Under the pieces are notes generated by a model. That model searched no databases, had not been told where the DNA came from, and saw only the letters and a list, made by a program, of their open reading frames with translations. 64,000 nucleotides of DNA, taken from an uncultured Anaerolineaceae bacterium (GTDB lineage Bacteria; Chloroflexota; Anaerolineae; Anaerolineales; E44-bin32). The number at the start of each line of letters is the position of its first letter. Positions within the stretch are counted from its first letter, which is position 1. The translations under genes and the position numbers were made by a program. Where the stretch lies: contig CAYYVY010000009.1 of NCBI GenBank assembly GCA_964475265.1, forward strand, positions 1,002 to 65,001, in the 5' to 3' direction. Shown one piece after another: positions 1-64,000 of this stretch.

Positions 1-686
1 TGAATCTCAACGCGCACCCAAGAGCCCTCGGATAAAACGATGGCTCGATCGACGGATAAATGTGGAGCAACCGGAACAATCAGGACGTTGCGAAGTTCCG
101 GGGGCAAGATGGGTCCGCCTGCCGCCAGCGCATACGCTGTGGAGCCTGTCGGGGTGGCAATGATCACGCCGTCGGCAACGTAGGTCGTAAGATAATGATC
201 GTCGATTTCAGTGTACAAATGCACAGGCCGGGTCATTTCGCCTCTGCCGATAAACGCCTCGTTGAGTAATTCCCATGCTCCCTGCACCTCGCCTGCCCGC
301 ATGTGGACGGAACGCAGCATCATGCGTTCCTCCAAACGATAATTCCCCGCTAATACCCGGTCCACAGCCGGCTTCCAATTGTCGTGCGGGGCTTCCGTGA
401 GGAAGCCCAAGTGACCCAGTTTGATCCCCAATATAGGCACACGAGGTGCTGCACAGAGATGACTGGCGCGCAGCATCGTTCCATCACCGCCGACGGCCAC
501 AAGCAGATCGACATCACCGGCTAAAACGCGTTTTCGCAGCTCTTTGTCATAAAGCCCGGCAGAGATGGTTGATACGTTGTTGGTTGCGAAGTAGCTTGCG
601 ATATCAGCCGCCAATTCACCCGCTGCTACAACAGTCGGGTGTGAGGCGATGGCAACGCGTTGGGGTACAAATGCAGCTAGACTCAT
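1..686 (-). CDS. nadK: NAD(+) kinase, runs off the window edge (not in the ORF track)
   Basis: Manual translation from ATG at 686 gives MSLAAF...VAVGGDGTMLRA...GHLGFLTE...LLNEAF...ADGVIIATPTGSTAYALAAGGPIL, the GGDG, NE and TPTGSTAY motifs of NAD kinases. Confidence 0.93.
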   Translation of the reverse strand, partial: MSLAAFVPQRVAIASHPTVVAAGELAADIASYFATNNVSTISAGLYDKELRKRVLAGDVDLLVAVGGDGTMLRASHLCAAPRVPILGIKLGHLGFLTEAPHDNWKPAVDRVLAGNYRLEERMMLRSVHMRAGEVQGAWELLNEAFIGRGEMTRPVHLYTEIDDHYLTTYVADGVIIATPTGSTAYALAAGGPILPPELRNVLIVPVAPHLSVDRAIVLSEGSWVRVEI

Positions 687-723
687 CTTTTGTATTATAG
701 CTGAGGGTTACCAAATTTTCGTT

Positions 724-1233
724 TCAGCCCAATCCTTGATCGCAGATTTCCTGGTGCCCGCAGGCACGGCATCGTCTGGGTGAATCGTGCGAGCGATGCG
801 GAATTCGCTGTGCGCAGCGCCGTATTTCGGCAAGGATGTCGAGCAGCTCATTCTCAAGTTCGAAATTAAAATCGACGGCAAATGATTTATCCGCGTACTT
901 GACGATGCCATGTTTGGGGCGGCGGTCGTAGACCTGGCTAACAAGGTAGCAGTATGCTGCCAATTGATAGATGTGCCCCGGGTAGGGTTGAAGGGGAGCT
1001 CTTCCGGACTTCAATTCAACGGGAACGATTCCTTCAGCGTCTCGGATAAGATAATCGGGTTTGCCGGAGAGACCCGTTACAGGATCATAAAGCGCGTGTG
1101 GAGTGGAGGCAAGCCTCGATGTGTCCAGGTAGACGACTTTGCCAGGCGGAAGACCAACGCGGGTGTATTGTCGACTCGCGACTCGTAGCATGAACAGGCC
1201 CATCACGAACAAGATCAGGATAACGATCGGCAT
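724..1233 (-). CDS. Cas4-like PD-(D/E)xK nuclease, C-terminal part, with N-terminal TM helix
   Basis: GKPDY...VELKS, QLAAY and terminal CRAC-x5-C motifs; hydrophobic N-terminus; lacks the first Fe-S Cys. Confidence 0.85.
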   Translation of the reverse strand: MPIVILILFVMGLFMLRVASRQYTRVGLPPGKVVYLDTSRLASTPHALYDPVTGLSGKPDYLIRDAEGIVPVELKSGRAPLQPYPGHIYQLAAYCYLVSQVYDRRPKHGIVKYADKSFAVDFNFELENELLDILAEIRRCAQRIPHRSHDSPRRCRACGHQEICDQGLG

Positions 1234-1236
1234 GTC

Positions 1237-1485
1237 TCACTCAAGCGCCAAGGAAGCAAGATATGCGACACCGCTGACAAGCGCCGCAGCTAGAAAAATG
1301 TAGCCTAACGTACGCAGACATCCCGTCAAGATGACGGCGCGACCGTGCTGTCCATGGATTTGATTTCCCGTCGACAGACGTTTTTGGGTTTCTTCGGATT
1401 GAAATCCTTGCTGGGTGTACCACCAGGCTCTTTGGCAGTATACAAATTCAACGATCTCCGAGGCGCGAATGTTTCTTTCGGCCAC
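1237..1485 (-). CDS. Cas4-like nuclease N-terminal part with C-terminal TM helix
   Basis: IRASEIVEFVYCQRAWWY and GNQIH match the Cas4 N-terminal S-x5-YCxR and GxxxH motifs; hydrophobic C-terminus. Confidence 0.75.
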   Translation of the reverse strand: MAERNIRASEIVEFVYCQRAWWYTQQGFQSEETQKRLSTGNQIHGQHGRAVILTGCLRTLGYIFLAAALVSGVAYLASLALE

Positions 1486-1488
1486 GCC

Positions 1489-2124
1489 TTATTCAGATCC
1501 TAGCTTCTTCTCAACCGACTCGAGTGCGATCTTCAATTCGTGTTGTCGTAGACTTGTGGTCAGATCCCCTCGCGTGCGTTCGGTTACACCGCGCACCATG
1601 TCCGTCGTCCGGCGTAGATTATCCGTAATGGCATCGGGGAAGTCGATCGTGACGAGTAAGCTGTAGATTTCGTCCATATATCCAAGCAGGCGTTCTGCCT
1701 CGGTGAACTCGTCGTGACGAAGAATGTCCAAAACACGACGACGTAATTCTCCCGCTGCTTCGCCCAGACCACTGAGATAGGCTGCATAATCCACATCCAA
1801 TTTCTTGGGAGAGGGCAAGGGGTCATTCGCTAACAGGGCCTGGACGCAGCTCGCTTCGACATATTCCCGCAGCGCACTGCGTGTGTATCCGGCATGATAC
1901 AGATCGGGGTATTCGGCCAGAGTTTCCTTGAGCGTGGCGATGAGATCGGTTGCGGCCTGTAATTGTTCCTGGCAGACGCCGAGTTCGTCGCGATGTGCTG
2001 CCCGGATGGCTTTTGAGCAATGACGAATGATTTTACGTGTTTGTTGCAGCGCACGATCGCGTGCGGCGTTTTTTATTTCGAGATATTCGCGGATTTCCTC
2101 ACCGATGGCTTCGAGTTTGTCCAT
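1489..2124 (-). CDS. Translin/TRAX-family protein (archaeal-type, COG2178-like)
   Basis: Helical 211 aa protein with EYVEA, YLSGLGEAAGELRR and LRRTTD motifs. Confidence 0.85.
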   Translation of the reverse strand: MDKLEAIGEEIREYLEIKNAARDRALQQTRKIIRHCSKAIRAAHRDELGVCQEQLQAATDLIATLKETLAEYPDLYHAGYTRSALREYVEASCVQALLANDPLPSPKKLDVDYAAYLSGLGEAAGELRRRVLDILRHDEFTEAERLLGYMDEIYSLLVTIDFPDAITDNLRRTTDMVRGVTERTRGDLTTSLRQHELKIALESVEKKLGSE

Positions 2125-2127
2125 AGT

Positions 2128-2478
2128 TCACTCATCGTCCGTAGGTTTTGAGTCGGGAGAGTCTGGGGGCACTCCCTTAAATAAATGGTCTGCCAACGAA
2201 GTGCCTTCCGGAAGCTCGATTTCACCATGCTCCGCTTCGAAGCGCGTCATGTGTTCCGACAATGCGCGTAGAAGCAACTTGGTGTTAAAGGCGGTCATCA
2301 CGACTCGGGCGAGGACATTTGCCTGCGCAACCTGCGGCAGGATTTGCGCATAATCGATGATGAACTCGGAGCGTGAATGGCTGATTAAAGCAAAATTGGA
2401 ATACGTGGCTTCAAGCTGTTGGGGTAAATTGACTCGAATGTGGCCGGCTACGTTGGGTTTTCCAGCACTCTTGGACAT
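2128..2478 (-). CDS. DUF3467-like protein
   Basis: YSNFALISHSRSEFIIDYAQ...ARVVM...FEAEHGEI pattern; ATG at 2478 preferred over TTG at 2520. Confidence 0.75.
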   Translation of the reverse strand: MSKSAGKPNVAGHIRVNLPQQLEATYSNFALISHSRSEFIIDYAQILPQVAQANVLARVVMTAFNTKLLLRALSEHMTRFEAEHGEIELPEGTSLADHLFKGVPPDSPDSKPTDDE

Positions 2479-2550
2479 AAACAAACTCCAGAGGGAAAGG
2501 TCGCCCTCAACCACAAACAATCGGGCTGAGGGCTTGTCGTGGATAACGAA

Positions 2551-2958
2551 CTAGAAGGGGATCTCGTCTTCAGATTCTGGCCCGATCCCGGGGTCCGCAT
2601 CAACGCCGCCTTCATCACCGCGGCCTCCCAGGAAGCGGATGGTTTGTGCCGTGACCTCGAAGGATGCGCGTGGTTGGCCGTCGTTGCTGGTCCAAATCCG
2701 CGGATTGCCATTTTCGTCGGGATTGAGTCGTCCTTCGACCAGGACACTGCGGCCTTTGCGCAGGTATTGATTCACGGTTTCTGCCTGCCGTCCCCAGACC
2801 GTCACGCGGAACCAGGTGGTTTCTTTCTGCTGCTCACCGTCGCGTGACCAGGTGCGGTTGGTGGCTACGCTGAGATTGCACACCGCTTGACCGCTGGGCG
2901 TGTAACGCATCTCAGGATCGCGACCGAGATTGCCGACAAGAATTACTGTATGGAACAT
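2551..2958 (-). CDS. ssb: Single-stranded DNA-binding protein
   Basis: VILVGNLGRDPEMRYT, WFRVTVWG, VLVEGRL and acidic EDEIPF tail. Confidence 0.97.
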   Translation of the reverse strand: MFHTVILVGNLGRDPEMRYTPSGQAVCNLSVATNRTWSRDGEQQKETTWFRVTVWGRQAETVNQYLRKGRSVLVEGRLNPDENGNPRIWTSNDGQPRASFEVTAQTIRFLGGRGDEGGVDADPGIGPESEDEIPF

Positions 2959-3218
2959 GGGAATTCTCCTCTCCGATGGGGGTTATGGTCTCGTTCCGGC
3001 CCGGGTGGCCGTGCACTTCTTACAGTTACCCACCGGCTATAGAACAATTGTACTATGAAAGCGTTGCTTGTCAACATCAAGAAACCGTCGATCTGTGCGG
3101 ACTCGAGCCCATGTGGGGTTTTCAAATGAAACCCGTGCACGAAGTGTATCGATCTGCAAATCAGCGCGTTTAAAGATCACTAAATGAGCGCAGCGCGATA
3201 CGGGTAAGCTTTCCATCC

Positions 3219-3267
3219 TTGACACAATATTAAGAAACGTTTATATTTCATCGCACTTAACAGTTAA
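3219..3267 (+). promoter_or_regulatory. Sigma70-type promoter plus candidate MarR operator
   Basis: TTGACA (3219-3224), 17 nt, TATATT (3242-3247); palindrome TTAACAGTTAA at 3257-3267 just before the marR RBS. Confidence 0.6.
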
Positions 3268-3279
3268 TGGAGGTTAAGT

Positions 3280-3741
3280 ATGGCGGATAACGAAACGCTC
3301 ATGAATAAAATGCGCGCTTGGATGGAAATATTCATGCGTCACTCGATGCGTAACTTCATCCGCTATGCAAAGGAAAATGGGCTTTCATTATCCCAGTGTG
3401 GTGCACTAATTCACCTTCACCACATTGGCAGCGCTGGGGTTACCGACCTGGGAGATCACCTGGGCGTGAGCAGCGCTGCGGCAAGCCAAATGCTGGATCG
3501 GCTGGTGCAACAAGATTTAATCCTGCGTTCTGAAGATCCGGGTGACCGCCGTGTCAAACAGATTGTGCTAACCGCTAAAGGGCAGCGGATAATGGAAGAG
3601 GGAATCTGTGCTCGCGTGAGCTGGTTAGCAGATGTATTCAATATGATTAATCCCAGCGAAAAGGAACAGATTGCTAGGGCATTGGATACCTTGATCGAAA
3701 AAGCCACACAGCTGCATTCTCCCAACGAACCCGAACATTAA
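3280..3741 (+). CDS. MarR-family transcriptional regulator
   Basis: Winged helix with LGVSSAAASQMLDRL and DRRVKQIVLT. Confidence 0.92.
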   Translation: MADNETLMNKMRAWMEIFMRHSMRNFIRYAKENGLSLSQCGALIHLHHIGSAGVTDLGDHLGVSSAAASQMLDRLVQQDLILRSEDPGDRRVKQIVLTAKGQRIMEEGICARVSWLADVFNMINPSEKEQIARALDTLIEKATQLHSPNEPEH

Positions 3742-3767
3742 GGCTGAACTTAGAGGAGCAAGCTTAC

Positions 3768-6008
3768 ATGCTGCGATTGCGAAAATACCTAAAACCGTAC
3801 GCCCTTTTCATCGTCTTATCCATTTTGCTGTTGTTCGTCCAGGCAAATGCGAATCTGGCACTGCCGGATTATCTCTCGAAGATCGTCAACAACGGCATCC
3901 AGCAAAACGGCGTCGAAAACGCAGTGCCGATCGCCGTCCGCCAGAGCGAAATGGAACGACTGCTAATCTTCATGAGTGACGAGGAATCTGCGCGCGTGAT
4001 GGACGATTATCTTCTCCTTGAGCCGGAATCCGCGGAAGCCGATGCGTATCTTGAAGATTACCCCATCCTGGCGGCGGAACCCATTTATGTGCGTAAGGAT
4101 GTCGGTCAAAAGGAGATCGAGGAGCTCAACCCCATCATGGGGCGGTCTTGGTTGGTCGTTTCAAGCATCGAGCGAATGATCGCAGATCCCACTCAAGCAC
4201 CGCCGATAGATTTGGGTTTCGATTTCGACCCCTCTATGATCCCGGAAGGCATGGATGTTTTCGACGCACTGAAAAGGTTGCCTGCCACTCAGCTGACCAT
4301 GGTGAGGGACCGAATAGATGAAATGGTCACGGCCCTCGGAGACAGCATGATCACGCAGATGGCCGTCGGCGCCGTTCGACTGGAATACGAGGCGCTCGGT
4401 GTTGACACCGGACAGCTTCAAATCAACTACATTCTGCGTGCTGGCGGTTTGATGCTCTTGATTTCGCTCGTTGGTGGCGTATGTATCATCGCTGTCGGCT
4501 ACATGGCAGCCAAAACGGCTGCCGGAGCGGCGCGCGATATCCGCAAAGATGTGTTCCAAAAGGTGGAACATTTCACCAGCACGGAATTCGATAAGTTTTC
4601 GACGGCTTCGTTAATTACTCGGTCGACCAACGACGTGACTCAGATCCAGATGGTCATATTCATGACCATGCGCATGGTCTTCTATGCCCCGATCCTCGGC
4701 ATTGGCGGTATTATCCGTGCCATCGATAAGAGTGCAGAGATGTGGTGGATCATTGCCGTGGTCGTCGGCGCGCTGCTCAGCGTTATACTGGTCGTCTTCT
4801 CGATCGCGCTGCCGAAGTTCAAGATCATCCAAAGCCTGATCGACCGCCTCAACCTGGTGACGCGTGAGCATTTATCGGGAATGATGGTCATCCGCGCCTT
4901 CAACAAGCAGGAGGATGAGGCCGAACGTTTTAATAAGGCCAATCGAAAATTGACCGAAACCAGCCTGTTCATCGCCCGCGTGATGGTTACCATGATGCCC
5001 GTGATGATGCTGCTGATGAATGGGTTGTCGCTGGGAATCATCTGGGTCGGGTCTCATCAGGTGGCGGAAGCGAACATGCAGGTTGGCGATATGATGGCGT
5101 TTCTCCAATATGCCATGCAGATCGTTTTTGCCTTCATGATGATGTCCATGATGTTCATTTTCCTGCCCCGGGCGGCTGTGTCCGGCGATCGCATTGCCGA
5201 CGTATTGGAAACGGAAATCTCAATTCGGGATCCGGAAGATCCGCAGCAATTTGAGAAGGATTTTCGGAGCAAGGTCGAATTCCGCAACGTCTATTTCCGC
5301 TATCCGGGCGCGTTGGACGATGTGCTGCATGATATCAACTTCACAGCCCTCCCTGGTGAAACAACGGCTTTCATCGGCTCGACGGGCTGTGGCAAATCGA
5401 CGGTAATCAACCTCATCCCGCGTTTCTACGACGTGACTCAAGGCAGCATCTATCTGGATGGCATCGATATTCGCCGGGTCCGCCAGCACGATTTGCGTGA
5501 CAAAATCGGTTATGTTCCTCAACAAGGTATGTTGTTCTCGGGAACCATTGAGAGTAACTTGCGTTACGCCGATCAGGATGCCAGTGAAGAAACACTGCGA
5601 GAAGCCGTCGATATCGCCCAGGCCAGCGAATTTGTCTTTGATGACGAAGAGGGCTTCGATGCGGAGATCGCTCAGGGGGGGACCAACGTTTCCGGTGGGC
5701 AGCGGCAGCGCCTGGCAATTGCACGCGCCCTGGTTAAAAAACCCCCCATTTATATCTTCGACGATAGTTTCTCGGCGCTGGATTTTAAAACGGATTCAAC
5801 GCTGCGCAGGGCCCTCAAGGAGAAAACTGGTGATTCGACAGTGCTGATCGTCACGCAGCGCGTGGCTACGGTCAAGAGCGCGGATCAAATCATCGTGCTC
5901 GAAGAAGGCAGGGTGGTTGGTAAAGGCAAGCATCACGATTTGATGCAGACCTGTGAAACGTATCAAGAAATCGCCCGCTCGCAGTTGAGCGAGGAGGAGT
6001 TGGCATGA
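3768..6008 (+). CDS. ABC exporter, fused permease/ATPase (heterodimer subunit A)
   Basis: TM domain, Walker A GSTGCGKST, signature VSGGQRQR, degenerate Walker B IFDDS. Confidence 0.93.
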   Translation: MLRLRKYLKPYALFIVLSILLLFVQANANLALPDYLSKIVNNGIQQNGVENAVPIAVRQSEMERLLIFMSDEESARVMDDYLLLEPESAEADAYLEDYPILAAEPIYVRKDVGQKEIEELNPIMGRSWLVVSSIERMIADPTQAPPIDLGFDFDPSMIPEGMDVFDALKRLPATQLTMVRDRIDEMVTALGDSMITQMAVGAVRLEYEALGVDTGQLQINYILRAGGLMLLISLVGGVCIIAVGYMAAKTAAGAARDIRKDVFQKVEHFTSTEFDKFSTASLITRSTNDVTQIQMVIFMTMRMVFYAPILGIGGIIRAIDKSAEMWWIIAVVVGALLSVILVVFSIALPKFKIIQSLIDRLNLVTREHLSGMMVIRAFNKQEDEAERFNKANRKLTETSLFIARVMVTMMPVMMLLMNGLSLGIIWVGSHQVAEANMQVGDMMAFLQYAMQIVFAFMMMSMMFIFLPRAAVSGDRIADVLETEISIRDPEDPQQFEKDFRSKVEFRNVYFRYPGALDDVLHDINFTALPGETTAFIGSTGCGKSTVINLIPRFYDVTQGSIYLDGIDIRRVRQHDLRDKIGYVPQQGMLFSGTIESNLRYADQDASEETLREAVDIAQASEFVFDDEEGFDAEIAQGGTNVSGGQRQRLAIARALVKKPPIYIFDDSFSALDFKTDSTLRRALKEKTGDSTVLIVTQRVATVKSADQIIVLEEGRVVGKGKHHDLMQTCETYQEIARSQLSEEELA

Positions 6009-7894
6009 ACGATCGTGACCGAAATCCATCATCGCAGCGCAGACCTCGCGGGCTGATGCGTGGCCGTGGACCGATGGGACACGGCGGGCCGATGGCCATG
6101 CTGAAGGGGGATCGAGCGCGGGATTTCAAGGGTACGATGCGCAGGCTGGTCCAATATCTTGGTTCGTACAAGACCGCCATCGTGATCGTGATGCTCTTCG
6201 CGGTAGCTTCAACGATCTTTGCCATCGTTGGTCCCAAGATATTGGGTCAGGCTACGACGAAATTGTTCGAGGGCGTCATCGGGATCGTTACTGGGACGGG
6301 CAGCGGAATCGATTTCGATTACATCGGTCGGATCATTCTGATCACACTGGCTTTGTATCTGGCTTCTACGTTGTTCTCATACATCCAGGGTTGGATCATG
6401 GCCTCGATTTCCACGGACATTACCTACCGCTTCCGCAAGGATATTGCCGCCAAGATCAACCGCATGCCCTTTGAATACTTCGACCGAACCAGTCAGGGTG
6501 AAGTGCTCTCACGCATTACCAACGACGTGGATACGGTCAATCAGACGCTAAGTCAAAGCCTCTCGCAGATTGTTACGTCGGTCATCACGGTGATCGGCGT
6601 TTTGATCATGATGATATCGATCAGCTGGCAGATGACGATAATCGCCTTGCTGATTATTCCACTGTCGGCGGGGATCGTCGTCCTGGTGGTGAGCCAATCC
6701 CAAAAATACTTCATGCAGCAGCAGGATTACCTTGGCCACATCAACGGGCACGTCGAGGAGATGTTTGGCGGTCACCTGGTGATGAAAGCCTTCAACGGGG
6801 AAGCCGAAAGCATCGAACGCTTCGATGGATTGAATGAAACGCTTTACACATCGGCGTGGAAATCCCAGTTCTTCACCGGTCTGATCATGCCCATCATGAA
6901 TGTCGTCAGCAACCTCGGATATGTCGGCATCGCCATTCTGGGAGGCTACCTGGCGACCCAGCAAACGATCACCGTGGGCGACATCCAGGCTTTCATCCAG
7001 TACGTGCGATCCTTCACACAACCCATCCAGCAGATCGCCAACATTTCCAACGTCCTCCAGCAAACCGCCGCGGCGGCGGAGCGGGTCTTTGAATTCCTCA
7101 ACGAGGCCGAAGAAATTCCTGACGTCGAATACCCCGTACAGCCGGAAGACATCAAAGGCCATGTCGTTTTTCAGAACGTCCGTTTTGGGTATACCCCGGA
7201 CGAAATCGTGATCAAGAATTTTTCCGCCGACGTCAAACCGGGGCAAAAGATCGCCATCGTGGGTCCCACGGGCGCCGGCAAGACGACCATGGTGAAATTG
7301 CTGATGCGGTTTTACGACGTCAACGAAGGAGCGATCCTGATCGACGGACACAACATCAAGGATTTCCGGCGTGAGGACTTGCGCTGCATGTTCGGCATGG
7401 TGTTGCAGGATACCTGGCTGTACAACGACACCATCATGGAAAACATCCGCTATGGAAAGCCCACTGCCAGCGACGAAGAAGTAATCGCCGCTGCGAAAGC
7501 CGCGCATGTCGATCACTTCGTACGCACGCAGCCCGAGGGCTACAATCTTGTGCTCAACGAAGAAGTAACCAACGTCTCTCAAGGGCAGAAGCAGCTGCTC
7601 ACGATCGCCCGCGCGATAACGCTCAATCCGAGTATGCTGATATTGGATGAGGCGACCAGTTCGGTCGACACCCGTACGGAAGTGTTGATCCAAAATGCGA
7701 TGGACAATCTGATGCAAAACCGCACCAGCTTCCTCATCGCCCATCGTCTTTCGACGATTCGCAACGCCGATTTAATCCTGGTGATGGACGAGGGAGACAT
7801 CGTCGAGCAGGGCAAGCATGAAGAATTGTTGGCTCGAAACGGCTTCTATGCCGAGTTGTATAACAGCCAATTCGAACACGCCGAAGCAGCGTAA
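6005..7894 (+). CDS. ABC exporter, fused permease/ATPase (heterodimer subunit B)
   Basis: GPTGAGKTT, SQGQKQL, ILDEATS, IAHRL; ATGA overlap with the upstream gene. Confidence 0.93.
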   Translation: MNDRDRNPSSQRRPRGLMRGRGPMGHGGPMAMLKGDRARDFKGTMRRLVQYLGSYKTAIVIVMLFAVASTIFAIVGPKILGQATTKLFEGVIGIVTGTGSGIDFDYIGRIILITLALYLASTLFSYIQGWIMASISTDITYRFRKDIAAKINRMPFEYFDRTSQGEVLSRITNDVDTVNQTLSQSLSQIVTSVITVIGVLIMMISISWQMTIIALLIIPLSAGIVVLVVSQSQKYFMQQQDYLGHINGHVEEMFGGHLVMKAFNGEAESIERFDGLNETLYTSAWKSQFFTGLIMPIMNVVSNLGYVGIAILGGYLATQQTITVGDIQAFIQYVRSFTQPIQQIANISNVLQQTAAAAERVFEFLNEAEEIPDVEYPVQPEDIKGHVVFQNVRFGYTPDEIVIKNFSADVKPGQKIAIVGPTGAGKTTMVKLLMRFYDVNEGAILIDGHNIKDFRREDLRCMFGMVLQDTWLYNDTIMENIRYGKPTASDEEVIAAAKAAHVDHFVRTQPEGYNLVLNEEVTNVSQGQKQLLTIARAITLNPSMLILDEATSSVDTRTEVLIQNAMDNLMQNRTSFLIAHRLSTIRNADLILVMDEGDIVEQGKHEELLARNGFYAELYNSQFEHAEAA

Positions 7895-7914
7895 CGCCGT
7901 CGCTTGATGCGCCG

Positions 7915-7938
7915 GCGGATCCGTGGCGTAGGATCCGC
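7915..7938 (+). terminator. GC-rich hairpin after the ABC operon
   Basis: GCGGATCC-N8-GGATCCGC; no U-tract. Confidence 0.35.
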
Positions 7939-8093
7939 GCCCGTTGAGGGACCAGACCTTGATTTCGCCTCATCCTGGCACTCGCACGGAGAACAAGGGC
8001 CATAGGTCATTAATCGACAATGCGCTTGCCATAACGCCAACCCTTTAGTAGACTAATTACATCCGCTTACTCTATAAAGGGGAGGTTGCTGCA

Positions 8094-8528
8094 ATGATCA
8101 CCATCCGCCAACTGCTTGAATCTAAAGGACACGCCGTCTGGTTCATCGCACCAGACGCTTCGATTATTTCGGCGCTGGAATTGATGGCCGAAAAAGACGT
8201 CGGTGCGCTCTTGGTGATGGAAAACCGGGAACTCGTCGGCATTTTCTCCGAGCGCGATTATGCCCGTGAAGCGGCCACCAAGGGGAACGCATCGCTGGAC
8301 GAGCTCGTACGAGACATGATGACCCGGAAGGTATATTCCCTCTCGCCCACTGAGAACATCCAGGCCGCAATGACTCTCATGACCGAGGAACGAATCCGTC
8401 ATTTACCCGTCATCGAAAGTGGTGAGGTGATTGGCGTGATCTCGATCGGCGATGTGGTCAAAAGCACCATCGAGCAGCAGGAATTCATAATATCTCAATT
8501 GGAAAATTACATCACCGGCACACGTTAG
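8094..8528 (+). CDS. CBS-domain pair protein
   Basis: VGALLV, GIFSERDY, IRHLPV, GVISIGDVVK. Confidence 0.92.
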   Translation: MITIRQLLESKGHAVWFIAPDASIISALELMAEKDVGALLVMENRELVGIFSERDYAREAATKGNASLDELVRDMMTRKVYSLSPTENIQAAMTLMTEERIRHLPVIESGEVIGVISIGDVVKSTIEQQEFIISQLENYITGTR

Positions 8529-8743
8529 TCGTTCTTTCGCATCCAAAGACGGTTAGCTGTCGAGGCGATCTCGATCGGCAAACAAGAATCCCTGATGGCA
8601 GCTCCCTGTCAAGATCACTGAGAAAAGCCGGAACGTGCACACGCATTGCGGATCAAATTGCTTGCCGGCCAGCAGGAGGACCTCCTGATGCTCCACCTGG
8701 AGGTCCAAAGCCATAAGTCTTTCGGTTGTTTAAAGATGAGGAT

Positions 8744-9517
8744 TTAAAATCGATCGGGACCGAAGATGCCGTTTTTACCGGCAATGCGCATGACCCGCCG
8801 CCAGCTGTCTCCTTCTCGTTCATCGATTTCATGTTGGTGAAGGTAGTTGCTCTTGGAAATGAACGAATCGAGGTCTTTTTTCAATTCCGCCCAAATTGAT
8901 TTCTGAATGGTGATCAATTTTTCCCTTGCAGAATGATCGTTCAACTCTCGAAAGGCGATTCGGAAATGCGGCAAACAAAGCCCTTCGGATGCTTCGAACG
9001 CCTTCTCCAGTTTTCGATCGCAGATGTACTTGCCCAGTGTAGTGATGTAGCGATCTTCGCATTCCGTCACATAACTGCAGACCGCGCACGATCCGGTAGG
9101 GGCAAGGTGTTGTTCCAGCGCCGTTTGGTTGCGCGTTGTGAGGTTCTGCAGCCAACCGCTGCTGCCATTCGGCGCATCTGCCGTCAAGGCTTTGACAACT
9201 TCCTCCAGGCCGACGGCATACAACATGGCGATCTCCAGCGATCCACCGATATATTCGGCCGCCCGCGCACTGTGTTGCGCGCACAATCCCCTGCGCTCCC
9301 GGAATGCCTGTTGGGTTTCAGGATTGAGGAGCATCTCGGAAAAAATGGAATTTAAATAACGGTCCGACTTCTGCACCAGCAGATTGCACACGGGGCAACC
9401 CGGATGCTTGAGTGTGTCGATCAGGTCAAAATAACTGAAGGGTTTCGACTCTTTTTGGCCGCGCCGGCCGATTTTCAATTCAAGGCTTGGTATCACTTGT
9501 TTGATTTTCGAATCCAT
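8744..9517 (-). CDS. DUF6062-like protein with duplicated CxxC...CxxH domain
   Basis: CPVC...GLCAQH and CAVC...GLCLPH repeats; ATG 9517 has a GAGG RBS. Confidence 0.7.
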   Translation of the reverse strand: MDSKIKQVIPSLELKIGRRGQKESKPFSYFDLIDTLKHPGCPVCNLLVQKSDRYLNSIFSEMLLNPETQQAFRERRGLCAQHSARAAEYIGGSLEIAMLYAVGLEEVVKALTADAPNGSSGWLQNLTTRNQTALEQHLAPTGSCAVCSYVTECEDRYITTLGKYICDRKLEKAFEASEGLCLPHFRIAFRELNDHSAREKLITIQKSIWAELKKDLDSFISKSNYLHQHEIDEREGDSWRRVMRIAGKNGIFGPDRF

Positions 9518-9808
9518 AAACAAACCTCACAACATCGTTTTTCGCCCGGATCACGGATGATTCAACACGGCAAACGGTCCGTACCCGCACACCGTGTTCA
9601 AGCTAGATTAATCATATGGCACAGTTCCTTGCCCTGACCTTGCAATTTCTCTACTGTTCTGCAAGCCGATTTACGGCCCAAGAATGCGGGAATGTCTCTT
9701 TGGCGATACGGTTGACTGTGGGCGTCAAGTTGTGCGCAGCATGGGTTTGGTTCGGGGCCTGACCCGACATCAAACTGCAACTTATTTCCCCAATCAGCGT
9801 ATCAAAGG

Positions 9809-10570
9809 ATGAGAAAGGAATCTGGAATGGACACGACGCTCCTGCGACCGCGATGGGTGCGCATCTTTCAGCATGCCTGGCTATTAAATCTCGTCTTGTT
9901 CTTGATCCTGGCGGCTATTCGCTGCTGGGGTTTGTTTGGACCGGCTGGTGTGAGAATGCTGGTCATGCTGAGTTTTTTGTTGATGTGGTTCTTGCCTTTC
10001 ATCTTCTACTCAAATTCCGGACGCAATGCTGCCGGATTGAAGCGCATACAACACACTCGCTGGTTGTTCGGAGGGATGTTCATAGCCGCTCTGGCGTCGT
10101 TGATGATCTTTCTCATCGGCTATGGGTTGTACGGCTTAGGAGAGGACAATTGGTATATCAGTCTGCGAGATTCGTTTGCAATCGATGCCACCTTGAAGCA
10201 GCTGCCGCGCTTGCAGCTGTTTCTGATCTACACACTTCCCGCCGTGCTCTTTAGTCCGGTCGGTGAGGAATTCTTTTTCCGTGGCATGATCCATGCTTCG
10301 GTTGAGAAGAAATTAGGACCACGAGCAGCGACGGCGGTGAATGCGGCGGCCTTCAGTGGTGTGCATCTCTTGCATCACGGAATCAGCTGGACTTCCACAG
10401 GAATACAATTTGCTTGGATCTCGGGCTCGCTGTGGTTTATGATGATGTTGGGATTGAGTTGGTTTCTTACACACTGCCGAGAGAAGAGTGGTTCGATATG
10501 GCCTGCCGTCGCAGCGCATGCCGCGTTCAACCTCGTCACGAACGTGACGATTTTCTGGGTGTTGCTCTAG
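9809..10570 (+). CDS. CPBP (CAAX/Abi-family) intramembrane metalloprotease
   Basis: EEFFFRG, FSGVH and HAAFN motifs with multiple TM helices. Confidence 0.9.
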   Translation: MRKESGMDTTLLRPRWVRIFQHAWLLNLVLFLILAAIRCWGLFGPAGVRMLVMLSFLLMWFLPFIFYSNSGRNAAGLKRIQHTRWLFGGMFIAALASLMIFLIGYGLYGLGEDNWYISLRDSFAIDATLKQLPRLQLFLIYTLPAVLFSPVGEEFFFRGMIHASVEKKLGPRAATAVNAAAFSGVHLLHHGISWTSTGIQFAWISGSLWFMMMLGLSWFLTHCREKSGSIWPAVAAHAAFNLVTNVTIFWVLL

Positions 10571-10633
10571 ATGGCGATCATCTCACGGGAACTATTTTTT
10601 AAGTAACGGACGTTCGTAGATAGAGAGGAGAGA

Positions 10634-11152
10634 ATGGAAATGTCTCGAGCAGCAGCGGCACGATTTGTTCTCGTATTGATTGTATTATCCACAGGGTGCA
10701 GCCTGATATCTCCTGCTGCAACATCGGATACCGAAGTGTCCTTCACGATCGCCATCGATGCAGGTGTGTTTTCTGCTGAACGCCCGGTACGATTCGTATT
10801 CTGGAACGCAGCGCAATTGGAAATCGCGCAGCGGAATGCCAATTGTTCGATCTCCTACGATGCCGCGACAGAAAAGGAAGAAGTCCACTGTCCTGAAGGC
10901 GTTGTATACGAGCCGGTCACACCGCACGAGTTCGCTTTCACGCGGGATGAAATTGGCGATCGTGTCGAGCTTACCCCAGGCAATATCTACGTGGGTCAGC
11001 GCTATCGTCTTCAAATTTCCGGATTGAGTAACGATAATTGCAATTCAACCTCAGCCAGCGTCGAGGAGATCGCCCGGAGTGCAGAGGTTGTCATTGAGGA
11101 CCTCATGTGGATGACGACCATGATGGCTTGCCCGGAGCCGCTCGGGCAGTGA
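10634..11152 (+). CDS. Hypothetical lipoprotein
   Basis: Signal peptide with LSTGC lipobox; GAGGAG RBS. Confidence 0.7.
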   Translation: MEMSRAAAARFVLVLIVLSTGCSLISPAATSDTEVSFTIAIDAGVFSAERPVRFVFWNAAQLEIAQRNANCSISYDAATEKEEVHCPEGVVYEPVTPHEFAFTRDEIGDRVELTPGNIYVGQRYRLQISGLSNDNCNSTSASVEEIARSAEVVIEDLMWMTTMMACPEPLGQ

Positions 11153-11186
11153 CGGGCATAGGCACAATGTCGGAATTTATCAAAAT

Positions 11187-11216
11187 CGACGGCGGCCGGA
11201 AGTTCAGCCGCCGTCG
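11187..11216. terminator. Hairpin between convergent genes
   Basis: CGACGGCGGC-N10-GCCGCCGTCG. Confidence 0.65.
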
Positions 11217-11238
11217 TGCAATTATTCTGCACGTCAGA

Positions 11239-12282
11239 TTAGTTCATTCCACGCAAGTTCCTCGTCAAGGTTGTCTCTCGATACTCACGTGGTGTGCTTC
11301 CCGACCATTTCTTGAAGGCCTTTCTGAATACGCTTGGTTCAGAAAATCCAAGTAGATACGTAATATCTTCCACCGTGTAATTTTCACACAGATACTTCTT
11401 CGCCAGCCGTTGGCGCGTATTCTCAAGAAGTTCACGGAAGACGACTCCCTCGCTCTTCAGGTGGTTCTGAAGCGTTCGTACACTCATGGACATATCCTCT
11501 GCGATACTGCTCAGCGTGAGATTCTCACTGTCCAGGTGAGCGAGAATGTGTTTGGTTACCGCCCGAGTAGTTTTATCGACACCTTCGATCTCAGCCTGGT
11601 ATTCCTGCGCATAGCTTTCGAATTGTTCCAGCAGTTTTCGATTTGGCTGCAGCACGGGTGTATTCCCCACACGGAAATCGAATGAGATGGACGTCTGTTT
11701 CTGCTCAAACAGCACGGGGGAGCGGAAAATCCTTTCGTATTCGCTGGTCGATGCGGGCTTTGGATAGCTAAAACCAACTTCCAGCGGATCAATTTGTTGG
11801 CCTGTCAAATTTCTGCCCATACGTACCGTGCTCGAGAGGGTGGATTCAAAACAATGCCGTGATAGCACGGGTGCGTGCTTCGGTGTTGAAAGGATGATCT
11901 TTACCGTTCCCCAGCCAAGAACCGCTCTAGCCTGAATCAGATTTCCGATGATGCTCGAGTAACGGGCTGACTTTTCAGCAGCTTCGCTGAGTGTTCGGCA
12001 GTTCATCATCATGTAGCCAAGAATGGACCAACTTCCGGGTTCGGCAAATTCTCCCATGTGCAATCCGAAGTATGGATCGTTGGAAATCCGCACGGCTTCG
12101 TCCTCAATGGCAATGTAGGTTTCGATCGGGATACGCACATCGGGATTCTTCACGAAGGCAGGGTTGACGCCCGCGGATCGAAACACCTGGTCGATATCGA
12201 TTGCGAGATGCGCCAGATAACGAAGCAGCTGTGAAAGCACGGACGTGGACACGGTGATGGGAGTTTTGTTCTTCATATTCAT
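11239..12282 (-). CDS. AraC-family regulator (Arabinose_bd_2-type N-terminal domain)
   Basis: C-terminal MSVRTLQ...LLGFSEPSVFRKAFKKWSGSTPREYR. Confidence 0.93.
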   Translation of the reverse strand: MNMKNKTPITVSTSVLSQLLRYLAHLAIDIDQVFRSAGVNPAFVKNPDVRIPIETYIAIEDEAVRISNDPYFGLHMGEFAEPGSWSILGYMMMNCRTLSEAAEKSARYSSIIGNLIQARAVLGWGTVKIILSTPKHAPVLSRHCFESTLSSTVRMGRNLTGQQIDPLEVGFSYPKPASTSEYERIFRSPVLFEQKQTSISFDFRVGNTPVLQPNRKLLEQFESYAQEYQAEIEGVDKTTRAVTKHILAHLDSENLTLSSIAEDMSMSVRTLQNHLKSEGVVFRELLENTRQRLAKKYLCENYTVEDITYLLGFSEPSVFRKAFKKWSGSTPREYRETTLTRNLRGMN

Positions 12283-12477
12283 GTCGCATCAACAATACCA
12301 TGAAGCAAAATGCTGTCAATTTACGTGAATCACTTCACGCCTTGCGCAAGATGTCACGAATCCTGCGGGAATGGTCATTGTTAGACGCCCCGCCAAATAC
12401 TACAATTCCAATCGAATGCAAAAGATCAACAGGCAGCCCAATATTTTTTATGGCAGACAGGTATCAAGGAGGAAATC

Positions 12478-13236
12478 GTGGATATAATGAAAAACGACTC
12501 TGGGAAAGCGACGAAATCCGAACCCGAATCTCGCAAGCGGCTTTATCTCATGGGCGGTGCGGCTTGCCTCGTTATTGCGCTCCTGTATCTGAGCGCGGCG
12601 GCCGTTTACGTGCCCGCCATGCGGCAGGGACCGGCGCCGACCACCGTCCTGGAGTGGTTTGATTTGCTGCAAGCCGATCGTCTCGTTGGACTCTTCTACC
12701 TCGGTTTCGCCGATATACCCATCGTGATCCTTTTTGGTTTGGTGTCATTCGCACTGCACACCGCATTAAAGCAAGTGGACGAAATCTGGGCGATGATCGC
12801 CGCGCCGTTTGCCTTCGTGGGAATGGCGGTCTATCTGGCCACGAACGTGTCCTTTTCGATGCTTTCACTCAGCAGCGAGTATGCGGCTGCGACAACCGAG
12901 GCGCAGCGGTTGGCGACTCTGGCCGCAGGGCAGGCGTTGCTCAGTGTCACCCATGGAACGGGCGGAGTGGCCGGATTGGCCCTCGTTTGGCTGGCCAGCT
13001 TGATTTTCTCGATTCTCATGCTCCGCGCGCAAAGGATGAGTAAATCAACTGCCTGGATCGGGATCATCGCCTTTGCGCTGCTCGTACCCAGTTTCTTGTT
13101 CTCGGGCTACACCTATGGTGCCTCGTCCCGGATCGGAGAAGCCTTGGCCTTGGTCACCAGCATCGGTGGGGGACTGCTTTCACTGGTGTGGTACATCCTC
13201 ACGGGCTTGGGTTTGATACGGTTAGGCCGCGCGTAA
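12478..13236 (+). CDS. DUF4386-like membrane protein
   Basis: About 6 TM helices; LSSEYAAATTEAQRLATLAAG motif shared with three paralogs here. Confidence 0.7.
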   Translation: MDIMKNDSGKATKSEPESRKRLYLMGGAACLVIALLYLSAAAVYVPAMRQGPAPTTVLEWFDLLQADRLVGLFYLGFADIPIVILFGLVSFALHTALKQVDEIWAMIAAPFAFVGMAVYLATNVSFSMLSLSSEYAAATTEAQRLATLAAGQALLSVTHGTGGVAGLALVWLASLIFSILMLRAQRMSKSTAWIGIIAFALLVPSFLFSGYTYGASSRIGEALALVTSIGGGLLSLVWYILTGLGLIRLGRA

Positions 13237-13316
13237 GTTACGTTCGTTTTTGAGTAGCATTCCGGGTTACATCCCGGAATAAGCAAGTATTCTCGTTAGG
13301 GCAGGGAGAATGAAGT

Positions 13317-13979
13317 ATGACAAGTTCAAACGATGTTGGCAATTTCAGCGCCATGAAAGCCGTCGCTTCTGTGACGGGGATTCTTGTGGGCTTGACGGGT
13401 TTTGAGCACGGCTTATTCGAGGCGCTGCAGGGCAATGTCTCCATGAGCCGCGGCGTGATCGAAGCCATCGGCTCAGCGCAGCGATTCTGGGAACACGGTA
13501 TGGAGCCCGCGTTTACACTTGTCCCCAATTTTCTGCTTACCGGCGTACTGGCGATGATCGTGGGTTTGAGCATCATGATATGGTCGGCTGCATACGTTGA
13601 TCGGAATTTTAGCGCAGGGATCTTGGCACTGCTCGCCGTCGCCGTTTTTTTGGTCGGTGGTGGATTCGCGCCGCCTGTATTGGCCGTGATTCCCGTTATC
13701 GCAGCAACTCAGATCGACAAGCCGTTATCCTGGTGGCGTTCACGCCGGCCTTCGCAGACGCTGGATTTTCTGGCGGGATCGTGGAAGTGGGCCTTCACGA
13801 CTTTCATTGCCCTGGGTCTCCTGGCTGTGGTTGTTGCCATCTTCGGATATCCATTGCTGTGGTTTGTAGATGCGGATGGCACGCTTGCGACCTTGAGCAC
13901 GATGGGCAATGTCACCTTTTTCGGGCTCGGCCCGGTATCCCTGATTAGCGCATTTGCTCACGACAGTAGGAAACAGTGA
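13317..13979 (+). CDS. Hypothetical multi-pass membrane protein
   Basis: Hydrophobic; EHGLFEALQGN and EPAFTLVPNFL; GGGAG RBS. Confidence 0.7.
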   Translation: MTSSNDVGNFSAMKAVASVTGILVGLTGFEHGLFEALQGNVSMSRGVIEAIGSAQRFWEHGMEPAFTLVPNFLLTGVLAMIVGLSIMIWSAAYVDRNFSAGILALLAVAVFLVGGGFAPPVLAVIPVIAATQIDKPLSWWRSRRPSQTLDFLAGSWKWAFTTFIALGLLAVVVAIFGYPLLWFVDADGTLATLSTMGNVTFFGLGPVSLISAFAHDSRKQ

Positions 13980-14028
13980 TGTTTGATAGACTAGAGTCGC
14001 GGACTTCGATGAAGATCTACAAAGTGGG

Positions 14029-15033
14029 ATGGTCGTGAAATATAGATACATAAGCGTACCTACAAGAGGCGGTCCGGAAGTGATGCGAATCGTCGAGAAC
14101 GATCTGCGTCTTCCATCAAGAAAGGAAGCGCGTGTAAAAGTGCTTGCCGCCTCTGTTAGTTTGCCCGACGTCGAGGGGCGTTACGGCCGCAGCCCGTTTG
14201 CTCCGAAGCTGCCGTTCGTGCCCGGCTATTCGATTGTCGGCGAGGTCGATGGAGTCGGTGAAGATGCCAAGAATGTAGAAGTCGGAGCGCGGGTTGGTGC
14301 TTTGACAATTTATGGAGGCTACAGCGAGTACGTCTATCTCGCCGCAGATCAGCTCATACCCGCCCCTAAGACGGTTGACCCTGTGGAAGCCGTGCCTCTC
14401 ATTTTGAACTATATCGTCGCCTTCCAATCTATGCACCGATCTGCGAAAGTTGCAGCCGGTGAAAAGGTACTCGTCATCGGAGCCAGCGGTGGGATTGGCA
14501 CGGCATTCTTGCAATTGGGCAAACTGGCCGGGCTTAAAATGTATGGGCTTGCCTCCAAAAGTAAACATCACGTACTCACTGAATACGGTGCAACACCGAT
14601 CGACTACCACTCACAAGATTTCGTCGAAGTGATCCGCCAGGCAGAACCGGATGGTCTCGATGCGGTCTTCGACGGTATCGGAGGGGATTACATCAAGCGA
14701 GGTTTTTCTTTGCTGCGCCGTGGTGGCGTTTTCGTCGGATATGCCAATCCCTTCAGCCTTTCACGCACGTTTCGCTTTCTGGCGCAGATTGCGCTCTATA
14801 CCCTGCTGCCAAATGGAAGGAAAGCGTCGTACTATAGTACGGGACGATCCTTTCTCAACCGACGCCCTTTTTTGGAGGACTGGGCTATGCTTTTCAGACT
14901 CTTGGAAGAGGGGAAAATCCGTCCGATCATCATGCAGAAATTCCCTATTCTGGAAGCCGCGCAGGCAAATGCGTTGTTGGAAAGTGGCCAGGTCGTCGGA
15001 AATATCGTCCTCGTGGCGCCAGAAATCGCGTAG
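14029..15033 (+). CDS. Medium-chain dehydrogenase/reductase (quinone oxidoreductase-like)
   Basis: GGPEV, PFVPGY, GGYSEY, GASGGIG nucleotide-binding motif; no Zn ligands seen. Confidence 0.9.
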   Translation: MVVKYRYISVPTRGGPEVMRIVENDLRLPSRKEARVKVLAASVSLPDVEGRYGRSPFAPKLPFVPGYSIVGEVDGVGEDAKNVEVGARVGALTIYGGYSEYVYLAADQLIPAPKTVDPVEAVPLILNYIVAFQSMHRSAKVAAGEKVLVIGASGGIGTAFLQLGKLAGLKMYGLASKSKHHVLTEYGATPIDYHSQDFVEVIRQAEPDGLDAVFDGIGGDYIKRGFSLLRRGGVFVGYANPFSLSRTFRFLAQIALYTLLPNGRKASYYSTGRSFLNRRPFLEDWAMLFRLLEEGKIRPIIMQKFPILEAAQANALLESGQVVGNIVLVAPEIA

Positions 15034-15078
15034 GGATTTCCAGTGCCACATCAATCCATGATCAACATAGGTGTCAAT

Positions 15079-15456
15079 ATGAAACCAATTCAATCAGAAT
15101 TTATCTACAACGGATTGTTTTTCTTGTTTATCTTCATATCCGGATTTTGGGTTAGCCGCACTGGAAAGCCTTATGGCGTTGCCATCTTTACGGTCCACAA
15201 ATTGATCGGGTTGGCAGCGGGTATCTATCTCGGTGTTGGAGTCTATCGTACGCATCAAGCGGTGCCTCTCGGCGGTACAGAGATCGCGGCGATCGTGGTC
15301 ACGGTTGTATTGTTTATCGGCACTGTAATTGCCGGGGGGTTGTTAAGCACAGAAGAGCCTATGCCGACCTTCGTCTCGCTGATACACAAAATCTCCCCTT
15401 ATTTCATCGTGCTTTCCACGATTGTCTCTTTGTATCTCCTGCAAAACCGCAGGTAA
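15079..15456 (+). CDS. Small 4-TM membrane protein
   Basis: Four hydrophobic segments with two HK motifs (TVHKL, LIHKI). Confidence 0.65.
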   Translation: MKPIQSEFIYNGLFFLFIFISGFWVSRTGKPYGVAIFTVHKLIGLAAGIYLGVGVYRTHQAVPLGGTEIAAIVVTVVLFIGTVIAGGLLSTEEPMPTFVSLIHKISPYFIVLSTIVSLYLLQNRR

Positions 15457-15657
15457 TGGTACACGCTAATAAACGTCTGAAAAGCATGCATGCAACCATG
15501 TCCCTCCCGGGCTTGTTGCTGTTCAATGTGATCTTTTGTCACACGCTACACACTGCTAGTGGTTCTGGCCAAGGAGATTTTCCTGTTATCATAGGTGCAG
15601 TTCTTACACAATAGCAGAGGGTATTTGCCTGCCAGTTTATTCACTGGAGTGATAATC

Positions 15658-16845
15658 ATGAAAAAGTATCCGGTCATCCAACTCTTTTCGCTTATTCTCT
15701 TGGTCAGCACCATGACATCGGCTTGCAATCTCCCCGCAGCTGAGCTCGACTCGAAAGAGGATGCACTATTGGACATCGCCACAGAGACGCCTTTTTCTTT
15801 TACAACCGAAGGAGGTGAGGGGGATGGTGAGGATGACCTCGGCGATGAAGAAGACGAATCCTGCCCGGCGGCAAGATTCCGTATATCTGCGGACCACGTC
15901 TTTAATTTCAGTCCCGGACGAGCGACGGATCAGATTCTCGTGGATGGCAGCACATTGCCGGGGGTGAGTTGTTACTTTGGTGTGAGGGCTTCGGAAGATC
16001 AGCCGGGAAAATGCAGGATCGAATACACCAACGATGGGTATTACCAGACAGATGCAGACAAATGCAATCTCACCGGACAAAGCCAAGCGCTGATCGAAGT
16101 GACTGCCGGTTGTGAGGGGGATAACTACGTGCTCGAGATCTCGGATATCCCCGATCCGGATGCCGGGATCGGGGGAGTGCTCGATTGCCCGACGGTGCAG
16201 AAAACATTTCCTAACGTTACCTTTTACCCGCCGACACTTACAACTGTAACGTTTCCCACGTCGGAGAAGTCGTATCTCGCCACAGAAAATGGACCCAGCC
16301 CACTGGGTTTCGAGTATGTGAAGAACTGGGATATCGAAGTAATCACCAAGGCGCCGTGCGAGGAGATTAAATACCTGCAGAAGTATGCCGAAGCTACCCA
16401 AAAACAGATGGAGCTCTATGAAGAGCTTGCAGATGAAGCAACGAGTGCAGAGGATCTCGATCAGCGTGTTAAAGCTGCGATGGAAGAATACTTCCATAAC
16501 GAGATCGACGCCGGAACCATCGAGAATGTTGAGCCACCAAAATCCGCTGGGCATTATGACCCTTGTGTAGAGAAAAAAATCCACGTCAACTATTTTTGTA
16601 CGGGCACACAGATTATGCCCCCGTTATGTGGGTGGCTGGACGAAGGCCTCGACGTCCACGAGCAGACACATCAAAGCGACGCTGCCGCGGATGCCATGGA
16701 TACCTTTACGTATTGCAATGAGGAAAGCCCAGCAGAAGCTAAAATCGCCTCCAGGTGGGAGGTGAATGCCTACGGGAAGCAACTTGAGGTATATAACGAG
16801 CTTCTCGATATATTCAGGGACCTGTTCCCCGAGTGTTTTGAATAA
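15658..16845 (+). CDS. Cys-rich lipoprotein with C-terminal HExxH motif
   Basis: MTSAC lipobox, acidic linker, VHEQTH followed by WEVNAY. Confidence 0.7.
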   Translation: MKKYPVIQLFSLILLVSTMTSACNLPAAELDSKEDALLDIATETPFSFTTEGGEGDGEDDLGDEEDESCPAARFRISADHVFNFSPGRATDQILVDGSTLPGVSCYFGVRASEDQPGKCRIEYTNDGYYQTDADKCNLTGQSQALIEVTAGCEGDNYVLEISDIPDPDAGIGGVLDCPTVQKTFPNVTFYPPTLTTVTFPTSEKSYLATENGPSPLGFEYVKNWDIEVITKAPCEEIKYLQKYAEATQKQMELYEELADEATSAEDLDQRVKAAMEEYFHNEIDAGTIENVEPPKSAGHYDPCVEKKIHVNYFCTGTQIMPPLCGWLDEGLDVHEQTHQSDAAADAMDTFTYCNEESPAEAKIASRWEVNAYGKQLEVYNELLDIFRDLFPECFE

Positions 16846-16903
16846 TACCGACAGCGAGACCTTGTACGAAAGCTATACCGAAATATCGGTACGGCAATCT
16901 CTC

Positions 16904-16935
16904 AACCGCAACTGAATACCACTTCAGTTGCGGTT
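16904..16935. terminator. Intrinsic terminator between convergent genes
   Basis: 13-bp perfect stem AACCGCAACTGAA-N6-TTCAGTTGCGGTT. Confidence 0.75.
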
Positions 16936-17038
16936 TGCTATTACGTTCATCAACACCATAGTGTAACAGCGATGGCCAGCATGCATTGAATCTCGGCGTT
17001 CATGACCGTGCGCATGAAAAGTCAGCGATGGTTCTGGA

Positions 17039-18187
17039 TCAAGCCGTCATTTGCTTTGCGGCTAGTTTCCGATTTGCCAGTTCAACGGATGTCACGGTGA
17101 CGAGGATTGCCGCGCCAAAGAAGAAATATAAGCTGCGTCCGCCAAGACTTTCCAGCAGCGGTCCGCCAACGAGCCCGCCTACCGCCATCCCAATTCCGAA
17201 AACCATGGCGGCGAACAGACCCTGGGCGGTCGTGCTCAAACCTGGCGGAGCGTTTTCGTCGGCGTAGGACACTCCCGCCACCCACATCGTGGGGAAATTG
17301 AGCCCATTCAGAAGTTGGATAAACAGGGCGATGATGGGGGATGTGGCTAGCGCGAAGAGAAACATGCGCAGGGACGTCAGGATCATCGACAATATCAGTA
17401 ATCTGTACGATCCGAATCGCTTGACGAGTCGATTGCTGAAGAACACGATCGGGATTTCAGAGATCGTGCCGACCGTTAGCGCGAGTCCCATGGTGGCCTC
17501 GCTCGCCCCCAATTCGTCCATGTAGGGGAAGAAGTAATTGTTGATCGCGGAGAGCGATAATCCGCCTGCAAAGGCCACGATCAAGAACAGGACCCAGCAC
17601 GGATCGGCCAGTAAGGAACGAATTTTGCCACCAATTGGATTGTTGTCCTCAATTTGGCCATACTCTAATTTCTGGCTGATGAAGAAATTCAGCAGGAACA
17701 ATGCGGCGCAGCCCCAGAAAGCGAACTTCAAACCAAAATTCTGTACGATGGTTCCCGACACCGCCGCGGCCAATCCATAGCCGATCGAACCGCCGACGCG
17801 AACTCGACCGTAGAGTTCTTTCTCGTCGGCCAACATGTGCATGGTGGCGCTGTCCACGAAAGGTGAGATCGGGGCGAAAAAGGCGTTGAGCAGGATGGCG
17901 ATGATTAAAATTGGCAAGAAGGTCGATGCGAGAGGATATATCACCAGCATCGTGATTCCCAATATAATCGCCAGACTCATGATCAAGCGGTGGCGGTGCG
18001 TCGCATCGGCGAGAGCCGACCACAACGGTGCGACAAAAAAGGTCACCAATGGCGTGATGCCCGTCAGTATGCCGATTTGTGCACCGCTAAAACCCAATCT
18101 CTGATAGTAGAGCACGATGAACGGCGACACAAAGGCCGTGGATGCAAAAAGTATGAAATTGAAACTAAACGGCCAGATTTTCTTCAT
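17039..18187 (-). CDS. MFS transporter (MFS_1-like)
   Basis: About 12 TM helices; LADATHRHR and YGRVRVGGSIGY. Confidence 0.88.
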   Translation of the reverse strand: MKKIWPFSFNFILFASTAFVSPFIVLYYQRLGFSGAQIGILTGITPLVTFFVAPLWSALADATHRHRLIMSLAIILGITMLVIYPLASTFLPILIIAILLNAFFAPISPFVDSATMHMLADEKELYGRVRVGGSIGYGLAAAVSGTIVQNFGLKFAFWGCAALFLLNFFISQKLEYGQIEDNNPIGGKIRSLLADPCWVLFLIVAFAGGLSLSAINNYFFPYMDELGASEATMGLALTVGTISEIPIVFFSNRLVKRFGSYRLLILSMILTSLRMFLFALATSPIIALFIQLLNGLNFPTMWVAGVSYADENAPPGLSTTAQGLFAAMVFGIGMAVGGLVGGPLLESLGGRSLYFFFGAAILVTVTSVELANRKLAAKQMTA

Positions 18188-18242
18188 CTTTGTTCAGGCT
18201 TTCGATTGGAGCTAGTATAGATCCCAAGTTGCCTAAAATACG

Positions 18243-18271
18243 GAGGTGCGGCTTTGGATTAGCCGCACCTC
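18243..18271 (-). terminator. Hairpin, probable terminator between the 18404 gene and the MFS gene
   Basis: 11-bp stem GAGGTGCGGCT-N7-AGCCGCACCTC followed by GTATTTT on the minus strand. Confidence 0.55.
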
Positions 18272-18403
18272 GATTTATGCGGAGCCCACATTATACATTA
18301 ACGCGTGGAATTGAGACGCGTGATCCGCTTATATGCGCAGACTCCGGGTGTCCGATACAGAATGGACGTGGGATTGAGCTGTCTGCGCTTTACTCCGGAT
18401 GAT

Positions 18404-18715
18404 TTATTCTCGTCTGCGGGAAACCCTGCCGGCACCCCGGCTGCCGCCGCCCGTGATGATCATCGCACCGATGGCAAAGCCCAAATCGTACCAACCGCCG
18501 TTGTTGTAGACTTCGTACATACTCACTTTTTGGTTGAAAAGCGAGATCACGAAGGTCACAGGAGCGATGATCCCGTGCCACAAGCCCTGCCAAAATCCTG
18601 CCACCTCTCCTTGCGGATTTTTTATATCCTGCAATTGGTTCGGCCCAGGCGCACAAGCGGCCAGCGTCAGTAGAATCATGATCGCCAGGATAACCAAGAG
18701 ATGTTTCTTCATCAT
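18404..18715 (-). CDS. Small hypothetical membrane lipoprotein
   Basis: LAAC lipobox; AGFWQGLWHG...YEVYNNGGWYDLGF; AGGAG RBS. Confidence 0.75.
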   Translation of the reverse strand: MMKKHLLVILAIMILLTLAACAPGPNQLQDIKNPQGEVAGFWQGLWHGIIAPVTFVISLFNQKVSMYEVYNNGGWYDLGFAIGAMIITGGGSRGAGRVSRRRE

Positions 18716-18831
18716 TTCTCTCCTCCTTGATGATAGGATCTTTCAAAGACTTTGCGGGTTGGCCTTTACCCACATCATTGTAAATGTGAATTCAGCTTTC
18801 GGCACGTCCATTTGGGAATACATATTATGCC

Positions 18832-19359
18832 TTATTTACGGTTCGGCAGTAGAAGCGGAGCGATGCTTTCGGTCCAGGCGTGAATGGCATCCCAATTGCG
18901 GTGGTCGCCCTGCGACCATACACCCAATACAACGCTGAGCCGAAACAACAGCCGATCTTTAAGCGCCGGCACTTTGCGGATGTCCAGGACACCGGCGAAA
19001 TAACCTTCGGCGACCGGTCTGACCAGCGCTCGGAGTGGATCGAGGAAGGATTCAGCTTGTTTGAGGTACTTCCCGTTTCCAATGGCCAACGTCATGCACA
19101 CCAGGAAGACGGCGCACGGTTTTTGGTTTAACGCAGTGTGGTGGGTGCGAACGAATCGCAGCGCCTCCGGCAACCATTGCTTGTTTTGGATTGCACTGCC
19201 AAGGACAACCGCACAGTATGGATTTAGGTCGCGTACATGCTGCATCGAACAGACATCGACCTGCGCAGTCCTTTCCGCCAGAGTCTTGCCGATGGCTTCT
19301 GCCACACCGGCGGTTGAACCAGTCCGGCTGGCATAAGCTACGAGGATCTTGTTTGTCAT
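18832..19359 (-). CDS. Flavodoxin-domain protein (HemG-like)
   Basis: ILVAYASRTGSTAGVA, VVLGSAI, GDHRNWDAI; start moved to ATG 19359 (AGGAG RBS). Confidence 0.88.
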   Translation of the reverse strand: MTNKILVAYASRTGSTAGVAEAIGKTLAERTAQVDVCSMQHVRDLNPYCAVVLGSAIQNKQWLPEALRFVRTHHTALNQKPCAVFLVCMTLAIGNGKYLKQAESFLDPLRALVRPVAEGYFAGVLDIRKVPALKDRLLFRLSVVLGVWSQGDHRNWDAIHAWTESIAPLLLPNRK

Positions 19360-19370
19360 TTCGTAGACTC

Positions 19371-20084
19371 CTAAACCGCTAGAGAGGCATCGCGCCCGAG
19401 TTGGAAAAACCTCCGCCCGAGTTGAACGTACCAGATCACATATCCCGGAAGACACAGGAATAATAAGTATGTCCCGACGACCGGCACGAAGAAGAGGCAC
19501 ACGGCCAGATTGGTGAGGATGCCGACGTAGGCCGTCGCTTTGCTGAAGAGCTTGCTGCGCAGCATCAGCAGCGAGCTGATAAGCAGTGATAGGCCTCCCA
19601 GGAATGTGTTGGCCAGATAGGCCGTGCCATTGAATTGCGCGAGCGTAGCTTCCCCAGCGGCCAAAAATCGGTTTTTCACCAGATCGCTCGTCGCTGCAGC
19701 ATAACCGTCACTCAGGGTGAATAATTCTGCTATGGGTCTCGCCGGCACGATTAATATAGCCGCCAACAATCCCAACACCAAGGCGATCAATGCATACGAT
19801 TCGTTGACCTGCTTCAAGGAAACGTACAGGGTAAGAAACAGCAAGAGCCCGATGAAGTTACTGAGAAACAACAGGAAATCCAGCGACATCAATCCCCCGA
19901 AGCGGTCGCTTTGAAGCGTTGCGTAGATTTCAAGCGTGGAGGCCGATCCCGGTGTGTACGGCCAGATGGCGAAGGCAATGCCTCCCAGGACGATCAGCAA
20001 TTCCAAGATGATGGCCGTAAATCCACCGATTTTATAGATGTCCTTCCAGCGAGGATCTGCGGAATAGGTGTTTTTTGTATTCAT
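19371..20084 (-). CDS. DUF4386-like membrane protein
   Basis: LSDGYAAATSD...FLAAGE; ATG 20084 downstream of AAGGAG. Confidence 0.7.
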   Translation of the reverse strand: MNTKNTYSADPRWKDIYKIGGFTAIILELLIVLGGIAFAIWPYTPGSASTLEIYATLQSDRFGGLMSLDFLLFLSNFIGLLLFLTLYVSLKQVNESYALIALVLGLLAAILIVPARPIAELFTLSDGYAAATSDLVKNRFLAAGEATLAQFNGTAYLANTFLGGLSLLISSLLMLRSKLFSKATAYVGILTNLAVCLFFVPVVGTYLLFLCLPGYVIWYVQLGRRFFQLGRDASLAV

Positions 20085-20152
20085 GGGTATCCATAATCTC
20101 CTTTTAATTTCCATTGATGGTGGATGAATGTATATCTCGTCGGATTGGCTAT

Positions 20153-20851
20153 TTAGATCGGAGCGCTTCTCCCCAGTTGGAACAACCTGCGTGCGATCAT
20201 TATGTTCCACACGAAAAGCAGCATGGCCGAGAAGGCTGAAACATACAGGCCCACGACCGGGAGAAACAAGCCGAAATCGAGGATGCTCGAAACAATACGC
20301 ACGCAAGCCGTGGTCCGATTGAAGATCGTGCTGCGCAGCATGACGATCGAGAGGATCAAGCCCGTAATCGAACCCAACAGGTAACTGACCATATAGCTGG
20401 TGCCGTGGAATATCGCCAGAAGACCCTCTCCCGCCGCCAGGTACAGGGTCTGCTGCGCATCGGTTGTGGCCGTCGCGTATTGGCCGCTGAGATGCAGCAT
20501 TTCTAAAGCCGGTCTAGCCGAGAAAAGCGCCGCGGATCCCGCGATAGTGAGAGCGATGTACAGCGCCATTAACGCGGGATCGGTCCGCCGCAGGGCGACG
20601 TACAAGGCCAGCGACAGGGGTATCGCCAGCACTCCATAGACGATGAACAACACTTCGAAGGACAGTAATCCTAATAATGCGTTGTCTTGAAACAGCTCGA
20701 ACCAGCCCAGCGCCGTGCTCGGAGGCGGCTCGATGCTGAAGACGGCGATCTGTATGGGGACGATGAAGATCATTAATACAACCGCAATTGCGGCGATCCT
20801 GTAAAGTGATTGCCATTGAAAGTTACCGCTTTCTTGATTTGATTTCATCAT
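20153..20851 (-). CDS. DUF4386-like membrane protein
   Basis: WFELFQDN, LSGQYATATTDAQQTLYLAAGE. Confidence 0.7.
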   Translation of the reverse strand: MMKSNQESGNFQWQSLYRIAAIAVVLMIFIVPIQIAVFSIEPPPSTALGWFELFQDNALLGLLSFEVLFIVYGVLAIPLSLALYVALRRTDPALMALYIALTIAGSAALFSARPALEMLHLSGQYATATTDAQQTLYLAAGEGLLAIFHGTSYMVSYLLGSITGLILSIVMLRSTIFNRTTACVRIVSSILDFGLFLPVVGLYVSAFSAMLLFVWNIMIARRLFQLGRSAPI

Positions 20852-21075
20852 TGTTTCTCCCTTTCGTGTTCGCAATTCACGGACAAGAGAACGAACCCGC
20901 GTCCGTGCAGGTAGCGCAGCAATCCGATGACGCCGGATTGATCGGTGTGGACTTCCAATCTTGTGCTTTGGGCATCCAGGCACTCGACTTTCACTCGCAG
21001 CGGGCTGGCGCCGCCGATCTCTTGCGAATCGATTCGTCCACGAAGCAGGATGAAATAAGTTTGCACATCATTCAT
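20848..21075 (-). CDS. Small ACT-like hypothetical protein following a MalT-type regulator
   Basis: YFILLRGRID...TDQSGVIGLLRYLHGRGFVLLSV, similar to 29606..29863. Confidence 0.65.
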   Translation of the reverse strand: MNDVQTYFILLRGRIDSQEIGGASPLRVKVECLDAQSTRLEVHTDQSGVIGLLRYLHGRGFVLLSVNCEHEREKQ

Positions 21076-21200
21076 GCTCGACCCTCTTGCGAAACCACAT
21101 CAGTCCAAAGCAGTGATACTGTGACTTCATTTTAGAGAGGCAGTCTCACAAAGTCAGCGGACGAAAGATGTATTAGTTGGCAACTTCGAGGGGAAAGCGG

Positions 21201-21221
21201 ATTACTCGAAAGTGTAATTGC
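21201..21221 (-). promoter_or_regulatory. Candidate LuxR-type operator TTAC-N8-GTAA
   Basis: ATTACTCGAAAGTGTAATTGC lies between the regulator stop and the downstream operon; analogous site at 29939. Confidence 0.45.
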
Positions 21222-21258
21222 TTGCTCATGAAATCGCAGCTAGTGAAGTCTGAGTTTG

Positions 21259-23994
21259 TCAGAGCAGACCCAGTTGACGCGCCCGTGCGACCGCCTGTGT
21301 GCGGCTGTTTACCCTCAGCTTTCCATAGATGTTGCTGCTGTGCTTTTTTACCGTATGCAGTGTAATCACGAGGCGATCGGCGATTTCGTGATTGGACAAA
21401 CCTTCGCCGATCAATGCCAGGACTTCCTTTTCGCGCTCACTCAGCGTGTCGATCAAGGCGGACTCTGCGGACTTGGGTATGGCTGCATCTTCAGCGACCA
21501 GCTTCTCCGGGAAAGCGGCTACGATGCTCTCGACGTACTCCGGGCTGGCGTTTCCGATTTCGCCCCGCGCCAACAGGGTCGTCAATGTATCGAGCAGTGG
21601 GGTCCCTTCATCGATGAAGATGCTGATAAATCCTTCCGGCTCGGCTAATTCCAACGCCTGGATCGTGTCCGCAGCGCTTTCTTCCGTATCACCGATAACG
21701 GCATGCATTTGGCCGCGAAGTAGAAGCAACTCCAACCCGATGAGAAGATACTGACGCTGCAAAGCTTCTTCGACGATGAGGTCCGCCAAGGCAATGCCGG
21801 CCTTTAAGTTTGCCATCTCTTGCTTGGTCCGCGCTCGGTACAGCAGGATTCGAAAAGCGCTGGTATAGAGCGCCCCGGTGGGCGGGGTGATGATCTGGTA
21901 GGGGGCTTGCTCTGGGTGGTCGAATCCATCCTGGAAAGAAAAGCCCAGCGGTGTGAGGATCGCTTCCGCTCTGGCAAGGCGGTTGCGGGCCAGGTGGATG
22001 CGGATTTCCTGGGCTAATGCTTCCTCACGCACTGCCGTTGGTGCCTCAGATCGCATCATGCCTGCGACCTTCTGGATCTCTCGATCGGCTGCTTCCAAAT
22101 CGCCCTCAAGTTGATGTAGTCGGGAGAGGACCACGCCGTAATACACTTCCGCATCGCTGTAGCCGCTCAACTCGCTCACGCGGATAGAGCGCTGAAAATA
22201 TTCGAGCGCCTTTTCCAATTGGTGCCATTGGTAATGAACCACACCAAGTTCACCGTATACAGCGGTGCTGATCGGGGGCAAAGATCCCGAACGCTCCATG
22301 CGTTCGAGTCCACGAGAGACGATCTCGAAGGTGAAATGCAGCTGGCCGTGCTGGATGGCCATCAGTGCCAGACCGGAAATGCCCAGCAGTTCGTAAACCG
22401 AATTGCCCACCGCCTCGCCGTAATGGATGATCCGTTGGAATGCTTCCAGAGCGTTGTCGTATTCGTCGAGTTGTTGGTAGACGCTTGCCAGTCCCAAATC
22501 GATCATGCTGCGTACGCGTCCGTCATCCTGGGAGACGAGCGCAAAAGCTTGTTGCGCCAATTTCAAGCCCTCTGCCGGCTTTCCCTGTGCGTTGAGCAGC
22601 ATAACCTGCAGCGCGAGCCACTTTGCCTTGAGAATGGGATTATCATCCCCGATTTTGCCTTCGGCGTGCATTTCCTGCAATCGATGCAGATACGGAGCCG
22701 CCTGCGAATACGCACCGCGTTGAATGTACATCCAGGCGAAGGCCAGGTTGGCTTCAGCACTTTGCTCGCACCAGGCGTGGGGGATCGCTTGCAGCCAACC
22801 GTCCACCGTTTTGATGTGCCATTTCATGAGCATATCCATGGCGTGACTTTCGATCAGGCGCACGGCCGCAGCATAATCTCGAGCAGCCAGGGCATGCTCG
22901 ATGGCTTCGCTGGGCATGTCCATTTGGACGAACCATTGGCTGGCGCGTTGGTGAAGCTCGGCTACGGAATCCTGAGCGAAGTCCTGTAAACGATCGCGCA
23001 GCAGATCGGTAAACAAGGCATGATAGCGATACCAGCGCTGCTGGTCGTCCAACGGGATCAGGAACAAATTGGCGCTGTATAAGTCTTCCAGCAACGAGCG
23101 ACTGTCACTGCGTCCCGTAATTGCATCGCACAAATCCCCGTTCAAGCGATCAAGAATCGAAGTTTGCACCAAAAAACGCAGGATATCTGGCGCTTGCCGG
23201 CTGAGGACTTCCTCGCTCAAGTAACTCAGGATGAAGCGGTGGCTGCCGCTCAGGTTGGTGATGAATTGGGAGGGGTTCTCTCTGTCGTGGATCGACAAAC
23301 CGGCGAGGTGCAGCCCGGCGATCCAGCCTTCCGTGCGATCGACCAGCTTGCGGATGTCGCCTATCGAGAGGGAAAGCCCCATTTGCTGATTGAGGAATTT
23401 TTCAGCTTCCTTCTCAGTAAAACGCAGATCGCCCGCTCGAATCTCGCTCAGTTTATCACTGGCGCGCAAGCGAGCCAGCGGCAGTGAGGGATCTTCCCGG
23501 GTGATCAAAACGAGATGCAGCGGCAATGGAAGATTCGAAATCAAGTCTTCCAAAACATGCAGGATGTATTCATCTTGGATCACCTGGAAATCGTCCAACA
23601 CCAGCAGGAACCGTTTCTCGACGCTGAGGATGTCACCGATAAGGGTCGTGCTGAAGACCTCGACGGGGGGGAGTTGTCCTGCGCGCAGCACCCCTTCGAT
23701 CTCGCTGCCGATACCGCCCTCGATTTGCTGTAAAGCAGCGATCAGATAGGAAAAAAAGCGCCCGGGGTCGTCATCCGCCGCATCGAGGGAGAGCCAGGTC
23801 ATCGGCCAGCGAACCAGCGAATCGATCCATTCGCTGACGCAGATGGTCTTACCGAATCCGGCCGGTGCCGAGACAAGTACGATTTGATGTCCGCATTCCA
23901 ACCCTTCGGTCAGTTTCCGAATCAGGGATGTACGTTGGACCCACTTCCCGGGAAGGGATGGGCGATTCAGTTTCGTGGTTAAGAGACCCGACAT
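21259..23994 (-). CDS. MalT-family STAND ATPase / LuxR HTH regulator
   Basis: APAGFGKT, LVLDDFQ, TEGWIAGL, TPR-like sensor region, C-terminal LSEREKEVL...NSRTQAV. Confidence 0.93.
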   Translation of the reverse strand: MSGLLTTKLNRPSLPGKWVQRTSLIRKLTEGLECGHQIVLVSAPAGFGKTICVSEWIDSLVRWPMTWLSLDAADDDPGRFFSYLIAALQQIEGGIGSEIEGVLRAGQLPPVEVFSTTLIGDILSVEKRFLLVLDDFQVIQDEYILHVLEDLISNLPLPLHLVLITREDPSLPLARLRASDKLSEIRAGDLRFTEKEAEKFLNQQMGLSLSIGDIRKLVDRTEGWIAGLHLAGLSIHDRENPSQFITNLSGSHRFILSYLSEEVLSRQAPDILRFLVQTSILDRLNGDLCDAITGRSDSRSLLEDLYSANLFLIPLDDQQRWYRYHALFTDLLRDRLQDFAQDSVAELHQRASQWFVQMDMPSEAIEHALAARDYAAAVRLIESHAMDMLMKWHIKTVDGWLQAIPHAWCEQSAEANLAFAWMYIQRGAYSQAAPYLHRLQEMHAEGKIGDDNPILKAKWLALQVMLLNAQGKPAEGLKLAQQAFALVSQDDGRVRSMIDLGLASVYQQLDEYDNALEAFQRIIHYGEAVGNSVYELLGISGLALMAIQHGQLHFTFEIVSRGLERMERSGSLPPISTAVYGELGVVHYQWHQLEKALEYFQRSIRVSELSGYSDAEVYYGVVLSRLHQLEGDLEAADREIQKVAGMMRSEAPTAVREEALAQEIRIHLARNRLARAEAILTPLGFSFQDGFDHPEQAPYQIITPPTGALYTSAFRILLYRARTKQEMANLKAGIALADLIVEEALQRQYLLIGLELLLLRGQMHAVIGDTEESAADTIQALELAEPEGFISIFIDEGTPLLDTLTTLLARGEIGNASPEYVESIVAAFPEKLVAEDAAIPKSAESALIDTLSEREKEVLALIGEGLSNHEIADRLVITLHTVKKHSSNIYGKLRVNSRTQAVARARQLGLL

Positions 23995-24061
23995 ATCTCA
24001 CGCATCATTGTCTTTGCCTTAGTTTAACAAAAGGCGATTAAAAGACTCTATCTCATCGAAT

Positions 24062-24787
24062 TCATGCTTGTGTACTCTCCCGGGCAAGCCGGAAGAGGCC
24101 TCGACTGATCAGCACCCACCAAATCAGCCAGCTCAATCCGCCGACGGGTATGAGTATCTCCGACAGCGTTGCGTTAATGACCAGGCTGAGACGACCTACG
24201 AGGGTGATGAAGAATCCAAGTATGCCTACATACGCCGTCGCCTTGTCGAACGTCCCGTTGTGTAAAATTACGATTGAGATGATCAGGCTGGCGATTGCAA
24301 TGAAGAAGTAGCCTATCGTGTCGATCGTCGCCCGTACGGGAGCGCCTAACGTTTGTCCCACGGCTAATAATTGATCTCTTTGGACTTGAGTCGTCGCTGC
24401 TGCGTATTCATCGCTGAGTTTTAGCATCGTGGATCCCATATCGGCACGCGAGGCGACGAATACGGTGATGCCCAGGAGGGCGAAGAACACGGCAATCAAC
24501 ATGATCGATTCGTTCGCTCGTCTCAACGCTATATAGAGCGCCAGAAACATGACCCCCAGCAAGGCGATGGAAATCACGTCGAAGACGTTGAGCGCCAGCA
24601 AACCGAGTAGCTTGTTGTCCTCGAACAAGGAGAACCATTCGAGCGCTTGGGTCGGGTATTCGTCACCGACCAGAATTACGCCGATGACCTCGATTACGTA
24701 TGTGGCCAACGTAATCAGCGGGGCAATCACACCGATCCGATACAGCAGATTCCATGGATTGGTTGTTGTTTGGTTATATTTAGGCAT
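24062..24787 (-). CDS. DUF4386-like membrane protein
   Basis: EWFSLFEDN, LSDEYAAATTQVQRDQLLAVG. Confidence 0.7.
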   Translation of the reverse strand: MPKYNQTTTNPWNLLYRIGVIAPLITLATYVIEVIGVILVGDEYPTQALEWFSLFEDNKLLGLLALNVFDVISIALLGVMFLALYIALRRANESIMLIAVFFALLGITVFVASRADMGSTMLKLSDEYAAATTQVQRDQLLAVGQTLGAPVRATIDTIGYFFIAIASLIISIVILHNGTFDKATAYVGILGFFITLVGRLSLVINATLSEILIPVGGLSWLIWWVLISRGLFRLARESTQA

Positions 24788-25079
24788 GTTGTGTTTCTCC
24801 GTCTTGGAGTGCTGTTATTTCATTGCTCGTTTACTTTTGTATATATAAGTATGGGGGAGAAGTATGTTCTTATCAAGATTAACCCGGGCGGATAGTGAAG
24901 TGGGTAGAATGATTGAGTCTATAAAAATTTGGGGAGAATTCAAAATCCGCTCGATGAAAATTCGGTATAAAGAACAACAGCGGCCCAAACGACTAATTTA
25001 TGTATTTCGAGTTGTCGGGGGTACTCAGCACAAGCGAATCAAAATAACCTGAAGCTGGAGAGCTTTAAGCGGCAGTTAA

Positions 25080-26195
25080 CTAACGAGTCATCTCATCAAT
25101 CTCGCGGGTTCGCAGGCCGATGAGCACACATACCGCGATGCCGACGAGGACCGCGATCATACCTGCTGGCGCGATCGTGACTTCCATGGGTCCTGTGGCG
25201 CAGGGTGCTACGAGTCCAAAGTTGTGCGCGATGGCTCCCCCAAAAAACATACCCAGGATGAAGTAGGCTGCATCCCCACTGCCTTCCCCTGTGAGGATGA
25301 GCTGCCGTGTCGGGCAGCCACCTGCCAGCGTGGAGGCGATCCCGACCAGGATCATACCCAGGAAATTCCACAGATGTTGGCTTTGAACGACGGGTTGATT
25401 GGCAAAGCCAATATTAATTTGTCCCAAGAATGTATTCGTCACGAATGCAGCGATTAATAGACTGAGAGCCCCGCTAAGCAGGTGGGTGTTTCGTATGAGC
25501 ACAACATCACGAATCGATCCCATGATACAGAAGCGCGTGCGTTGGCCCAAAAATCCGATCGACAATCCTGCAAGCAAAGAAAGCCACACAGCGGCGTGCA
25601 TCGATCCTGAACCCACATAGCTGGAAAAGATGGGACCATCTTCCCCGACGCGTGGTTGAAAGATCAGCAAGAGCAATAGGCCGATCGTTCCGATCGGAAC
25701 GAACCAGCTGAAAAATGCCGGCAGTATCCTGGTGCGGCCAGGTGTGTAACCGGCTTTAAGTAACCGCACGCCGATGCCAACGCCCACTCCAAATCCTGCG
25801 ATGCCTACAAGTGCGTTCAGATCGCCGCCGGCAAGCCGGAGTAATGCTCTCAATGGACAGCCCTGGAAGGCTAAGGCGCCGATGGCTGTGAAAGAACCCA
25901 GAATCAAAGGTACGAGTGAAAGTGTTGTTGCCCGGTTGCGATGCTCCGAAAACAGCTTGGCGGTCAGATAGGCACCCAACACGATGCCTATGATCTCGGG
26001 ACGGATGAACTGCACGGCACCTTCACGGTGAAAGCCCAACGCGCCACTGATGTCGCGTAAGAAGCCTGCGATGCAAATGCCCATGTTGGGTGGATTACCG
26101 GCGTAGACCAAAGCAGCGGCCATAACCCCGATAAAAACTCCGGCGAAGACGACTCCCCGCTGGGCGGCAAAGAAGGCTGTTAGCTTATCTCGCAT
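25080..26195 (-). CDS. yedE: YedE/YeeE-family putative selenium/sulfur transporter (selenium-metabolism YedE type)
   Basis: GNPPNMGICIAGFLRD, FIRPEI, GCPLRALLRLAGGD, QRTRFCIMG, GGCPTRQLIL; ATG 26195 after GAGG. Confidence 0.88.
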   Translation of the reverse strand: MRDKLTAFFAAQRGVVFAGVFIGVMAAALVYAGNPPNMGICIAGFLRDISGALGFHREGAVQFIRPEIIGIVLGAYLTAKLFSEHRNRATTLSLVPLILGSFTAIGALAFQGCPLRALLRLAGGDLNALVGIAGFGVGVGIGVRLLKAGYTPGRTRILPAFFSWFVPIGTIGLLLLLIFQPRVGEDGPIFSSYVGSGSMHAAVWLSLLAGLSIGFLGQRTRFCIMGSIRDVVLIRNTHLLSGALSLLIAAFVTNTFLGQINIGFANQPVVQSQHLWNFLGMILVGIASTLAGGCPTRQLILTGEGSGDAAYFILGMFFGGAIAHNFGLVAPCATGPMEVTIAPAGMIAVLVGIAVCVLIGLRTREIDEMTR

Positions 26196-26218
26196 CGTCA
26201 ATTCCTCTGGAAGTCGGT

Positions 26219-26443
26219 TTAAATGTCGAATAATCCCTGGGTTTCGATCCGCAGGGATTGGACCAAGGATTCGGCTCGATCTCGGTCGCTTTGGGCAATA
26301 CGGACGCAAACCCCACAATCCGAGCTCAGGTGACGAGGCACGGGAATTAGTTTCGAGGCGACCCCGGTTTTTTGCAGGATTTTTTCTAACTTCAGGGCAT
26401 GACTTGTCGAATAGACCAGAATCACTGTGTACGCTGCGCTCAC
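26219..26443 (-). CDS. DUF3343 putative Se/S carrier protein
   Basis: STSHALKLEK...LIPVPRHLSSDCG. Confidence 0.85.
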   Translation of the reverse strand: MSAAYTVILVYSTSHALKLEKILQKTGVASKLIPVPRHLSSDCGVCVRIAQSDRDRAESLVQSLRIETQGLFDI

Positions 26444-27657
26444 TGCCTATCCTTTGCCATGATGCGTTCTATATTGAAATGAAGCCTTCCGTTTTTCTGA
26501 CTTAAATGTTGGACGGCAGCAACAGCAGCGCTTACATCTTCGTGGGTATTCATTGCGCCCAGACCGAAACGGACGGTGCCTGTCGGGAATGTGCCCAACG
26601 TCTTGTGCGCCACCGGCGCACAGTGCAGCCCCACACGGCAAAGGATGCCGAATTCTTCATCCAGACGAAGGCCAACGTCGGAGGGGGGCAGATCGGCAAT
26701 ATTGAATGAGATCGTCGACGTTTGGAATGCTGCTTGTGCCCCGCCATACAGCGTGACACCTGGAATATCAAGCAGACCATCCAACAGCGTCTGAGTTAAG
26801 CTCATCTCGTGCGCACGAATGTTTCCCACGCCTTGCTGCAGCACCCATTGGATTCCGGCTTGCAATCCTGCAATGCCAACGCCGTTGGGCGTTCCGCTTT
26901 CACCCAAATCGGGTAAGAAGCCGGGATGTTCTTCCAGTTCTGAGCGGCTGCCGGTGCCACCCCGCTTGAGCGGTACAAAGCGATCGAGATCGACGCGCTC
27001 ACCGACAACCAGGCCGCCGGTTCCCATGGGACCGAAAAGTGATTTATGTCCCGTAAACGCCAACAAGTCGATCATGTCGGCTTGCATGTCGATGGGATGG
27101 GCACCTGCGGTTTGAGCGGCATCAACCAACAGGAGCAGCTCACGTTGGCGGGCGATTTTGCCAAGATCTGTAATGGGCAGAATCGTGCCGGCGACGTTTG
27201 AGGCGTGATTGATGGCCAGCATGACGGTATTGGGGCGAATCGCTGCGGCAACATCGGCTGGTTGCAGAAAGCCTTCTGGAGAGCACTTCACAACGGTTAA
27301 CTCGAGTCCGATTTGTTCCAGAGCCCGAAGTGGACGCATCATCGAATTGTGTTCCATGCTTGTGGTGATCACATGGTCGCCCGGTCGTAGATAGCCACAT
27401 AGCGCCAAATTCAGGGCCTCCGTTACGTTGGCGCCGAAAACCACTTTCAGAGGATCGTCGACATTAAATAACTGTGCGACGCGTTCACGCGTTTCGAAGA
27501 CCACGCGCGCGGCCTGCACGGCCATACGGTGACCGGATCTTCCCGGATTGGCGCCTAGCTCCGTCATGAAATGAACCATGGCCTGGCTCACCGCGATCGG
27601 CTTGGGCCAGGACGTCGCTGCATTGTCCAGGTAAATCAGGTGCTCTTTAATTTGCAT
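26440..27657 (-). CDS. PLP-dependent cysteine desulfurase / selenocysteine lyase family protein
   Basis: YLDNAATSWPKP, NPGRSGH, DAAQTAG, FTGHKS (PLP Lys), RVGLHCAP (catalytic Cys). Confidence 0.92.
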   Translation of the reverse strand: MQIKEHLIYLDNAATSWPKPIAVSQAMVHFMTELGANPGRSGHRMAVQAARVVFETRERVAQLFNVDDPLKVVFGANVTEALNLALCGYLRPGDHVITTSMEHNSMMRPLRALEQIGLELTVVKCSPEGFLQPADVAAAIRPNTVMLAINHASNVAGTILPITDLGKIARQRELLLLVDAAQTAGAHPIDMQADMIDLLAFTGHKSLFGPMGTGGLVVGERVDLDRFVPLKRGGTGSRSELEEHPGFLPDLGESGTPNGVGIAGLQAGIQWVLQQGVGNIRAHEMSLTQTLLDGLLDIPGVTLYGGAQAAFQTSTISFNIADLPPSDVGLRLDEEFGILCRVGLHCAPVAHKTLGTFPTGTVRFGLGAMNTHEDVSAAVAAVQHLSQKNGRLHFNIERIMAKDRQ

Positions 27658-27667
27658 GCTTTTCCGC

Positions 27668-28600
27668 CTACTCGATCTCAACTTTACGCTGCAGTAAGAA
27701 AACTTCGGATTCCATTAAATCTGTAATCGTTAGATACGATGCGTCGTGCGAGAGATATAACGATACGAACATGGGAGATTCGATAACGTCTTCACGAACC
27801 CAATTCAAGCCGCCATCTTTGGTGTGAAAGGCAACGACTTTACTTTGTGAATTTCCTGTAACATGCAGCACCGCCAGGCCATGTTGGTCGTCCAGAAAGC
27901 GCAGCCCCGCTGAGGCGGTTTCCATGTTGGAAACCTGTACAGCTCCGATGGGTAAAATCCGTTGTTGCCAGCTTTCCCCCCCGTTTTGTGTGACGAACAA
28001 CTGCCCCTCGGTATCGAGAACGGCGCCGTTCATTGGGGTCCTCAGCGATATCGCCAGTATCTCGGATAAATCCTGCGGCAAGCTCAGCAATTGCCAACTG
28101 CTGCCGCCGTTGGTGGTTATGCCTAAGCGGTCCGTCGTGGCGACCCAGCCTGTGGTGGCATCGAGAAAACTTAGAAATTTGCAATAGTTGCCAAACTCAC
28201 TGACGGCTTCCCAAGACTGGCCACCGTCGATACTTCGGCCAATGGGTCCCAAACTGCATTGCCAGGCCACTTGTGGGTCGACCACGTCGAGTCCGAAGAG
28301 GCACTCGATGCTGCTGTCTGACGGGGTCCAGGATTGACTACCGTCAAGCGTTACGTGTGCTTTTCCTTCGTCCGCTGGACCACCTGTGATCCCGAAATCG
28401 GAATTTAGATAGGCGGCGACGCGTATCGCATGATCTATCGAGGCTTTGCGAAGAAACACCCAGGAGTCGGACAGCGGCATATATTGCATGTCACTTGCTT
28501 GGTCCGCTTGGGGAGGGACAATCTCTTTGGGCGTACAGGCGACTATTGCGAGCAATAGTAAAAATATAAGTGGAAAGCTGGGTGAATTGAGTCTCGTCAT
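27668..28600 (-). CDS. YCF48/BNR-repeat beta-propeller lipoprotein (Cys form)
   Basis: IVAC lipobox; repeated T/S-x-D/N-GG-x-S/T-W Asp-box motifs; ECLFGLD...WQC. Confidence 0.85.
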   Translation of the reverse strand: MTRLNSPSFPLIFLLLLAIVACTPKEIVPPQADQASDMQYMPLSDSWVFLRKASIDHAIRVAAYLNSDFGITGGPADEGKAHVTLDGSQSWTPSDSSIECLFGLDVVDPQVAWQCSLGPIGRSIDGGQSWEAVSEFGNYCKFLSFLDATTGWVATTDRLGITTNGGSSWQLLSLPQDLSEILAISLRTPMNGAVLDTEGQLFVTQNGGESWQQRILPIGAVQVSNMETASAGLRFLDDQHGLAVLHVTGNSQSKVVAFHTKDGGLNWVREDVIESPMFVSLYLSHDASYLTITDLMESEVFLLQRKVEIE

Positions 28601-28633
28601 CTTGGTTTCAACCGCATTGCCTTTCTCCGACGA

Positions 28634-29581
28634 TCAAGTGTCGTTATGTCGAAGGACGGTGATCTTTCCTGCGACCGACTGGATCGTTAGATATTTCCCG
28701 TCTCTTGACAGATACGTGGAGCCAAGAGTGGCTGGCACGATTTCTTCCTGCCAGGTTTGACCGCCATCCGTAGTCGTCAGCGCGACGACCTTGCTGTCTC
28801 CTCCTCCAAAGAGGTCGACGATCACGATGCCGTCATCGGCATCCAGGAAACGAACGGCACCGAAGGTAACGGAATTATTCGCCTCTAGTTTCATCTCACC
28901 GTATTTGCCCAGCGGCAGTGAAATCTTGTTCCAGCTCCGGCCTCCGTCGGCCGTGATGTACAAGTCTCCGCCCTTGTATAGGAGATATCCATCCATCCTT
29001 GTCCGGAGTGAGATTGTGACGATGTTGTAGACAAAGATGTCCTCAGGCAGTGGGAATTCCGTCCATGTTTCACCTGCGTCGGTACTTAGCTGTGAGTCTG
29101 GTGTTTGGTTTGGAGAGAGATACCAGACTGTATCCGCATCGACCGCACTCACTCGACAGAATGGTATTCCGGCGCCGTCAGCATCGCCTTCCCAGGTAAG
29201 GCCGCCGTCCCGCGTCAGGCGAATCACCGAAGCGTTGCATTGCCAGATCGTGTTGACATCAACGATGTCCAGACCGAACAGTCAACCCGAACTTGTATCG
29301 GAAGCCACCCAGGTCTGACCACCGTCGTGGGTACTGTGAAAAACACCTGCCGCATCGGCACCTCCGGTAAAACCCAGTTCGTCGTCATAGAAAGCGGCTA
29401 TCCTTACGTTTTGTTCCACGCGATCCAACTCCAGCACGACCTCCCATGGCTCGACAGGCTCTGGGGTGAGCGTTTCCGTCGGAACAACCACTGGAACTTC
29501 GCTGATCGGCGATACGCCGTTCATCGTGCATGCCGCCAGCAATGCGGTGAATAGTAAATGTAGCGCGAATATTTTCTTCAT
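28634..29581 (-). CDS. Putative selenoprotein: YCF48/BNR-repeat lipoprotein with in-frame UGA (Sec100), 315 aa
   Basis: AGGGAG RBS, ATG 29581, LLAAC lipobox; frame continues through TGA 29284-29282 as SSG-U-LFGLDIVDVNTIWQC, aligning with SIE-C-LFGLDVVDPQVAWQC of the adjacent paralog. Confidence 0.8.
29246..29275 (-). promoter_or_regulatory. Candidate bacterial SECIS element
   Basis: mRNA after the UGA reads CUGUUC-GGUC-UG-GACAUC-GUU-GAUGUC-AA-CA-C-GAUC; G-initiated apical loop starts after an 18-nt spacer from the UGA. Confidence 0.6.
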
Positions 29582-29605
29582 CGATTGTTCTCCCTTCATT
29601 GGTAA

Positions 29606-29863
29606 TCACATTGACGAAGTTGCATCCATGCGTCTCACCAGGATTAAATTCAAACCCAGGTCACGAATCCGGGACAAAATTCCGTGCAGCGCGGCTTGAT
29701 CAGGGATGTCGCCATAGAAAGTGGTGATGATCTTCCCATCATGTTCTTCGATGTTGATCTGCATACCCTCAAACCAAGAAGACCAGTTGTGATCCAATCG
29801 TCCCTGGACTTTAATTTCATACACCGCCAAGGAATCCGTATATTTTTTCGTGGAGTTTTGCAT
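29606..29863 (-). CDS. Small ACT-like hypothetical protein following a MalT-type regulator
   Basis: YEIKVQGRLDHNWSSWFEG...PDQAALHGILSRIRDLGLNLI. Confidence 0.75.
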   Translation of the reverse strand: MQNSTKKYTDSLAVYEIKVQGRLDHNWSSWFEGMQINIEEHDGKIITTFYGDIPDQAALHGILSRIRDLGLNLILVRRMDATSSM

Positions 29864-29909
29864 CCTCAACCCTCATAGGAGCACAAAAACCGCTGGCCTG
29901 GATGGACTT

Positions 29910-29958
29910 ACTCTATCAAGCAAGCGGTGTCATTGTCGTCACCCAAGAGGGTGATTGC
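29910..29958 (-). promoter_or_regulatory. Candidate operator TCAC-N8-GTGA with -10 element for the selenium operon
   Basis: TCACCCAAGAGGGTGA at 29939-29954; TAGAGT on the minus strand at 29915-29910, 23 nt downstream. Confidence 0.5.
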
Positions 29959-29976
29959 GGGTACCAATTTAGACGG

Positions 29977-32727
29977 TTATTCGAGAATCCCCAATTCGCG
30001 CGCACGTGCAACGGCCTGTGTGCGCCGCGAAACGTCAAGCTTGCGAAAGATGTGCGAGATGTGTGTTTTCACGGTGTTCACAGAAATATAGAGTCGTTCG
30101 GAGATTTCCGGATTTGAAATCCCTGTGGCAATTAATTGTAGAATCTCCAATTCGCGCGGTCTCAAAGGCTCGATCAGCTGATCCTGCTTTCTGGTTTGTG
30201 ACCGGGGTGACTCTATTTCCTGTTTCCAAAGGTTGGATATCGTACACAAGCGCGCAATATACTCGGGGTAACTACTGCTTGGCTTTACTCGCTGCAGCAA
30301 TCGAAGCAACGGTTCGCCTTCACCGATGAAAACGTGGGTGAATTCTTGGGGCATGGCTATGGCGAGAGCCTGCTCCAGGTTTTCAGCTGCGCGTTGATTT
30401 TGACCATGGGCCTCGTACGCAAGCGCTTGCAGGATCATGATTTCGATTTGCGAAGGAAGATCGTTGCGGTGCTCAGCGATTGCGCCTTGACTCATCAAGA
30501 TGGCTTGCAACTGTTTCAGGCTGGCCACGGGTTGTGAATAATTTCGTTGGTGCTGGGCGAGAATCACTCTCGCCAGCGCGAGGACTTCGGTGTTGATATC
30601 GTTGGAATCCACATCCAGGATCTCTCCTCGAGCTTTTGCCCACTGAAACGCGTTATCGAGATAGTCTGGTTCTGTCTGCGCCTGCCGAAGCCATAATCGT
30701 ACCCGTTGTGTGCTGATGTTTAGCGTTTCGTTCGGATGCAATTGCTCGGCTTTGTGCAATGATTCCAGAGCCGCTGTGATCTGCCCCCAAATTTGCTGGA
30801 TGGCCGCGAGTTCGAGCAATCCCTGACATTGATGGACAGGTGCGGAGGTCAATTCAAGCAAGCTCAATCCGTGCTGAATTGAATCAATAGCCTCATGAAG
30901 ATATCCCTGCTCGAGTAAAGTGCCGCCAAAGACGATTTCGATCGTGCCGGCGTAAGGGATTAACCGATCCCCCACTTTGTCTCTGATCGTTTGTAATCCC
31001 CTGTTACATGTCTCAACCGCGTCGTGCAAATCTCCCCGCGCACGGGCGATATCCGCAAGCGCAGTAATGCCGGCTGAGGCGTTAAACAGGTCGTTGCTGG
31101 CGATACCGGTATGCCAGGCTTCTTTGAATGATTCACGAGCAGCATCGATGTCCCCGTTGCGCTGGTAGCCTTTCCCCAAGTTGAAGGCCAGCGCGCTGCG
31201 GAACAGGGTTTCATCTTCTGGAAGACGCTCGATCGCTTGAACTGTGAAGTCGATCGCTTTTTGGATGTCCTCTCCGCGTAGTTGGAGCAAGTAAGCCCGA
31301 ACTTTGTCGATGTAGTGCTTGGCAACAGGGGTCACCGGGGGGCTCATTTTCTGCGCTGTGCTGTCTGCCTCCAATGCCGTTTCCGCGAACTGCAGCCACT
31401 TCTCGACCAGGGCCGCAGATTCGGGGGTGTCGAGTGTATTCAGATGATCCAACAAGATGCAGCTGGCGAAGACAGCACTAAGTAATGAGTGGGAACGCAA
31501 TACTTCTTCAGGTAGCGATTTCAGCCACTTGTACACCAGTACGGTTTCGCTGCGGTAGAAGATGCTTAATACATGTCGTTTGATGATCTCTGCGGCGTAG
31601 TCAGGTTGCTGCGCGGTCAATGCATATTTTATCGCTTCATCGATTAATCCCTCTTGCTCGAACCACTGGCTGGCTCGAATGCGGATTGAATTGATCCGCT
31701 CCTGATCATGCAACAAACAAAGCCGATGATAGAGCAAATCGGCGAACAAGTGATGATAACGGAACCAGAATCGACGATTGTCCAGGGGAATGATGAAGAG
31801 ATTGATCCGCTCCAATCCGTCCAATATGTCTTGGCTGTCGTCGCGATTTGTGAGTACATCGCAAAGCGGCGCGCAAATTCTTTCTAAAGCCGAGGTTTGA
31901 TAAAGAAAATCCTGAATATCAGCTGGTTGGTCTTGAAGGATTTCTTCAACCAAATAGTCCATCACATAACGGTCGTCGCCTGCAAAGGCGTCGATAAATT
32001 CCTGTTTCTCTTTACTGTCCAATGCTTGCAGCGAGAGTGCAGCCAGGTGTAAGCCAACGGCCCACCCTTCCGTCCGTTTCTCCAATGCAGCGACATCATC
32101 GACCGGTAGATCCAGGTTGGAAATCGTGTTGAGGAACTCGTGGACTTCTTCAACTGTAAACCTGAGATCAGCAACGCGGATTTCGGTCAACTCGGCGCGA
32201 GCTCGCCAACGTGCAACTGTGAGTGGAGGATTTTCGCGCGTTGCGATCACGATGTGGATATCTGGAGGCAGGTGATCGATAAAGTAATCCAAACCCTGGT
32301 GGATGGTTTCCTCTTGTAAGAGGTGGTAATCATCGAGCACCAGTATGAAGGGGGAAGAGATGGAGGAGAGATCGTTGATTAAGACGGTCAGCAGGGATTC
32401 CAGGGGTGGAGGTTGCGATAACTGCAGCGAAGCTTTCACCCCTTCTCCGAGCGATGGATGCAGTGTTTGTATGGCTGCGATCAAATACTGCCAGAACCTG
32501 CCGGCATCGTTGTCTTGTGTATCTAAAGAAAGCCAGGCGGCAGAACCGTCTCGCTGCTGCAGCCAAGCACTCACCAAGGTTGTCTTTCCGAAACCAGCGG
32601 GTGCGCAGATCAGCGTAATTCGTCCTGCCAGGCCGGCGTCCAACTGCTCGATCAGCCGTTCGCGCGGCACGAGGTCCAGTCGCGTTTGAGGGATATATAG
32701 CTTTGTCGTCAGCAACGAGGTCGACAT
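29977..32727 (-). CDS. MalT-family STAND ATPase / LuxR HTH regulator
   Basis: CAPAGFGKT, LVLDDYH, TEGWAVGL, FRYHHLF, C-terminal HTH LRPRELEIL...RRTQAV. Confidence 0.93.
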   Translation of the reverse strand: MSTSLLTTKLYIPQTRLDLVPRERLIEQLDAGLAGRITLICAPAGFGKTTLVSAWLQQRDGSAAWLSLDTQDNDAGRFWQYLIAAIQTLHPSLGEGVKASLQLSQPPPLESLLTVLINDLSSISSPFILVLDDYHLLQEETIHQGLDYFIDHLPPDIHIVIATRENPPLTVARWRARAELTEIRVADLRFTVEEVHEFLNTISNLDLPVDDVAALEKRTEGWAVGLHLAALSLQALDSKEKQEFIDAFAGDDRYVMDYLVEEILQDQPADIQDFLYQTSALERICAPLCDVLTNRDDSQDILDGLERINLFIIPLDNRRFWFRYHHLFADLLYHRLCLLHDQERINSIRIRASQWFEQEGLIDEAIKYALTAQQPDYAAEIIKRHVLSIFYRSETVLVYKWLKSLPEEVLRSHSLLSAVFASCILLDHLNTLDTPESAALVEKWLQFAETALEADSTAQKMSPPVTPVAKHYIDKVRAYLLQLRGEDIQKAIDFTVQAIERLPEDETLFRSALAFNLGKGYQRNGDIDAARESFKEAWHTGIASNDLFNASAGITALADIARARGDLHDAVETCNRGLQTIRDKVGDRLIPYAGTIEIVFGGTLLEQGYLHEAIDSIQHGLSLLELTSAPVHQCQGLLELAAIQQIWGQITAALESLHKAEQLHPNETLNISTQRVRLWLRQAQTEPDYLDNAFQWAKARGEILDVDSNDINTEVLALARVILAQHQRNYSQPVASLKQLQAILMSQGAIAEHRNDLPSQIEIMILQALAYEAHGQNQRAAENLEQALAIAMPQEFTHVFIGEGEPLLRLLQRVKPSSSYPEYIARLCTISNLWKQEIESPRSQTRKQDQLIEPLRPRELEILQLIATGISNPEISERLYISVNTVKTHISHIFRKLDVSRRTQAVARARELGILE

Positions 32728-32905
32728 AATTGGCTACCGAAAGGATTCTTAAACCCGCATATGATCCGATACTAGCATGATTTTCATTGATATCCACCTC
32801 CCGGCGCGAATCGGATTCAAGAATCACGAATTTCCGTCGGAGTGTTCAAACCCGAATTGGTGCGATGTCATTGCTCCGCGATCCGGGAAGTGGAACAGTG
32901 CATCT

Positions 32906-33955
32906 TTATTGACTCTGCTCCCACTGAACGTACGCTTCATACATCTCAGGCAGAGTCATCCATTGTACTTGCCCGAGCTGCACGTATGGCTGAATGCGTT
33001 GGAGCCAGGCTTCGACCACTTCGGTCTCGACTGGCGACCCGATACTTTTTCCGACGTAGTAAATGTTAACCTTGCCAGGCTCTGAGAGCGCGATTGCCGC
33101 TTCGAGTTCGGCGATAAAGGCGTCGATGTCCGCCATTTGCGTAGGCATCTCGCCGCTTTCTGCCAATATCACCAGCTGGCCGTTGGGATCATGGGTGAGC
33201 CAGTCCAGTCCGCTGTTGGCGCGCCAGGGGTGGATGCGCTCGGCCAGCTCGGCGGGAATTACGTCGTGGCACTCCGATGGTGTCTTACAGTCGCGGTATT
33301 CGGGTGGGCGTTGCGCTTCGGGCATGGACATCACGCTGTACGACACGATGCCGGTGGTGAAAAGGTAGCCGGCATCGACCGAGGCAGTGACCCAATCGCA
33401 GTGGGATGTGTTTCCCGAGAGGTGGCGTACGATCACACCCAGGGATTCGAGCTGCTCTTTTTCAGCCCGCAGATCACCGGCGAATCGGGCGCAGTTGTAA
33501 TTCAACTGTCCACCGATATCCGCATGCACACCGACGCCGTGGCCGCGCTGCTGCATTTCCAGCAGTACGTTATCCCCCCATTGTATGATTCCGTCGGTGA
33601 GTTCCTTGCTTTCCCAGGTAAGCTTCGCCCCGTATGTTTCGAAGAGCGAAGCCCACTCGCGCACGATGCGCACGTGCTGTTCGAATTTTGCTTCATTTTT
33701 ATCGTCCCCCCAACCTTCGAGATGGATCATCAGCCCAAGGTTGAGGAGCGCTTGGCCGTCGATCACGCCGCCGCAATCTTCGGGGCAGTTCCTGGCATTC
33801 TCCGGTCCGTCGCAGATCGCATCACCGCACTTTTTATCCGGCGTTGGAGCTTGCGGTTCAACCTGCGTTTTCTCGAGTGTGCTGATTTGGCAGGCAGTGC
33901 AGAACAACGTCAGGAAGAAGAGACACAGAAAAATGGTTCGTCGCATACGGATCAC
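32906..33955 (-). CDS. Lipoprotein with Cys-rich motif and probable polysaccharide-deacetylase-like barrel
   Basis: CTAC lipobox; CGDAICDGPENARNCPEDC; IHLEG, KLTWE, GHGVGVH, VQWMTLPE. Confidence 0.6.
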   Translation of the reverse strand: MIRMRRTIFLCLFFLTLFCTACQISTLEKTQVEPQAPTPDKKCGDAICDGPENARNCPEDCGGVIDGQALLNLGLMIHLEGWGDDKNEAKFEQHVRIVREWASLFETYGAKLTWESKELTDGIIQWGDNVLLEMQQRGHGVGVHADIGGQLNYNCARFAGDLRAEKEQLESLGVIVRHLSGNTSHCDWVTASVDAGYLFTTGIVSYSVMSMPEAQRPPEYRDCKTPSECHDVIPAELAERIHPWRANSGLDWLTHDPNGQLVILAESGEMPTQMADIDAFIAELEAAIALSEPGKVNIYYVGKSIGSPVETEVVEAWLQRIQPYVQLGQVQWMTLPEMYEAYVQWEQSQ

Positions 33956-34042
33956 CTTGTTATCGGAAGTGCCTTCAGGCGGTAATTATATAGAAATCGA
34001 AGGATCATGCTTTCCGTGGTGGCTTGGAGTGCAGGGAAATGA

Positions 34043-34071
34043 TTGAAGCCATCCTCGTTTTCAGGTATGCT
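34043..34071 (+). promoter_or_regulatory. Sigma70-type promoter
   Basis: TTGAAG, 17 nt, TATGCT. Confidence 0.55.
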
Positions 34072-34077
34072 GTAGGC

Positions 34078-34192
34078 GGTATCCGGCAGCACATTGCTTT
34101 CCCCAGGAGAGCCGTCAGACCAAGGCGCAGCGGGGAGCCTGACAACGGCACAATGAGAAACCCGACTTCGCAGGAGGACCGGGTTTCTTTCT
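34078..34192 (+). ncRNA. Candidate structured leader or small RNA ending in an intrinsic terminator (family not recognised)
   Basis: CAUUG/CAAUG, GCCGUCAG/CUGAC(AA)CGGC and UUCCCC/GGGGAG pairings; terminator AGAAACCCG...CGGGUUUCU-UUCU. Confidence 0.4.
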
Positions 34193-34235
34193 ATCTGCGG
34201 CCTGTTCGCCCATGCGCATTAATCGAGGTAATCGA

Positions 34236-36179
34236 ATGGTTGAAACGAAGAGCAACTTATTGGTCGTGAGCGATCTGCATTTGAGCGAGGGCTTCCGGCT
34301 TGAAACGGGAAAGTGGTCGCCGAATGAGGATTTCCTGGCCGATAAAGCTTTCGCAGATTTCCTGCGTTACCACGATGCACACCGTCAGAATGGGCTTCCC
34401 TGGAAGTTGATCATCGCTGGGGATGGCTTTGAATTCCTGCAAATTCTCTCCCTCCCGGCCTCGGATGCGGACGATTTAACGCGCAGGATCAGCCGCCTCG
34501 TTCAAGACGAAAATGCAACTCCCATTCTTCATGCCATCGCCTTACCCGAGGATAGAAGGCAGCAGGCGTTGAATCGTCTGGATGAGGCCATCCGGGCGAT
34601 GCGGGACCATCACGTCGATACATACCGTGTGCTGATCCAACAAGCGGAGCGACTGAGCGTATGGGGGAAAAAGATCTCATTGGATCGCATCTGGGATCTG
34701 GAGCGCATGACAACCGAACTCAGAATTCTGGCCTGCCGGAAGGAACCGCGATTGTCGAAAAATGAGCGCCGCTATGGATTGGGCACCACAGAACCGGAAG
34801 CGGTCTGGAAGCTAGATCGCATCGCCGAGGGGCATCCGATTTTCTTCAGTGCGCTCGCCTGGTTCCTCGATCGAGGCAATTCACTCCTGATCATGAAAGG
34901 CAATCACGATGTTGAGTTATTCTGGCCCGGAGTGCAGGACCGAATTCGCGAGTTGATCCTCGACGCCGCGGTGGATTTACGCCTTTCCGATCCCGCCTGG
35001 TCGACGGAGGCGACCGCGCTGCTCCAAAATCCAGAACAATTAGGAGAGTATGTCCAAACCCAATGCACATTCGAACCCTGGATTTTCTACGAGCCCAGCG
35101 TGGCCTACATCGAACATGGCAATCAATACGAGTTGGCGGATTATTTCGAAAATTTCGTCTATCCCACTTTACAGATCGATGACCAACGCCTTCGTCTCCC
35201 GTCAGGCTCTTTCTTCGTGCGCTATTTTTTCAACAAGGTCGAAGCTACGTTCCCCTTCGCAGATAATTTGAGACCGATAACGCGTGTCATCACCTGGTTT
35301 TTTAAAAATCGTTTTAAAGACACGATACGCTTGTTTACGGAACACTCGTCAGGCTTGTGGAAATTCGTTAAAGTCCTCATCTCACGCAGCGTGAAGGATT
35401 ATTTTAGCGATCGAAGTAGATCCAAACTCCGCTTTCGTAAAGTGCGTCCGGGTGAGGAATTAAACGCGGCCGAAGAATGGCAATCGGCAGCAGACAACTA
35501 TCATGTGTACACCCATGTCCATCTGGCTCGGGGAAACCTGACCCACGAACACCTTGAGCGGATTGAGGACGAAGCCTTTGTAAAACGTGTTATTCCCTTG
35601 CATAAAATCTTTCGTTTTGCGGTTATCGCCATGCCGCCTTTGTTGATCGGTTTCTTTCTGTTGCTCGTCTTTGTGGGGCCGTTCGTTTGGGAGTTCCTTG
35701 TATCCGACACTTTCGAGATGCTTTTCGATAACTATCTCAACCGGGCGATCATCTTGGGGGTATTCGGCTTCCTCCTCAAATCGATCCTGGCGCCGCTCAT
35801 TTTTTCCCGTGATGAAGGGGTTGCAGCGCATGATTATCTGTTTTCCGCTTCAAAGAAAGTCTGGGAGATTCTCTCGGACCCCATGGGGTCCGAATCCGCG
35901 CCGCTTGTGCAATATCTCATCTTTGGACACACGCATGATCCGGACTGCCGTAAAGTAAACCAGGAACCTTCTTCGCCCTGGTACGTCAATACAGGTTCCT
36001 GGCTGCAGCGAGTAGATGAGATTGACAAATGGGACCAACTGCAACGAGATTACACTTACCTCGAAATCGTGATTGGTGAACAAACAATTGTCCCTGGCCT
36101 GTATCGCTGGAATCCGATTTCCGCACAGCCGGAACGCCTGCGCCGGCGGGAAACGAGAACTAAGGTAAATGACGGGTAA
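34236..36179 (+). CDS. Calcineurin-like metallophosphoesterase with helical and TM insertions
   Basis: SDLH, GD, GNHD, EHGN, GHTH and NTGSW motifs; two TM segments before GHTH. Confidence 0.82.
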   Translation: MVETKSNLLVVSDLHLSEGFRLETGKWSPNEDFLADKAFADFLRYHDAHRQNGLPWKLIIAGDGFEFLQILSLPASDADDLTRRISRLVQDENATPILHAIALPEDRRQQALNRLDEAIRAMRDHHVDTYRVLIQQAERLSVWGKKISLDRIWDLERMTTELRILACRKEPRLSKNERRYGLGTTEPEAVWKLDRIAEGHPIFFSALAWFLDRGNSLLIMKGNHDVELFWPGVQDRIRELILDAAVDLRLSDPAWSTEATALLQNPEQLGEYVQTQCTFEPWIFYEPSVAYIEHGNQYELADYFENFVYPTLQIDDQRLRLPSGSFFVRYFFNKVEATFPFADNLRPITRVITWFFKNRFKDTIRLFTEHSSGLWKFVKVLISRSVKDYFSDRSRSKLRFRKVRPGEELNAAEEWQSAADNYHVYTHVHLARGNLTHEHLERIEDEAFVKRVIPLHKIFRFAVIAMPPLLIGFFLLLVFVGPFVWEFLVSDTFEMLFDNYLNRAIILGVFGFLLKSILAPLIFSRDEGVAAHDYLFSASKKVWEILSDPMGSESAPLVQYLIFGHTHDPDCRKVNQEPSSPWYVNTGSWLQRVDEIDKWDQLQRDYTYLEIVIGEQTIVPGLYRWNPISAQPERLRRRETRTKVNDG

Positions 36180-36192
36180 AGGATGCATGCGG

Positions 36193-36224
36193 ATAACGCA
36201 TAACGCCTAAGCGTTATGCGTTGT
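36193..36224. terminator. Hairpin between convergent genes
   Basis: AACGCATAACGC-CTAA-GCGTTATGCGTT. Confidence 0.65.
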
Positions 36225-36287
36225 GGATGTCATCGCTGGCTGTCTCTGCAGCTTTCGACCCCGATCTGCGATCGAACCGATGCGGGA

Positions 36288-37181
36288 TTACACGGTTTCC
36301 GCGGCAATCAAGTTGCGATAGGTCAAAGTCCAGGAGCCGGTGGTGAACGTGCGCGTAAGGCCGCTGGCCGCCAACAAGATCGGCAGGTAGAGCAGGATCC
36401 CGATTATGCTGCTGCCGATGCCAACAAGTTCGTTGCCGTTGGCCCATCCGATAATCAACGGTAGGACCATCAGGATGATGGGGATTGTCAGGATCAATCC
36501 GACGATGAAACCGCCGATCCCCAAGATCAAGCCCATGACGATGATTTCACCCGGATTCGTGCGCATGATCTCCCACGATCGTTTGAATGAGGTTATGATG
36601 TCGAGATCTTCGACGATCACGGCAACTTGTGTCAGCATGGTGTAGATCGAGAGCAGGATCGTCAGGGGAATCAACAAGCAGATGAGGGGGAGCAAGCATA
36701 ACGCTCCGATTCCCAGCGTCAGAACAGAGAAGACGATCCCCGCAATGATCCCTGCGATGGCAATCACCAGCACCGCGAAGCCAATGATGAGTTGGATCGC
36801 TAACAGCTTCCAGAAATGACGGACTCCCTGCCGGAAAGATCGGGCTAACGTGGGGGTCTCGCCCATCTCGGCCATGTGGAAACCAGAGATCAGGCCGCCG
36901 TTGCCGATCGCCGATAACGCCCAAAGCACGAGTGCCAGCAAAATGATGGCGCAGACGGCGACGATGGCAATGGTGATCCAGGTCTCTTCCGGAACTCCCT
37001 GTATCCAATTTTCGAGTCGGGGGAATTCACCTGCGTTGAAACGGTACTCTGTAGATCTGCCTGCGTTTCCAGAGCTCTGGCTGCTGCTGCCGGAACAATT
37101 GGCCAGGATGCCCAGGACCCATAGTCCTTTATTCTTCCAGGTGATCTCCCAGGTGCGTTTGAAAATATTTGCGATATCCAT
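36288..37181 (-). CDS. Hypothetical multi-pass membrane protein
   Basis: TWEITWKNKGLWVLG start, multiple TM helices, WTLTYRNL end; AAAGGA RBS. Confidence 0.75.
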   Translation of the reverse strand: MDIANIFKRTWEITWKNKGLWVLGILANCSGSSSQSSGNAGRSTEYRFNAGEFPRLENWIQGVPEETWITIAIVAVCAIILLALVLWALSAIGNGGLISGFHMAEMGETPTLARSFRQGVRHFWKLLAIQLIIGFAVLVIAIAGIIAGIVFSVLTLGIGALCLLPLICLLIPLTILLSIYTMLTQVAVIVEDLDIITSFKRSWEIMRTNPGEIIVMGLILGIGGFIVGLILTIPIILMVLPLIIGWANGNELVGIGSSIIGILLYLPILLAASGLTRTFTTGSWTLTYRNLIAAETV

Positions 37182-37644
37182 GTGTTTTCCTTTCATGAGC
37201 GTCTTTCGCGTACAGGATGATCCTACAATAGGAACTCCACATTCACTCCATAATGGGCCCTCATTTAGCTGACAATAAACCTACGCGGTGGGTTGCTCTT
37301 GGAACTGTGCAATCCGTATGACCGCCTCGTTGAGTTCCTTTGGCATCCGCTTTGCCCAGGTGATCAATCAACTGCGATATGGACACGTACTCATTGTTTT
37401 ATAATTATGGAAGCAACAAATCGACGTATGCGGAAGAGCGCACATCCTTGCACACGCATTCAGATTTGGGGGTGTCTTTCATCTCCTTTTTCTTGATCTG
37501 GGCAGCAGTCTGGGGTGCTACGACAAATTTCACATTGGTACGGAAGCCCGAGTTCGTGCCTGGCAAAAGGCATGACTTGCGTTCGGCATGTACAGCGTGA
37601 AGCGCAGTCGCATAACGTCGTGCAGTTCATCGAGGAGGCAGACG

Positions 37645-38952
37645 ATGCCCGATGCGTCGGGAATGCAAACAGGTGCCTGGGCGGCGAGGGAGCTGCAGTC
37701 TTGGCGTGAGCGCACGCTACGCAAGATTTTAATCGCCATACTCGTTGCGGGAGTCATCCCCATTACGCTCACGTTGTACAGAGCCTATCAAATACCCCAT
37801 CACCGTTCCGCAGCCGCGAGCGCGGTTGTGGCATATCTCCTGGTGATCCTGCTACTTGTCCTGAAGCGTCTCCCGCACCGCGTGAGAGGTTGGGGGATGC
37901 TGCTGGGTGGCTATGTGCTTGCTGCGGAGACGCTGGTTGCCGGTGGGATGATCGGCAACGGACGTTTAGTTCTGGTCGCCATTCCAGTGGCGGCGATCGT
38001 GTTGATTGATGTGCGCTCGGGAATCGTGGCAACTGTGCTGAGCTGGATTCTCTACGTTGGCTATACAATCGGTGCATCTCAGGATGCATTTGCACAATGG
38101 ATGGTGAATCCCAATCCTGCACTTTCTCCTTTCACCTGGATTTTCGAGATCATCGCATTTACTGCGATGCTGACGGTATTCACGCTGCACGTTGCGTTGA
38201 TCGTTCAGGTGCAAGGTAGACTGCTCCTGCGGGTGGAACGTTCGGCGGTGGCGTTGGATGCGGCCCGGGCCCGAGTTTCTACGGCGCGCGAACAGGAACG
38301 TCGAACCGTCGCCGGCCATCTGCACGACGGTCCCGTTCAGGATTTAATCGCCCTGAGTTACCAACTCAGCGACTATCGTGATCAAGCGCATGACACGAAA
38401 CTGACGGAGGCGCTGGAAAACGCGGTGCGGGAGGTTCAACGCATCATGCGTACCGTACGTGATGCCTGCAGCCGCTTACGCTCCGGCGGATTGGATGCGA
38501 TGGGGTTGGAAGCATCGATGGCCGAACACACCACCCGGTTGATGGAGAAGACCGGTCTGACGGTTAATCTCGATGTGCCCGAAACCCGTTCGTTGCCCGA
38601 CGAATCTATCACAATGCTGCTTCTATCGACGTATAAGGAAGCTGTGAATAACGCGGCGAAGCATTCCGGTGCTCGCGAGGTGTGGGTGAAACTTCGCCTG
38701 GATGACAACCAGTATGAATTGGAAGTACGGGATGAGGGGCAGGGTTTCGTCAAACCCGAACAACTCGATGCGATGGAATTGGATGGGCACTACGGCTTAG
38801 TCATGATGAAGGAGCGCCTGGAGAAAGCGGGAGGCTATTTGGAGGTGCGATCGGAGGTGGGACGCGGGACGACGGTCCGCGCTTGGGGAAGGTGTGGAAG
38901 CGGCTCAACCACGACCGATCGAATACCGAACGAGGTCGAGACCGATGCATGA
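37645..38952 (+). CDS. Membrane sensor histidine kinase (HisKA_3/NarQ type)
   Basis: TM region; ERRTVAGHLHDGPVQ H-box, EAVNNAAKHS, DEGQGF, HYGL; GAGGAGG RBS. Confidence 0.92.
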   Translation: MPDASGMQTGAWAARELQSWRERTLRKILIAILVAGVIPITLTLYRAYQIPHHRSAAASAVVAYLLVILLLVLKRLPHRVRGWGMLLGGYVLAAETLVAGGMIGNGRLVLVAIPVAAIVLIDVRSGIVATVLSWILYVGYTIGASQDAFAQWMVNPNPALSPFTWIFEIIAFTAMLTVFTLHVALIVQVQGRLLLRVERSAVALDAARARVSTAREQERRTVAGHLHDGPVQDLIALSYQLSDYRDQAHDTKLTEALENAVREVQRIMRTVRDACSRLRSGGLDAMGLEASMAEHTTRLMEKTGLTVNLDVPETRSLPDESITMLLLSTYKEAVNNAAKHSGAREVWVKLRLDDNQYELEVRDEGQGFVKPEQLDAMELDGHYGLVMMKERLEKAGGYLEVRSEVGRGTTVRAWGRCGSGSTTTDRIPNEVETDA

Positions 38953-38988
38953 CTCCACGCAATATACATCGAGGATCGAGGTGCATGA

Positions 38989-39636
38989 ATGAACATACGT
39001 GTCGTGTTGGCAGACGACCATCCAGCGATCCGTGCCGGCATTCGTTCCAAATTGGAGCAAGCGCGCGACATTGAAGTTGTAGGTGAAGCCGGTGACGGTC
39101 TCGAAGCGTTGAAGTTAATCGAAAGGCTGCAGCCCGACGTCGTGCTGCTCGACTGCCGGCTGCCTGAAATGCCGGGATGGCAGGTGGCGACAGAGGTTCA
39201 GAAATTGGACTTTAAGACGAACATTGTCGCCCTGAGTGCATTCACGGAGGACGAGGAAATTTACAGCATGCTTCAAGCTGGCGTAAAGGGTTACGTGTTA
39301 AAGGACGAGGCGTTGGACACCGTTGAGCAGGCAGTACGGAACGTAGCCCAGGGAGATGAGTGGTACAGCATGCAGGTTATGCGCAAGGTGGCTGCCTGGG
39401 CGCGCGGCGAAAAGGAAGGACCAATTTTGGCGGATCTGACGCCGCGCGAGATCGAGGTGCTTGGATTGCTGGGAAGGGGGCTGGATAACGGCGAGATCGC
39501 AGAAGAATTATGCGTCAGCACACAGACGATCAAGAATTACGTCCATTGCATCTACAGCAAGTTGGGGGTAAAGAACCGCGTAGAGGCGGCGAAGATCGCC
39601 GTACAGTTGGGGTTGGATCGAGCATCCAGGGAATAA
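38989..39636 (+). CDS. NarL/FixJ-family response regulator
   Basis: LADDH, LLDC, GYVLK receiver domain plus LTPREIEVL HTH. Confidence 0.95.
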   Translation: MNIRVVLADDHPAIRAGIRSKLEQARDIEVVGEAGDGLEALKLIERLQPDVVLLDCRLPEMPGWQVATEVQKLDFKTNIVALSAFTEDEEIYSMLQAGVKGYVLKDEALDTVEQAVRNVAQGDEWYSMQVMRKVAAWARGEKEGPILADLTPREIEVLGLLGRGLDNGEIAEELCVSTQTIKNYVHCIYSKLGVKNRVEAAKIAVQLGLDRASRE

Positions 39637-39830
39637 GAGTACCCGCGTACCCTGGCAAAACCCTACCCGTGTAACTTCTAAAGAGCTCATCTCTAGCATA
39701 CCATTTACTGCGTGTATCCCGTTAATCGTAGTTACCGCGGCTGCTTAGGTATGGATGTACACGTGTTCAGCATTGGAGCAGCAATGCGTCCACGCAGTTG
39801 CCGAGAGGATGGAGCGAGATTCGAAACGAG

Positions 39831-40277
39831 ATGAACATCCGCATATTGCTGGTCGACGATCACGCCGGCGTGCGTCAGGGAATCCGCAAAGCGATCGAAG
39901 CTGCACCCGGGTTGCAGGTGGTTGCGGAGGCAGCGACGGGTGCGGAAGCACTTCGGTTGGTGGAGCAAACGAATCCCGATGTGGTCTTGCTGGATTGCAA
40001 ACTGCCGGACATCTCAGGTCCGGCGGTGGCCCAAGAAATCCGGGATCGAGACTTGCCGACGCGTATTCTGGCGATGAGTGCATTTACGGATGAAGAATTC
40101 GTTTGGGGTATGTTGGCGGCCGGGGCGATGGGATACCTGTTGAAGGAGGAAGCGCTGGAGAAGGTCGATTGTGCCGTTCGATCCGTTGCAAACGACGATG
40201 CATGGTACAGCCAGGGCGTGATGGATATCGTTCTCGATTTTAGAAATAGTGAGGATCCGAACACCCTTTGCGAGTGA
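39831..40277 (+). CDS. Receiver-only response regulator (NarL-like, no HTH)
   Basis: LVDDH, LLDC, GYLLK; closely similar to the 38989 receiver but stops before the HTH. Confidence 0.8.
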   Translation: MNIRILLVDDHAGVRQGIRKAIEAAPGLQVVAEAATGAEALRLVEQTNPDVVLLDCKLPDISGPAVAQEIRDRDLPTRILAMSAFTDEEFVWGMLAAGAMGYLLKEEALEKVDCAVRSVANDDAWYSQGVMDIVLDFRNSEDPNTLCE

Positions 40278-40356
40278 ACATGCTGGACTTGATACAGCGA
40301 GGCCATTGGATCGGTTGGGAATATTCTTTTCAATTTTGAAGGAGGAGTCTGGATTT

Positions 40357-41571
40357 ATGAAAGACACGTTTATCCTGAGTGGCCTCTGTATCTCTATCGC
40401 GCTAATGATGCTGCTGCCAATCCTCGTGATCGTTTTGATTCAACTCAGAAAACAAGGTCGATTGAATATCGATCTCCGCCGAGGGCGCAGTCTCAAGCGA
40501 TTGCTGCTTATTTTGGCAGTGGTTGTTGTTGGAATAGGGGTATTCGCAGTGGCTGCTGAGTATGTCCAGGATTCGAGTGCATACCGGAAAGGGGTTCAGG
40601 CTTGTCAGGCGGAGGATTTCCTGACTGCCGTCGATTTCTTTGATCGCATTATTTTCAACTCAAGATTTACGGACATTGGAAAATTCCTTGATAAAGCTTC
40701 GGACGAAAAGGTGTCCTGCTTTGATCAAATGGCTGCTGTTAGCAAAACAAACGGTGATTATGGCATGGCACTCGTCGCATATGCCGGTTTGATTGCATCC
40801 AGCGCCGACCAATCTGTATTTGAATCCGCCCGCACTGAAGTCGAGACCATCTTCACTCAAAACGACCCTGCCAGTCTTGCCAACATCGAGATATGTGAGC
40901 TGATCGACATCCTTAAGGAACAAAGCGTAGTTCCTCAACAGGAAACCACTTTGCCGCCGTTATATCTGGCTTGTGGGCGCATCTATCTGCAGGAGCGTGA
41001 GGATTTCAAAGCGGCGATCGATACGTATCAGTTGCTCATCGATCAGTATCCAGATTCAGAAGCGGCTTCCAGCGCCGCGGAGGAGCTGGAGGCGACGTAC
41101 TACGCGGCAAGCCTGGACACCGGTGAATACGGAAAATCCCTGATCCGAGATTCATGGGCGCAGGTGTGTGACAGTGAACCGGCCACGTCGCCTGCCGTTG
41201 GGTTGGTGCAGAGTGAACCCGGCAAGGCGTGGTTCGGGGGATCGGAATTTGAGCTGCCTGGCGCAGTACAAGCATCAAGTCCCGGTCAGTTTCATTATGC
41301 GATTTGTATAGAACGGGGCGTCAAAGTTATCGAGTCGTGCTTTTACAGCGGAGGGGTTACCTCCTCCAGAGGAAAGCACTGGCTCAGCGTAGATGTTCGG
41401 GACACTCGCACCACAGAAGTCATCAGTGCGCAAACCTTCTTTGGTTCGAACCCGCGCGATTGTCCTAAAACGGTTACAGAAGGTTACAAGCTCACAGGAA
41501 GCAACCCATCAAACTCATCGGCCTTCGACTGGGTGATGGAGATCCTGGATGGGATCATAACCGGCCAATAA
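40357..41571 (+). CDS. Membrane-anchored TPR-like protein with Cys-containing C-terminal domain
   Basis: Two N-terminal TM helices; AIDTYQLLIDQYPDSEAA is a BamD/YbgF-like TPR motif; AAGGAGG RBS. Confidence 0.65.
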   Translation: MKDTFILSGLCISIALMMLLPILVIVLIQLRKQGRLNIDLRRGRSLKRLLLILAVVVVGIGVFAVAAEYVQDSSAYRKGVQACQAEDFLTAVDFFDRIIFNSRFTDIGKFLDKASDEKVSCFDQMAAVSKTNGDYGMALVAYAGLIASSADQSVFESARTEVETIFTQNDPASLANIEICELIDILKEQSVVPQQETTLPPLYLACGRIYLQEREDFKAAIDTYQLLIDQYPDSEAASSAAEELEATYYAASLDTGEYGKSLIRDSWAQVCDSEPATSPAVGLVQSEPGKAWFGGSEFELPGAVQASSPGQFHYAICIERGVKVIESCFYSGGVTSSRGKHWLSVDVRDTRTTEVISAQTFFGSNPRDCPKTVTEGYKLTGSNPSNSSAFDWVMEILDGIITGQ

Positions 41572-41631
41572 GATCGGCCTGCCAACATAAAGATTATAGA
41601 GGGCCGGATTTCATGAAGAGAGAAAAATCAG

Positions 41632-42927
41632 ATGTATTCCGATGAGCTCGTTCCGAAATTTAGCCGAAAAGCAATGAGTTTTTTGCGGGATGGTTTTGGG
41701 GATTTCTTGAAGGCGAAAACCTTCCTAGAAGGACGAAAGCAATGCGTCACTGCGATGTGCTTATTGGGAACACTCCTCTTGAACGCCTGCAACGGTGTCA
41801 ACCAGGACACCGCTGTGGAATCAATGCCTTCAACGGCTGCGCCAACTGCTGCACGAACCAACACTCCGAGTATCGGGCTGCACGTCACGACTTGGCCATT
41901 GGATGTCGGGCAACTCGAAAGCGTCGAGAGCTTGGTCCTGCACGGCGATTCGTTGATGCTGTTCCCAGACGAAATTTTACGGATGAAGAACCTCAAAGAA
42001 CTGGATCTGGAAGGTAACGATTTGATTGAAATCCCCGCGGAGATCGGCCGATTGGAAGACCTCGAAAGGTTGGTTTTATCCTACAACCTTATCTCTGAAT
42101 TGCCCCCTGAAATTGGCCGGTTGGGAAATTTGAAAACCCTGATCCTTTCAAACACGCCTTTCCTTTCGGAACTGCCCCCCGAGATTGGGTGGCTCGAAAA
42201 CCTCGAAGTGCTGGAGCTGGAAGGGTCTGCGCTGCGCGAGTTGCCGCCGGAGATCGGTCAGTTAACCAGTCTGCGTGTCTTGAATCTGCGCGATTGTCAA
42301 CTAACGGCACTGCCGCCAGAAATCGCACATCTGGAAAATCTGGAAACGCTCATCTTGAGCGAAAATCTTTTTGAGGAATTCCCCATCGAAGTTACCCAAC
42401 TGAAGAATCTCCGAGAATTGGATCTGGGCAGCAATCATATAACGGAATTGCCTGTTGAAATCGCCGGGCTCGAAAGCCTGGAGATTTTACTCGCGGATAA
42501 CAATTCGTTGCGCCATTTGCCTGCGGAAATTGGGTCGCTGGCGAACCTGCGTACATTGGATTTGACTGCGATCGACATGGCGACACTGCCGGCGGAAATC
42601 GGCCAGTTGAAAAACATGCGAACGCTGACGGTATCCTGGAGCATGCTTTCGGAGCTCCCGCACGAGATCGGTCAGCTCTCAAGTCTGGAGGCATTGAATC
42701 TCAGCGGGGATTTATTGACGGCTCTACCCGCCGAGGTCGGCATGCTGACTCAACTGAAGTCCCTGGATGTGTCCAGCAACATGATCGAGGTCTTGCCGCC
42801 CGAAATGGGCCAACTTCAAGCGCTTGAATCGTTAATTTTATACGGCAACTTTATCGCCGTCGTGCCGCAGGAGATTTGCCAAATCCCGGAGTTGTTCATC
42901 GATCCACCGTCGTTATGCGGTGGTTGA
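41632..42927 (+). CDS. Leucine-rich-repeat protein, probable lipoprotein (start uncertain)
   Basis: About 13 23-aa repeats LxxLxLxxNxLxxLPxEIGxL; LLNAC lipobox. Confidence 0.9.
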   Translation: MYSDELVPKFSRKAMSFLRDGFGDFLKAKTFLEGRKQCVTAMCLLGTLLLNACNGVNQDTAVESMPSTAAPTAARTNTPSIGLHVTTWPLDVGQLESVESLVLHGDSLMLFPDEILRMKNLKELDLEGNDLIEIPAEIGRLEDLERLVLSYNLISELPPEIGRLGNLKTLILSNTPFLSELPPEIGWLENLEVLELEGSALRELPPEIGQLTSLRVLNLRDCQLTALPPEIAHLENLETLILSENLFEEFPIEVTQLKNLRELDLGSNHITELPVEIAGLESLEILLADNNSLRHLPAEIGSLANLRTLDLTAIDMATLPAEIGQLKNMRTLTVSWSMLSELPHEIGQLSSLEALNLSGDLLTALPAEVGMLTQLKSLDVSSNMIEVLPPEMGQLQALESLILYGNFIAVVPQEICQIPELFIDPPSLCGG

Positions 42928-43012
42928 GCCAGGCTCAATGTGGGCTTGTCCGATACCCGGACGTGAAGTGTGGTGACGAACAGCAGGACTCTAGCGAAAA
43001 GGAGGGAAGGCA

Positions 43013-43222
43013 ATGAGATGTCGAAAATGTGGAAGGATGTTTGAGGAATCGATCATGATCGGTGGAGGCGCAGTACAGGTCGCAGTATGTGGTGTTTGTC
43101 CGGTGAACAACGTGTATGCCATTTGCAGTAACTGTGCCGACCTAGAGCAGGTCAAGCAGTCTGCTTGTCCGCAGTGCGGTGCCAGGAATCTGTGGCAGAT
43201 TCGCAGCGTCGATCCGCGCTGA
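43013..43222 (+). CDS. Small Cys-rich zinc-finger protein
   Basis: Four CxxC pairs in 69 aa; AAGGAGG RBS. Confidence 0.7.
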   Translation: MRCRKCGRMFEESIMIGGGAVQVAVCGVCPVNNVYAICSNCADLEQVKQSACPQCGARNLWQIRSVDPR

Positions 43223-43309
43223 AGGTTCGAGATATTCGGCAAGTCGTCATCCAGCCGTTCGAAGATTTCCATTCAGAAAGAATGTCCTAAACAGTAAAGG
43301 AGAGGTGAA

Positions 43310-43741
43310 ATGTCAGAGCCATCACAAAACGTAAAAGCCTTGCGCAATAAAATCCAAAAATATTTATGTCAGAAGAATTTGAGTTACGAAGTCAGGCCGA
43401 GCGGGGATCTGTGGCTTCGCGAAGGTTCGACCGTCGTGGCAATCGTCCCATCTGATTGGAATGAGCAGACCTTAGTGAGTGTCATGGCACCTGTTGCCCT
43501 AGACGTAAAGAAAGTCACGCCTGAACTTACCCGCTTTCTGGTCGAGAAGAACCACGACCTGTTGTTTGGCAAATTTTCTCTCGATTCAAAAGACAACAGT
43601 GTCTGGTATACACATGTGCTTCTCGGTGATTATTTGGATGAAGAGGAGTTGTTCGTCGCAGTGGCCCAGGTTGCTATCGTGGCCGACGATTACGACGAAC
43701 AAGTATCGAAGATGGCACGTGGAAAACGTTGGGTCGACTAG
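43310..43741 (+). CDS. YbjN-like / T3SS-chaperone-fold protein
   Basis: ELTRFLVEKNHDLLFGKFSLD...LLGDYLDEEEL...VADDYDEQV. Confidence 0.75.
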   Translation: MSEPSQNVKALRNKIQKYLCQKNLSYEVRPSGDLWLREGSTVVAIVPSDWNEQTLVSVMAPVALDVKKVTPELTRFLVEKNHDLLFGKFSLDSKDNSVWYTHVLLGDYLDEEELFVAVAQVAIVADDYDEQVSKMARGKRWVD

Positions 43742-43777
43742 TAGTGTCAAAGGCGATCTGAAGAGGAGGTGGGAAAT

Positions 43778-44137
43778 ATGAAATACATGCAGGTGTCAGG
43801 TAATGAAAAGGGATATGCGTTCTGCTCCGACGATGCCTGTCCGTGCGGCTATCCGGGTGCGACGATTAACAAAGGGGAAGGATACATCTACGTCTCGCAG
43901 GAGGTAGTGGACTTTCGACGGGATTGTCTGAAGGAAACACAAGCGCAATCAAAAATCCAACGCTTGTCGAGTCAGATGGGTTCATTCCTCGTCGCCGGCG
44001 CCGGGGTGTTTGCCCCCATTTTAATGTGCGAACAAGGTGCGAAAAACCGGGGAGTCGATTTGGCAGTCGCAGCTGCAGATGCCAGGCATTGGTGGCAAAC
44101 CGGTGACGTGCCATTGCGGGCGACGCCGAAAGTATGA
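43778..44137 (+). CDS. Hypothetical protein with CSDDACPC motif
   Basis: GAGGAGG RBS; operonic position; Cys cluster. Confidence 0.65.
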   Translation: MKYMQVSGNEKGYAFCSDDACPCGYPGATINKGEGYIYVSQEVVDFRRDCLKETQAQSKIQRLSSQMGSFLVAGAGVFAPILMCEQGAKNRGVDLAVAAADARHWWQTGDVPLRATPKV

Positions 44138-44517
44138 CCCAGGAGCGTAGTGCGATGCAACGAATACAAACTCCATCGGCTTTGGAGGCGACGAATGCGT
44201 TGTTCGAGCAGGCGTTGCCCTCCATTCCCGTCTGGGATCAGCAACGCATCGAAATGGAGTTCGAAGGTTTCAAGCAGGCATGGGGATCGAAGCGATTGAT
44301 CGGTGGAACGAAAGAAAACCTTCGAAAACTCGTTCAATCCAATCTCGAGAAAACGACGCGGGAGTTCGGATTCCATTTCTTCACCGTCGACATAATGCCC
44401 CAGTTGGGATGTGGCCAGGTGATGGCCTGGTCCGACGGCAACGCCGCCTCGGTTTGTCTCTGGCGCTCGGATGGCGGGCTATATCTCTGTGGAAATTATT
44501 TTTTCACGGAAATATAA
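44134..44517 (+). CDS. Hypothetical protein
   Basis: ATGA overlap with the upstream gene. Confidence 0.6.
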   Translation: MTQERSAMQRIQTPSALEATNALFEQALPSIPVWDQQRIEMEFEGFKQAWGSKRLIGGTKENLRKLVQSNLEKTTREFGFHFFTVDIMPQLGCGQVMAWSDGNAASVCLWRSDGGLYLCGNYFFTEI

Positions 44518-44548
44518 ATGCAAACGACATCAAGGGAGGAAAATCAGC

Positions 44549-45751
44549 ATGGCTAAAATTGAATACAAAATTACATACATGTATTGTCCCAAGTGTAAAA
44601 CCAAATTTGGACACCGCCGTATCGGACCGGCGCAGATCGAATGCGGTTCGTGCGGCGCGGTGCTAGATACGGGCCTGCCAACCTGGGATCAGTTATCGAG
44701 ATCCGATAAGGTACGTCTATATCTATCCGAGATCATCTTGCCCTCGTGGCTGGGGGTAAAAGATTGCAATGGGATAATGGTCGGCTGTCTTACGCAAGTA
44801 TTCTTATGGGCACTGGTATCAATGCCTTTTATGGCAATCATGGGTCCCCTCATGGACTCGGCAGATGACTCATCCCCCTTGGCGATGATCTTGACTGTAG
44901 TGGTGTTGTTTGTTTTCCCATTTGCCTATCCGGCGATCCTTGCGCTGCGCGTGCGCCGCATGGCTCGCGAATCCCAGAAATTCACAAAAACTGGACAACC
45001 ACCGGTGTGGGGAAAGAAGGAGCGCGTTGAAGCAGAGGAGATCGTCGATACAAAACGCTACACCAACGGTAGCTATGAATTGGTCTTACGACTTGCGGCG
45101 CTGCTGGATTTTCCGATCTTGATTCTCGCCGTTCAGAAAACGATGTTCGTCTCGCTCTACCATAAAGGGCAGCCAAGCGATACCATCGTGATCGCGATTT
45201 TATGGTTGATCACTTTCGTGGTAGGAACGTTCGTCCGCCGGGAATTGTCCCTCTGCCTGGGTCGATCGGGGAAAATCGGGGTGTTCAGTGTAATTTTTAC
45301 ACCGTTCATCCTGGTCATGCTGGCAATCGCCCGACATAAAATCGATGCAACCATCGCAGAGATCAAACAGATGGACCGCGAGTTGAAATCTTCCCGGGCG
45401 AAGTACATCGACCCGATTGATCATTCTAAACGCTACGGGGTATTGCTGAGCTTTCTCGAAGACACACGGGACCCACGTTCCATCAAGCCGCTCATGCGTG
45501 CCTTGCACGATCGAGAAACCCGTTTCCGCATCATTGCTGCGAAGACACTCGGTGAAATTGGTGATGTCCAGGCGGTTGAAGCTTTGATGAAGACTTTAAA
45601 GGACAAGGACGCGCAAGTCCGCGCAGCCTCGGCTGCTGCGCTGGGGAAGATCAAAGACCGGCAGGCAAGGGCGGGACTCGAAGCGTTGCTCGAGGATGAA
45701 GAACAGGGTGTGTACGATGCCGCGCAGGAAGCGCTTGGTATGTTGGAGTAA
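44549..45751 (+). CDS. Zn-ribbon, multi-TM and HEAT-repeat protein
   Basis: CPKC...CGSC, about 5 TM helices, C-terminal AAKTLGEIGD and AAAALGKI HEAT/PBS-lyase repeats; GGAGGA RBS. Confidence 0.8.
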   Translation: MAKIEYKITYMYCPKCKTKFGHRRIGPAQIECGSCGAVLDTGLPTWDQLSRSDKVRLYLSEIILPSWLGVKDCNGIMVGCLTQVFLWALVSMPFMAIMGPLMDSADDSSPLAMILTVVVLFVFPFAYPAILALRVRRMARESQKFTKTGQPPVWGKKERVEAEEIVDTKRYTNGSYELVLRLAALLDFPILILAVQKTMFVSLYHKGQPSDTIVIAILWLITFVVGTFVRRELSLCLGRSGKIGVFSVIFTPFILVMLAIARHKIDATIAEIKQMDRELKSSRAKYIDPIDHSKRYGVLLSFLEDTRDPRSIKPLMRALHDRETRFRIIAAKTLGEIGDVQAVEALMKTLKDKDAQVRAASAAALGKIKDRQARAGLEALLEDEEQGVYDAAQEALGMLE

Positions 45752-45823
45752 GAATCTGAGGGTCAGCTTTAACACAGGTTGTAATAAATTCGGAATTTAC
45801 AATAACGAGGAGTGGAGTACTCG

Positions 45824-47002
45824 ATGAAGATTATTGAAGTGAATCTTCACAATACATTTCAGGGACTCGGGACGGCACGAAGGCCAGTTCCAAAACCAAT
45901 AACAATCGCGCTGGTGTTGGTTTTAATCGCCATTCTGGCAGCATGCACCGCAAGTGGATCTGAGCTGGATGACTCCTCCACCGGAAAAGCAACAACTCCG
46001 GCTCCTTCGGTGACAGCGACGGTGACCCGGCAACCTACACCTACATCCACGCCGTCTCCTGTACCGATTACGATAAAAAATGCTTCATCGCTGAAGCAAA
46101 TAGCCATTCTGGAGGTCGAGAGTGATTATGGGTGGAATATAACGAGCCTCGCGCTGTCGACCGATGGCAGCACGCTGGCCGCGGGTGTCAGCAACGGCAG
46201 CATTTACCTGTGGAATTGGAGAAATCGAACCCTGGAAAGCACACTCGCAGGGAGTGAATACCGTGAACCTTTGCAAGGTGTTGCCTTTTCCCCCGATGAC
46301 TCGCAGCTCGTTTCCGGCTCTTATTTCAATGGGATCGTTCAACTCTGGAACCGCACGACGGGGGAAGTTTTCGGGGAGTTCATCGGACACAGCGATAAAC
46401 TCTGGAGCGTCGATTATTCGCCAACCGGCGAGACTGTTGCCTCCAGCAGCCTGGACAGCACGGTAAATATTTGGAATGTGGAAAGCAGGAAGTTGGAAAG
46501 TAGACTGAGTGGTATTTCCTGGGGATTACTCAGTAAAGTCGTGTACGCTCCGGACGGTCGTACGTTGGCGATCGGAGACTATCGGGGAATCATTTACCTG
46601 TGGGATTTGGTTGAAGACAAGAAACTGGCTGAACTCTTGGGACACCAAGATCAGATCTCGGATTTAGAGTTCTCCATCGATGGTAAAAAGCTTGCTTCCT
46701 CGAGCTTCGATATGCATGCTCGCTTATGGGATATCGAAGCTCGTACGAGTTTGGCAGCATTTGATAGTGGGGGCGAGTTCGCAATTTCCGTTGCGCTCTC
46801 CCCAAGCGGCGAGGTTCTCGCTGCCGGAGGAGAAGACGATCTCATTCGGGTCTGGAACACTTCTACGGGTGAATTGTTGGCGACGCTCGAGGGGCATGAG
46901 GAATCGATCACAGGATTGCTCTTTACGCTCGATGGCGCGGTCTTGGTCTCCAGCAGTTACGATAGGACCGTCCGATTATGGCAAGCTGCCCCGAGTGGAT
47001 AG
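45824..47002 (+). CDS. WD40-repeat lipoprotein
   Basis: LAAC lipobox, Thr/Pro linker, about 7 GH...WD/WN repeats. Confidence 0.92.
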   Translation: MKIIEVNLHNTFQGLGTARRPVPKPITIALVLVLIAILAACTASGSELDDSSTGKATTPAPSVTATVTRQPTPTSTPSPVPITIKNASSLKQIAILEVESDYGWNITSLALSTDGSTLAAGVSNGSIYLWNWRNRTLESTLAGSEYREPLQGVAFSPDDSQLVSGSYFNGIVQLWNRTTGEVFGEFIGHSDKLWSVDYSPTGETVASSSLDSTVNIWNVESRKLESRLSGISWGLLSKVVYAPDGRTLAIGDYRGIIYLWDLVEDKKLAELLGHQDQISDLEFSIDGKKLASSSFDMHARLWDIEARTSLAAFDSGGEFAISVALSPSGEVLAAGGEDDLIRVWNTSTGELLATLEGHEESITGLLFTLDGAVLVSSSYDRTVRLWQAAPSG

Positions 47003-47071
47003 AATCTGGCCTGCAACAAAGCGGTTAAAATAAGGCATTCATCCGAATGCCGCGTGGAGGATTTTGTGTTT

Positions 47072-48208
47072 ATGCCCAGAACGAAAACTATTATATTGCT
47101 TCTGCTCGTATCTCTCTTCCTGCTGTCGGGATGCAGTAAGGACGATACACACGGTGAAAACAGCATCCCGGATATTTCTGATCTGACGGGCGAGGTTGTT
47201 GCTCCACCGGCAGGTTTCGGCGGTGAATCTGGCGGCTTCCAATTCGGTGGGAGTGCTGTATGGCCGGACTACATCCCCACAGATATCCCCGAGCTTGAAG
47301 GGCAGATCTCATTGGTGATGGTATCGGCGGAATCTCACATCCGCATTTTTTATGAAAACATGAGCGAAGACCAGATCGAGGGCTACCTGAACGAGCTGCA
47401 GGAGTCAGGCTTCGAGTTGGAGTTTATCGTTTACGTGAGTGAGGGATTCCCCGACAATTCGGAGGAGAGAATCCAAAAGGGCGAGTATGATGCGGTCGAC
47501 ATCACCAAGGGCGACTACCACATGCGGCTCGAGTTTGGCGGCAGTGAGGCAACCTATGATATCTACACCTCAGGATTCGAGGCCGAGGTCATCGCTGCAA
47601 CCACTCCGCAGTGGCCCAACGAACTTGGCGATCTCATCCCGCCACCAGAACGCTGCGAGTTGACGAGTGTTAGCCAACTGAATGGCTACGATGAGGGTTA
47701 TTTGATCCGGTGTGAACCCGAAGATGGGGAAGTCTTCGCGGACTATGCCGAGGCGTTATACGCGCTGGGATTTTATAAGGACCCGAACATCGTCTCTGTG
47801 AACGAGAGTGAAAACCTATGGTTAACGAATGGGGATACATCGGTGCAGATGCAGTACTCGCTAATGTCTGACTTGATGTTGAAAATCGAGAAGCAACAGG
47901 GCAACGCCGCGCCTGCGCTGGAGTGGCCGTCGCAATTCGAAGGCTTGATTCCAGCACCAGAACGCTGCGAGATTACCAACCTATTCCCCAGCCAGGATTT
48001 TCTGATGGATTGCAAGCCGGAGGATGCGGACGTGCTGCAGGATTATCTACGCGTATTGGAAGGATTAGGATTTGTTCAAAGCCACTCTGTCGAGGGTGTA
48101 AACGGCGAGATCCTCACTGTTACAGTAACGAAAGACGGCATATCGGTCGAGTTGATGGCGGGTTCGGCTGAAAGCATGATGGTCCGTGTCGCGCAGGACA
48201 ATCCATAG
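47072..48208 (+). CDS. Lipoprotein with three internal repeats
   Basis: LSGC lipobox; three WP...IP...Y...L...GF units. Confidence 0.75.
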   Translation: MPRTKTIILLLLVSLFLLSGCSKDDTHGENSIPDISDLTGEVVAPPAGFGGESGGFQFGGSAVWPDYIPTDIPELEGQISLVMVSAESHIRIFYENMSEDQIEGYLNELQESGFELEFIVYVSEGFPDNSEERIQKGEYDAVDITKGDYHMRLEFGGSEATYDIYTSGFEAEVIAATTPQWPNELGDLIPPPERCELTSVSQLNGYDEGYLIRCEPEDGEVFADYAEALYALGFYKDPNIVSVNESENLWLTNGDTSVQMQYSLMSDLMLKIEKQQGNAAPALEWPSQFEGLIPAPERCEITNLFPSQDFLMDCKPEDADVLQDYLRVLEGLGFVQSHSVEGVNGEILTVTVTKDGISVELMAGSAESMMVRVAQDNP

Positions 48209-48212
48209 AGTC

Positions 48213-48884
48213 ATGACCTCTACAACCCATCTCTCATGCGAAGCGATCCTGTTTGATCTAGATGGCGTTCTGATTGACTCCTCGAGTTGCATCAGGCGTC
48301 ATTAGCAGGAATGGGCTCACCAGCACGGCCTCGAGATGGAAACGCTGATGCAAGTAGCGCATGGATTGCGAACGATCGAAACCATGCGGTGCGTCGCGCC
48401 ACACCTGGATTTGGAGAAAGAAGCCGAGCGATTCACGGCGATCGAGATCGTCGACACAGAGGGGGTTGTGAAAATCAAAGGCGCTTCACAGATTTTGGCT
48501 AGCCTCCCCGGGCATGTTTGGGCCATCGTGACCTCCGGCAGCCAGGAACTCGCACAGGCGCGCCTGAGGCGAGCTGGGCTGCCCATTCCGGAAATACTCA
48601 TCAGTGGTGAGGATGTAAAACAGGGAAAGCCTGCACCCGAGCCTTATCTCCTTGGGGCCAAACGCATGGGGAAAGCCGTTGAGCAGTGTGTGGTCGTTGA
48701 AGATTCCCCGGCGGGAATAGCGGCAGCGAAAGCGGCGGGGATGCGGGCGATTGCCATCGCTTCAACTCATTCTCGTGAAGAACTAGATTGCGAGATTGTG
48801 GTGAACCAGCTGTCTGGATTAACCATTCAGATGGAAAATGAAGATTTCGTGCAAATTCAATATACGAAAACTGGCGAAAGCTAG
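48213..48884 (+). pseudogene. HAD-superfamily sugar phosphatase (YfbT-like) interrupted by an in-frame TAG at codon 31
   Basis: ATG 48213 gives ...FDLDGVLIDS...RRH*QEWA; frame continues to VTSG, GKPAPEPY and VEDSPAG. Confidence 0.75.
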
Positions 48885-49851
48885 AATCCCTGGACAACTC
48901 CGCTGATAAAGCTCATGATGAACGACAACACGAATACACCCAAGTAGCCAATACTATAGACGCCAACGGCGAGCCATGTACGCTTGCGACTGCTTTCCCC
49001 CGTCAGCACAATGATAATTGCGGCGCAGTAGGAAGTCTGGGTTATAAAATCGACAGTTTGCCCTTGCCCGAGAAGCGCGATTCCAAGGAATACAATCCCC
49101 AATACCGCTCGAAGAACTGCCCAACCTTGCCACTGCCGAGAGGTCCCTTTCCATAGATTAATGCCGATCAAGACGTCGATGATCGCAGGGAGGACGAGAA
49201 GCAACGTGGCGGGGGCTTCTGATAGTAAACCGCACAGGGCAAATAAACCCATCAGTGAGGCGGCGATTGCGACATTGATAAATAGAAACCCGGCTCCGAC
49301 TCGAATGGCGAGTCTCTCTTCAGCGAATTGATGTGTTATCCGTTGCGTCTCGGGGTCTGCCGCATGTGTGGGATCGCGTTGCAGCTTTTCGATTTCTGCG
49401 TTGGCGGCCCGTAGGAAGCCGAGATCATGAAGGGCTTGAGCCTGTTGGATGAGTCTGTTTTTCAATTCCTCGGGTTCGCGAGGGATTTTGGGCTGTGGAA
49501 GTTGAGTGTGCGTCTCGGTGAATTCCTTGGCCCGTCTCCGCCAGTAGCGCGTACGGAGCGTAATTTGAAGTTCATCCACCCCAAATTTAACCCTTAACCT
49601 TCCCCCCAACCTGGACCATTTCAGTGATTGAATGTTCTCTCGCCAGATACTCAGGATGCGTCCCGCTTTTTGTCACGTTTATAGGGGACGAGAATGAGTC
49701 GATCCATTGTTAATCCGATGTGATACGTCTTGGAAAAGTACACCACCGCTATCGCCCCGCTGGTGTATGCCTGCAGTCTTTCGCCGGGCATCAATGCAGA
49801 TTCAAGCATCTCCCGGGCCTGTCGTTCATTCTCTTTCTCTGGATTGTTCAT
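48881..49851 (-). pseudogene. Frameshifted gene: PH-like N-terminal domain plus C-terminal TM domain
   Basis: ORF from ATG 49851 (GAGGAG RBS) stops at 49651; the -1 frame is open from 49672 to 48881; the overlap contains GAC AAA AAG. Confidence 0.6.
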
Positions 49852-50097
49852 CTTCGTTCTCCTCAAGGACACCCGATCGCGGATCGTTCCACGCCTTTGC
49901 CACCGCCAACAGATCGGCAGGAATGGGATCGTCTAAATTTGCCAAAATTTAACAACGATTACGAAGAAATGCAATCTTGAGGAATGCATGTTTGCAACTT
50001 TGCCGACGATCTTGCGTAAAGGGTAGAGAACTGGCGGGGTGCGAAGCGACCCAAACCTTCGACGGCACCCCTGCAGCAGTCAAAATAAGGAGGAAAC

Positions 50098-50835
50098 ATG
50101 AACACAAGTACTACCCTATCAAGCGAAAACGGCACGCGCATCAACCTGCGCGATGTGGTGAAGACGTACGAGACAGGCGCTGGTGACGTGACGGTCTTGA
50201 CCGACGTATCGCTCAAAGTACGCGAAGGTGAACTCGTCGGGATCGTCGGCCCTTCAGGTTCAGGCAAATCCACCCTTCTCAACATGATCACCGGCATCGA
50301 CCGGCCCACGGCCGGTGAGGTTTTTGTGGGCGGCCAGGCCGTGCATGGGCTCAGCGAGAATCAACTCGCCCGCTGGCGCGGAAGAAACGTCGGAGTCATT
50401 TTTCAGTTCTTTCAACTGCTCCCGACACTGACGATTGTCGAAAATGTGATGCTGCCCATGGACTTCTGTAATATGTATCCCCGCCGCCAGCGCAAGCAGC
50501 GGGCGATGGATCTGCTAAATCAGGTCAATATCGCCGACCAAGCGGATAAGCTGCCCAGCACATTAAGCGGTGGACAGCAGCAGCGCGCCGCCATCGCACG
50601 TGCCCTGGCCAACGATCCTCCCGTCGTCGTCGCCGATGAACCTACAGGGAACCTGGATCGAGCGACGGCCAACGAAGTGTTTGGCTTGTTCCAGCAACTC
50701 GTCGAAAACGGCAAGACGATCATGATCGTGACTCACGACCGCAGCCTGGCGGATCGGATGGATCGAGTGCTGCATCTGCACGATGGCCAGATCGCCCGCG
50801 ATCAGGAGAATGGGAACGGGAGCGGCGGAAGATGA
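50098..50835 (+). CDS. ABC transporter ATP-binding protein (LolD/MacB type)
   Basis: [26 protein letters not shown]. Confidence 0.95.
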
Positions 50836-53201
50836 GTGTGACCTGGCGAAAGTTATGGCGCGACCTGACGCGTAATAAAGCGCGTACGGTCCTGGCGGTA
50901 CTCGCCACGGCGGTGGGCGTCTTCGCACTTGGATTGACCTTCGGCCTCAGCGGTGTGATGCGTGAGTCTATGACCGAGGCACACAAGTCCGTGCTGCCTG
51001 ACCAGATTACCTTCTACGGCGGGCCCTTCGACCAGGAGGCCGTAGACATGCTGTTGGACGAGCCGAACGTCGTGGCTGTAGAAGGCGAACGAAACGCGAT
51101 GCTCCACTGGAAACTCGAGGGGGAGCAGGATTGGCGAAACGGCTTACTTTACACGCGCCACGACTATGAGAATCAAACCACGTACTTCGTCCAACGTATC
51201 GACGGCCAATGGCCTGCGGGTGAGACTCTCGACGTGGAGCGGCTGGCGTCGGATTACTTCGATATTTCCACAGGGTCCAGCGTTATCATCGAAACCGCAG
51301 CGGGTGAGCAGCAACTACCCGTGGTGGGTGTGGTGCGTGAGCACATGGTCTTCCCCCCATTATGGGGAGGCAGCGCGGTCTTCTTCTCAACACCCGAGAC
51401 GGCGAATTGGATCACCGGTGTTGATATCGAATACACCAAACTGCGCGTGCGCATCGATGATTACAACGAAGAAACAGTCCACGCCAATGCGCAGCGTATG
51501 CAAGACAAATTGGAGTTGCAGGGCTATCGCGTCGAGTTGTACGACATTACCGATCCGGAAGTGCATTGGAACCAGGACTTGATCGACTCTTCATTCCTGA
51601 TCTGGGCCGTCCTGGGCGTGATGTCCCTGGGGCTCAGCGGTTTCCTGATCGTCAATACGATGACTGCTCTTATCGCACAACAGGTTTGGCAGATCGGCGT
51701 GATGAAATCGGTGGGCGCCACAGTCAGCAAACTTGCAGGCACCTACTTGATGACGGCTTTTATCTATGGTCTCCTGGCAGTGTTGATCGCCGTGCCGCTG
51801 GGCGCCGTGGGAGCGAATTGGCTGGCGGTCTTCATGTTGAATCTACTCAACATCGAACACGCCGCATTCCATCTAGATCCGGGAACGGTTACGCTGCAGG
51901 TCCTGATCGGTTTGACCGTACCGATCCTGGCAGCATTGGTGCCTATCGTCAATGGCGTACGCATCACGGCACACAAGGCTATGAATCAGCACGGTATCGG
52001 TAACGGCTTCGGTGAAAGCAGATTCGACCGACTCATCGCTCGTATCCGGCTTCTGCCGCGTCCTATCGCGTTGAGCCTGCGGAATACATTCCGTCGCAAG
52101 GCGCGCGTGGCGTTGACCCTGGTCACGCTTGTGTTGAGCGGCGTGATGTTTACCATGATCCTCACCATGGACAAATCCTTTGGCGCCACAATCGATGCGA
52201 TTTTCGATCTGTTTGGTGACGATGTCATGGTGTATATGGATCGTGCTTATGATCCAACAGACCTGATTGCCATCGCCGAGGATCTGCCAGGCGTTGTGAC
52301 AGCCGAAGTGTCCAGTCATCGCGTGGCGACCACGCAGCTGGACAGCGGGCAGAATATCCAGGTTTCCTTACGCGGCGTGTCTTCGGATTCGGAGCTGTTC
52401 AAGCCACGTATTGTCAGTGGCAGTGGCTTGCCGAATGGTGACGAACGTGCCTTGTTGATTAACAGCGTATTCTCTGAAGAGAATGGGGTCAAATCTGGTG
52501 ACGAAATTGCGCTGACAATCTTAGGCGTTGAGTCCACTTGGAAAGTTGCGGGGGTCACACTCGATGTGGATAGCTCTCAGGATGAATTTTTCGTTCCATT
52601 CGATGCCCTGGCGCGCGAGGTATCTGAAGAACACCTGGTGCACTTCGTGCAGCTAAAAGTGGCGCAACCTGGAATCGAATCTGAAAAACAAATGGCGGAA
52701 AATCTGAGTGATATCTACGAGGAGCATGGATACGGAACGACAGGATATTGGAGTCTCAGCGAGGGCCGCAAGCAGAACGTGGATATGTTTGGCACTCTGA
52801 CATATACCCTGATGTCAATGGCAATTTTGGCGGCCGTAGTGGGAAGCATCGGCTTGATGAGCACCATGTCGATCAACGTCGTCGAGCGCTTGCGCGAGAT
52901 CGGGGTGATGCGTTCGGTGGGTGCATCCTCACCGTCCATCATATCCGTTTTCGTGACCGAGGGGATGCTCCTGGGCTTGCTCTCCTGGCTGCTGGCTGTG
53001 CCGTTGAGCATACCTTGTGCAAAATTGTTCACCGATGTGATCGGCCAGACTGTCGTTGGCTTCGGACTGGATTTCGAGTACGCAGTTGGCGGTGTGATCG
53101 TCTGGCTGGCGATCGTGCTCGTGTTATCGGCCCTGGCCAGTTTGTGGCCGGCGCTGAAAGCCACGCGGGTCAGTGTGCGCGAGACGCTGGCGTATGAGTA
53201 G
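50832..53201 (+). CDS. FtsX/MacB-type ABC permease with duplicated architecture
   Basis: Two IGVMxSVGA motifs and two extracytoplasmic domains. Confidence 0.9.
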
Positions 53202-53227
53202 TTCCATGTATTCGTAAGGAAAATTCT

Positions 53228-53254
53228 CGAAGCGGCTTGATTCAAGCCGCTTCG
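53228..53254. terminator. Inverted repeat between convergent genes
   Basis: CGAAGCGGCTTGA-T-TCAAGCCGCTTCG. Confidence 0.7.
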
Positions 53255-53285
53255 CCAATTTTCAACTTGTGCAACATCATCACAA

Positions 53286-55193
53286 CTATGGGATTTCTTC
53301 CCCTAGTGCTTCCCGAATGATCTCTACGTATACCGCCGCGCCGGTGTAGCTGGGATGGACCGCATCTTCGCAGAACCAGCCCGGCAGATCCTCGGAGCGT
53401 TCGTGCCAATCAATGAGTTGCGCCTGCGGCCAGCGATTCACGCCCTTCAGCACCTGGTTGTTGACAACCGCTTCCCAGGCGACCGGCCGCCTCACGTTGA
53501 GGAAAAGCACGCGGCTCACGCCGTGCTTCAGTAAACCGCGCATCACAGCGTCGAAGACTTCGTCTTCGAAGGGCACGTTGGTCCCCAGGTGGATGACGAC
53601 CGTCTGCGCCAGGCAGTTGGCTGCGGCCAACTGCGGGATCAAATCCACGACGTCCTGCATGCGGCGGTTGCGAAGCGCGTCCATGCAATAACTGCCCGGA
53701 TCGAATTCCTTTTGAATCCAGGGTTCCACGCTTTCCAAGATCGAGTCGCCGATGAAGGTGATGCGCAGCGGGTTGGAGGTTTCCGCAGCATCTTCGGACG
53801 CGGCGATTCTATTCGAGACTTCAAAGTTCTCGTTGGATACAGCAGCGATCGGAGCGTAGCCGGATGAATAGGATGGGTATGGATGCCTTGTGCTCGGTTC
53901 TGATTCGGCTTCGACCATGGAGGTTGGGGTTGGGAACGTTGAGGCTGTGGTATTGACCTGTGACGGAGCGGCAGCGGTGGGCTGTACGACAATGTATCCC
54001 GCCACGATCAGCATAGCGGCGACGGAAGCGGCATTGGCCCTCAGACCACCCAACACCCTCGCCGAGTTCGACCACCAGGTCCGCAACCCATGCCGGCGGA
54101 TAGGCTGCTCGATCCAGCGATAACTGAACTCTGCCAGCAAGCCCGTCAATATCAACTGCAACGCAAGCGTGACTGCATCTGGTTGTGCAGATCCGCTGCC
54201 CCAATTCCAAACGACCATCAGCGGCCAGTGCCAGAGGTAGATGCCGTAGCTGCGAGTACCGAGCCAGCGCAACGGCCGGAATCCTAACAGCTTTGAGAGA
54301 GGTGCCTGGGGACTTGAAACGGACAGGATGACCAGGCACGTAAGAGAAGCGCTGAGTAGAAATCCGCCACGATAGAGGTAAGTTGTGTGCTCGTGCAGAT
54401 TACCGAAGAGCCAGAGCAATCCCAGCATGCCCGCAAGGCCTGCAGCATCGACCATCCGGCCTCTGCGGACTGATACAGAACCAGGTTTTCTGAGCATTGC
54501 CAATCCCGCTCCCAGAAGGAACCCGGTTGCCCGTGTATCGGTGCCGTAGTACACACGGGAGGGATCGGCCAGTGGGTTATACCTGCTGATCATTAAGCCG
54601 AAAGTGGTTCCGGCGAGTATTAGAATGGGAAGTGCGAGTCGGGAGGTCTGTTTGGCGCTGCGGAGGCGAAGGATGCGGAGAATTCCCCAGAATGCCAGCG
54701 GCCACACAAGGTAAAACTGTTCTTCAACGGCCAACGACCAGAGGTGCTGGAGGAGTGGTGGACGGCCGAATTTTTCGAAATATGGGATCTGGCGAGAAAC
54801 GAACACCCAATTGCTGATGTAAAGCAGTGCCCCGGGAATGTCTTCGCGTAAGCGTGGTATCGCATCTGGTGCCAACCACCAGGCCAGTGGAACGACTGCA
54901 ACCAGCAGCAGGCAAAGCGCTGGCAGCAATCGTCGTACCCGCCGCAACCAGAAGCAACCCAGGTTAATTTGCTTGTTTACCAGAAACTCTCGCAGCAGCA
55001 GAGAAGTAATCAGGTATCCAGAGATAACGAAAAAGCTCTCCACTCCCAAATAGCCACCGACAGCCCAGGAAATATTCGCGTGGTATAGGACGACCGCCAA
55101 TACGGAAATCGCACGAAGGCCATCCAACCCCGGTAAATATTGAAAGCGCAGATTTGTAGAAGTCGAAATGGAGTTCTGCATTGCTTCATCCAT
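53286..55193 (-). CDS. OatA-like O-acyltransferase (Acyl_transf_3 plus SGNH domain); start uncertain
   Basis: GLDGLRA, FFVISGYL, HLWSLAVEEQFY, YYGTDTR, SYGIYLWH; C-terminal GDS and DxxH. Confidence 0.88.
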   Translation of the reverse strand: MDEAMQNSISTSTNLRFQYLPGLDGLRAISVLAVVLYHANISWAVGGYLGVESFFVISGYLITSLLLREFLVNKQINLGCFWLRRVRRLLPALCLLLVAVVPLAWWLAPDAIPRLREDIPGALLYISNWVFVSRQIPYFEKFGRPPLLQHLWSLAVEEQFYLVWPLAFWGILRILRLRSAKQTSRLALPILILAGTTFGLMISRYNPLADPSRVYYGTDTRATGFLLGAGLAMLRKPGSVSVRRGRMVDAAGLAGMLGLLWLFGNLHEHTTYLYRGGFLLSASLTCLVILSVSSPQAPLSKLLGFRPLRWLGTRSYGIYLWHWPLMVVWNWGSGSAQPDAVTLALQLILTGLLAEFSYRWIEQPIRRHGLRTWWSNSARVLGGLRANAASVAAMLIVAGYIVVQPTAAAPSQVNTTASTFPTPTSMVEAESEPSTRHPYPSYSSGYAPIAAVSNENFEVSNRIAASEDAAETSNPLRITFIGDSILESVEPWIQKEFDPGSYCMDALRNRRMQDVVDLIPQLAAANCLAQTVVIHLGTNVPFEDEVFDAVMRGLLKHGVSRVLFLNVRRPVAWEAVVNNQVLKGVNRWPQAQLIDWHERSEDLPGWFCEDAVHPSYTGAAVYVEIIREALGEEIP

Positions 55194-55262
55194 CCTTGGC
55201 GTCCGGCGAGTGGCCACTTTCACCTGTCCGCCTTCACACGATTACTGTTTTTTTACAATTCC

Positions 55263-55316
55263 AGTGTACGGATGGATGTTTACGAGGTAGTAACGCGCAG
55301 GTTACCAATTAGTTAC
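55263..55316 (-). promoter_or_regulatory. Four 11-bp-phased GT(A/T)A(C/A) repeats and -10 TACACT, candidate OmpR/PhoB-type site
   Basis: Minus strand GTAAC-N6-GTAAC-N6-GTTAC-N6-GTAAA-N10-TACACT. Confidence 0.5.
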
Positions 55317-55513
55317 CGTTGTTGGGGGATTAAATTCAAGATCCGGATCATACCCCATTATCACCCCTAAGTATGATTACACACTCCCTGCCGAAGGCTA
55401 TAGTAATTGACGATCCTGTTCCGGCAGCTGCGCCAGAATTTTGATTAAGCGTGGAAGCGAAAGCATTTCAGTCGAATTCATCGATTGGGATGAATCCGAT
55501 ATAAGGAGATAAC

Positions 55514-56518
55514 ATGAAAATTGATCAAAAACGGATCGCGATGTGTTTTGTACTCTCAGCGTTGTTGCTAACGGGATGCGCAAAGCCAAACGCACAAGCG
55601 ACATCGGTACCGCAAGAAGACAAAGGGCAGTCCAACGAAGTCCCGGCACCCGAAGAGGTCATCCAAGACAGCCAGCCGCAGGTTTCTTGGGAAATGGTCT
55701 ATGAACGCGAAGCCAGGCAGCCCATTCGTATGGCCGGATTCTTGAATGAAACTTTTGGTATTAGCGGAGGTGCAACCGGGGAAGGAAGAGCGCATTACTC
55801 CAGCGATGGCGGAGAGACTTGGACCAAGTCGGAAGGCAGCGGAGGATGCATTTACGGCATCGAGATTGTCGACGAGCAAACCGTCTGGGTCTGTGGCCGC
55901 AATACGGGCGCATCGTTCTCCACGCCAGGTGGGGTACGCTTGAGTCTGGATGGCGGCCAAACCTGGGAAGAGCCGGCGGATTTCCGCGTTACCCCAGGAT
56001 TCTGCCCGTTGAGCTTCCTTGACGATCAAGTCGGTTGGTTTGTTTCTGCCGACAAACTCTACGCAACCTTCGATGGGGGTGCAGCGGTCGCGGATATTGC
56101 ACTTCCTGAAGAGGGTATGCGCGTTGCAGCGATATCTCTGCTTTCCGAGGCCGAAGGTTACGTGATGGATTACGACGGTGTCATTCATATCACACAGGAC
56201 GGAGGGGTAACCTGGGAACCTTTGGAAATCGACTTGCAACACTTCTCTGGCATGAGCCCCTATCAAGCCGGTGATGTCGGTACAGCAGCCATGCGTTTCG
56301 TCGACAGGGATAAGGCCGTGATTGTCATGAGTTTGCTGGGAGAGAATAAAGAAAGCGCATTGGTGGCGTTCCGTACCGTGGATGGTGGGCAAACCTGGAC
56401 CGATGAAACGCTTCTGGAGAAGCTGGGTACGCCCTTCATTTCACCCGATGGCATGTATGTTACCGTCCATGATATTTTTAGTAACATGCTGCGCGTATTC
56501 CGCAACTTGGGCGATTGA
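55514..56518 (+). CDS. YCF48/BNR-repeat lipoprotein (third paralog, Cys form)
   Basis: LTGC lipobox; DGGxTW repeats; GGCIYGIEIVDEQTVWVC. Confidence 0.85.
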   Translation: MKIDQKRIAMCFVLSALLLTGCAKPNAQATSVPQEDKGQSNEVPAPEEVIQDSQPQVSWEMVYEREARQPIRMAGFLNETFGISGGATGEGRAHYSSDGGETWTKSEGSGGCIYGIEIVDEQTVWVCGRNTGASFSTPGGVRLSLDGGQTWEEPADFRVTPGFCPLSFLDDQVGWFVSADKLYATFDGGAAVADIALPEEGMRVAAISLLSEAEGYVMDYDGVIHITQDGGVTWEPLEIDLQHFSGMSPYQAGDVGTAAMRFVDRDKAVIVMSLLGENKESALVAFRTVDGGQTWTDETLLEKLGTPFISPDGMYVTVHDIFSNMLRVFRNLGD

Positions 56519-56614
56519 TGCTTCTGCTTGGCCGGCCCTGTCGTATGGATGTCCTTCACGTTGAGCCGGCCAAGTGGTTTTCTATTTCAACTGATACTAT
56601 GAAGGAGGACGTGC

Positions 56615-57643
56615 TCAGCGGTTGTAGATCGAGATCAGATCGATTATCAGTGCCAGCCCGGTCTCGAGGCGCCCTGCTCCTGGTCCGATCAGGGTAACTT
56701 CGCCGAGTAAATCCGTGGTGTAGTGTATGGCGTTGGTGGCGCCGTTGACCGCCGCGAACGGATGGGTCATCGATAGACGCCTCGGTTGGACACTCGCAAT
56801 GACCTTCTCCCCCTCCTTTTCAACACTACCGATCAACTTCCAACATTGTCCGTTTTCTTGCGCTTCCTGTATTTGTTCCTGATCCAGGCCGGTGATGCCC
56901 GTACAGTCGACTTGATCGGGTTTCAAAGGAGCGCCCATCAACACGCTGCTTAGAATCGCCACTTTCGCGGCCGCGTCGTGGCCTTCCACGTCGCCGCGTG
57001 GATCGGCTTCTGCGTAACCGAGTCGCTGGGCTTCCTTCAGTGCCGCATCATACGAAAGACCTTTGGTCATTTCGGTCAAAATGTAATTGGTCGTGCCGTT
57101 GAGGATGCCTTCGATTTTTCGGACGCCTGCGCTGCGGAGCACATCCACGCCGAGGCGCAGCGCAGGTGTACCGCTCATCACCGTTCCCTCATACCCCATG
57201 TGTACACCGTTGTCTTCGGCGATCTTGTGAAGTTCGTTGAAATGCAAAGCAATGGGACCCTTGTTCGTCGTGATCACATGTTTGCCGTTTTCCAGCGCCT
57301 GGCGAACGTGACTCGTGGCCGGTTCGCCGGAATCCAGATCCGTGAAGCTGATTTCGGCAACGACGTCGGCGTTGCTCTTCACGATCGTTGTCAGGGCATC
57401 CCAAGCAGGTTTTTCGGCGTCGAGGCCGGCAAACGAACTGGTTTTCCGAACAGCAGATAACAACGCGGCGGGTTCCAGGCCGTCCGGGTTGTAGACCGTG
57501 CCGAACTGCAGGTCGGTGACCGCGACGATGCGAATGTCCAAGTCGAACATATCTGCATACCATCCTCCTCGATCGCGGAGTATTTCTGTAAAACCCTGCC
57601 CCACGTTTCCAAATCCGATTAACGCTACACGAACGGTTTTCAT
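56615..57643 (-). CDS. hom: Homoserine dehydrogenase (no ACT domain)
   Basis: GFGNVG, VITTNKGP, GILNGTTNYIL, GYAEADP, GPGAG. Confidence 0.95.
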   Translation of the reverse strand: MKTVRVALIGFGNVGQGFTEILRDRGGWYADMFDLDIRIVAVTDLQFGTVYNPDGLEPAALLSAVRKTSSFAGLDAEKPAWDALTTIVKSNADVVAEISFTDLDSGEPATSHVRQALENGKHVITTNKGPIALHFNELHKIAEDNGVHMGYEGTVMSGTPALRLGVDVLRSAGVRKIEGILNGTTNYILTEMTKGLSYDAALKEAQRLGYAEADPRGDVEGHDAAAKVAILSSVLMGAPLKPDQVDCTGITGLDQEQIQEAQENGQCWKLIGSVEKEGEKVIASVQPRRLSMTHPFAAVNGATNAIHYTTDLLGEVTLIGPGAGRLETGLALIIDLISIYNR

Positions 57644-57754
57644 TCCTTCATTTCTCCATTGAGATATTGGTGGATTTCAATTGAGAGGCGCGTTCCCCCC
57701 GTCATATCCGGTTTCGCCGCGCTCTCACCCGCGCGCAGTGTCGCTCGAGGGCCA

Positions 57755-58717
57755 TCAGCCTACTGCGGAATTGTCTGGCAGAATGTCCGCCCATTCCATT
57801 CCGAATCGATCCAGTACCTCGCGAATTTCTACTGCAGTGGGCATATTGTAACCGGTGCCTAATTTTTGGACCTTGGCGGCGCCGGTGGCGTTGGCCAGGC
57901 GGCCCGTCTGCTCAAGATCCAACTTGTGCAGATGGGAATACATCACCGCTGCGTTTAGACTGTCACCTGCGCCGGTAGCATCTTGTGCCTGCACGGGGAA
58001 GCCGGGTGCGATGTGTTCCTTGCCGTCGGCAAGTAAAAAACAACCGGCAGCGCCGCGTTTTATCACCACACTTTTGGGTCCTCGCTGCAGCAACTCGCGA
58101 GCGGACACCAGTGGGTCATCCAGTCCGGTCAAGTTCCTTGCTTCAGTTTCCGTCGCCAGGAAAACGGTCGTGAGACCGATTGCGTTTTGCCACCAGGACG
58201 AATCGATGGCCGGGTTGCCGGGTCCGGGATCGAAGAAAACAGGGACGCTCGCTTTGTGCGCCGCCCGCATGGCATCCAGGATGAGTTTCGGCGTCCATTC
58301 GTATTCGGCCCAGCCGCCCGCGAACAGCGCTTCGGCTTCTCGAATCGAGCGCTTCCATTCTTCGGGTAACGATTTTAACTGCAGGCTGCCTCCATAACCG
58401 AGGTAAGCGGGCTCACCCTGGGCATCGACGACGACTCCGGCAACGGGCGTTTCCGCCTCGGGGGTGATGCGTACGTTCGATACGTCGATCTGCTCGCGCT
58501 GCAATCCGGCGAGCACGACTCGCCCGAAACGGTCGCTGCCGATCTCTCCCATACAACCGACGTCCATGCCCAGACGCGCCGCCGTAATGGCGACGTTGGT
58601 CGCGCCACCCGGACCAATTTCCAGGTACGTAGCCCGTTGGATGTCGCCGGCCTGGACCGGAAAACGCGGAATGTGCAAACTCAGATCAACGATCAAATCT
58701 CCGAATACCAGAATCAT
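57755..58717 (-). CDS. PfkB-family carbohydrate/nucleoside kinase
   Basis: GGATNVAI...ARLG and DATGAGDS signatures. Confidence 0.92.
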   Translation of the reverse strand: MILVFGDLIVDLSLHIPRFPVQAGDIQRATYLEIGPGGATNVAITAARLGMDVGCMGEIGSDRFGRVVLAGLQREQIDVSNVRITPEAETPVAGVVVDAQGEPAYLGYGGSLQLKSLPEEWKRSIREAEALFAGGWAEYEWTPKLILDAMRAAHKASVPVFFDPGPGNPAIDSSWWQNAIGLTTVFLATETEARNLTGLDDPLVSARELLQRGPKSVVIKRGAAGCFLLADGKEHIAPGFPVQAQDATGAGDSLNAAVMYSHLHKLDLEQTGRLANATGAAKVQKLGTGYNMPTAVEIREVLDRFGMEWADILPDNSAVG

Positions 58718-59532
58718 GCCTGCTTGCCCTCCCTGGTTTCGATCCACGCTTCTACGAAGGCCTCGACGGTTCGCGGAGCGGCAGGTAGTTCGATGGCCTG
58801 GGCCAGACGTATCATCTGCGGCGCTTCCAATCCCGCTTCGCGTAATACGTCTTCCTGCACCAGCGCACTTTCCGCCCGGTCGTCTACCAGTATACTGCCC
58901 TGAGACATTACCACAACGCGGTCGAAATGTTCGGCACAGAAATCCAAATCATGCGTGATGGCAATCACTGTCCGCTTTTCCGACTTCAAGTATTCGATAA
59001 TCTTGCCGATCCGCATCACGCCGCGCGCATCTTGCCCGGTCGTGGGTTCGTCGAAGATAATGATCGGCGTTTCCATCGCCAGCGTGGCAGCCATTGCTAC
59101 CAGGTTGCGTTTCGAAGCATGTAGGTCGTAAGGATGCTGCTCGCTGAAGGATTCAAGTTCGGTCAGCCGCAGCGCCCGTTTCAGACGCGTATCAATTTCA
59201 GCAGCACTCAAATTCATATTCTTCGGTCCGAAAGTCACCTCTGCGCAAACCGTGCGGGCGAAGAGTTGATCGTCGGGATTCTGGAATACGTATCCGACTC
59301 TGCGAGATAGTTCTGCCACCGTGTGATCCTGCGTGTTCCAATCGCCGATGACAACTTTCCCCGAGGAAGGCCGGAGCAGACCGTTGAGATGTTTGACGAG
59401 CGTCGTTTTCCCGGCGCCGTTTTCGCCGATGATCGCCACGCTCTCGTTGTGCCCGATTTGCAGGCCGATATCACCCAGCGCCTGGACGCCGGAGGGATAC
59501 TGATAGGAAAGGTTTTCGATGACGATGTTCAA
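58714..59532 (-). CDS. ECF transporter ATPase (A')
   Basis: GENGAGKTT, FQNPDDQ, DEPTTGQD. Confidence 0.9.
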   Translation of the reverse strand: MNIVIENLSYQYPSGVQALGDIGLQIGHNESVAIIGENGAGKTTLVKHLNGLLRPSSGKVVIGDWNTQDHTVAELSRRVGYVFQNPDDQLFARTVCAEVTFGPKNMNLSAAEIDTRLKRALRLTELESFSEQHPYDLHASKRNLVAMAATLAMETPIIIFDEPTTGQDARGVMRIGKIIEYLKSEKRTVIAITHDLDFCAEHFDRVVVMSQGSILVDDRAESALVQEDVLREAGLEAPQMIRLAQAIELPAAPRTVEAFVEAWIETREGKQA

Positions 59533-60365
59533 CGAAAAATCTCCGTCGCCTGTTCTAAGGTAACCGGTAAGTCGCCGTCCGCCGTGGCTGCGCCACGTTC
59601 ACGAGCCGATCGCGCCGCACGCGTGAAGCGCGTGGGTTGAAGCCCGGTGGCATCCAGTTCGGAAGAGGTAAGCACACTTCGAGGCGGGCCGTCAGCGATG
59701 ACATGTCCCTCAGCCAGCAGCAATACTCGATCCGAAAATCGGGCCAGCCATTCCAACTTGTGCTCGACCAGCACCACGGTTTGTTCTTCCTCTTGCACCA
59801 TGCGCTGCAGCGCTAGAAACAGATCCCGCGTACCGACCGGATCCAACTGACTCGTTGGTTCGTCCAGCACGAGCACGCGCGGCCGCATGGCAATCATCGA
59901 CGCCAGCGCCAGACGCTGCTGCTGCCCACCCGATAAATCGAAAGGAGAGCGGTCGGATATTTCCTGCAAGCCCATCATGTTCAGCGCCCAGTTCACGCGG
60001 TCGATGATTTCCTCCCGCGGCAGGCCCAGGTTTTCGAGCCCGAAAGCGACCTCCTCGCCCACTGAAAATTGCGAGCCCGTAATCTGGTTGAAGGGGTTTT
60101 GAAACACGAGACCGATGTCCCCGGCGATCTCGCCCAACGGCGTTTCGCTGATGTTTTTCGTCCCGACGGTGACCCGTCCTGACAGTCTGCCGTGAAAGAA
60201 GTGGGGAATAAACCCGGTGAGTGCGTAACACAGCGTCGACTTCCCTGCCTCGTTCGGTCCGGCGATGCCGCAGAATTGCCCGGCGGGAATCGTCAGGTCG
60301 ATCTCCTGCAGCGCGAGTTCCTCGCTGCCAGGATAGCGATAGGATAGATTCTCGACCCGAATCAT
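59529..60365 (-). CDS. ECF transporter ATPase (A)
   Basis: [25 protein letters not shown]. Confidence 0.9.
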   Translation of the reverse strand: MIRVENLSYRYPGSEELALQEIDLTIPAGQFCGIAGPNEAGKSTLCYALTGFIPHFFHGRLSGRVTVGTKNISETPLGEIAGDIGLVFQNPFNQITGSQFSVGEEVAFGLENLGLPREEIIDRVNWALNMMGLQEISDRSPFDLSGGQQQRLALASMIAMRPRVLVLDEPTSQLDPVGTRDLFLALQRMVQEEEQTVVLVEHKLEWLARFSDRVLLLAEGHVIADGPPRSVLTSSELDATGLQPTRFTRAARSARERGAATADGDLPVTLEQATEIFR

Positions 60366-61141
60366 GACGTCCGCCTCACGATCCAGGCTGCGATCAGCGC
60401 CAACATGACGAGAAGGCAAACCCAGCGCAGAACGGATTGGCTTTTCGAATCCGCCAGCTCGGTCAGGCTCGTCCTTGGTCCATGGCGGCTGAAAGCACGT
60501 GCCTCCAGTGCGATGGCGCGTTCGTCCAATTCCAGAATGCTGCCGAGGATCAACGGCGCCACGAGAGGAACCAGCATGCGCAAGCGGTGGATCAAGGATC
60601 CTTCGGTTTCCAACCCGCGGGAGCGCTGTGCATCGAGGATGCCCTGTGCTTTATCCTGGAAGCGGGGGATGATTTGCAGAGCGGTGAGGATGATGTAGGC
60701 AATTTGGCGCGGCATGCCGCGTTCGATCAACGCCAGCATCAATTTATCGGGACGGGTGACAATCATCATCAACGTCGCTGCGCCCAGCCACACCAACAAA
60801 CGCACGGTGAAATGCGCCGCCAGCCACAGACCTTCCTCCTTGAGCGAAAGGGGTCCGAGCTGCAAGAGCACGTGTTCGCCGTGGGCGAAGAAACCCTGGA
60901 TGAGGAAGAGCGACAGGGCGAAGGGCCAGATCAACAGCGCGTTGCTCTTGAGAAAGGGTTGAAAGACCCGACCACAGGCAGCCAGCGGCAGCAGTCCAAG
61001 GATGTACAGCGCCAGCAGCCACCACAAGTTGGGCAAGGTGGCTGCGGCCACGAAGAATACGCCCATCATGGCGATCTTCGTGAGCGGATGAAGGGCGTGC
61101 AGCTCGCTGGAGCGGGGGATGTAGAGTGTCGGTGTGCTCAT
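60362..61141 (-). CDS. ECF transporter T component
   Basis: LHPLTK, AQRSRG and ALEARAF motifs. Confidence 0.9.
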   Translation of the reverse strand: MSTPTLYIPRSSELHALHPLTKIAMMGVFFVAAATLPNLWWLLALYILGLLPLAACGRVFQPFLKSNALLIWPFALSLFLIQGFFAHGEHVLLQLGPLSLKEEGLWLAAHFTVRLLVWLGAATLMMIVTRPDKLMLALIERGMPRQIAYIILTALQIIPRFQDKAQGILDAQRSRGLETEGSLIHRLRMLVPLVAPLILGSILELDERAIALEARAFSRHGPRTSLTELADSKSQSVLRWVCLLVMLALIAAWIVRRTS

Positions 61142-61232
61142 CGAATAACCGCGTGTTTCTCCGCCCACTGCCACGCGCAGCAGCAGGCTGCTTTTAGGCT
61201 CGCGGTCATTTCCCGAATCTGGAGATCGATAT

Positions 61233-61808
61233 TTACTCCTGGGAAAAGCGTGCCATGAAGCGATCCGGCAGGGCAAGCAAGATGGCCCAGATGATGAAGA
61301 AGGTAACCGCTTTGTCGATCGGATCGGAGACCACGCCCTGTGCCATGTTGGCGCCGAGCATGTCGAGTCCCGCACCTCGGAACATGGCCACGAGCGCATC
61401 CGTGCCGCTGCCCGTCACGCCGCCGAAAACGTAGGCTGCGATGGGCGCCGACAGCACGGCGGCGATGATGCCCGTGATCAAGCCGGCGATGACGGACTTC
61501 CACCAGACCTTCATCCAGTCACCCGTGCGGAATGCCCCCGCCAACGCGCCGATAATCGCTGCTACACCGGCCCAGGCAACCGCCTCGGGGAACAGGCCCG
61601 TGATGGTCCACACGAAGTTGGCCAGCAGCCCGGTCAGCGCTCCGGCCCAGGGCCCGACGAGCACGCCCACGAGCACCGTGCCGATCGAATCCAGATAAAG
61701 CGGGACCTTGAGCGATAGGACGAGCTGTCCCACGGCGACGTTGATGGCAATCGCCACCGGAATCAGTACGAGCGTCAATGTCGTGAACTCGCGTCGAATT
61801 CGATCCAT
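61233..61808 (-). CDS. ECF transporter S component (substrate unknown)
   Basis: About 190 aa, hydrophobic; PLYLDSIGTVL...GPWAG; SDPIDK; GGAGG RBS. Confidence 0.85.
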   Translation of the reverse strand: MDRIRREFTTLTLVLIPVAIAINVAVGQLVLSLKVPLYLDSIGTVLVGVLVGPWAGALTGLLANFVWTITGLFPEAVAWAGVAAIIGALAGAFRTGDWMKVWWKSVIAGLITGIIAAVLSAPIAAYVFGGVTGSGTDALVAMFRGAGLDMLGANMAQGVVSDPIDKAVTFFIIWAILLALPDRFMARFSQE

Positions 61809-62146
61809 GGCAATACCTCCCTCTTATAAGTGTCTACCTAAAATGAACTATACGTCAGGCGCGTCTTTGAGTCCAGTGCGATTTTTCGAGATCGGTAAAT
61901 CGCCATTGAAAACGTAGATTGCAGCCGGGTGGCAGGAGGCGGTAAACTCCCGAGCATCCCTCATGCAGACTATGAGCGGCGATTAAAGCGTGATACAAAT
62001 AAATATCGATTTGGACGTGGTAGTTGAATTCTTGACAATGATTTATCCGAGTTATTCGATACGTGGAAAAGTGTTCTCTCGGCGATCATACGATTGTGTA
62101 TGTGTGTCTCGCTGTTAAACCTTGATCTAAAAAAATGGAGGGCCCA

Positions 62147-62899
62147 ATGTCGTTTAAACCTTCACAACGCGCCGTTGTATGGGGGATTGCTACCCTGTTG
62201 AGTTTGCTTCTGATCACGACCCTGATGTCGTGCAGCGCGGCCGGAACATCTGGTCCGGCGGAAGACGGATCCACGGGGCAGGGAGATTCATCTGCGGATT
62301 CTGGACAAATTGGAGAGCCTCTCGGGGAAGCCGCCGGATCGGCCGGGGATTTCTCCGGGGAGGGTACGCCGATAAGCTCGTGCCCCGAAGGCCCTATGTT
62401 CATGGAAGTCCAGATGTTCGAGAGCTGGGCCTGGGCGCCTGGCGGGCAAGAGGAATTCGGCCAAATCGACGGTGGGGGAACGGTGACCTGCATGGTGGAG
62501 ATCTCCGGATCCAAGGTGACCGGTGAAGTCAATTGTTACTTCGATTATTCCAACGAAGGTACCCTGCAAGGAGAATCCGGGTCGTGCGAAATCAAAGGCC
62601 AGGGAGTCGCTTTAGCCAAAATAACGGGCAGTTGTGATAATTTAACACTCACCCTGCATGTCGAAGAACTCACCGCGGGTGATGAAACGGGCGAAATGCC
62701 CCTGGATGCGACGATGAAATGCGGGAATAAAACCACCCCCTACTTAACCTTTTACCCAAGGACCTATGTCACGTTCGATGTCCCTCTCCGAGCCGGCGAA
62801 TTCGAATACGTAATGGAAAAAAGGGCATGCATGGTGGATTTCGTCGAATGTTCCAAAAAGTACCTTTTCCGCGTGCACGATGCCGAGTTCCAGGAGTAG
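62147..62899 (+). CDS. Cys-rich lipoprotein, paralog of the N-terminal domain of 15658..16845
   Basis: LMSC lipobox; CYFDYSNEG...CEIKGQ...GSC...TFYP matches CRIEYTNDG...CNLTGQ...AGC...TFYP. Confidence 0.7.
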   Translation: MSFKPSQRAVVWGIATLLSLLLITTLMSCSAAGTSGPAEDGSTGQGDSSADSGQIGEPLGEAAGSAGDFSGEGTPISSCPEGPMFMEVQMFESWAWAPGGQEEFGQIDGGGTVTCMVEISGSKVTGEVNCYFDYSNEGTLQGESGSCEIKGQGVALAKITGSCDNLTLTLHVEELTAGDETGEMPLDATMKCGNKTTPYLTFYPRTYVTFDVPLRAGEFEYVMEKRACMVDFVECSKKYLFRVHDAEFQE

Positions 62900-62940
62900 C
62901 GCTGATCTAAAATTTATCGGTCAGATGATCGTTTTCGATA

Positions 62941-64000
62941 TTACAACTTTATATCGGATGGTTTTCCGGTTTCAATAATTTCGACCAATCCCCGGCCTCC
63001 GTTGACACGAATCCGATCCCCGGTTTTTAAACGCATCGTCGCATCACCGCAGCCGACGACGGCCGGGATTCCCAGCTCTCGGGCAACGATAGCGGCGTGA
63101 CTGAGCGGCGCGCCCAGGTCGGTGAGGATCGCCGCGGCGCGCGGGAAGAGCGGAGTCCAGCCGATGTTGGTCAGGGTTGTGACCAGGATTTCGCCCGCTT
63201 GGAATTGGTCGCTGTCTTCCAGGCGATCCAGCCTGCGCACGATCCCTTCGACGATGCCGAGCGCCCCGGGTACGCCCCTGATCGTATCGGTTGCTTCCTC
63301 GATGCTTTCAATGCCGGACGCATTTGCGTTGTAGATGTCGCTGCGTCGATTCGCACTCGCAGCCCATTCGAAGGGGTCGAATCGTCCGACGATGATCGTC
63401 GGGTACGGCGGAAGGGCACGGTATCGCTCGTGGGTTTCTTTTCGCCCGGGTATGAATCGACGCGCGGTGGCATCACCCGCAAGCAGGGCCAAAATCTCCT
63501 CTATGGTCAGGAAGAACACATCTTCTCCGACGCCGATTAGCTCGCCGGCTCGCAAGGCAAAGGCGCGAATCACCATCGAACAGCGTGTCGATTCCGAGCG
63601 CACTGCTTCCCGCTGATGTGCGGCGAGGGCGGCCTTTCCCAGGCGTTTTTGCATCGATTGAACTTTGCGTGGATAGCGCTCCCAGAATCGCTGCCATGCG
63701 GCTTCGTATGCCACTTTCTGTTTGGCCATAAGTGAATCGATGTCTACCGGATTTTTCGCAAACTCGTCGAGTTGGTGATCGAGCCAGGATGGATCCTCCA
63801 GGGGACGCGGCCAGGCGTATTCGACTTCGTTCTCGCCCCGATGTCCGTATGCTTCCATGTATTCCTGGCGGCTCATCTCGCCGCTCGCCACCTTGCCGAT
63901 TCCGGTCAGTGGTCCGAGGCTTTCCAGCGGCGATGCCAAGCCGCTGAGATTGGACAGCAGCGCGTTGGCGTCCTCCGTCCCGACCAGTTCGCGCAACTCG
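62941..64000 (-). CDS. PEP-utilising phosphotransferase (PEP synthase / rifampin phosphotransferase-like), C-terminal part
   Basis: YGHRG; swivelling His domain TNIGWTPLF...GAPLSHAAIVARELGIPAVVG at the C-terminus. Confidence 0.85.
   Translation of the reverse strand, partial: ELRELVGTEDANALLSNLSGLASPLESLGPLTGIGKVASGEMSRQEYMEAYGHRGENEVEYAWPRPLEDPSWLDHQLDEFAKNPVDIDSLMAKQKVAYEAAWQRFWERYPRKVQSMQKRLGKAALAAHQREAVRSESTRCSMVIRAFALRAGELIGVGEDVFFLTIEEILALLAGDATARRFIPGRKETHERYRALPPYPTIIVGRFDPFEWAASANRRSDIYNANASGIESIEEATDTIRGVPGALGIVEGIVRRLDRLEDSDQFQAGEILVTTLTNIGWTPLFPRAAAILTDLGAPLSHAAIVARELGIPAVVGCGDATMRLKTGDRIRVNGGRGLVEIIETGKPSDIKL

What the first reader, a model, noticed from the sequence alone, without database searches (positions are those of the whole stretch)
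25080..29863. Candidate new selenium capture/recycling operon
Seen: a tight minus-strand operon downstream of a MalT-type regulator: small ACT-like gene, UGA-containing propeller lipoprotein, Cys-type propeller paralog, cysteine desulfurase/Sec lyase, DUF3343 and YedE. Established: this YedE subtype, DUF3343 and this desulfurase subtype are linked to selenium-utilisation loci, usually with SelD or YedF/SirA-type carriers, which are absent here. Inference: exported propellers bind or reduce a Se/S species, YedE moves it across the membrane, and the lyase plus DUF3343 mobilise it. Alternatively, the trio is a dedicated selenium supply for the selenolipoprotein. I know of no description of this combination.
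Basis: partly seen in the sequence, partly recalled or inferred. Interest (0 to 1): 0.86.

Follow-up and report, generated by a model that had tools for sequence, protein, structure and literature searches.

The report
New selenoprotein propellers beside YedE
An uncultured Chloroflexi-type bacterium carries a regulated seven-gene block in which two exported propeller lipoproteins, one built with selenocysteine, sit beside the three genes thought to import and mobilise selenium; the pairing recurs in other uncultured bacteria and gives a testable lead on how bacteria capture selenium.

Summary
On the minus strand, 25080-32727 encodes a MalT-type regulator, an 85-87 aa ACT-like protein, a BNR/Ycf48-like propeller lipoprotein with an in-frame UGA, its Cys paralog, a TIGR01977 (SclA-family) PLP lyase, DUF3343 and seleno-type YedE.

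The UGA is very probably selenocysteine:
- The genome has selA, selB, selD and tRNA-Sec.
- 78 of the 120 best homolog clusters have Cys at that column.
- All 13 Sec-form rows tested carry one identical hairpin 12 nt after UGA, against 1 of 11 Cys forms.

This propeller family is missing from a 2026 catalogue of 119 prokaryotic selenoprotein families.

The conserved core is MalT, ACT-like protein and a propeller pair. The YedE trio is attached only in some lineages, but repeatedly. I found four divergent DNA-verified contexts with three gene orders, and four to five more inferred from matching contig lengths. Within the genus the whole block is present or absent as one unit.

So a functional link between the propellers and the YedE trio is likely (about 0.6). 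Which way it runs is open: extracytoplasmic selenium capture feeding YedE (my best guess, 0.4), selenium supply for the selenoprotein, or something else. The trio itself is already known.

The parts
29977..32727 (-). MalT-type STAND/LuxR regulator, first gene of the block
   Evidence: AAA_16, TPR_MalT (157.8 bits, cut-off 45) and GerE. A homolog lies upstream and co-directional in L014, L111, L124, L125, L137, L185, L222 and L233.
29606..29869 (-). Small cytoplasmic ACT-like protein ('p87'; ATG at 29863 gives 85 aa)
   Evidence: No Pfam or NCBIfam family. 58 homolog clusters, all unnamed. AF2 model pLDDT 77 with beta-alpha-beta-beta-alpha-beta order. Best PDB folds are ACT domains, weakly: E 1.6e-3, TM 0.5. 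It directly precedes the propellers in L014, L105, L111, L124, L125, L137, L154, L185, L222 and L233.
28634..29599 (-). Selenocysteine-type BNR/Ycf48-like beta-propeller lipoprotein (type A)
   Evidence: Translation with TGA=U. Pfam BNR, PSII_BNR and Sortilin-Vps10. AF2 pLDDT 80.4; best fold Ycf48, E 2.5e-11, TM about 0.5.
29282..29284 (-). In-frame UGA read as Sec (residue 106)
   Evidence: Aligned with Cys of the paralog and with Cys in 78 of 120 homolog clusters. A further 30 of the 120 clusters begin just after this column. The TGA is kept in G657.
29255..29269 (-). SECIS-like hairpin core: 6-bp stem, loop GUU, starting 12 nt after the UGA
   Evidence: The same stem occurs in 13 of 13 Sec-form rows, against 1 of 11 Cys forms with 6 pairs. 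Loop, stem length and 18-nt spacing fit the bacterial SECIS model quoted in PMC13188914 section 5.
27668..28600 (-). Cys-type propeller lipoprotein paralog (type B)
   Evidence: In the tree it groups with L142_791 (Cys, followed by a desulfurase) and with the Sec form L124_7323.
26440..27681 (-). Class-V PLP cysteine desulfurase / Sec lyase family enzyme
   Evidence: TIGR01977, 454.5 bits. The model's name, am_tr_V_EF2568, refers to EF2568, which is SclA of E. faecalis (bioRxiv 10.1101/2020.02.07.939272, passages).
26219..26443 (-). DUF3343 / putative Se-S carrier
   Evidence: PF11823, 73 bits. It overlaps the lyase stop by 4 nt.
25080..26195 (-). YedE, selenium-type putative transporter
   Evidence: TIGR04112, 396.7 bits; TsuA models only 30-40 bits. 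It belongs to a long-branch YedE subclade that holds 7 of the 8 propeller-linked YedE rows.
24734..32905 (.). Presence/absence block within the genus (regulator through YedE)
   Evidence: G693 lacks window 23998-32905 and has 268 bp there. G651 lacks about 24734-32902, has 238 bp there, and keeps DUF4386. Flanks are 74-82% identical.

Best explanation
This is a MalT-regulated accessory operon with two modules.

Module 1 is a previously uncatalogued family of exported beta-propeller lipoproteins. Their one reactive residue is selenocysteine in one paralog and cysteine in the other.

Module 2 is the known selenium-utilisation trio: YedE (membrane channel), an SclA-family PLP lyase and DUF3343 (small Cys carrier).

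Most likely working, step by step:
- The STAND regulator, perhaps with the ACT-like protein as ligand sensor, switches the operon on.
- The two lipoproteins sit on the outer face of the membrane and use their selenol/thiol to bind or reduce a scarce selenium species, for example as a Se-bridged adduct between the two paralogs.
- They pass it to a specialised YedE.
- In the cytoplasm, DUF3343 and the lyase hand the selenium on towards SelD.

Shown here: the genes, the Sec coding, the operon unit, and the recurrent adjacency. Inferred: every chemical step and the direction of flow.
For: Sec coding:
- selD (with its own TGA), selA, selB and tRNA-SeC are in the genome.
- The residue aligns with Cys in the paralog and in homologs.
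- An identical hairpin occurs in 13 of 13 Sec-form rows and in 1 of 11 Cys forms.
- The TGA is kept in G657 and in an independent contig.

Exported: lipoboxes LAAC and IVAC.

Redox setting: in L124, L185 and L194 the second propeller is followed by an exported double thioredoxin-like (CPVC, CQKC) protein fused to a CcdA/DsbD-like membrane domain.

Link to the trio:
- A propeller is immediately followed by a trio gene on the same strand in window/G657 (lyase, DUF3343, YedE), L142 (lyase), L208 (YedE, lyase, DUF3343) and L218 (YedE).
- These contigs are mutually divergent, 50-63% protein identity.
- 0 of 84 non-family loci of the same scan hold a trio gene.
- Five more pairs of propeller and YedE clusters share a longest-contig length of 5 kb or more: 16360, 21896, 7803, 7676, 28124. 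All five are among the 12 best YedE hits. The 7803 pair of propellers are both Cys forms, which a pure 'supply for the Sec form' reading does not explain.
- Linked YedEs form a long-branch clade: 7 of 8 fall in a 12-row clade with SH-aLRT 100.
- The block is gained or lost as a unit, with two different borders.
- In the five congeneric genomes, YedE and the Sec cassette are both found in 2 and neither in 3, while selA and selD are in all five.
Against: - The cassette exists without the trio. L124 and L185 show 6-7 kb downstream without it. The genome of L014 has a Sec cassette and selD but no YedE match; its completeness is not given.
- Ten clusters with 1 kb or more visible downstream show no trio gene.
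- Lone delta-type forms have unrelated neighbours.
- In the order sample, 20 of 22 YedE genomes have no propeller match, and 13 of 15 propeller genomes have no YedE. Those 13 hold out-clade propellers.
- Six genomes of one genus carry out-clade Cys propellers but no selD, so the wider family is not tied to selenium.
- No binding, transport or expression data exist.
- The contig-length matches are indirect; three short-length matches were demonstrably chance.
Confidence: 0.4

Rival explanations
1. Selenium supply for the selenolipoprotein. The propellers do an unrelated extracytoplasmic thiol/selenol redox job. The trio is co-transcribed only to secure selenium for translating the Sec form, and the Cys paralog serves as a selenium-independent partner or backup.
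For: - A Sec gene heads the operon.
- Sec/Cys pairs recur: window, L014, L124/L185, L125.
- YedE mRNA rises 5.3 log2-fold on selenium starvation in Methanococcus (PMC11097638, passages).
- Three congeners that lack the cassette also lack YedE but keep selA and selD.
Against: - The propeller directly beside the trio is a Cys form in 4 of 4 contexts.
- The contig-7803 pair is Cys/Cys.
- Sec-form cassettes occur without the trio: L124, L185 and the L014 genome.
- No other selenoprotein gene is known to drag this trio along (PMC5322559 passages and PMC13188914 section 9).
Confidence: 0.22
2. Adjacency without shared function. Two independent modules (MalT cassette, selenium trio) happen to lie together on a variable island, and one deletion or insertion moves both.
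For: - Each module occurs alone: the trio alone in G402, the cassette alone in L124, L185 and L233.
- The region holds serial MalT cassettes and DUF4386 paralogs.
- A single indel always removes neighbours together.
Against: - Four divergent lineages show three gene orders, always same-strand and abutting.
- 0 of 84 control loci hold a trio gene.
- Start/stop overlaps are seen in the window, and in L142 the tblastn matches overlap.
- Linked YedEs form a distinct clade.
Confidence: 0.15
3. Outward loading. YedE, the lyase and DUF3343 deliver selenium (or sulfur) outward to load the exported Cys-form propeller with a perselenide or persulfide. This would be a post-translational equivalent of the encoded Sec.
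For: - The trio always abuts a Cys form (4 of 4).
- Sec and Cys are swapped between orthologous paralogs: type A is Sec in the window and Cys in L124; type B is the reverse. This suggests that selenium at this site matters however it gets there.
Against: - No precedent is known for YedE acting as an exporter.
- L124 and L185 carry a Cys form without the trio.
- The idea is purely inferential.
Confidence: 0.1
4. The system handles sulfur (thiosulfate or polysulfide) or detoxifies a metalloid, not nutritional selenium.
For: - YedE is homologous to TsuA/YeeE thiosulfate importers.
- DUF3343 has no selenium-specific subfamily (PMC5322559).
- The window's best holders are labelled salt marsh metagenome. 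That such sediments are sulfidic is my own knowledge, not from a call.
Against: - The TIGR04112 selenium-type model scores 397 bits, against 30-40 bits for the TsuA models.
- All three genomes searched that hold core-clade propellers (G000, G657, G401) have selD.
Confidence: 0.1

Closest known systems
YedE / Sec-lyase family / DUF3343 (with YedF or SirA) selenium-utilisation clusters (Lin et al. 2015, PMC5322559)
   Same: The same three families are present, with the same proposed roles (transport, selenium release, trafficking), in a SelD-containing genome.
   Different: There is no YedF/SirA or SelD in the locus. It is fused to a MalT regulator, an ACT-like protein and two exported propellers. 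The YedE belongs to a divergent subclade.
TsuA(YeeE)/TsuB(YeeD) thiosulfate uptake
   Same: A YedE-superfamily channel working with a small Cys carrier.
   Different: The TsuA models score far below cut-off. The carrier here is DUF3343, not TusA-like. No extracytoplasmic partner is known to me for TsuA (recalled, not checked by any search).
Ycf48/HCF136 photosystem II assembly factor
   Same: It is the best structural match. Both are BNR beta-propeller lipoproteins of about 300 aa.
   Different: The NCBIfam equivalog scores 40.6 against a 326-bit cut-off, and TM is only about 0.5. The conserved Sec/Cys site of this family has no counterpart in the papers I saw. I did not check the Ycf48 sequence at that column.
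Selenoprotein operons and Sec/Cys isoform pairs (SAO, Tso, grdAB; Methanococcus isoenzymes) as reviewed in PMC13188914
   Same: A Sec gene is clustered with functionally related genes and with a Cys homolog.
   Different: The family is not among the 119 listed. The partner genes are selenium-supply genes rather than further selenoproteins. Which paralog carries Sec is swapped between lineages.

Membership tests
Bacterial selenoprotein gene | In-frame UGA aligned with Cys in homologs | tested here: met
   78 of 120 clusters have Cys, and 30 of 120 begin just after the column.
Bacterial selenoprotein gene | bSECIS: 3-9 nt loop with G in its first two positions, 4-16 bp stem, 16-37 nt from UGA, MFE at or below -7.5 (PMC13188914 Fig. 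2 legend) | tested here: met
   Loop GUU/GUG, 6-bp stem, 18-nt spacing. MFE is -9.1 in the window, and 10 of 13 rows reach -7.5. There was no Rfam hit, and the single-sequence fold is not better than shuffles (z = -0.44).
Bacterial selenoprotein gene | selA, selB, selC and selD in the genome | tested here: met
Bacterial selenoprotein gene | Selenium actually incorporated | not testable with these tools
   Needs 75Se labelling or mass spectrometry.
Any catalogued selenoprotein family | Match to a curated selenoprotein model, or an entry in the 2026 catalogue | tested here: not met
   NCBIfam gave only Ycf48, F510_1955 and BamB hits, all below cut-off. Table 1 of PMC13188914 has no propeller, BNR or Ycf48 entry.
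TIGR04112 seleno_YedE | Score above the curated cut-off | tested here: met
   396.7 against 200 bits.
TIGR04112 seleno_YedE | Transports a selenium species | not testable with these tools
   Unproven for the family too (PMC11097638 passages).
SclA selenocysteine lyase | Score above the NF040779 cut-off | tested here: not met
   372.9 against 525 bits. It is a member of the broader TIGR01977 family at 454.5 against 377 bits.
SclA selenocysteine lyase | Group II consensus RxGxHCA with the catalytic Cys | tested here: met
   RVGLHCAP is seen in the translation. The consensus is as quoted in the SclA preprint.
SclA selenocysteine lyase | Preference for Sec over Cys | not testable with these tools
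   Needs an enzyme assay.
PF11823 DUF3343 / Se_S_carrier | Score above the gathering cut-off; conserved Cys | tested here: met
   73 against 25 bits. SDCGVC is seen in the translation.
Ycf48 (PRK13684 equivalog) | Equivalog score | tested here: not met
   40.6 and 34.7 against 326 bits. Only the generic Pfam PSII_BNR and BNR models pass.
MalT-type regulator | STAND ATPase + MalT TPR + LuxR/GerE HTH | tested here: met
ACT domain (for p87) | Sequence match to an ACT family | tested here: not met
   No Pfam hit even at E up to 10, apart from a chance-level FKBP26_IF match.
ACT domain (for p87) | beta-alpha-beta-beta-alpha-beta fold | tested here: inconclusive
   The predicted order fits. Top Foldseek hits are ACT domains, but only at E 1.6e-3 and TM 0.5.
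Bacterial lipoprotein | Signal peptide with a lipobox Cys | tested here: met
   By inspection only: LAAC and IVAC. The Cys is invariant in A2. No dedicated predictor was available.

The most novel reading that the evidence does not exclude
The propeller pair plus its specialised YedE is a binding-protein-dependent, high-affinity selenium uptake system. It would be the first dedicated selenium importer with extracytoplasmic capture proteins. The selenol at residue 106 would give selenium-over-sulfur selectivity in sulfidic sediment by forming a Se-Se bond, and reducing power would come from thioredoxin-CcdA fusions where these are attached.
Probability: 0.25. Interest if true: 0.85.

Novelty: new variant of a known kind. 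Interest (0 to 1): 0.62.

Why it matters
[quoted passage not shown] YedE is the standing candidate but has no clear phenotype.

An exported Sec/Cys protein pair that repeatedly travels with a divergent YedE gives that question a concrete, assayable partner.

Independently of mechanism, the locus adds a selenoprotein family that I did not find in the 2026 catalogue:
- a lipoprotein with a beta-propeller fold, unlike the thioredoxin-like fold of most catalogued families;
- an unusually clean, invariant SECIS hairpin;
- Sec and Cys swapped between orthologous paralogs.

Gene callers split these genes. 30 of the 120 best clusters are truncated at the UGA, so the family is under-annotated in public data.

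Tried and rejected
Searches and tests that led nowhere:
- Rfam found no SECIS family in 24000-34000.
- A single-sequence fold downstream of the UGA was no better than shuffles. The comparative hairpin test replaced it.
- The promoter/terminator scan gave no more sites than shuffles.
- No RNA holder was listed for the locus, so co-transcription could not be examined.
- Complex prediction on the Cys propeller (residues 40-310) with YedE gave 'no answer' (score 0.01, mark 0.32). This is neither for nor against binding.
- The genome-contig scan was swamped by a generic BNR motif and gave only two true relatives.
- The phylum and class samples each gave 3 of 401 genomes with a match. G823 holds a lone propeller with no trio in 9.7 kb.
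- Neighbours of lone delta-type propellers (L148, L187, L197, L199) showed nothing consistent.

Readings I corrected or dropped:
- I first read G525's TGA as Sec. It sits at the Trp of the last Asp-box, so it is a nonsense change or an error.
- I first argued that the family is selenium-independent because six genomes lack selD. Their propellers fall outside the core clade, so the argument covers only the wider family.
- The Ycf48-orthologue reading was rejected on the equivalog score.

Limits:
- The genome search scores only the five best first-look candidates per genome in most genomes (fewer where fewer were found), so copies may be missed.
- Supplementary files of the papers were not opened. 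Tables S of PMC5322559 may list YedE neighbours that I could not see.
- Papers: for PMC13188914 I read sections 4, 5, 7 (parts 1-2 of 3) and 9. For PMC5322559, PMC11097638 and the SclA preprint I read passages only.
- The claim 'not in print' rests on searches and on finds 40, 41 and 42.

Full report
WHAT IS THERE

The minus strand between 25080 and 32727 carries seven co-directional genes:
- a MalT-type regulator (AAA_16, TPR_MalT, GerE);
- an 85-87 aa protein with no family;
- a 321-aa lipoprotein with BNR/Asp-box repeats and one in-frame TGA (29282-29284);
- a 310-aa paralog (34% identity, E 1e-53) whose Cys aligns with that TGA;
- a class-V PLP enzyme of family TIGR01977 (454.5 bits; 372.9 on the SclA model, below its 525 cut-off);
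- DUF3343 (PF11823);
- a YedE of the selenium type (TIGR04112, 396.7 bits; thiosulfate TsuA models 30-40 bits).

Gaps between the genes are 6, 33 and 23 nt, and two pairs overlap by 4 and 14 nt. No SelD or TusA/YedF gene lies in the locus; they are on other contigs.

IS THE UGA SELENOCYSTEINE?

The genome has the full machinery: selD (itself with a TGA), selA, selB and a tRNA-SeC.

Of the 120 best homolog clusters (of 1,188 with E at or below 0.001), 78 have Cys at the aligned column. Another 30 are about 200-aa proteins that begin 1-28 residues after it, which is what gene callers produce when they restart after a UGA. The remaining 12 have other residues.

On DNA I found TGA at this codon in about 20 loci. 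These are the window, G657, L014, L111/L124, L113, L125, L128, L131, L136, L147, L154, L182, L185, L187, L190, L196, L197, L199, L207 and L216.

In all 13 rows tested at nucleotide level (11 distinct sequences), the 15 nt that begin 12 nt after the UGA are the same perfect 6-bp hairpin with a GUG or GUU loop. Among 11 Cys forms only one has six pairs there. The later eight Sec loci show the same DIVDV peptide, but I did not test them at nucleotide level.

Loop, stem length and 18-nt spacing meet the bacterial SECIS model quoted in PMC13188914 (section 5). The energy criterion is met in 10 of 13 rows.

Rfam has no match, and a single-sequence fold is unremarkable.

The TGA is kept in a congener at 81% identity on both sides and in a contig of another sample. 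I take Sec as about 0.9 likely.

WHAT THE PROTEINS ARE

The propeller model (pLDDT 80.4) matches Ycf48 best (E 2.5e-11), but only at TM about 0.5. The Ycf48 equivalog score is far below cut-off. So it shares a fold class with Ycf48 and is not an orthologue.

Besides residue 106, C121 and C148 mostly appear or vanish together across relatives. This suggests a structural pair and a lone reactive Sec/Cys. I could not measure distances in the model.

The small protein is predicted as beta-alpha-beta-beta-alpha-beta, with ACT domains as its weak best matches. So 'ACT-like' is a fair fold label and nothing more.

The 2026 catalogue of 119 prokaryotic selenoprotein families lists nothing like the propeller, and no curated NCBIfam selenoprotein model hits it.

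WHAT IS CONSERVED AROUND IT

A DNA-pattern scan of metagenome contigs gave 117 loci, of which 33 hold family members.

The recurrent unit is regulator, small protein and one or two propellers: L014, L105, L111, L124, L125, L137, L154, L185, G657 and G525.

In a 50-row tree, all 11 Sec rows and 13 Cys rows form one supported clade (96/98), and Sec needs at least four changes on the tree. The window's Sec form is sister to Cys forms that hold the same first position (L105, L124). The window's Cys paralog groups with L142's Cys form and with L124's Sec form. So the pair is old, and which member carries Sec has swapped.

Three things follow the pair in different lineages:
- The selenium trio, in window/G657 (lyase, DUF3343, YedE), L142 (lyase, then the contig ends), L208 (YedE, lyase, DUF3343) and L218 (YedE, then the contig ends).
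- An exported double thioredoxin-like protein fused to a CcdA/DsbD-like membrane domain, in L124, L185 and L194.
- Nothing recognisable, in ten clusters with 1 kb or more visible downstream.

A further 19 clusters are too short to tell.

The four trio contexts are mutually divergent. None of the 84 non-family loci of the same scan (629 kb) holds a trio gene.

INDIRECT SUPPORT

Five propeller clusters and five YedE clusters share an identical longest-contig length of 5 kb or more. All five YedEs rank within the best 12 of 120. Three coincidences below 1.4 kb cannot be real, which shows the limit of this heuristic.

In a YedE tree, 7 of the 8 linked rows fall in a 12-row long-branch clade (SH-aLRT 100). 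The eighth, L208, is a very long branch of its own.

WITHIN THE GENUS AND ORDER

Of five congeneric genomes (93-96% complete), all have selA and selD. Only G000 and G657 have YedE, and only these two have the Sec cassette.

Synteny shows the same site with conserved flanks. G693 has 268 bp in place of window 23998-32905. G651 has 238 bp in place of about 24734-32902. So regulator through YedE behaves as one unit, with two different borders.

In the order sample, 15 of 401 genomes have a propeller match and 22 of 401 have YedE. Only G000 and G657 have both. The other 13 propeller genomes hold out-clade forms.

Elsewhere the trio stands alone (G402). The L014 genome has the cassette and selD but no YedE match. 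Six genomes with only out-clade Cys propellers lack selD.

READING

- Firm: a real, regulated operon; a new Sec/Cys exported propeller family; a known selenium trio.
- Likely (about 0.6): the two modules work together in the lineages where they are joined.
- Open: the direction.

I favour capture and hand-over to YedE (0.4), for three reasons. The trio abuts Cys forms in 4 of 4 contexts. At least one putative trio-linked pair is Cys/Cys. The linked YedEs are a specialised clade.

The 'supply for the selenoprotein' reading (0.22), plain adjacency (0.15), outward loading (0.1) and a sulfur or detoxification role (0.1) remain.

The trio's role is itself only proposed (PMC5322559, passages). YedE deletion gave no clear phenotype in Methanococcus (PMC11097638, passages).

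The complex prediction gave no answer, and no RNA data were available.

Noticed in passing
window 55514-56518 (+); G000 contig C19:38141-39037: Two further propeller paralogs in the same genome. One is a core-clade type C Cys form, the type that abuts YedE in L208 and L218. The other is an out-clade form. Neither lies beside selenium genes.
   Followed up: partly
L124 7623-8320; also L111 and L185: In these Sec-form type B propellers, the SECIS hairpin is followed at once by a tandem peptide repeat (ADEYIR, several copies) that replaces the usual conserved stretch. The repeat DNA itself folds into hairpins.
   Followed up: no
L124 8324-10243 (P0180); L185 6090-7958; L194 1478-3319: An exported protein with two thioredoxin/glutaredoxin-like domains (CPVC, CQKC) fused to a CcdA/DsbD-like membrane domain directly follows the propeller pair. 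It is a likely extracytoplasmic reductant supply.
   Followed up: partly
L233 (G525 C17), propeller at 9924-10847: A MalT / small protein / propeller cassette whose propeller has a TGA at the invariant Trp of the last Asp-box. This is a nonsense mutation or a sequencing error, not Sec.
   Followed up: yes
window 24062-24787, 19377-20851, 12637-13230: Four DUF4386 membrane-protein paralogs lie around a second MalT-type regulator (21259-23994). The one next to YedE is kept in G651, which lacks the block, so it is not part of the unit.
   Followed up: partly
window 32906-33955 (-): A 349-aa predicted lipoprotein with a Cys-rich N-terminal stretch and no Pfam family, directly upstream of the block. 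It is conserved in congeners that lack the block.
   Followed up: no
G000 C10:28684-29607: The genome's selD is itself a selenoprotein gene (one in-frame TGA), as it is in every selD match over the family cut-off that I found in other genomes: G651, G491, G693, G657, G525, G175, G226, G743 and G401.
   Followed up: no
L014 4796-6085 (-): A transposase-like ORF abuts the Sec propeller in the Caldilineaceae contig, so the cassette's downstream partner there, if it had one, may have been displaced. The label rests on the look of the translation only.
   Followed up: no

What the first reader, a model, noticed from the sequence alone, without database searches (positions are those of the whole stretch)
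28634..29581. Probable new selenoprotein: BNR/YCF48 beta-propeller lipoprotein with Sec at a conserved Cys position
Seen: two ORF-track fragments share one frame, broken only by TGA at 29284-29282. Reading through gives WVASDTSSG-U-LFGLDIVDVNTIWQC, matching WTPSDSSIE-C-LFGLDVVDPQVAWQC (27668..28600) and WTKSEGSGG-C-IYGIEIVDEQTVWVC (55514..56518). The joined protein is 315 aa against 310 and 334 aa for the paralogs, with no other lesion, a SECIS-like hairpin and selenium-metabolism neighbours. Established: a UGA/Cys pair plus a downstream hairpin is the standard signature of bacterial selenoproteins. The families I know are mostly oxidoreductases and do not include an exported Asp-box propeller. 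Standard annotation would split this gene or call it a pseudogene.
Basis: partly seen in the sequence, partly recalled or inferred. Interest (0 to 1): 0.93.

Follow-up and report, generated by a model that had tools for sequence, protein, structure and literature searches.

The report
New selenocysteine beta-propeller lipoprotein gene
An apparently broken gene for a cell-surface propeller protein in a salt-marsh Anaerolineales bacterium is most likely whole, with its internal stop codon read as the rare amino acid selenocysteine, and it sits directly upstream of genes for selenium handling.

Summary
Window 28634-29581 (-) is one 315-codon frame with a single internal TGA at 29284-29282.

Evidence that the TGA encodes selenocysteine:
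- It aligns with Cys in 10 of 11 local paralogs/homologs and in 62 of 79 distant representatives.
- It sits in the same column in four distinct orthologs of one Anaerolineales genus, at 81, 79 and 62% identity.
- dN/dS is 0.06-0.29 on both sides of it.
- Synonymous change is suppressed just downstream.
- A 6-bp hairpin with a GUU loop lies 18 nt after the UGA in 4 of 4 TGA forms and at 0 of 44 other homolog sites. It resembles this genome's own FdhA and SelD elements.
- Metagenome contigs carry further divergent TGA forms with the same hairpin.
- The host has tRNA-Sec, SelA, SelB and SelD.

The gene heads a cluster: Cys paralog, Sec-lyase-family enzyme, DUF3343 Se/S carrier, YedE.

No such family appears in the 119-family table of a 2026 review. 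I rate it a well-supported new selenoprotein family. The mechanism is known; the function is inferred.

The parts
28634..29581 (-). Selenoprotein gene: 315-codon BNR/Asp-box (Ycf48-like) beta-propeller lipoprotein, Sec at codon 100, true stop TGA at 28636-28634
   Evidence: Single frame. Pfam BNR 43.9 bits, PSII_BNR 33.6 bits, Sortilin-Vps10 36.2 bits, all above cut-off. AlphaFold2 model mean pLDDT 91. Orthologs at 81, 79 and 62% identity. A GGAG-type ribosome-binding site lies upstream of the ATG at 29581.
29282..29284 (-). In-frame UGA read as selenocysteine (U100)
   Evidence: Same column in G000, G004, G002 and L046. Aligns with Cys in 10 of 11 local paralogs/homologs and 62 of 79 aligned representatives.
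29255..29269 (-). Core of the SECIS-like hairpin: 6-bp stem, GUU loop, loop starting 18 nt after the UGA
   Evidence: Present in 4 of 4 TGA forms and at 0 of 44 other homolog sites. It is the only such hairpin in the gene and is absent after the terminal TGA. Extra metagenome contigs match 29236/29240-29269/29272 with 0-4 differences while their flanks are unlike.
29215..29281 (-). Zone of suppressed synonymous change around the hairpin (codons 101-122; low values continue to about codon 140)
   Evidence: 2 of 24 conserved degenerate codons vary in codons 96-122, against 83 of 207 elsewhere (Fisher p = 0.0015). dS is 0.06-0.13 here against 0.47-0.68 further downstream among the three close species.
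29528..29581 (-). Lipoprotein signal peptide ending in lipobox L-A-A-C (Cys18)
   Evidence: Read directly from the sequence. Cys18 is invariant in 14 of 14 rows of alignment A1. No signal-peptide predictor was available.
27668..28600 (-). Cys-form paralog (310 aa, 34% identical), 33 nt downstream, with Cys in the Sec column
   Evidence: Synteny is kept in G004, G002/L043, L044 and L045.
26440..27681 (-). PLP enzyme of the cysteine desulfurase / selenocysteine lyase family; overlaps the paralog's end by 14 nt
   Evidence: TIGR01977 at 454.5 bits (cut-off 377). SclA model NF040779 at 372.9 bits, below its 525 cut-off.
26219..26443 (-). DUF3343 / putative Se/S carrier protein (74 aa)
   Evidence: PF11823 E = 1.4e-20, 73 bits. 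ORF listed.
25080..26318 (-). YedE-family putative selenium transporter (real start probably near 26195)
   Evidence: TIGR04112 at 396.7 bits, cut-off 200. Homology to orthologs starts at residue 35.
29606..29869 (-). Conserved 87-aa ORF of unknown family directly upstream of the Sec gene
   Evidence: 77-82% identical in the orthologous loci. A 39%-identical copy precedes a BNR homolog in G616. No Pfam or NCBIfam family.
29977..32727 (-). MalT/LuxR-type regulator upstream (a second one lies at 21259-23994)
   Evidence: TPR_MalT 157.8 bits and GerE 62.1 bits. NF003420 MalT 407.6 bits for the second copy, below its 537-bit cut-off. The order MalT-orf87-BNR is also seen in G616.

Best explanation
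This is an intact selenoprotein gene, not a broken one. UGA-100 is recoded to selenocysteine by the host's SelB/tRNA-Sec system. Recoding is directed by a SECIS stem-loop (6-bp stem, GUU loop) whose loop starts 18 nt after the UGA, inside the coding sequence. The product is a roughly 32-kDa lipoprotein that is exported and anchored on the outer face of the membrane. It folds as a BNR/Asp-box beta-propeller distantly related to Ycf48. Sec replaces a conserved lone Cys that lies immediately before the innermost strand of the second blade. That places it on the face of the propeller, next to the central channel, where such folds usually bind ligands.

Shown here: the conserved UGA, the conserved RNA element, purifying selection on both sides, the Sec machinery, the fold and the gene order.

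Inferred: the selenol acts as a free nucleophile or ligand for a chalcogen or soft metal. The gene is tightly clustered with a Cys paralog, a Sec-lyase-family enzyme, a DUF3343 Se/S carrier and YedE. My most likely specific role, at about 0.35, is therefore extracytoplasmic capture or redox processing of selenium that is handed to YedE. The confidence figure given applies to the selenoprotein identity, not to this role.
For: - **Frame and Cys alignment.** One frame with one internal TGA. Cys fills the column in 10 of 11 paralogs/homologs and in 62 of 79 representatives.
- **TGA conservation.** Same column in G000, G004, G002 and L046 at 62% identity. L044 and L045 repeat the G002 form.
- **Selection.** dN/dS is 0.11-0.29 upstream and 0.06-0.17 downstream, with dS saturated (about 1.7-3.1) against L046.
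- **Synonymous suppression.** 2 of 24 against 83 of 207 codons, p = 0.0015.
- **Hairpin.** Present in 4 of 4 TGA forms. Absent at 0 of 19 Cys-codon sites and 0 of 25 other regex-matched sites. In L046 a synonymous CTG-to-CTT change lengthens the stem to 8 bp. It is the only such hairpin in the gene, and none follows the terminal TGA.
- **Same genome's known elements.** The FdhA element has its loop 18 nt after the UGA as well. The SelD element has a G-GUU-C loop.
- **Other metagenomes.** In runs X2, X3, X12 and X18, extra contigs match only the hairpin segment (0-4 differences in 30-34 nt). Their unlike flanks, which I translated by hand, carry TGA at the same place and stay in frame, for example ..SSGS-U-CYTF.. 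and ..SSGG-U-LYTF...
- **Truncated representatives.** Five representative proteins of 205-212 aa begin 4-7 residues after the column. 5 of 5 of them carry the D-V imprint of the hairpin, against 1 of 78 full-length ones.
- **Sec machinery.**. SelA is present in all 5 other genomes of the genus.
- **Lone Cys.** Presence of C115 and C~142 is coupled (40 both, 25 neither, 14 one only; p = 1.6e-8). Cys100 is independent of both (p = 1.0).
- **Gene cluster.**. Synteny is kept. YedE was found in G002 and G004, which have the Sec gene, and not in G001, G003 or G005, which lack it.
Against: - There is no direct evidence of selenium in the protein and no RNA or protein data; no RNA run is on record as holding the stretch.
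- The 76-nt region is no more stable than shuffles (z = -0.01; 92 of 200 shuffles fold as well).
- The hairpin core is invariant, so it gives no covariation. Only 1 of 22 alifold pairs shows a double change, and that pair lies outside the core.
- No Rfam family matched. The best hit was a chance 23-bit match to a viral frameshift element.
- My hairpin criteria were set after seeing the candidate.
- Full-length DNA evidence comes from a single genus. No other TGA form turned up in 98 of 98 family genomes or in samples of 401 genomes each from the order, class and phylum.
- Against the selenium-uptake role: in 18 of 18 regions of about 10-18 kb around Cys homologs in other genomes, no YedE, Sec-lyase or DUF3343 gene was found. 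The linkage is therefore local to this genus, and the family's basic function is probably something else.
- The positions of U100, C115 and C142 in space are inferred from secondary structure only.
Confidence: 0.88

Rival explanations
1. Pseudogene: a TGC-to-TGA nonsense mutation, or a sequencing error, inactivated one of several redundant paralogs.
For: The genome has three Cys paralogs that could cover a loss. Stray in-frame stops do occur in this family. G616 has a TGA in place of the Trp of the last Asp-box, and G525 has a TAG elsewhere.
Against: The same TGA is kept in four distinct sequences whose synonymous sites are saturated. dN/dS downstream is 0.06-0.17. There are no other lesions. 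Independent metagenome runs show it too.
Confidence: 0.02
2. Split gene: the TGA is a true stop, and two polypeptides are made. One is a 99-aa lipoprotein. The other is a roughly 197-aa product started at the GTG of codon 119. They might assemble into a propeller.
For: Gene callers make exactly these two products (P0152/P0153 and P0002). The GTG at codon 119 is conserved.
Against: Codons 101-118, between the stop and that GTG, are conserved at the protein level (dN = 0 among three species). They align with the family. The downstream piece would lack a signal peptide while the upstream piece is exported. The stop column is exactly the conserved Cys. The hairpin after it matches this genome's own SECIS elements.
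Confidence: 0.04
3. Read-through without selenium: UGA-100 is decoded by a near-cognate or suppressor tRNA as Trp, Cys or Gly, or the organism uses a reassigned code.
For: Leaky UGA read-through is known in bacteria (recalled, not tested here).
Against: The gene's own terminator is TGA, with no hairpin after it. SelD and FdhA in the same genome use TGA at their known Sec positions. A dedicated tRNA-Sec with anticodon TCA exists. A Cys-aligned UGA followed by a stem-loop is the signature of Sec.
Confidence: 0.03
4. Rival for the function only: the selenol serves a redox or soft-metal-binding role typical of the whole propeller family, such as thiol/selenol oxidoreduction or binding of Hg, Cu or polysulfide at the cell surface. 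The neighbouring Se genes would then only supply selenium for its synthesis, or be unrelated.
For: Cys homologs in other genomes are not next to Se genes in 18 of 18 regions. The order MalT-orf87-BNR exists without Se genes in G616. Some metagenome variants have Sec followed directly by Cys, a vicinal pair like the CU motifs that Haft links to metal binding (passages of bioRxiv 10.1101/2022.07.06.499078).
Against: The Cys paralog overlaps the Sec-lyase-family gene by 14 nt, and the cluster is gained or lost as a unit within the genus.
Confidence: 0.45

Closest known systems
Ycf48 / HCF136 and the wider BNR (Asp-box) propellers (PF14870, PF02012)
   Same: Asp-box repeats and a beta-propeller fold. 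The best PDB matches are Ycf48 chains (5ojr, 2xbg; Foldseek E 4e-11 to 5e-9). Pfam scores are above the cut-offs.
   Different: TM-scores are only 0.46-0.51 and identity 16-17%. The Ycf48 equivalog model scores 40.8 bits against a cut-off of 326. The host is a non-photosynthetic Anaerolineales bacterium. The protein is a lipoprotein with a conserved Cys/Sec that I did not find described for Ycf48; a search for selenocysteine plus Ycf48 returned 0 papers.
Exported selenoproteins SaoB and SaoX (substrate-binding proteins of the SAO system; Haft preprint 10.1101/2022.07.06.499078)
   Same: Signal-peptide or lipoprotein selenoproteins outside the cytoplasm. Sec/Cys sit in a putative ligand pocket. 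They are usually seen split in databases. They are linked to a transporter (passages read).
   Different: They have an ABC substrate-binding fold and CU or UxP motifs, not a propeller, and sit in a different gene neighbourhood.
YedE / DUF3343 / Sec-lyase selenium module (Lin et al. 2015, PMC5322559)
   Same: The three genes downstream belong to these families. The paper reports YedE next to Sec lyase and proposes DUF3343 as a Se/S chaperone (passages).
   Different: The passages found do not mention a propeller or lipoprotein partner; 'lipoprotein' occurs 0 times in the main text. SirA/YedF, the usual partner, was not seen among ORFs of 45 aa or more in 24700-26500.
SECIS elements of FdhA and SelD in the same genome
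   Same: A stem of 6 bp or more and a loop that starts with G and has U at its second or third position. The FdhA loop also starts 18 nt after the UGA. The SelD loop contains GUU.
   Different: The candidate's loop has 3 nt (5 nt if the closing C-G pair opens), against GGUCU in FdhA. The SelD hairpin lies 32 nt downstream.
Sec/Cys isoform pairs of methanogens (for example Methanococcus maripaludis, PMC11097638; listing and start of abstract only)
   Same: A Sec form and a Cys form of one family are encoded in the same genome.
   Different: Here the two are adjacent, co-oriented and only 34% identical. That makes them old paralogs, perhaps partners, rather than selenium-regulated substitutes.

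Membership tests
Bacterial selenoprotein (SelB/SECIS-dependent UGA recoding) | In-frame UGA that aligns with Cys in homologs | tested here: met
   10 of 11; 62 of 79.
Bacterial selenoprotein (SelB/SECIS-dependent UGA recoding) | UGA conserved in orthologs, with coding conservation on both sides | tested here: met
   Four distinct sequences. dN/dS 0.11-0.29 upstream and 0.06-0.17 downstream. Further forms in metagenome contigs.
Bacterial selenoprotein (SelB/SECIS-dependent UGA recoding) | Stem-loop shortly downstream of the UGA with G/U in the apical loop (bacterial SECIS) | tested here: met
   using my own post hoc criteria (0.65% background). The element resembles the genome's FdhA and SelD elements. 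bSECISearch was not available. There was no Rfam match, and stability is not above shuffles.
Bacterial selenoprotein (SelB/SECIS-dependent UGA recoding) | Host encodes selA, selB, selC (tRNA-Sec) and selD | tested here: met
   (tRNA-SeC, anticodon TCA). SelA is also in G002 and G004.
Bacterial selenoprotein (SelB/SECIS-dependent UGA recoding) | Selenium demonstrated in the polypeptide | not testable with these tools
   Needs 75Se labelling or mass spectrometry.
BNR/Asp-box beta-propeller (PF02012, PF14870 clan) | Pfam score above the gathering threshold, and a propeller fold | tested here: met
   (43.9 against 27; 33.6 against 27). Model pLDDT 91. Propeller hits in the PDB.
Ycf48 (photosystem II assembly factor) proper | Equivalog-level score (NF010237, cut-off 326 bits) | tested here: not met
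   40.8 bits. TM-score about 0.5.
Bacterial lipoprotein | Signal peptide ending in a lipobox with an invariant Cys | tested here: met
   L-A-A-C at residues 15-18. The Cys is invariant in 14 of 14 rows. This is motif inspection only; no LipoP or SignalP run was possible.
Catalogued prokaryotic selenoprotein families | Match to a listed family or to an NCBIfam selenoprotein model | tested here: not met
   NCBIfam hits are only Ycf48, F510_1955 and BamB, all below their cut-offs. No such entry in Table 1 of PMC13188914. The words were absent from deep-Sep's main text. Supplements were closed.

The most novel reading that the evidence does not exclude
The Sec propeller, perhaps paired with its Cys paralog, is the missing extracellular receptor of the YedE selenium pathway. 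A surface-anchored selenol captures environmental selenium as a Se-Se or Se-S adduct in sulfidic sediment. It relays the selenium to YedE, after which DUF3343 and the Sec-lyase-family enzyme pass it to SelD. That would make it a selenoprotein whose job is to acquire selenium, and the first selenium-specific capture protein described for bacteria.
Probability: 0.25. Interest if true: 0.82.

Novelty: new member of a known kind. Interest (0 to 1): 0.62.

Why it matters
According to the 2026 review, most characterized selenoproteins have a thioredoxin-like fold and most known families are thought to be redox proteins (PMC13188914, section 7). A surface-anchored Asp-box propeller with a lone Sec widens the structural and cellular range in which selenocysteine is used.

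It corrects an annotation error that recurs in public records, where the gene is split in two.

It also gives a concrete, testable partner for YedE. The role of YedE in selenium transport has stayed a hypothesis since 2015 (PMC5322559).

The coding-region hairpin leaves a visible protein imprint, D-I-V-D-V. That imprint could be used to find further members among truncated records.

Tried and rejected
- **The search for related loci with the 14-row alignment A1** failed because no stretch was conserved enough. I repeated it with the 3-row alignment A2.
- **My first fold_alignment** had mistyped coordinates and gave nothing. It was redone correctly.
- **Wider genome searches** for more TGA forms found none at the column: family 98 genomes, order sample 401, class sample 401 with profile A1 and only 5 candidates scored per genome, and phylum sample 401 with P0006. 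G616's TGA replaces a Trp in the last Asp-box, G525 has a TAG elsewhere, and G608's short frame is a contig end. I read these as unrelated lesions or artefacts.
- **The N-terminal fragment search** found only 3 proteins among 4 candidates.
- **Linkage of the family to Se genes outside this genus** was looked for in 18 regions and not found.
- **No RNA holder** was listed for the stretch, so nothing can be said about expression.
- **Rfam** gave no meaningful match.
- **The Atlas search with the Cys paralog** only repeated the BNR/Ycf48 labels.
- **A disulfide or selenylsulfide between U100 and C115** was considered and judged unlikely. Cys100 varies independently of C115 and C142, which co-vary with each other. 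In the model's strand register, residue 115 faces about residue 103 (inference only, no coordinates).
Full report
**Observation.** Window 28634-29581 on the minus strand is a single reading frame of 315 codons. It is interrupted only by a TGA at 29284-29282 and ends in a second TGA. Under table 11 it appears as a 105-aa ORF and a 197-aa ORF. A GGAG-type ribosome-binding site precedes the ATG at 29581. The N-terminus is a lipoprotein signal peptide, with lipobox L-A-A-C. Its Cys is invariant in 14 of 14 family members aligned.

**Host.** The window is contig C9 of a 3.64-Mb, 96%-complete genome. One orthologous record is titled 'Anaerolineales bacterium'. The DNA is held mainly by salt-marsh metagenome runs.

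The genome has:
- a tRNA-Sec (Rfam 74.3 bits; ARAGORN tRNA-SeC with anticodon TCA);
- SelA at 454 bits;
- SelB wing domain at 70.5 bits;
- SelD at 353 bits, with its own in-frame TGA;
- a formate dehydrogenase alpha subunit with one in-frame TGA.

TGA is also used as an ordinary stop, including by this gene itself.

**Conservation of the TGA.**
- Among 41 related genomes, two other species of the genus have orthologs with exactly one TGA (G004 at 81% and G002 at 79% identity). It is in the same column.
- A metagenome contig, L046, holds a 62%-identical ortholog with the TGA again in that column. L044 and L045 repeat the G002 form.
- All 98 genomes of the taxonomic family were searched. The protein family occurs only in this genus (4 of 98 genomes), and the TGA form is in 3 of them.
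- Samples of 401 genomes each from the order, class and phylum gave no further TGA at the column. Two stops at other positions look like ordinary lesions.
- Pairwise dN/dS is 0.11-0.29 upstream and 0.06-0.17 downstream of the TGA. Synonymous divergence against L046 is saturated. The region after the stop is therefore translated and under selection.

**The RNA element.** The sequence after the UGA runs as follows: 12 nt, a 6-bp stem, a GUU loop, then the complementary arm (29269-29255).

- Conservation. Among the three close species only 2 of 24 conserved degenerate codons vary in codons 96-122, against 83 of 207 elsewhere (p = 0.0015). dS there is 0.06-0.13 against 0.47-0.68 further downstream.
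- Specificity. The hairpin is present in 4 of 4 distinct TGA forms and at none of 44 other homolog sites, 19 of which have a Cys codon. In L046 a synonymous change lengthens the stem to 8 bp. It is the only such hairpin in the gene, and the terminal TGA has none.
- Comparison within the genome. The FdhA element is a 6-bp stem with a GGUCU loop that also starts 18 nt after the UGA. The SelD element has a G-GUU-C loop 32 nt downstream. From memory, not from a call: G and U in the apical loop are the SelB contacts in the Escherichia coli and Moorella elements.
- Background rate. By criteria I set after seeing these three, 728 of 111277 TGA trinucleotides in the genome pass (0.65%).
- Evidence against. 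The 76-nt region is no more stable than shuffles (z = -0.01). The invariant core offers no covariation. Rfam has no match.

**Wider Sec forms.** I laid contigs of four metagenome runs on the gene at 80% likeness.
- This produced a depth spike at 29242-29273. It is caused by extra contigs that match only 29236/29240-29269/29272, with 0-4 differences, and then diverge.
- Their loose ends, which I reverse-complemented and translated by hand, carry TGA at exactly 29284-29282. The flanks are different but homologous: ..SSGS-U-CYTF.. in X12 and X18, and ..SSGG-U-LYTF.. in X3. The X12 downstream end continues in frame into the next Asp-box.
- These are 30-letter consensus strings, so this evidence is suggestive rather than complete.
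- Independently, among the 150 best of 8973 hits in the 1.84-billion-protein library, five representatives of 205-212 aa begin 4-7 residues after the column. 5 of 5 carry D-V at reference positions 108-109, the protein imprint of the stem. Only 1 of 78 full-length representatives does (p = 2e-7; these sequences are related, so the test overstates).
- The N-terminal piece exists as separate 99-103-aa records (P0153, with sources including NCBI, and P0154). The gene is therefore split in public annotation.

**The protein.**
- Pfam places it in BNR/Asp-box, PSII_BNR and Sortilin-Vps10, all above their cut-offs.
- NCBIfam gives only sub-threshold hits: Ycf48 at 40.8 against 326 bits, F510_1955 and BamB.
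- An AlphaFold2 model built on 84 sequences has mean pLDDT 91 and pTM 0.84.
- The best PDB matches are Ycf48 chains at TM 0.46-0.51 and 16-17% identity, followed by GH74 and other propellers. It is a distant relative of Ycf48, not an ortholog.
- Each Asp-box lies between the third and fourth strand of a blade. U100 therefore immediately precedes the innermost strand (101-106) of the second blade. C115 ends the next strand, and C142 precedes the innermost strand of the third blade.
- From general knowledge of propellers, these loops lie on the face that usually binds ligands. This is inference, because I had no coordinates.
- Across 79 full-length representatives, C115 and C~142 occur together or not at all (40 both, 25 neither, 14 one only; p = 1.6e-8). 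Cys100 is independent of both.
- I read this as a structural C115-C142 disulfide and a free functional Cys/Sec at position 100.

**Gene neighbourhood.** On the minus strand the order is:
1. MalT-type regulator
2. conserved 87-aa ORF
3. Sec propeller
4. (33 nt gap) Cys propeller
5. (14-nt overlap) TIGR01977 cysteine desulfurase/Sec-lyase family enzyme
6. (4-nt overlap) DUF3343 Se/S carrier
7. TIGR04112 YedE
8. DUF4386 protein
9. second MalT-type regulator

The order is kept in G002/L043, in L044 and, as far as the loci reach, in G004, L045 and L046.

Within the genus, YedE was found in G002 and G004 but not in G001, G003 or G005 (each about 93% complete). Those three also lack the Sec propeller, yet all five have SelA.

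Lin et al. 2015 report YedE next to Sec lyase and propose YedE as a selenium transporter and DUF3343 as a chaperone (passages).

Against a family-wide link: 18 of 18 regions around Cys homologs elsewhere lack these genes. Only G616 shares the MalT-orf87-propeller order.

**Interpretation.** The identity as a selenoprotein gene is well supported (0.88). The pseudogene, split-gene and non-Sec read-through readings fit the data poorly.

The function is open. The selenol is probably a free nucleophile or ligand on the outer face of the membrane. Capture or processing of selenium for YedE is my leading specific idea, at about 0.35. A general surface redox or soft-metal role, unrelated to the neighbouring genes, is at least as likely. 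The Sec-Cys vicinal pair in some metagenome variants would suit such a role.

**Novelty.** Table 1 of the 2026 review of the prokaryotic selenoproteome lists 119 families and subfamilies. I read parts 1 and 2 of 3 of section 7, which contain the whole table. It contains no BNR, Asp-box, propeller or Ycf48 entry. Word searches of that paper and of deep-Sep's main text were blank.

Library searches gave nothing relevant:
- selenoprotein + BNR + bacteria;
- selenocysteine + beta-propeller + lipoprotein + SECIS;
- selenoprotein + Anaerolineae;
- selenocysteine + Ycf48, 0 papers.

Supplementary tables were closed, so the family may sit unnoticed in a large candidate list. I rate it a new member of a known kind: a new selenoprotein family that uses the standard bacterial recoding mechanism.

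Noticed in passing
window 26219-26443 (-): A 74-aa DUF3343 / putative Se/S carrier gene (PF11823, E = 1.4e-20) lies between the Sec-lyase-family gene and YedE.
   Followed up: yes
window 29606-29869 (-); L106 about 10124-10315: A conserved 87-aa ORF with no family directly precedes the Sec gene. It is 77-82% identical in the orthologous loci. A 39%-identical copy precedes a Cys-form propeller behind a MalT-type regulator in another family of the order (G616). It may be a fixed partner of this propeller family.
   Followed up: partly
G000 contigs C10:28684-29607 (-) and C21:7204-9222 (-): SelD and the formate dehydrogenase alpha subunit of the same genome each carry one in-frame TGA followed by a stem-loop. 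They served as internal references for the SECIS.
   Followed up: yes
L081 (G616:C17:41926-42846) and L088 (G525:C20:37035-37931): Two Cys-form homologs carry in-frame stops at other positions: a TGA in place of the Trp of the last Asp-box, and a TAG near the N-terminus. These are probably pseudogenes or sequencing errors.
   Followed up: partly
window 21259-23994 (-) and 29977-32727 (-): Two paralogous MalT/LuxR-type regulators of about 910 aa, 33% identical to each other, bracket the whole cluster. This arrangement is kept in G002 (L043).
   Followed up: no
window 24062-24787, 19371-20306, 20153-20983 (-): Three DUF4386 membrane-protein genes lie downstream of YedE. The one nearest YedE is syntenic in G002 and L044.
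   Followed up: no
window 55514-56518 (+); G000:C19:38153-39037: There are two further Cys-form paralogs of the propeller, making four copies in the genome. Their neighbours (acyltransferase, homoserine dehydrogenase, PfkB kinase) have no link to selenium.
   Followed up: partly
Read laying, loose ends at 29269 in X12 and X18: Some divergent metagenome variants have Sec followed directly by Cys (U-C), a vicinal selenol-thiol pair that is absent from the window's gene.
   Followed up: no
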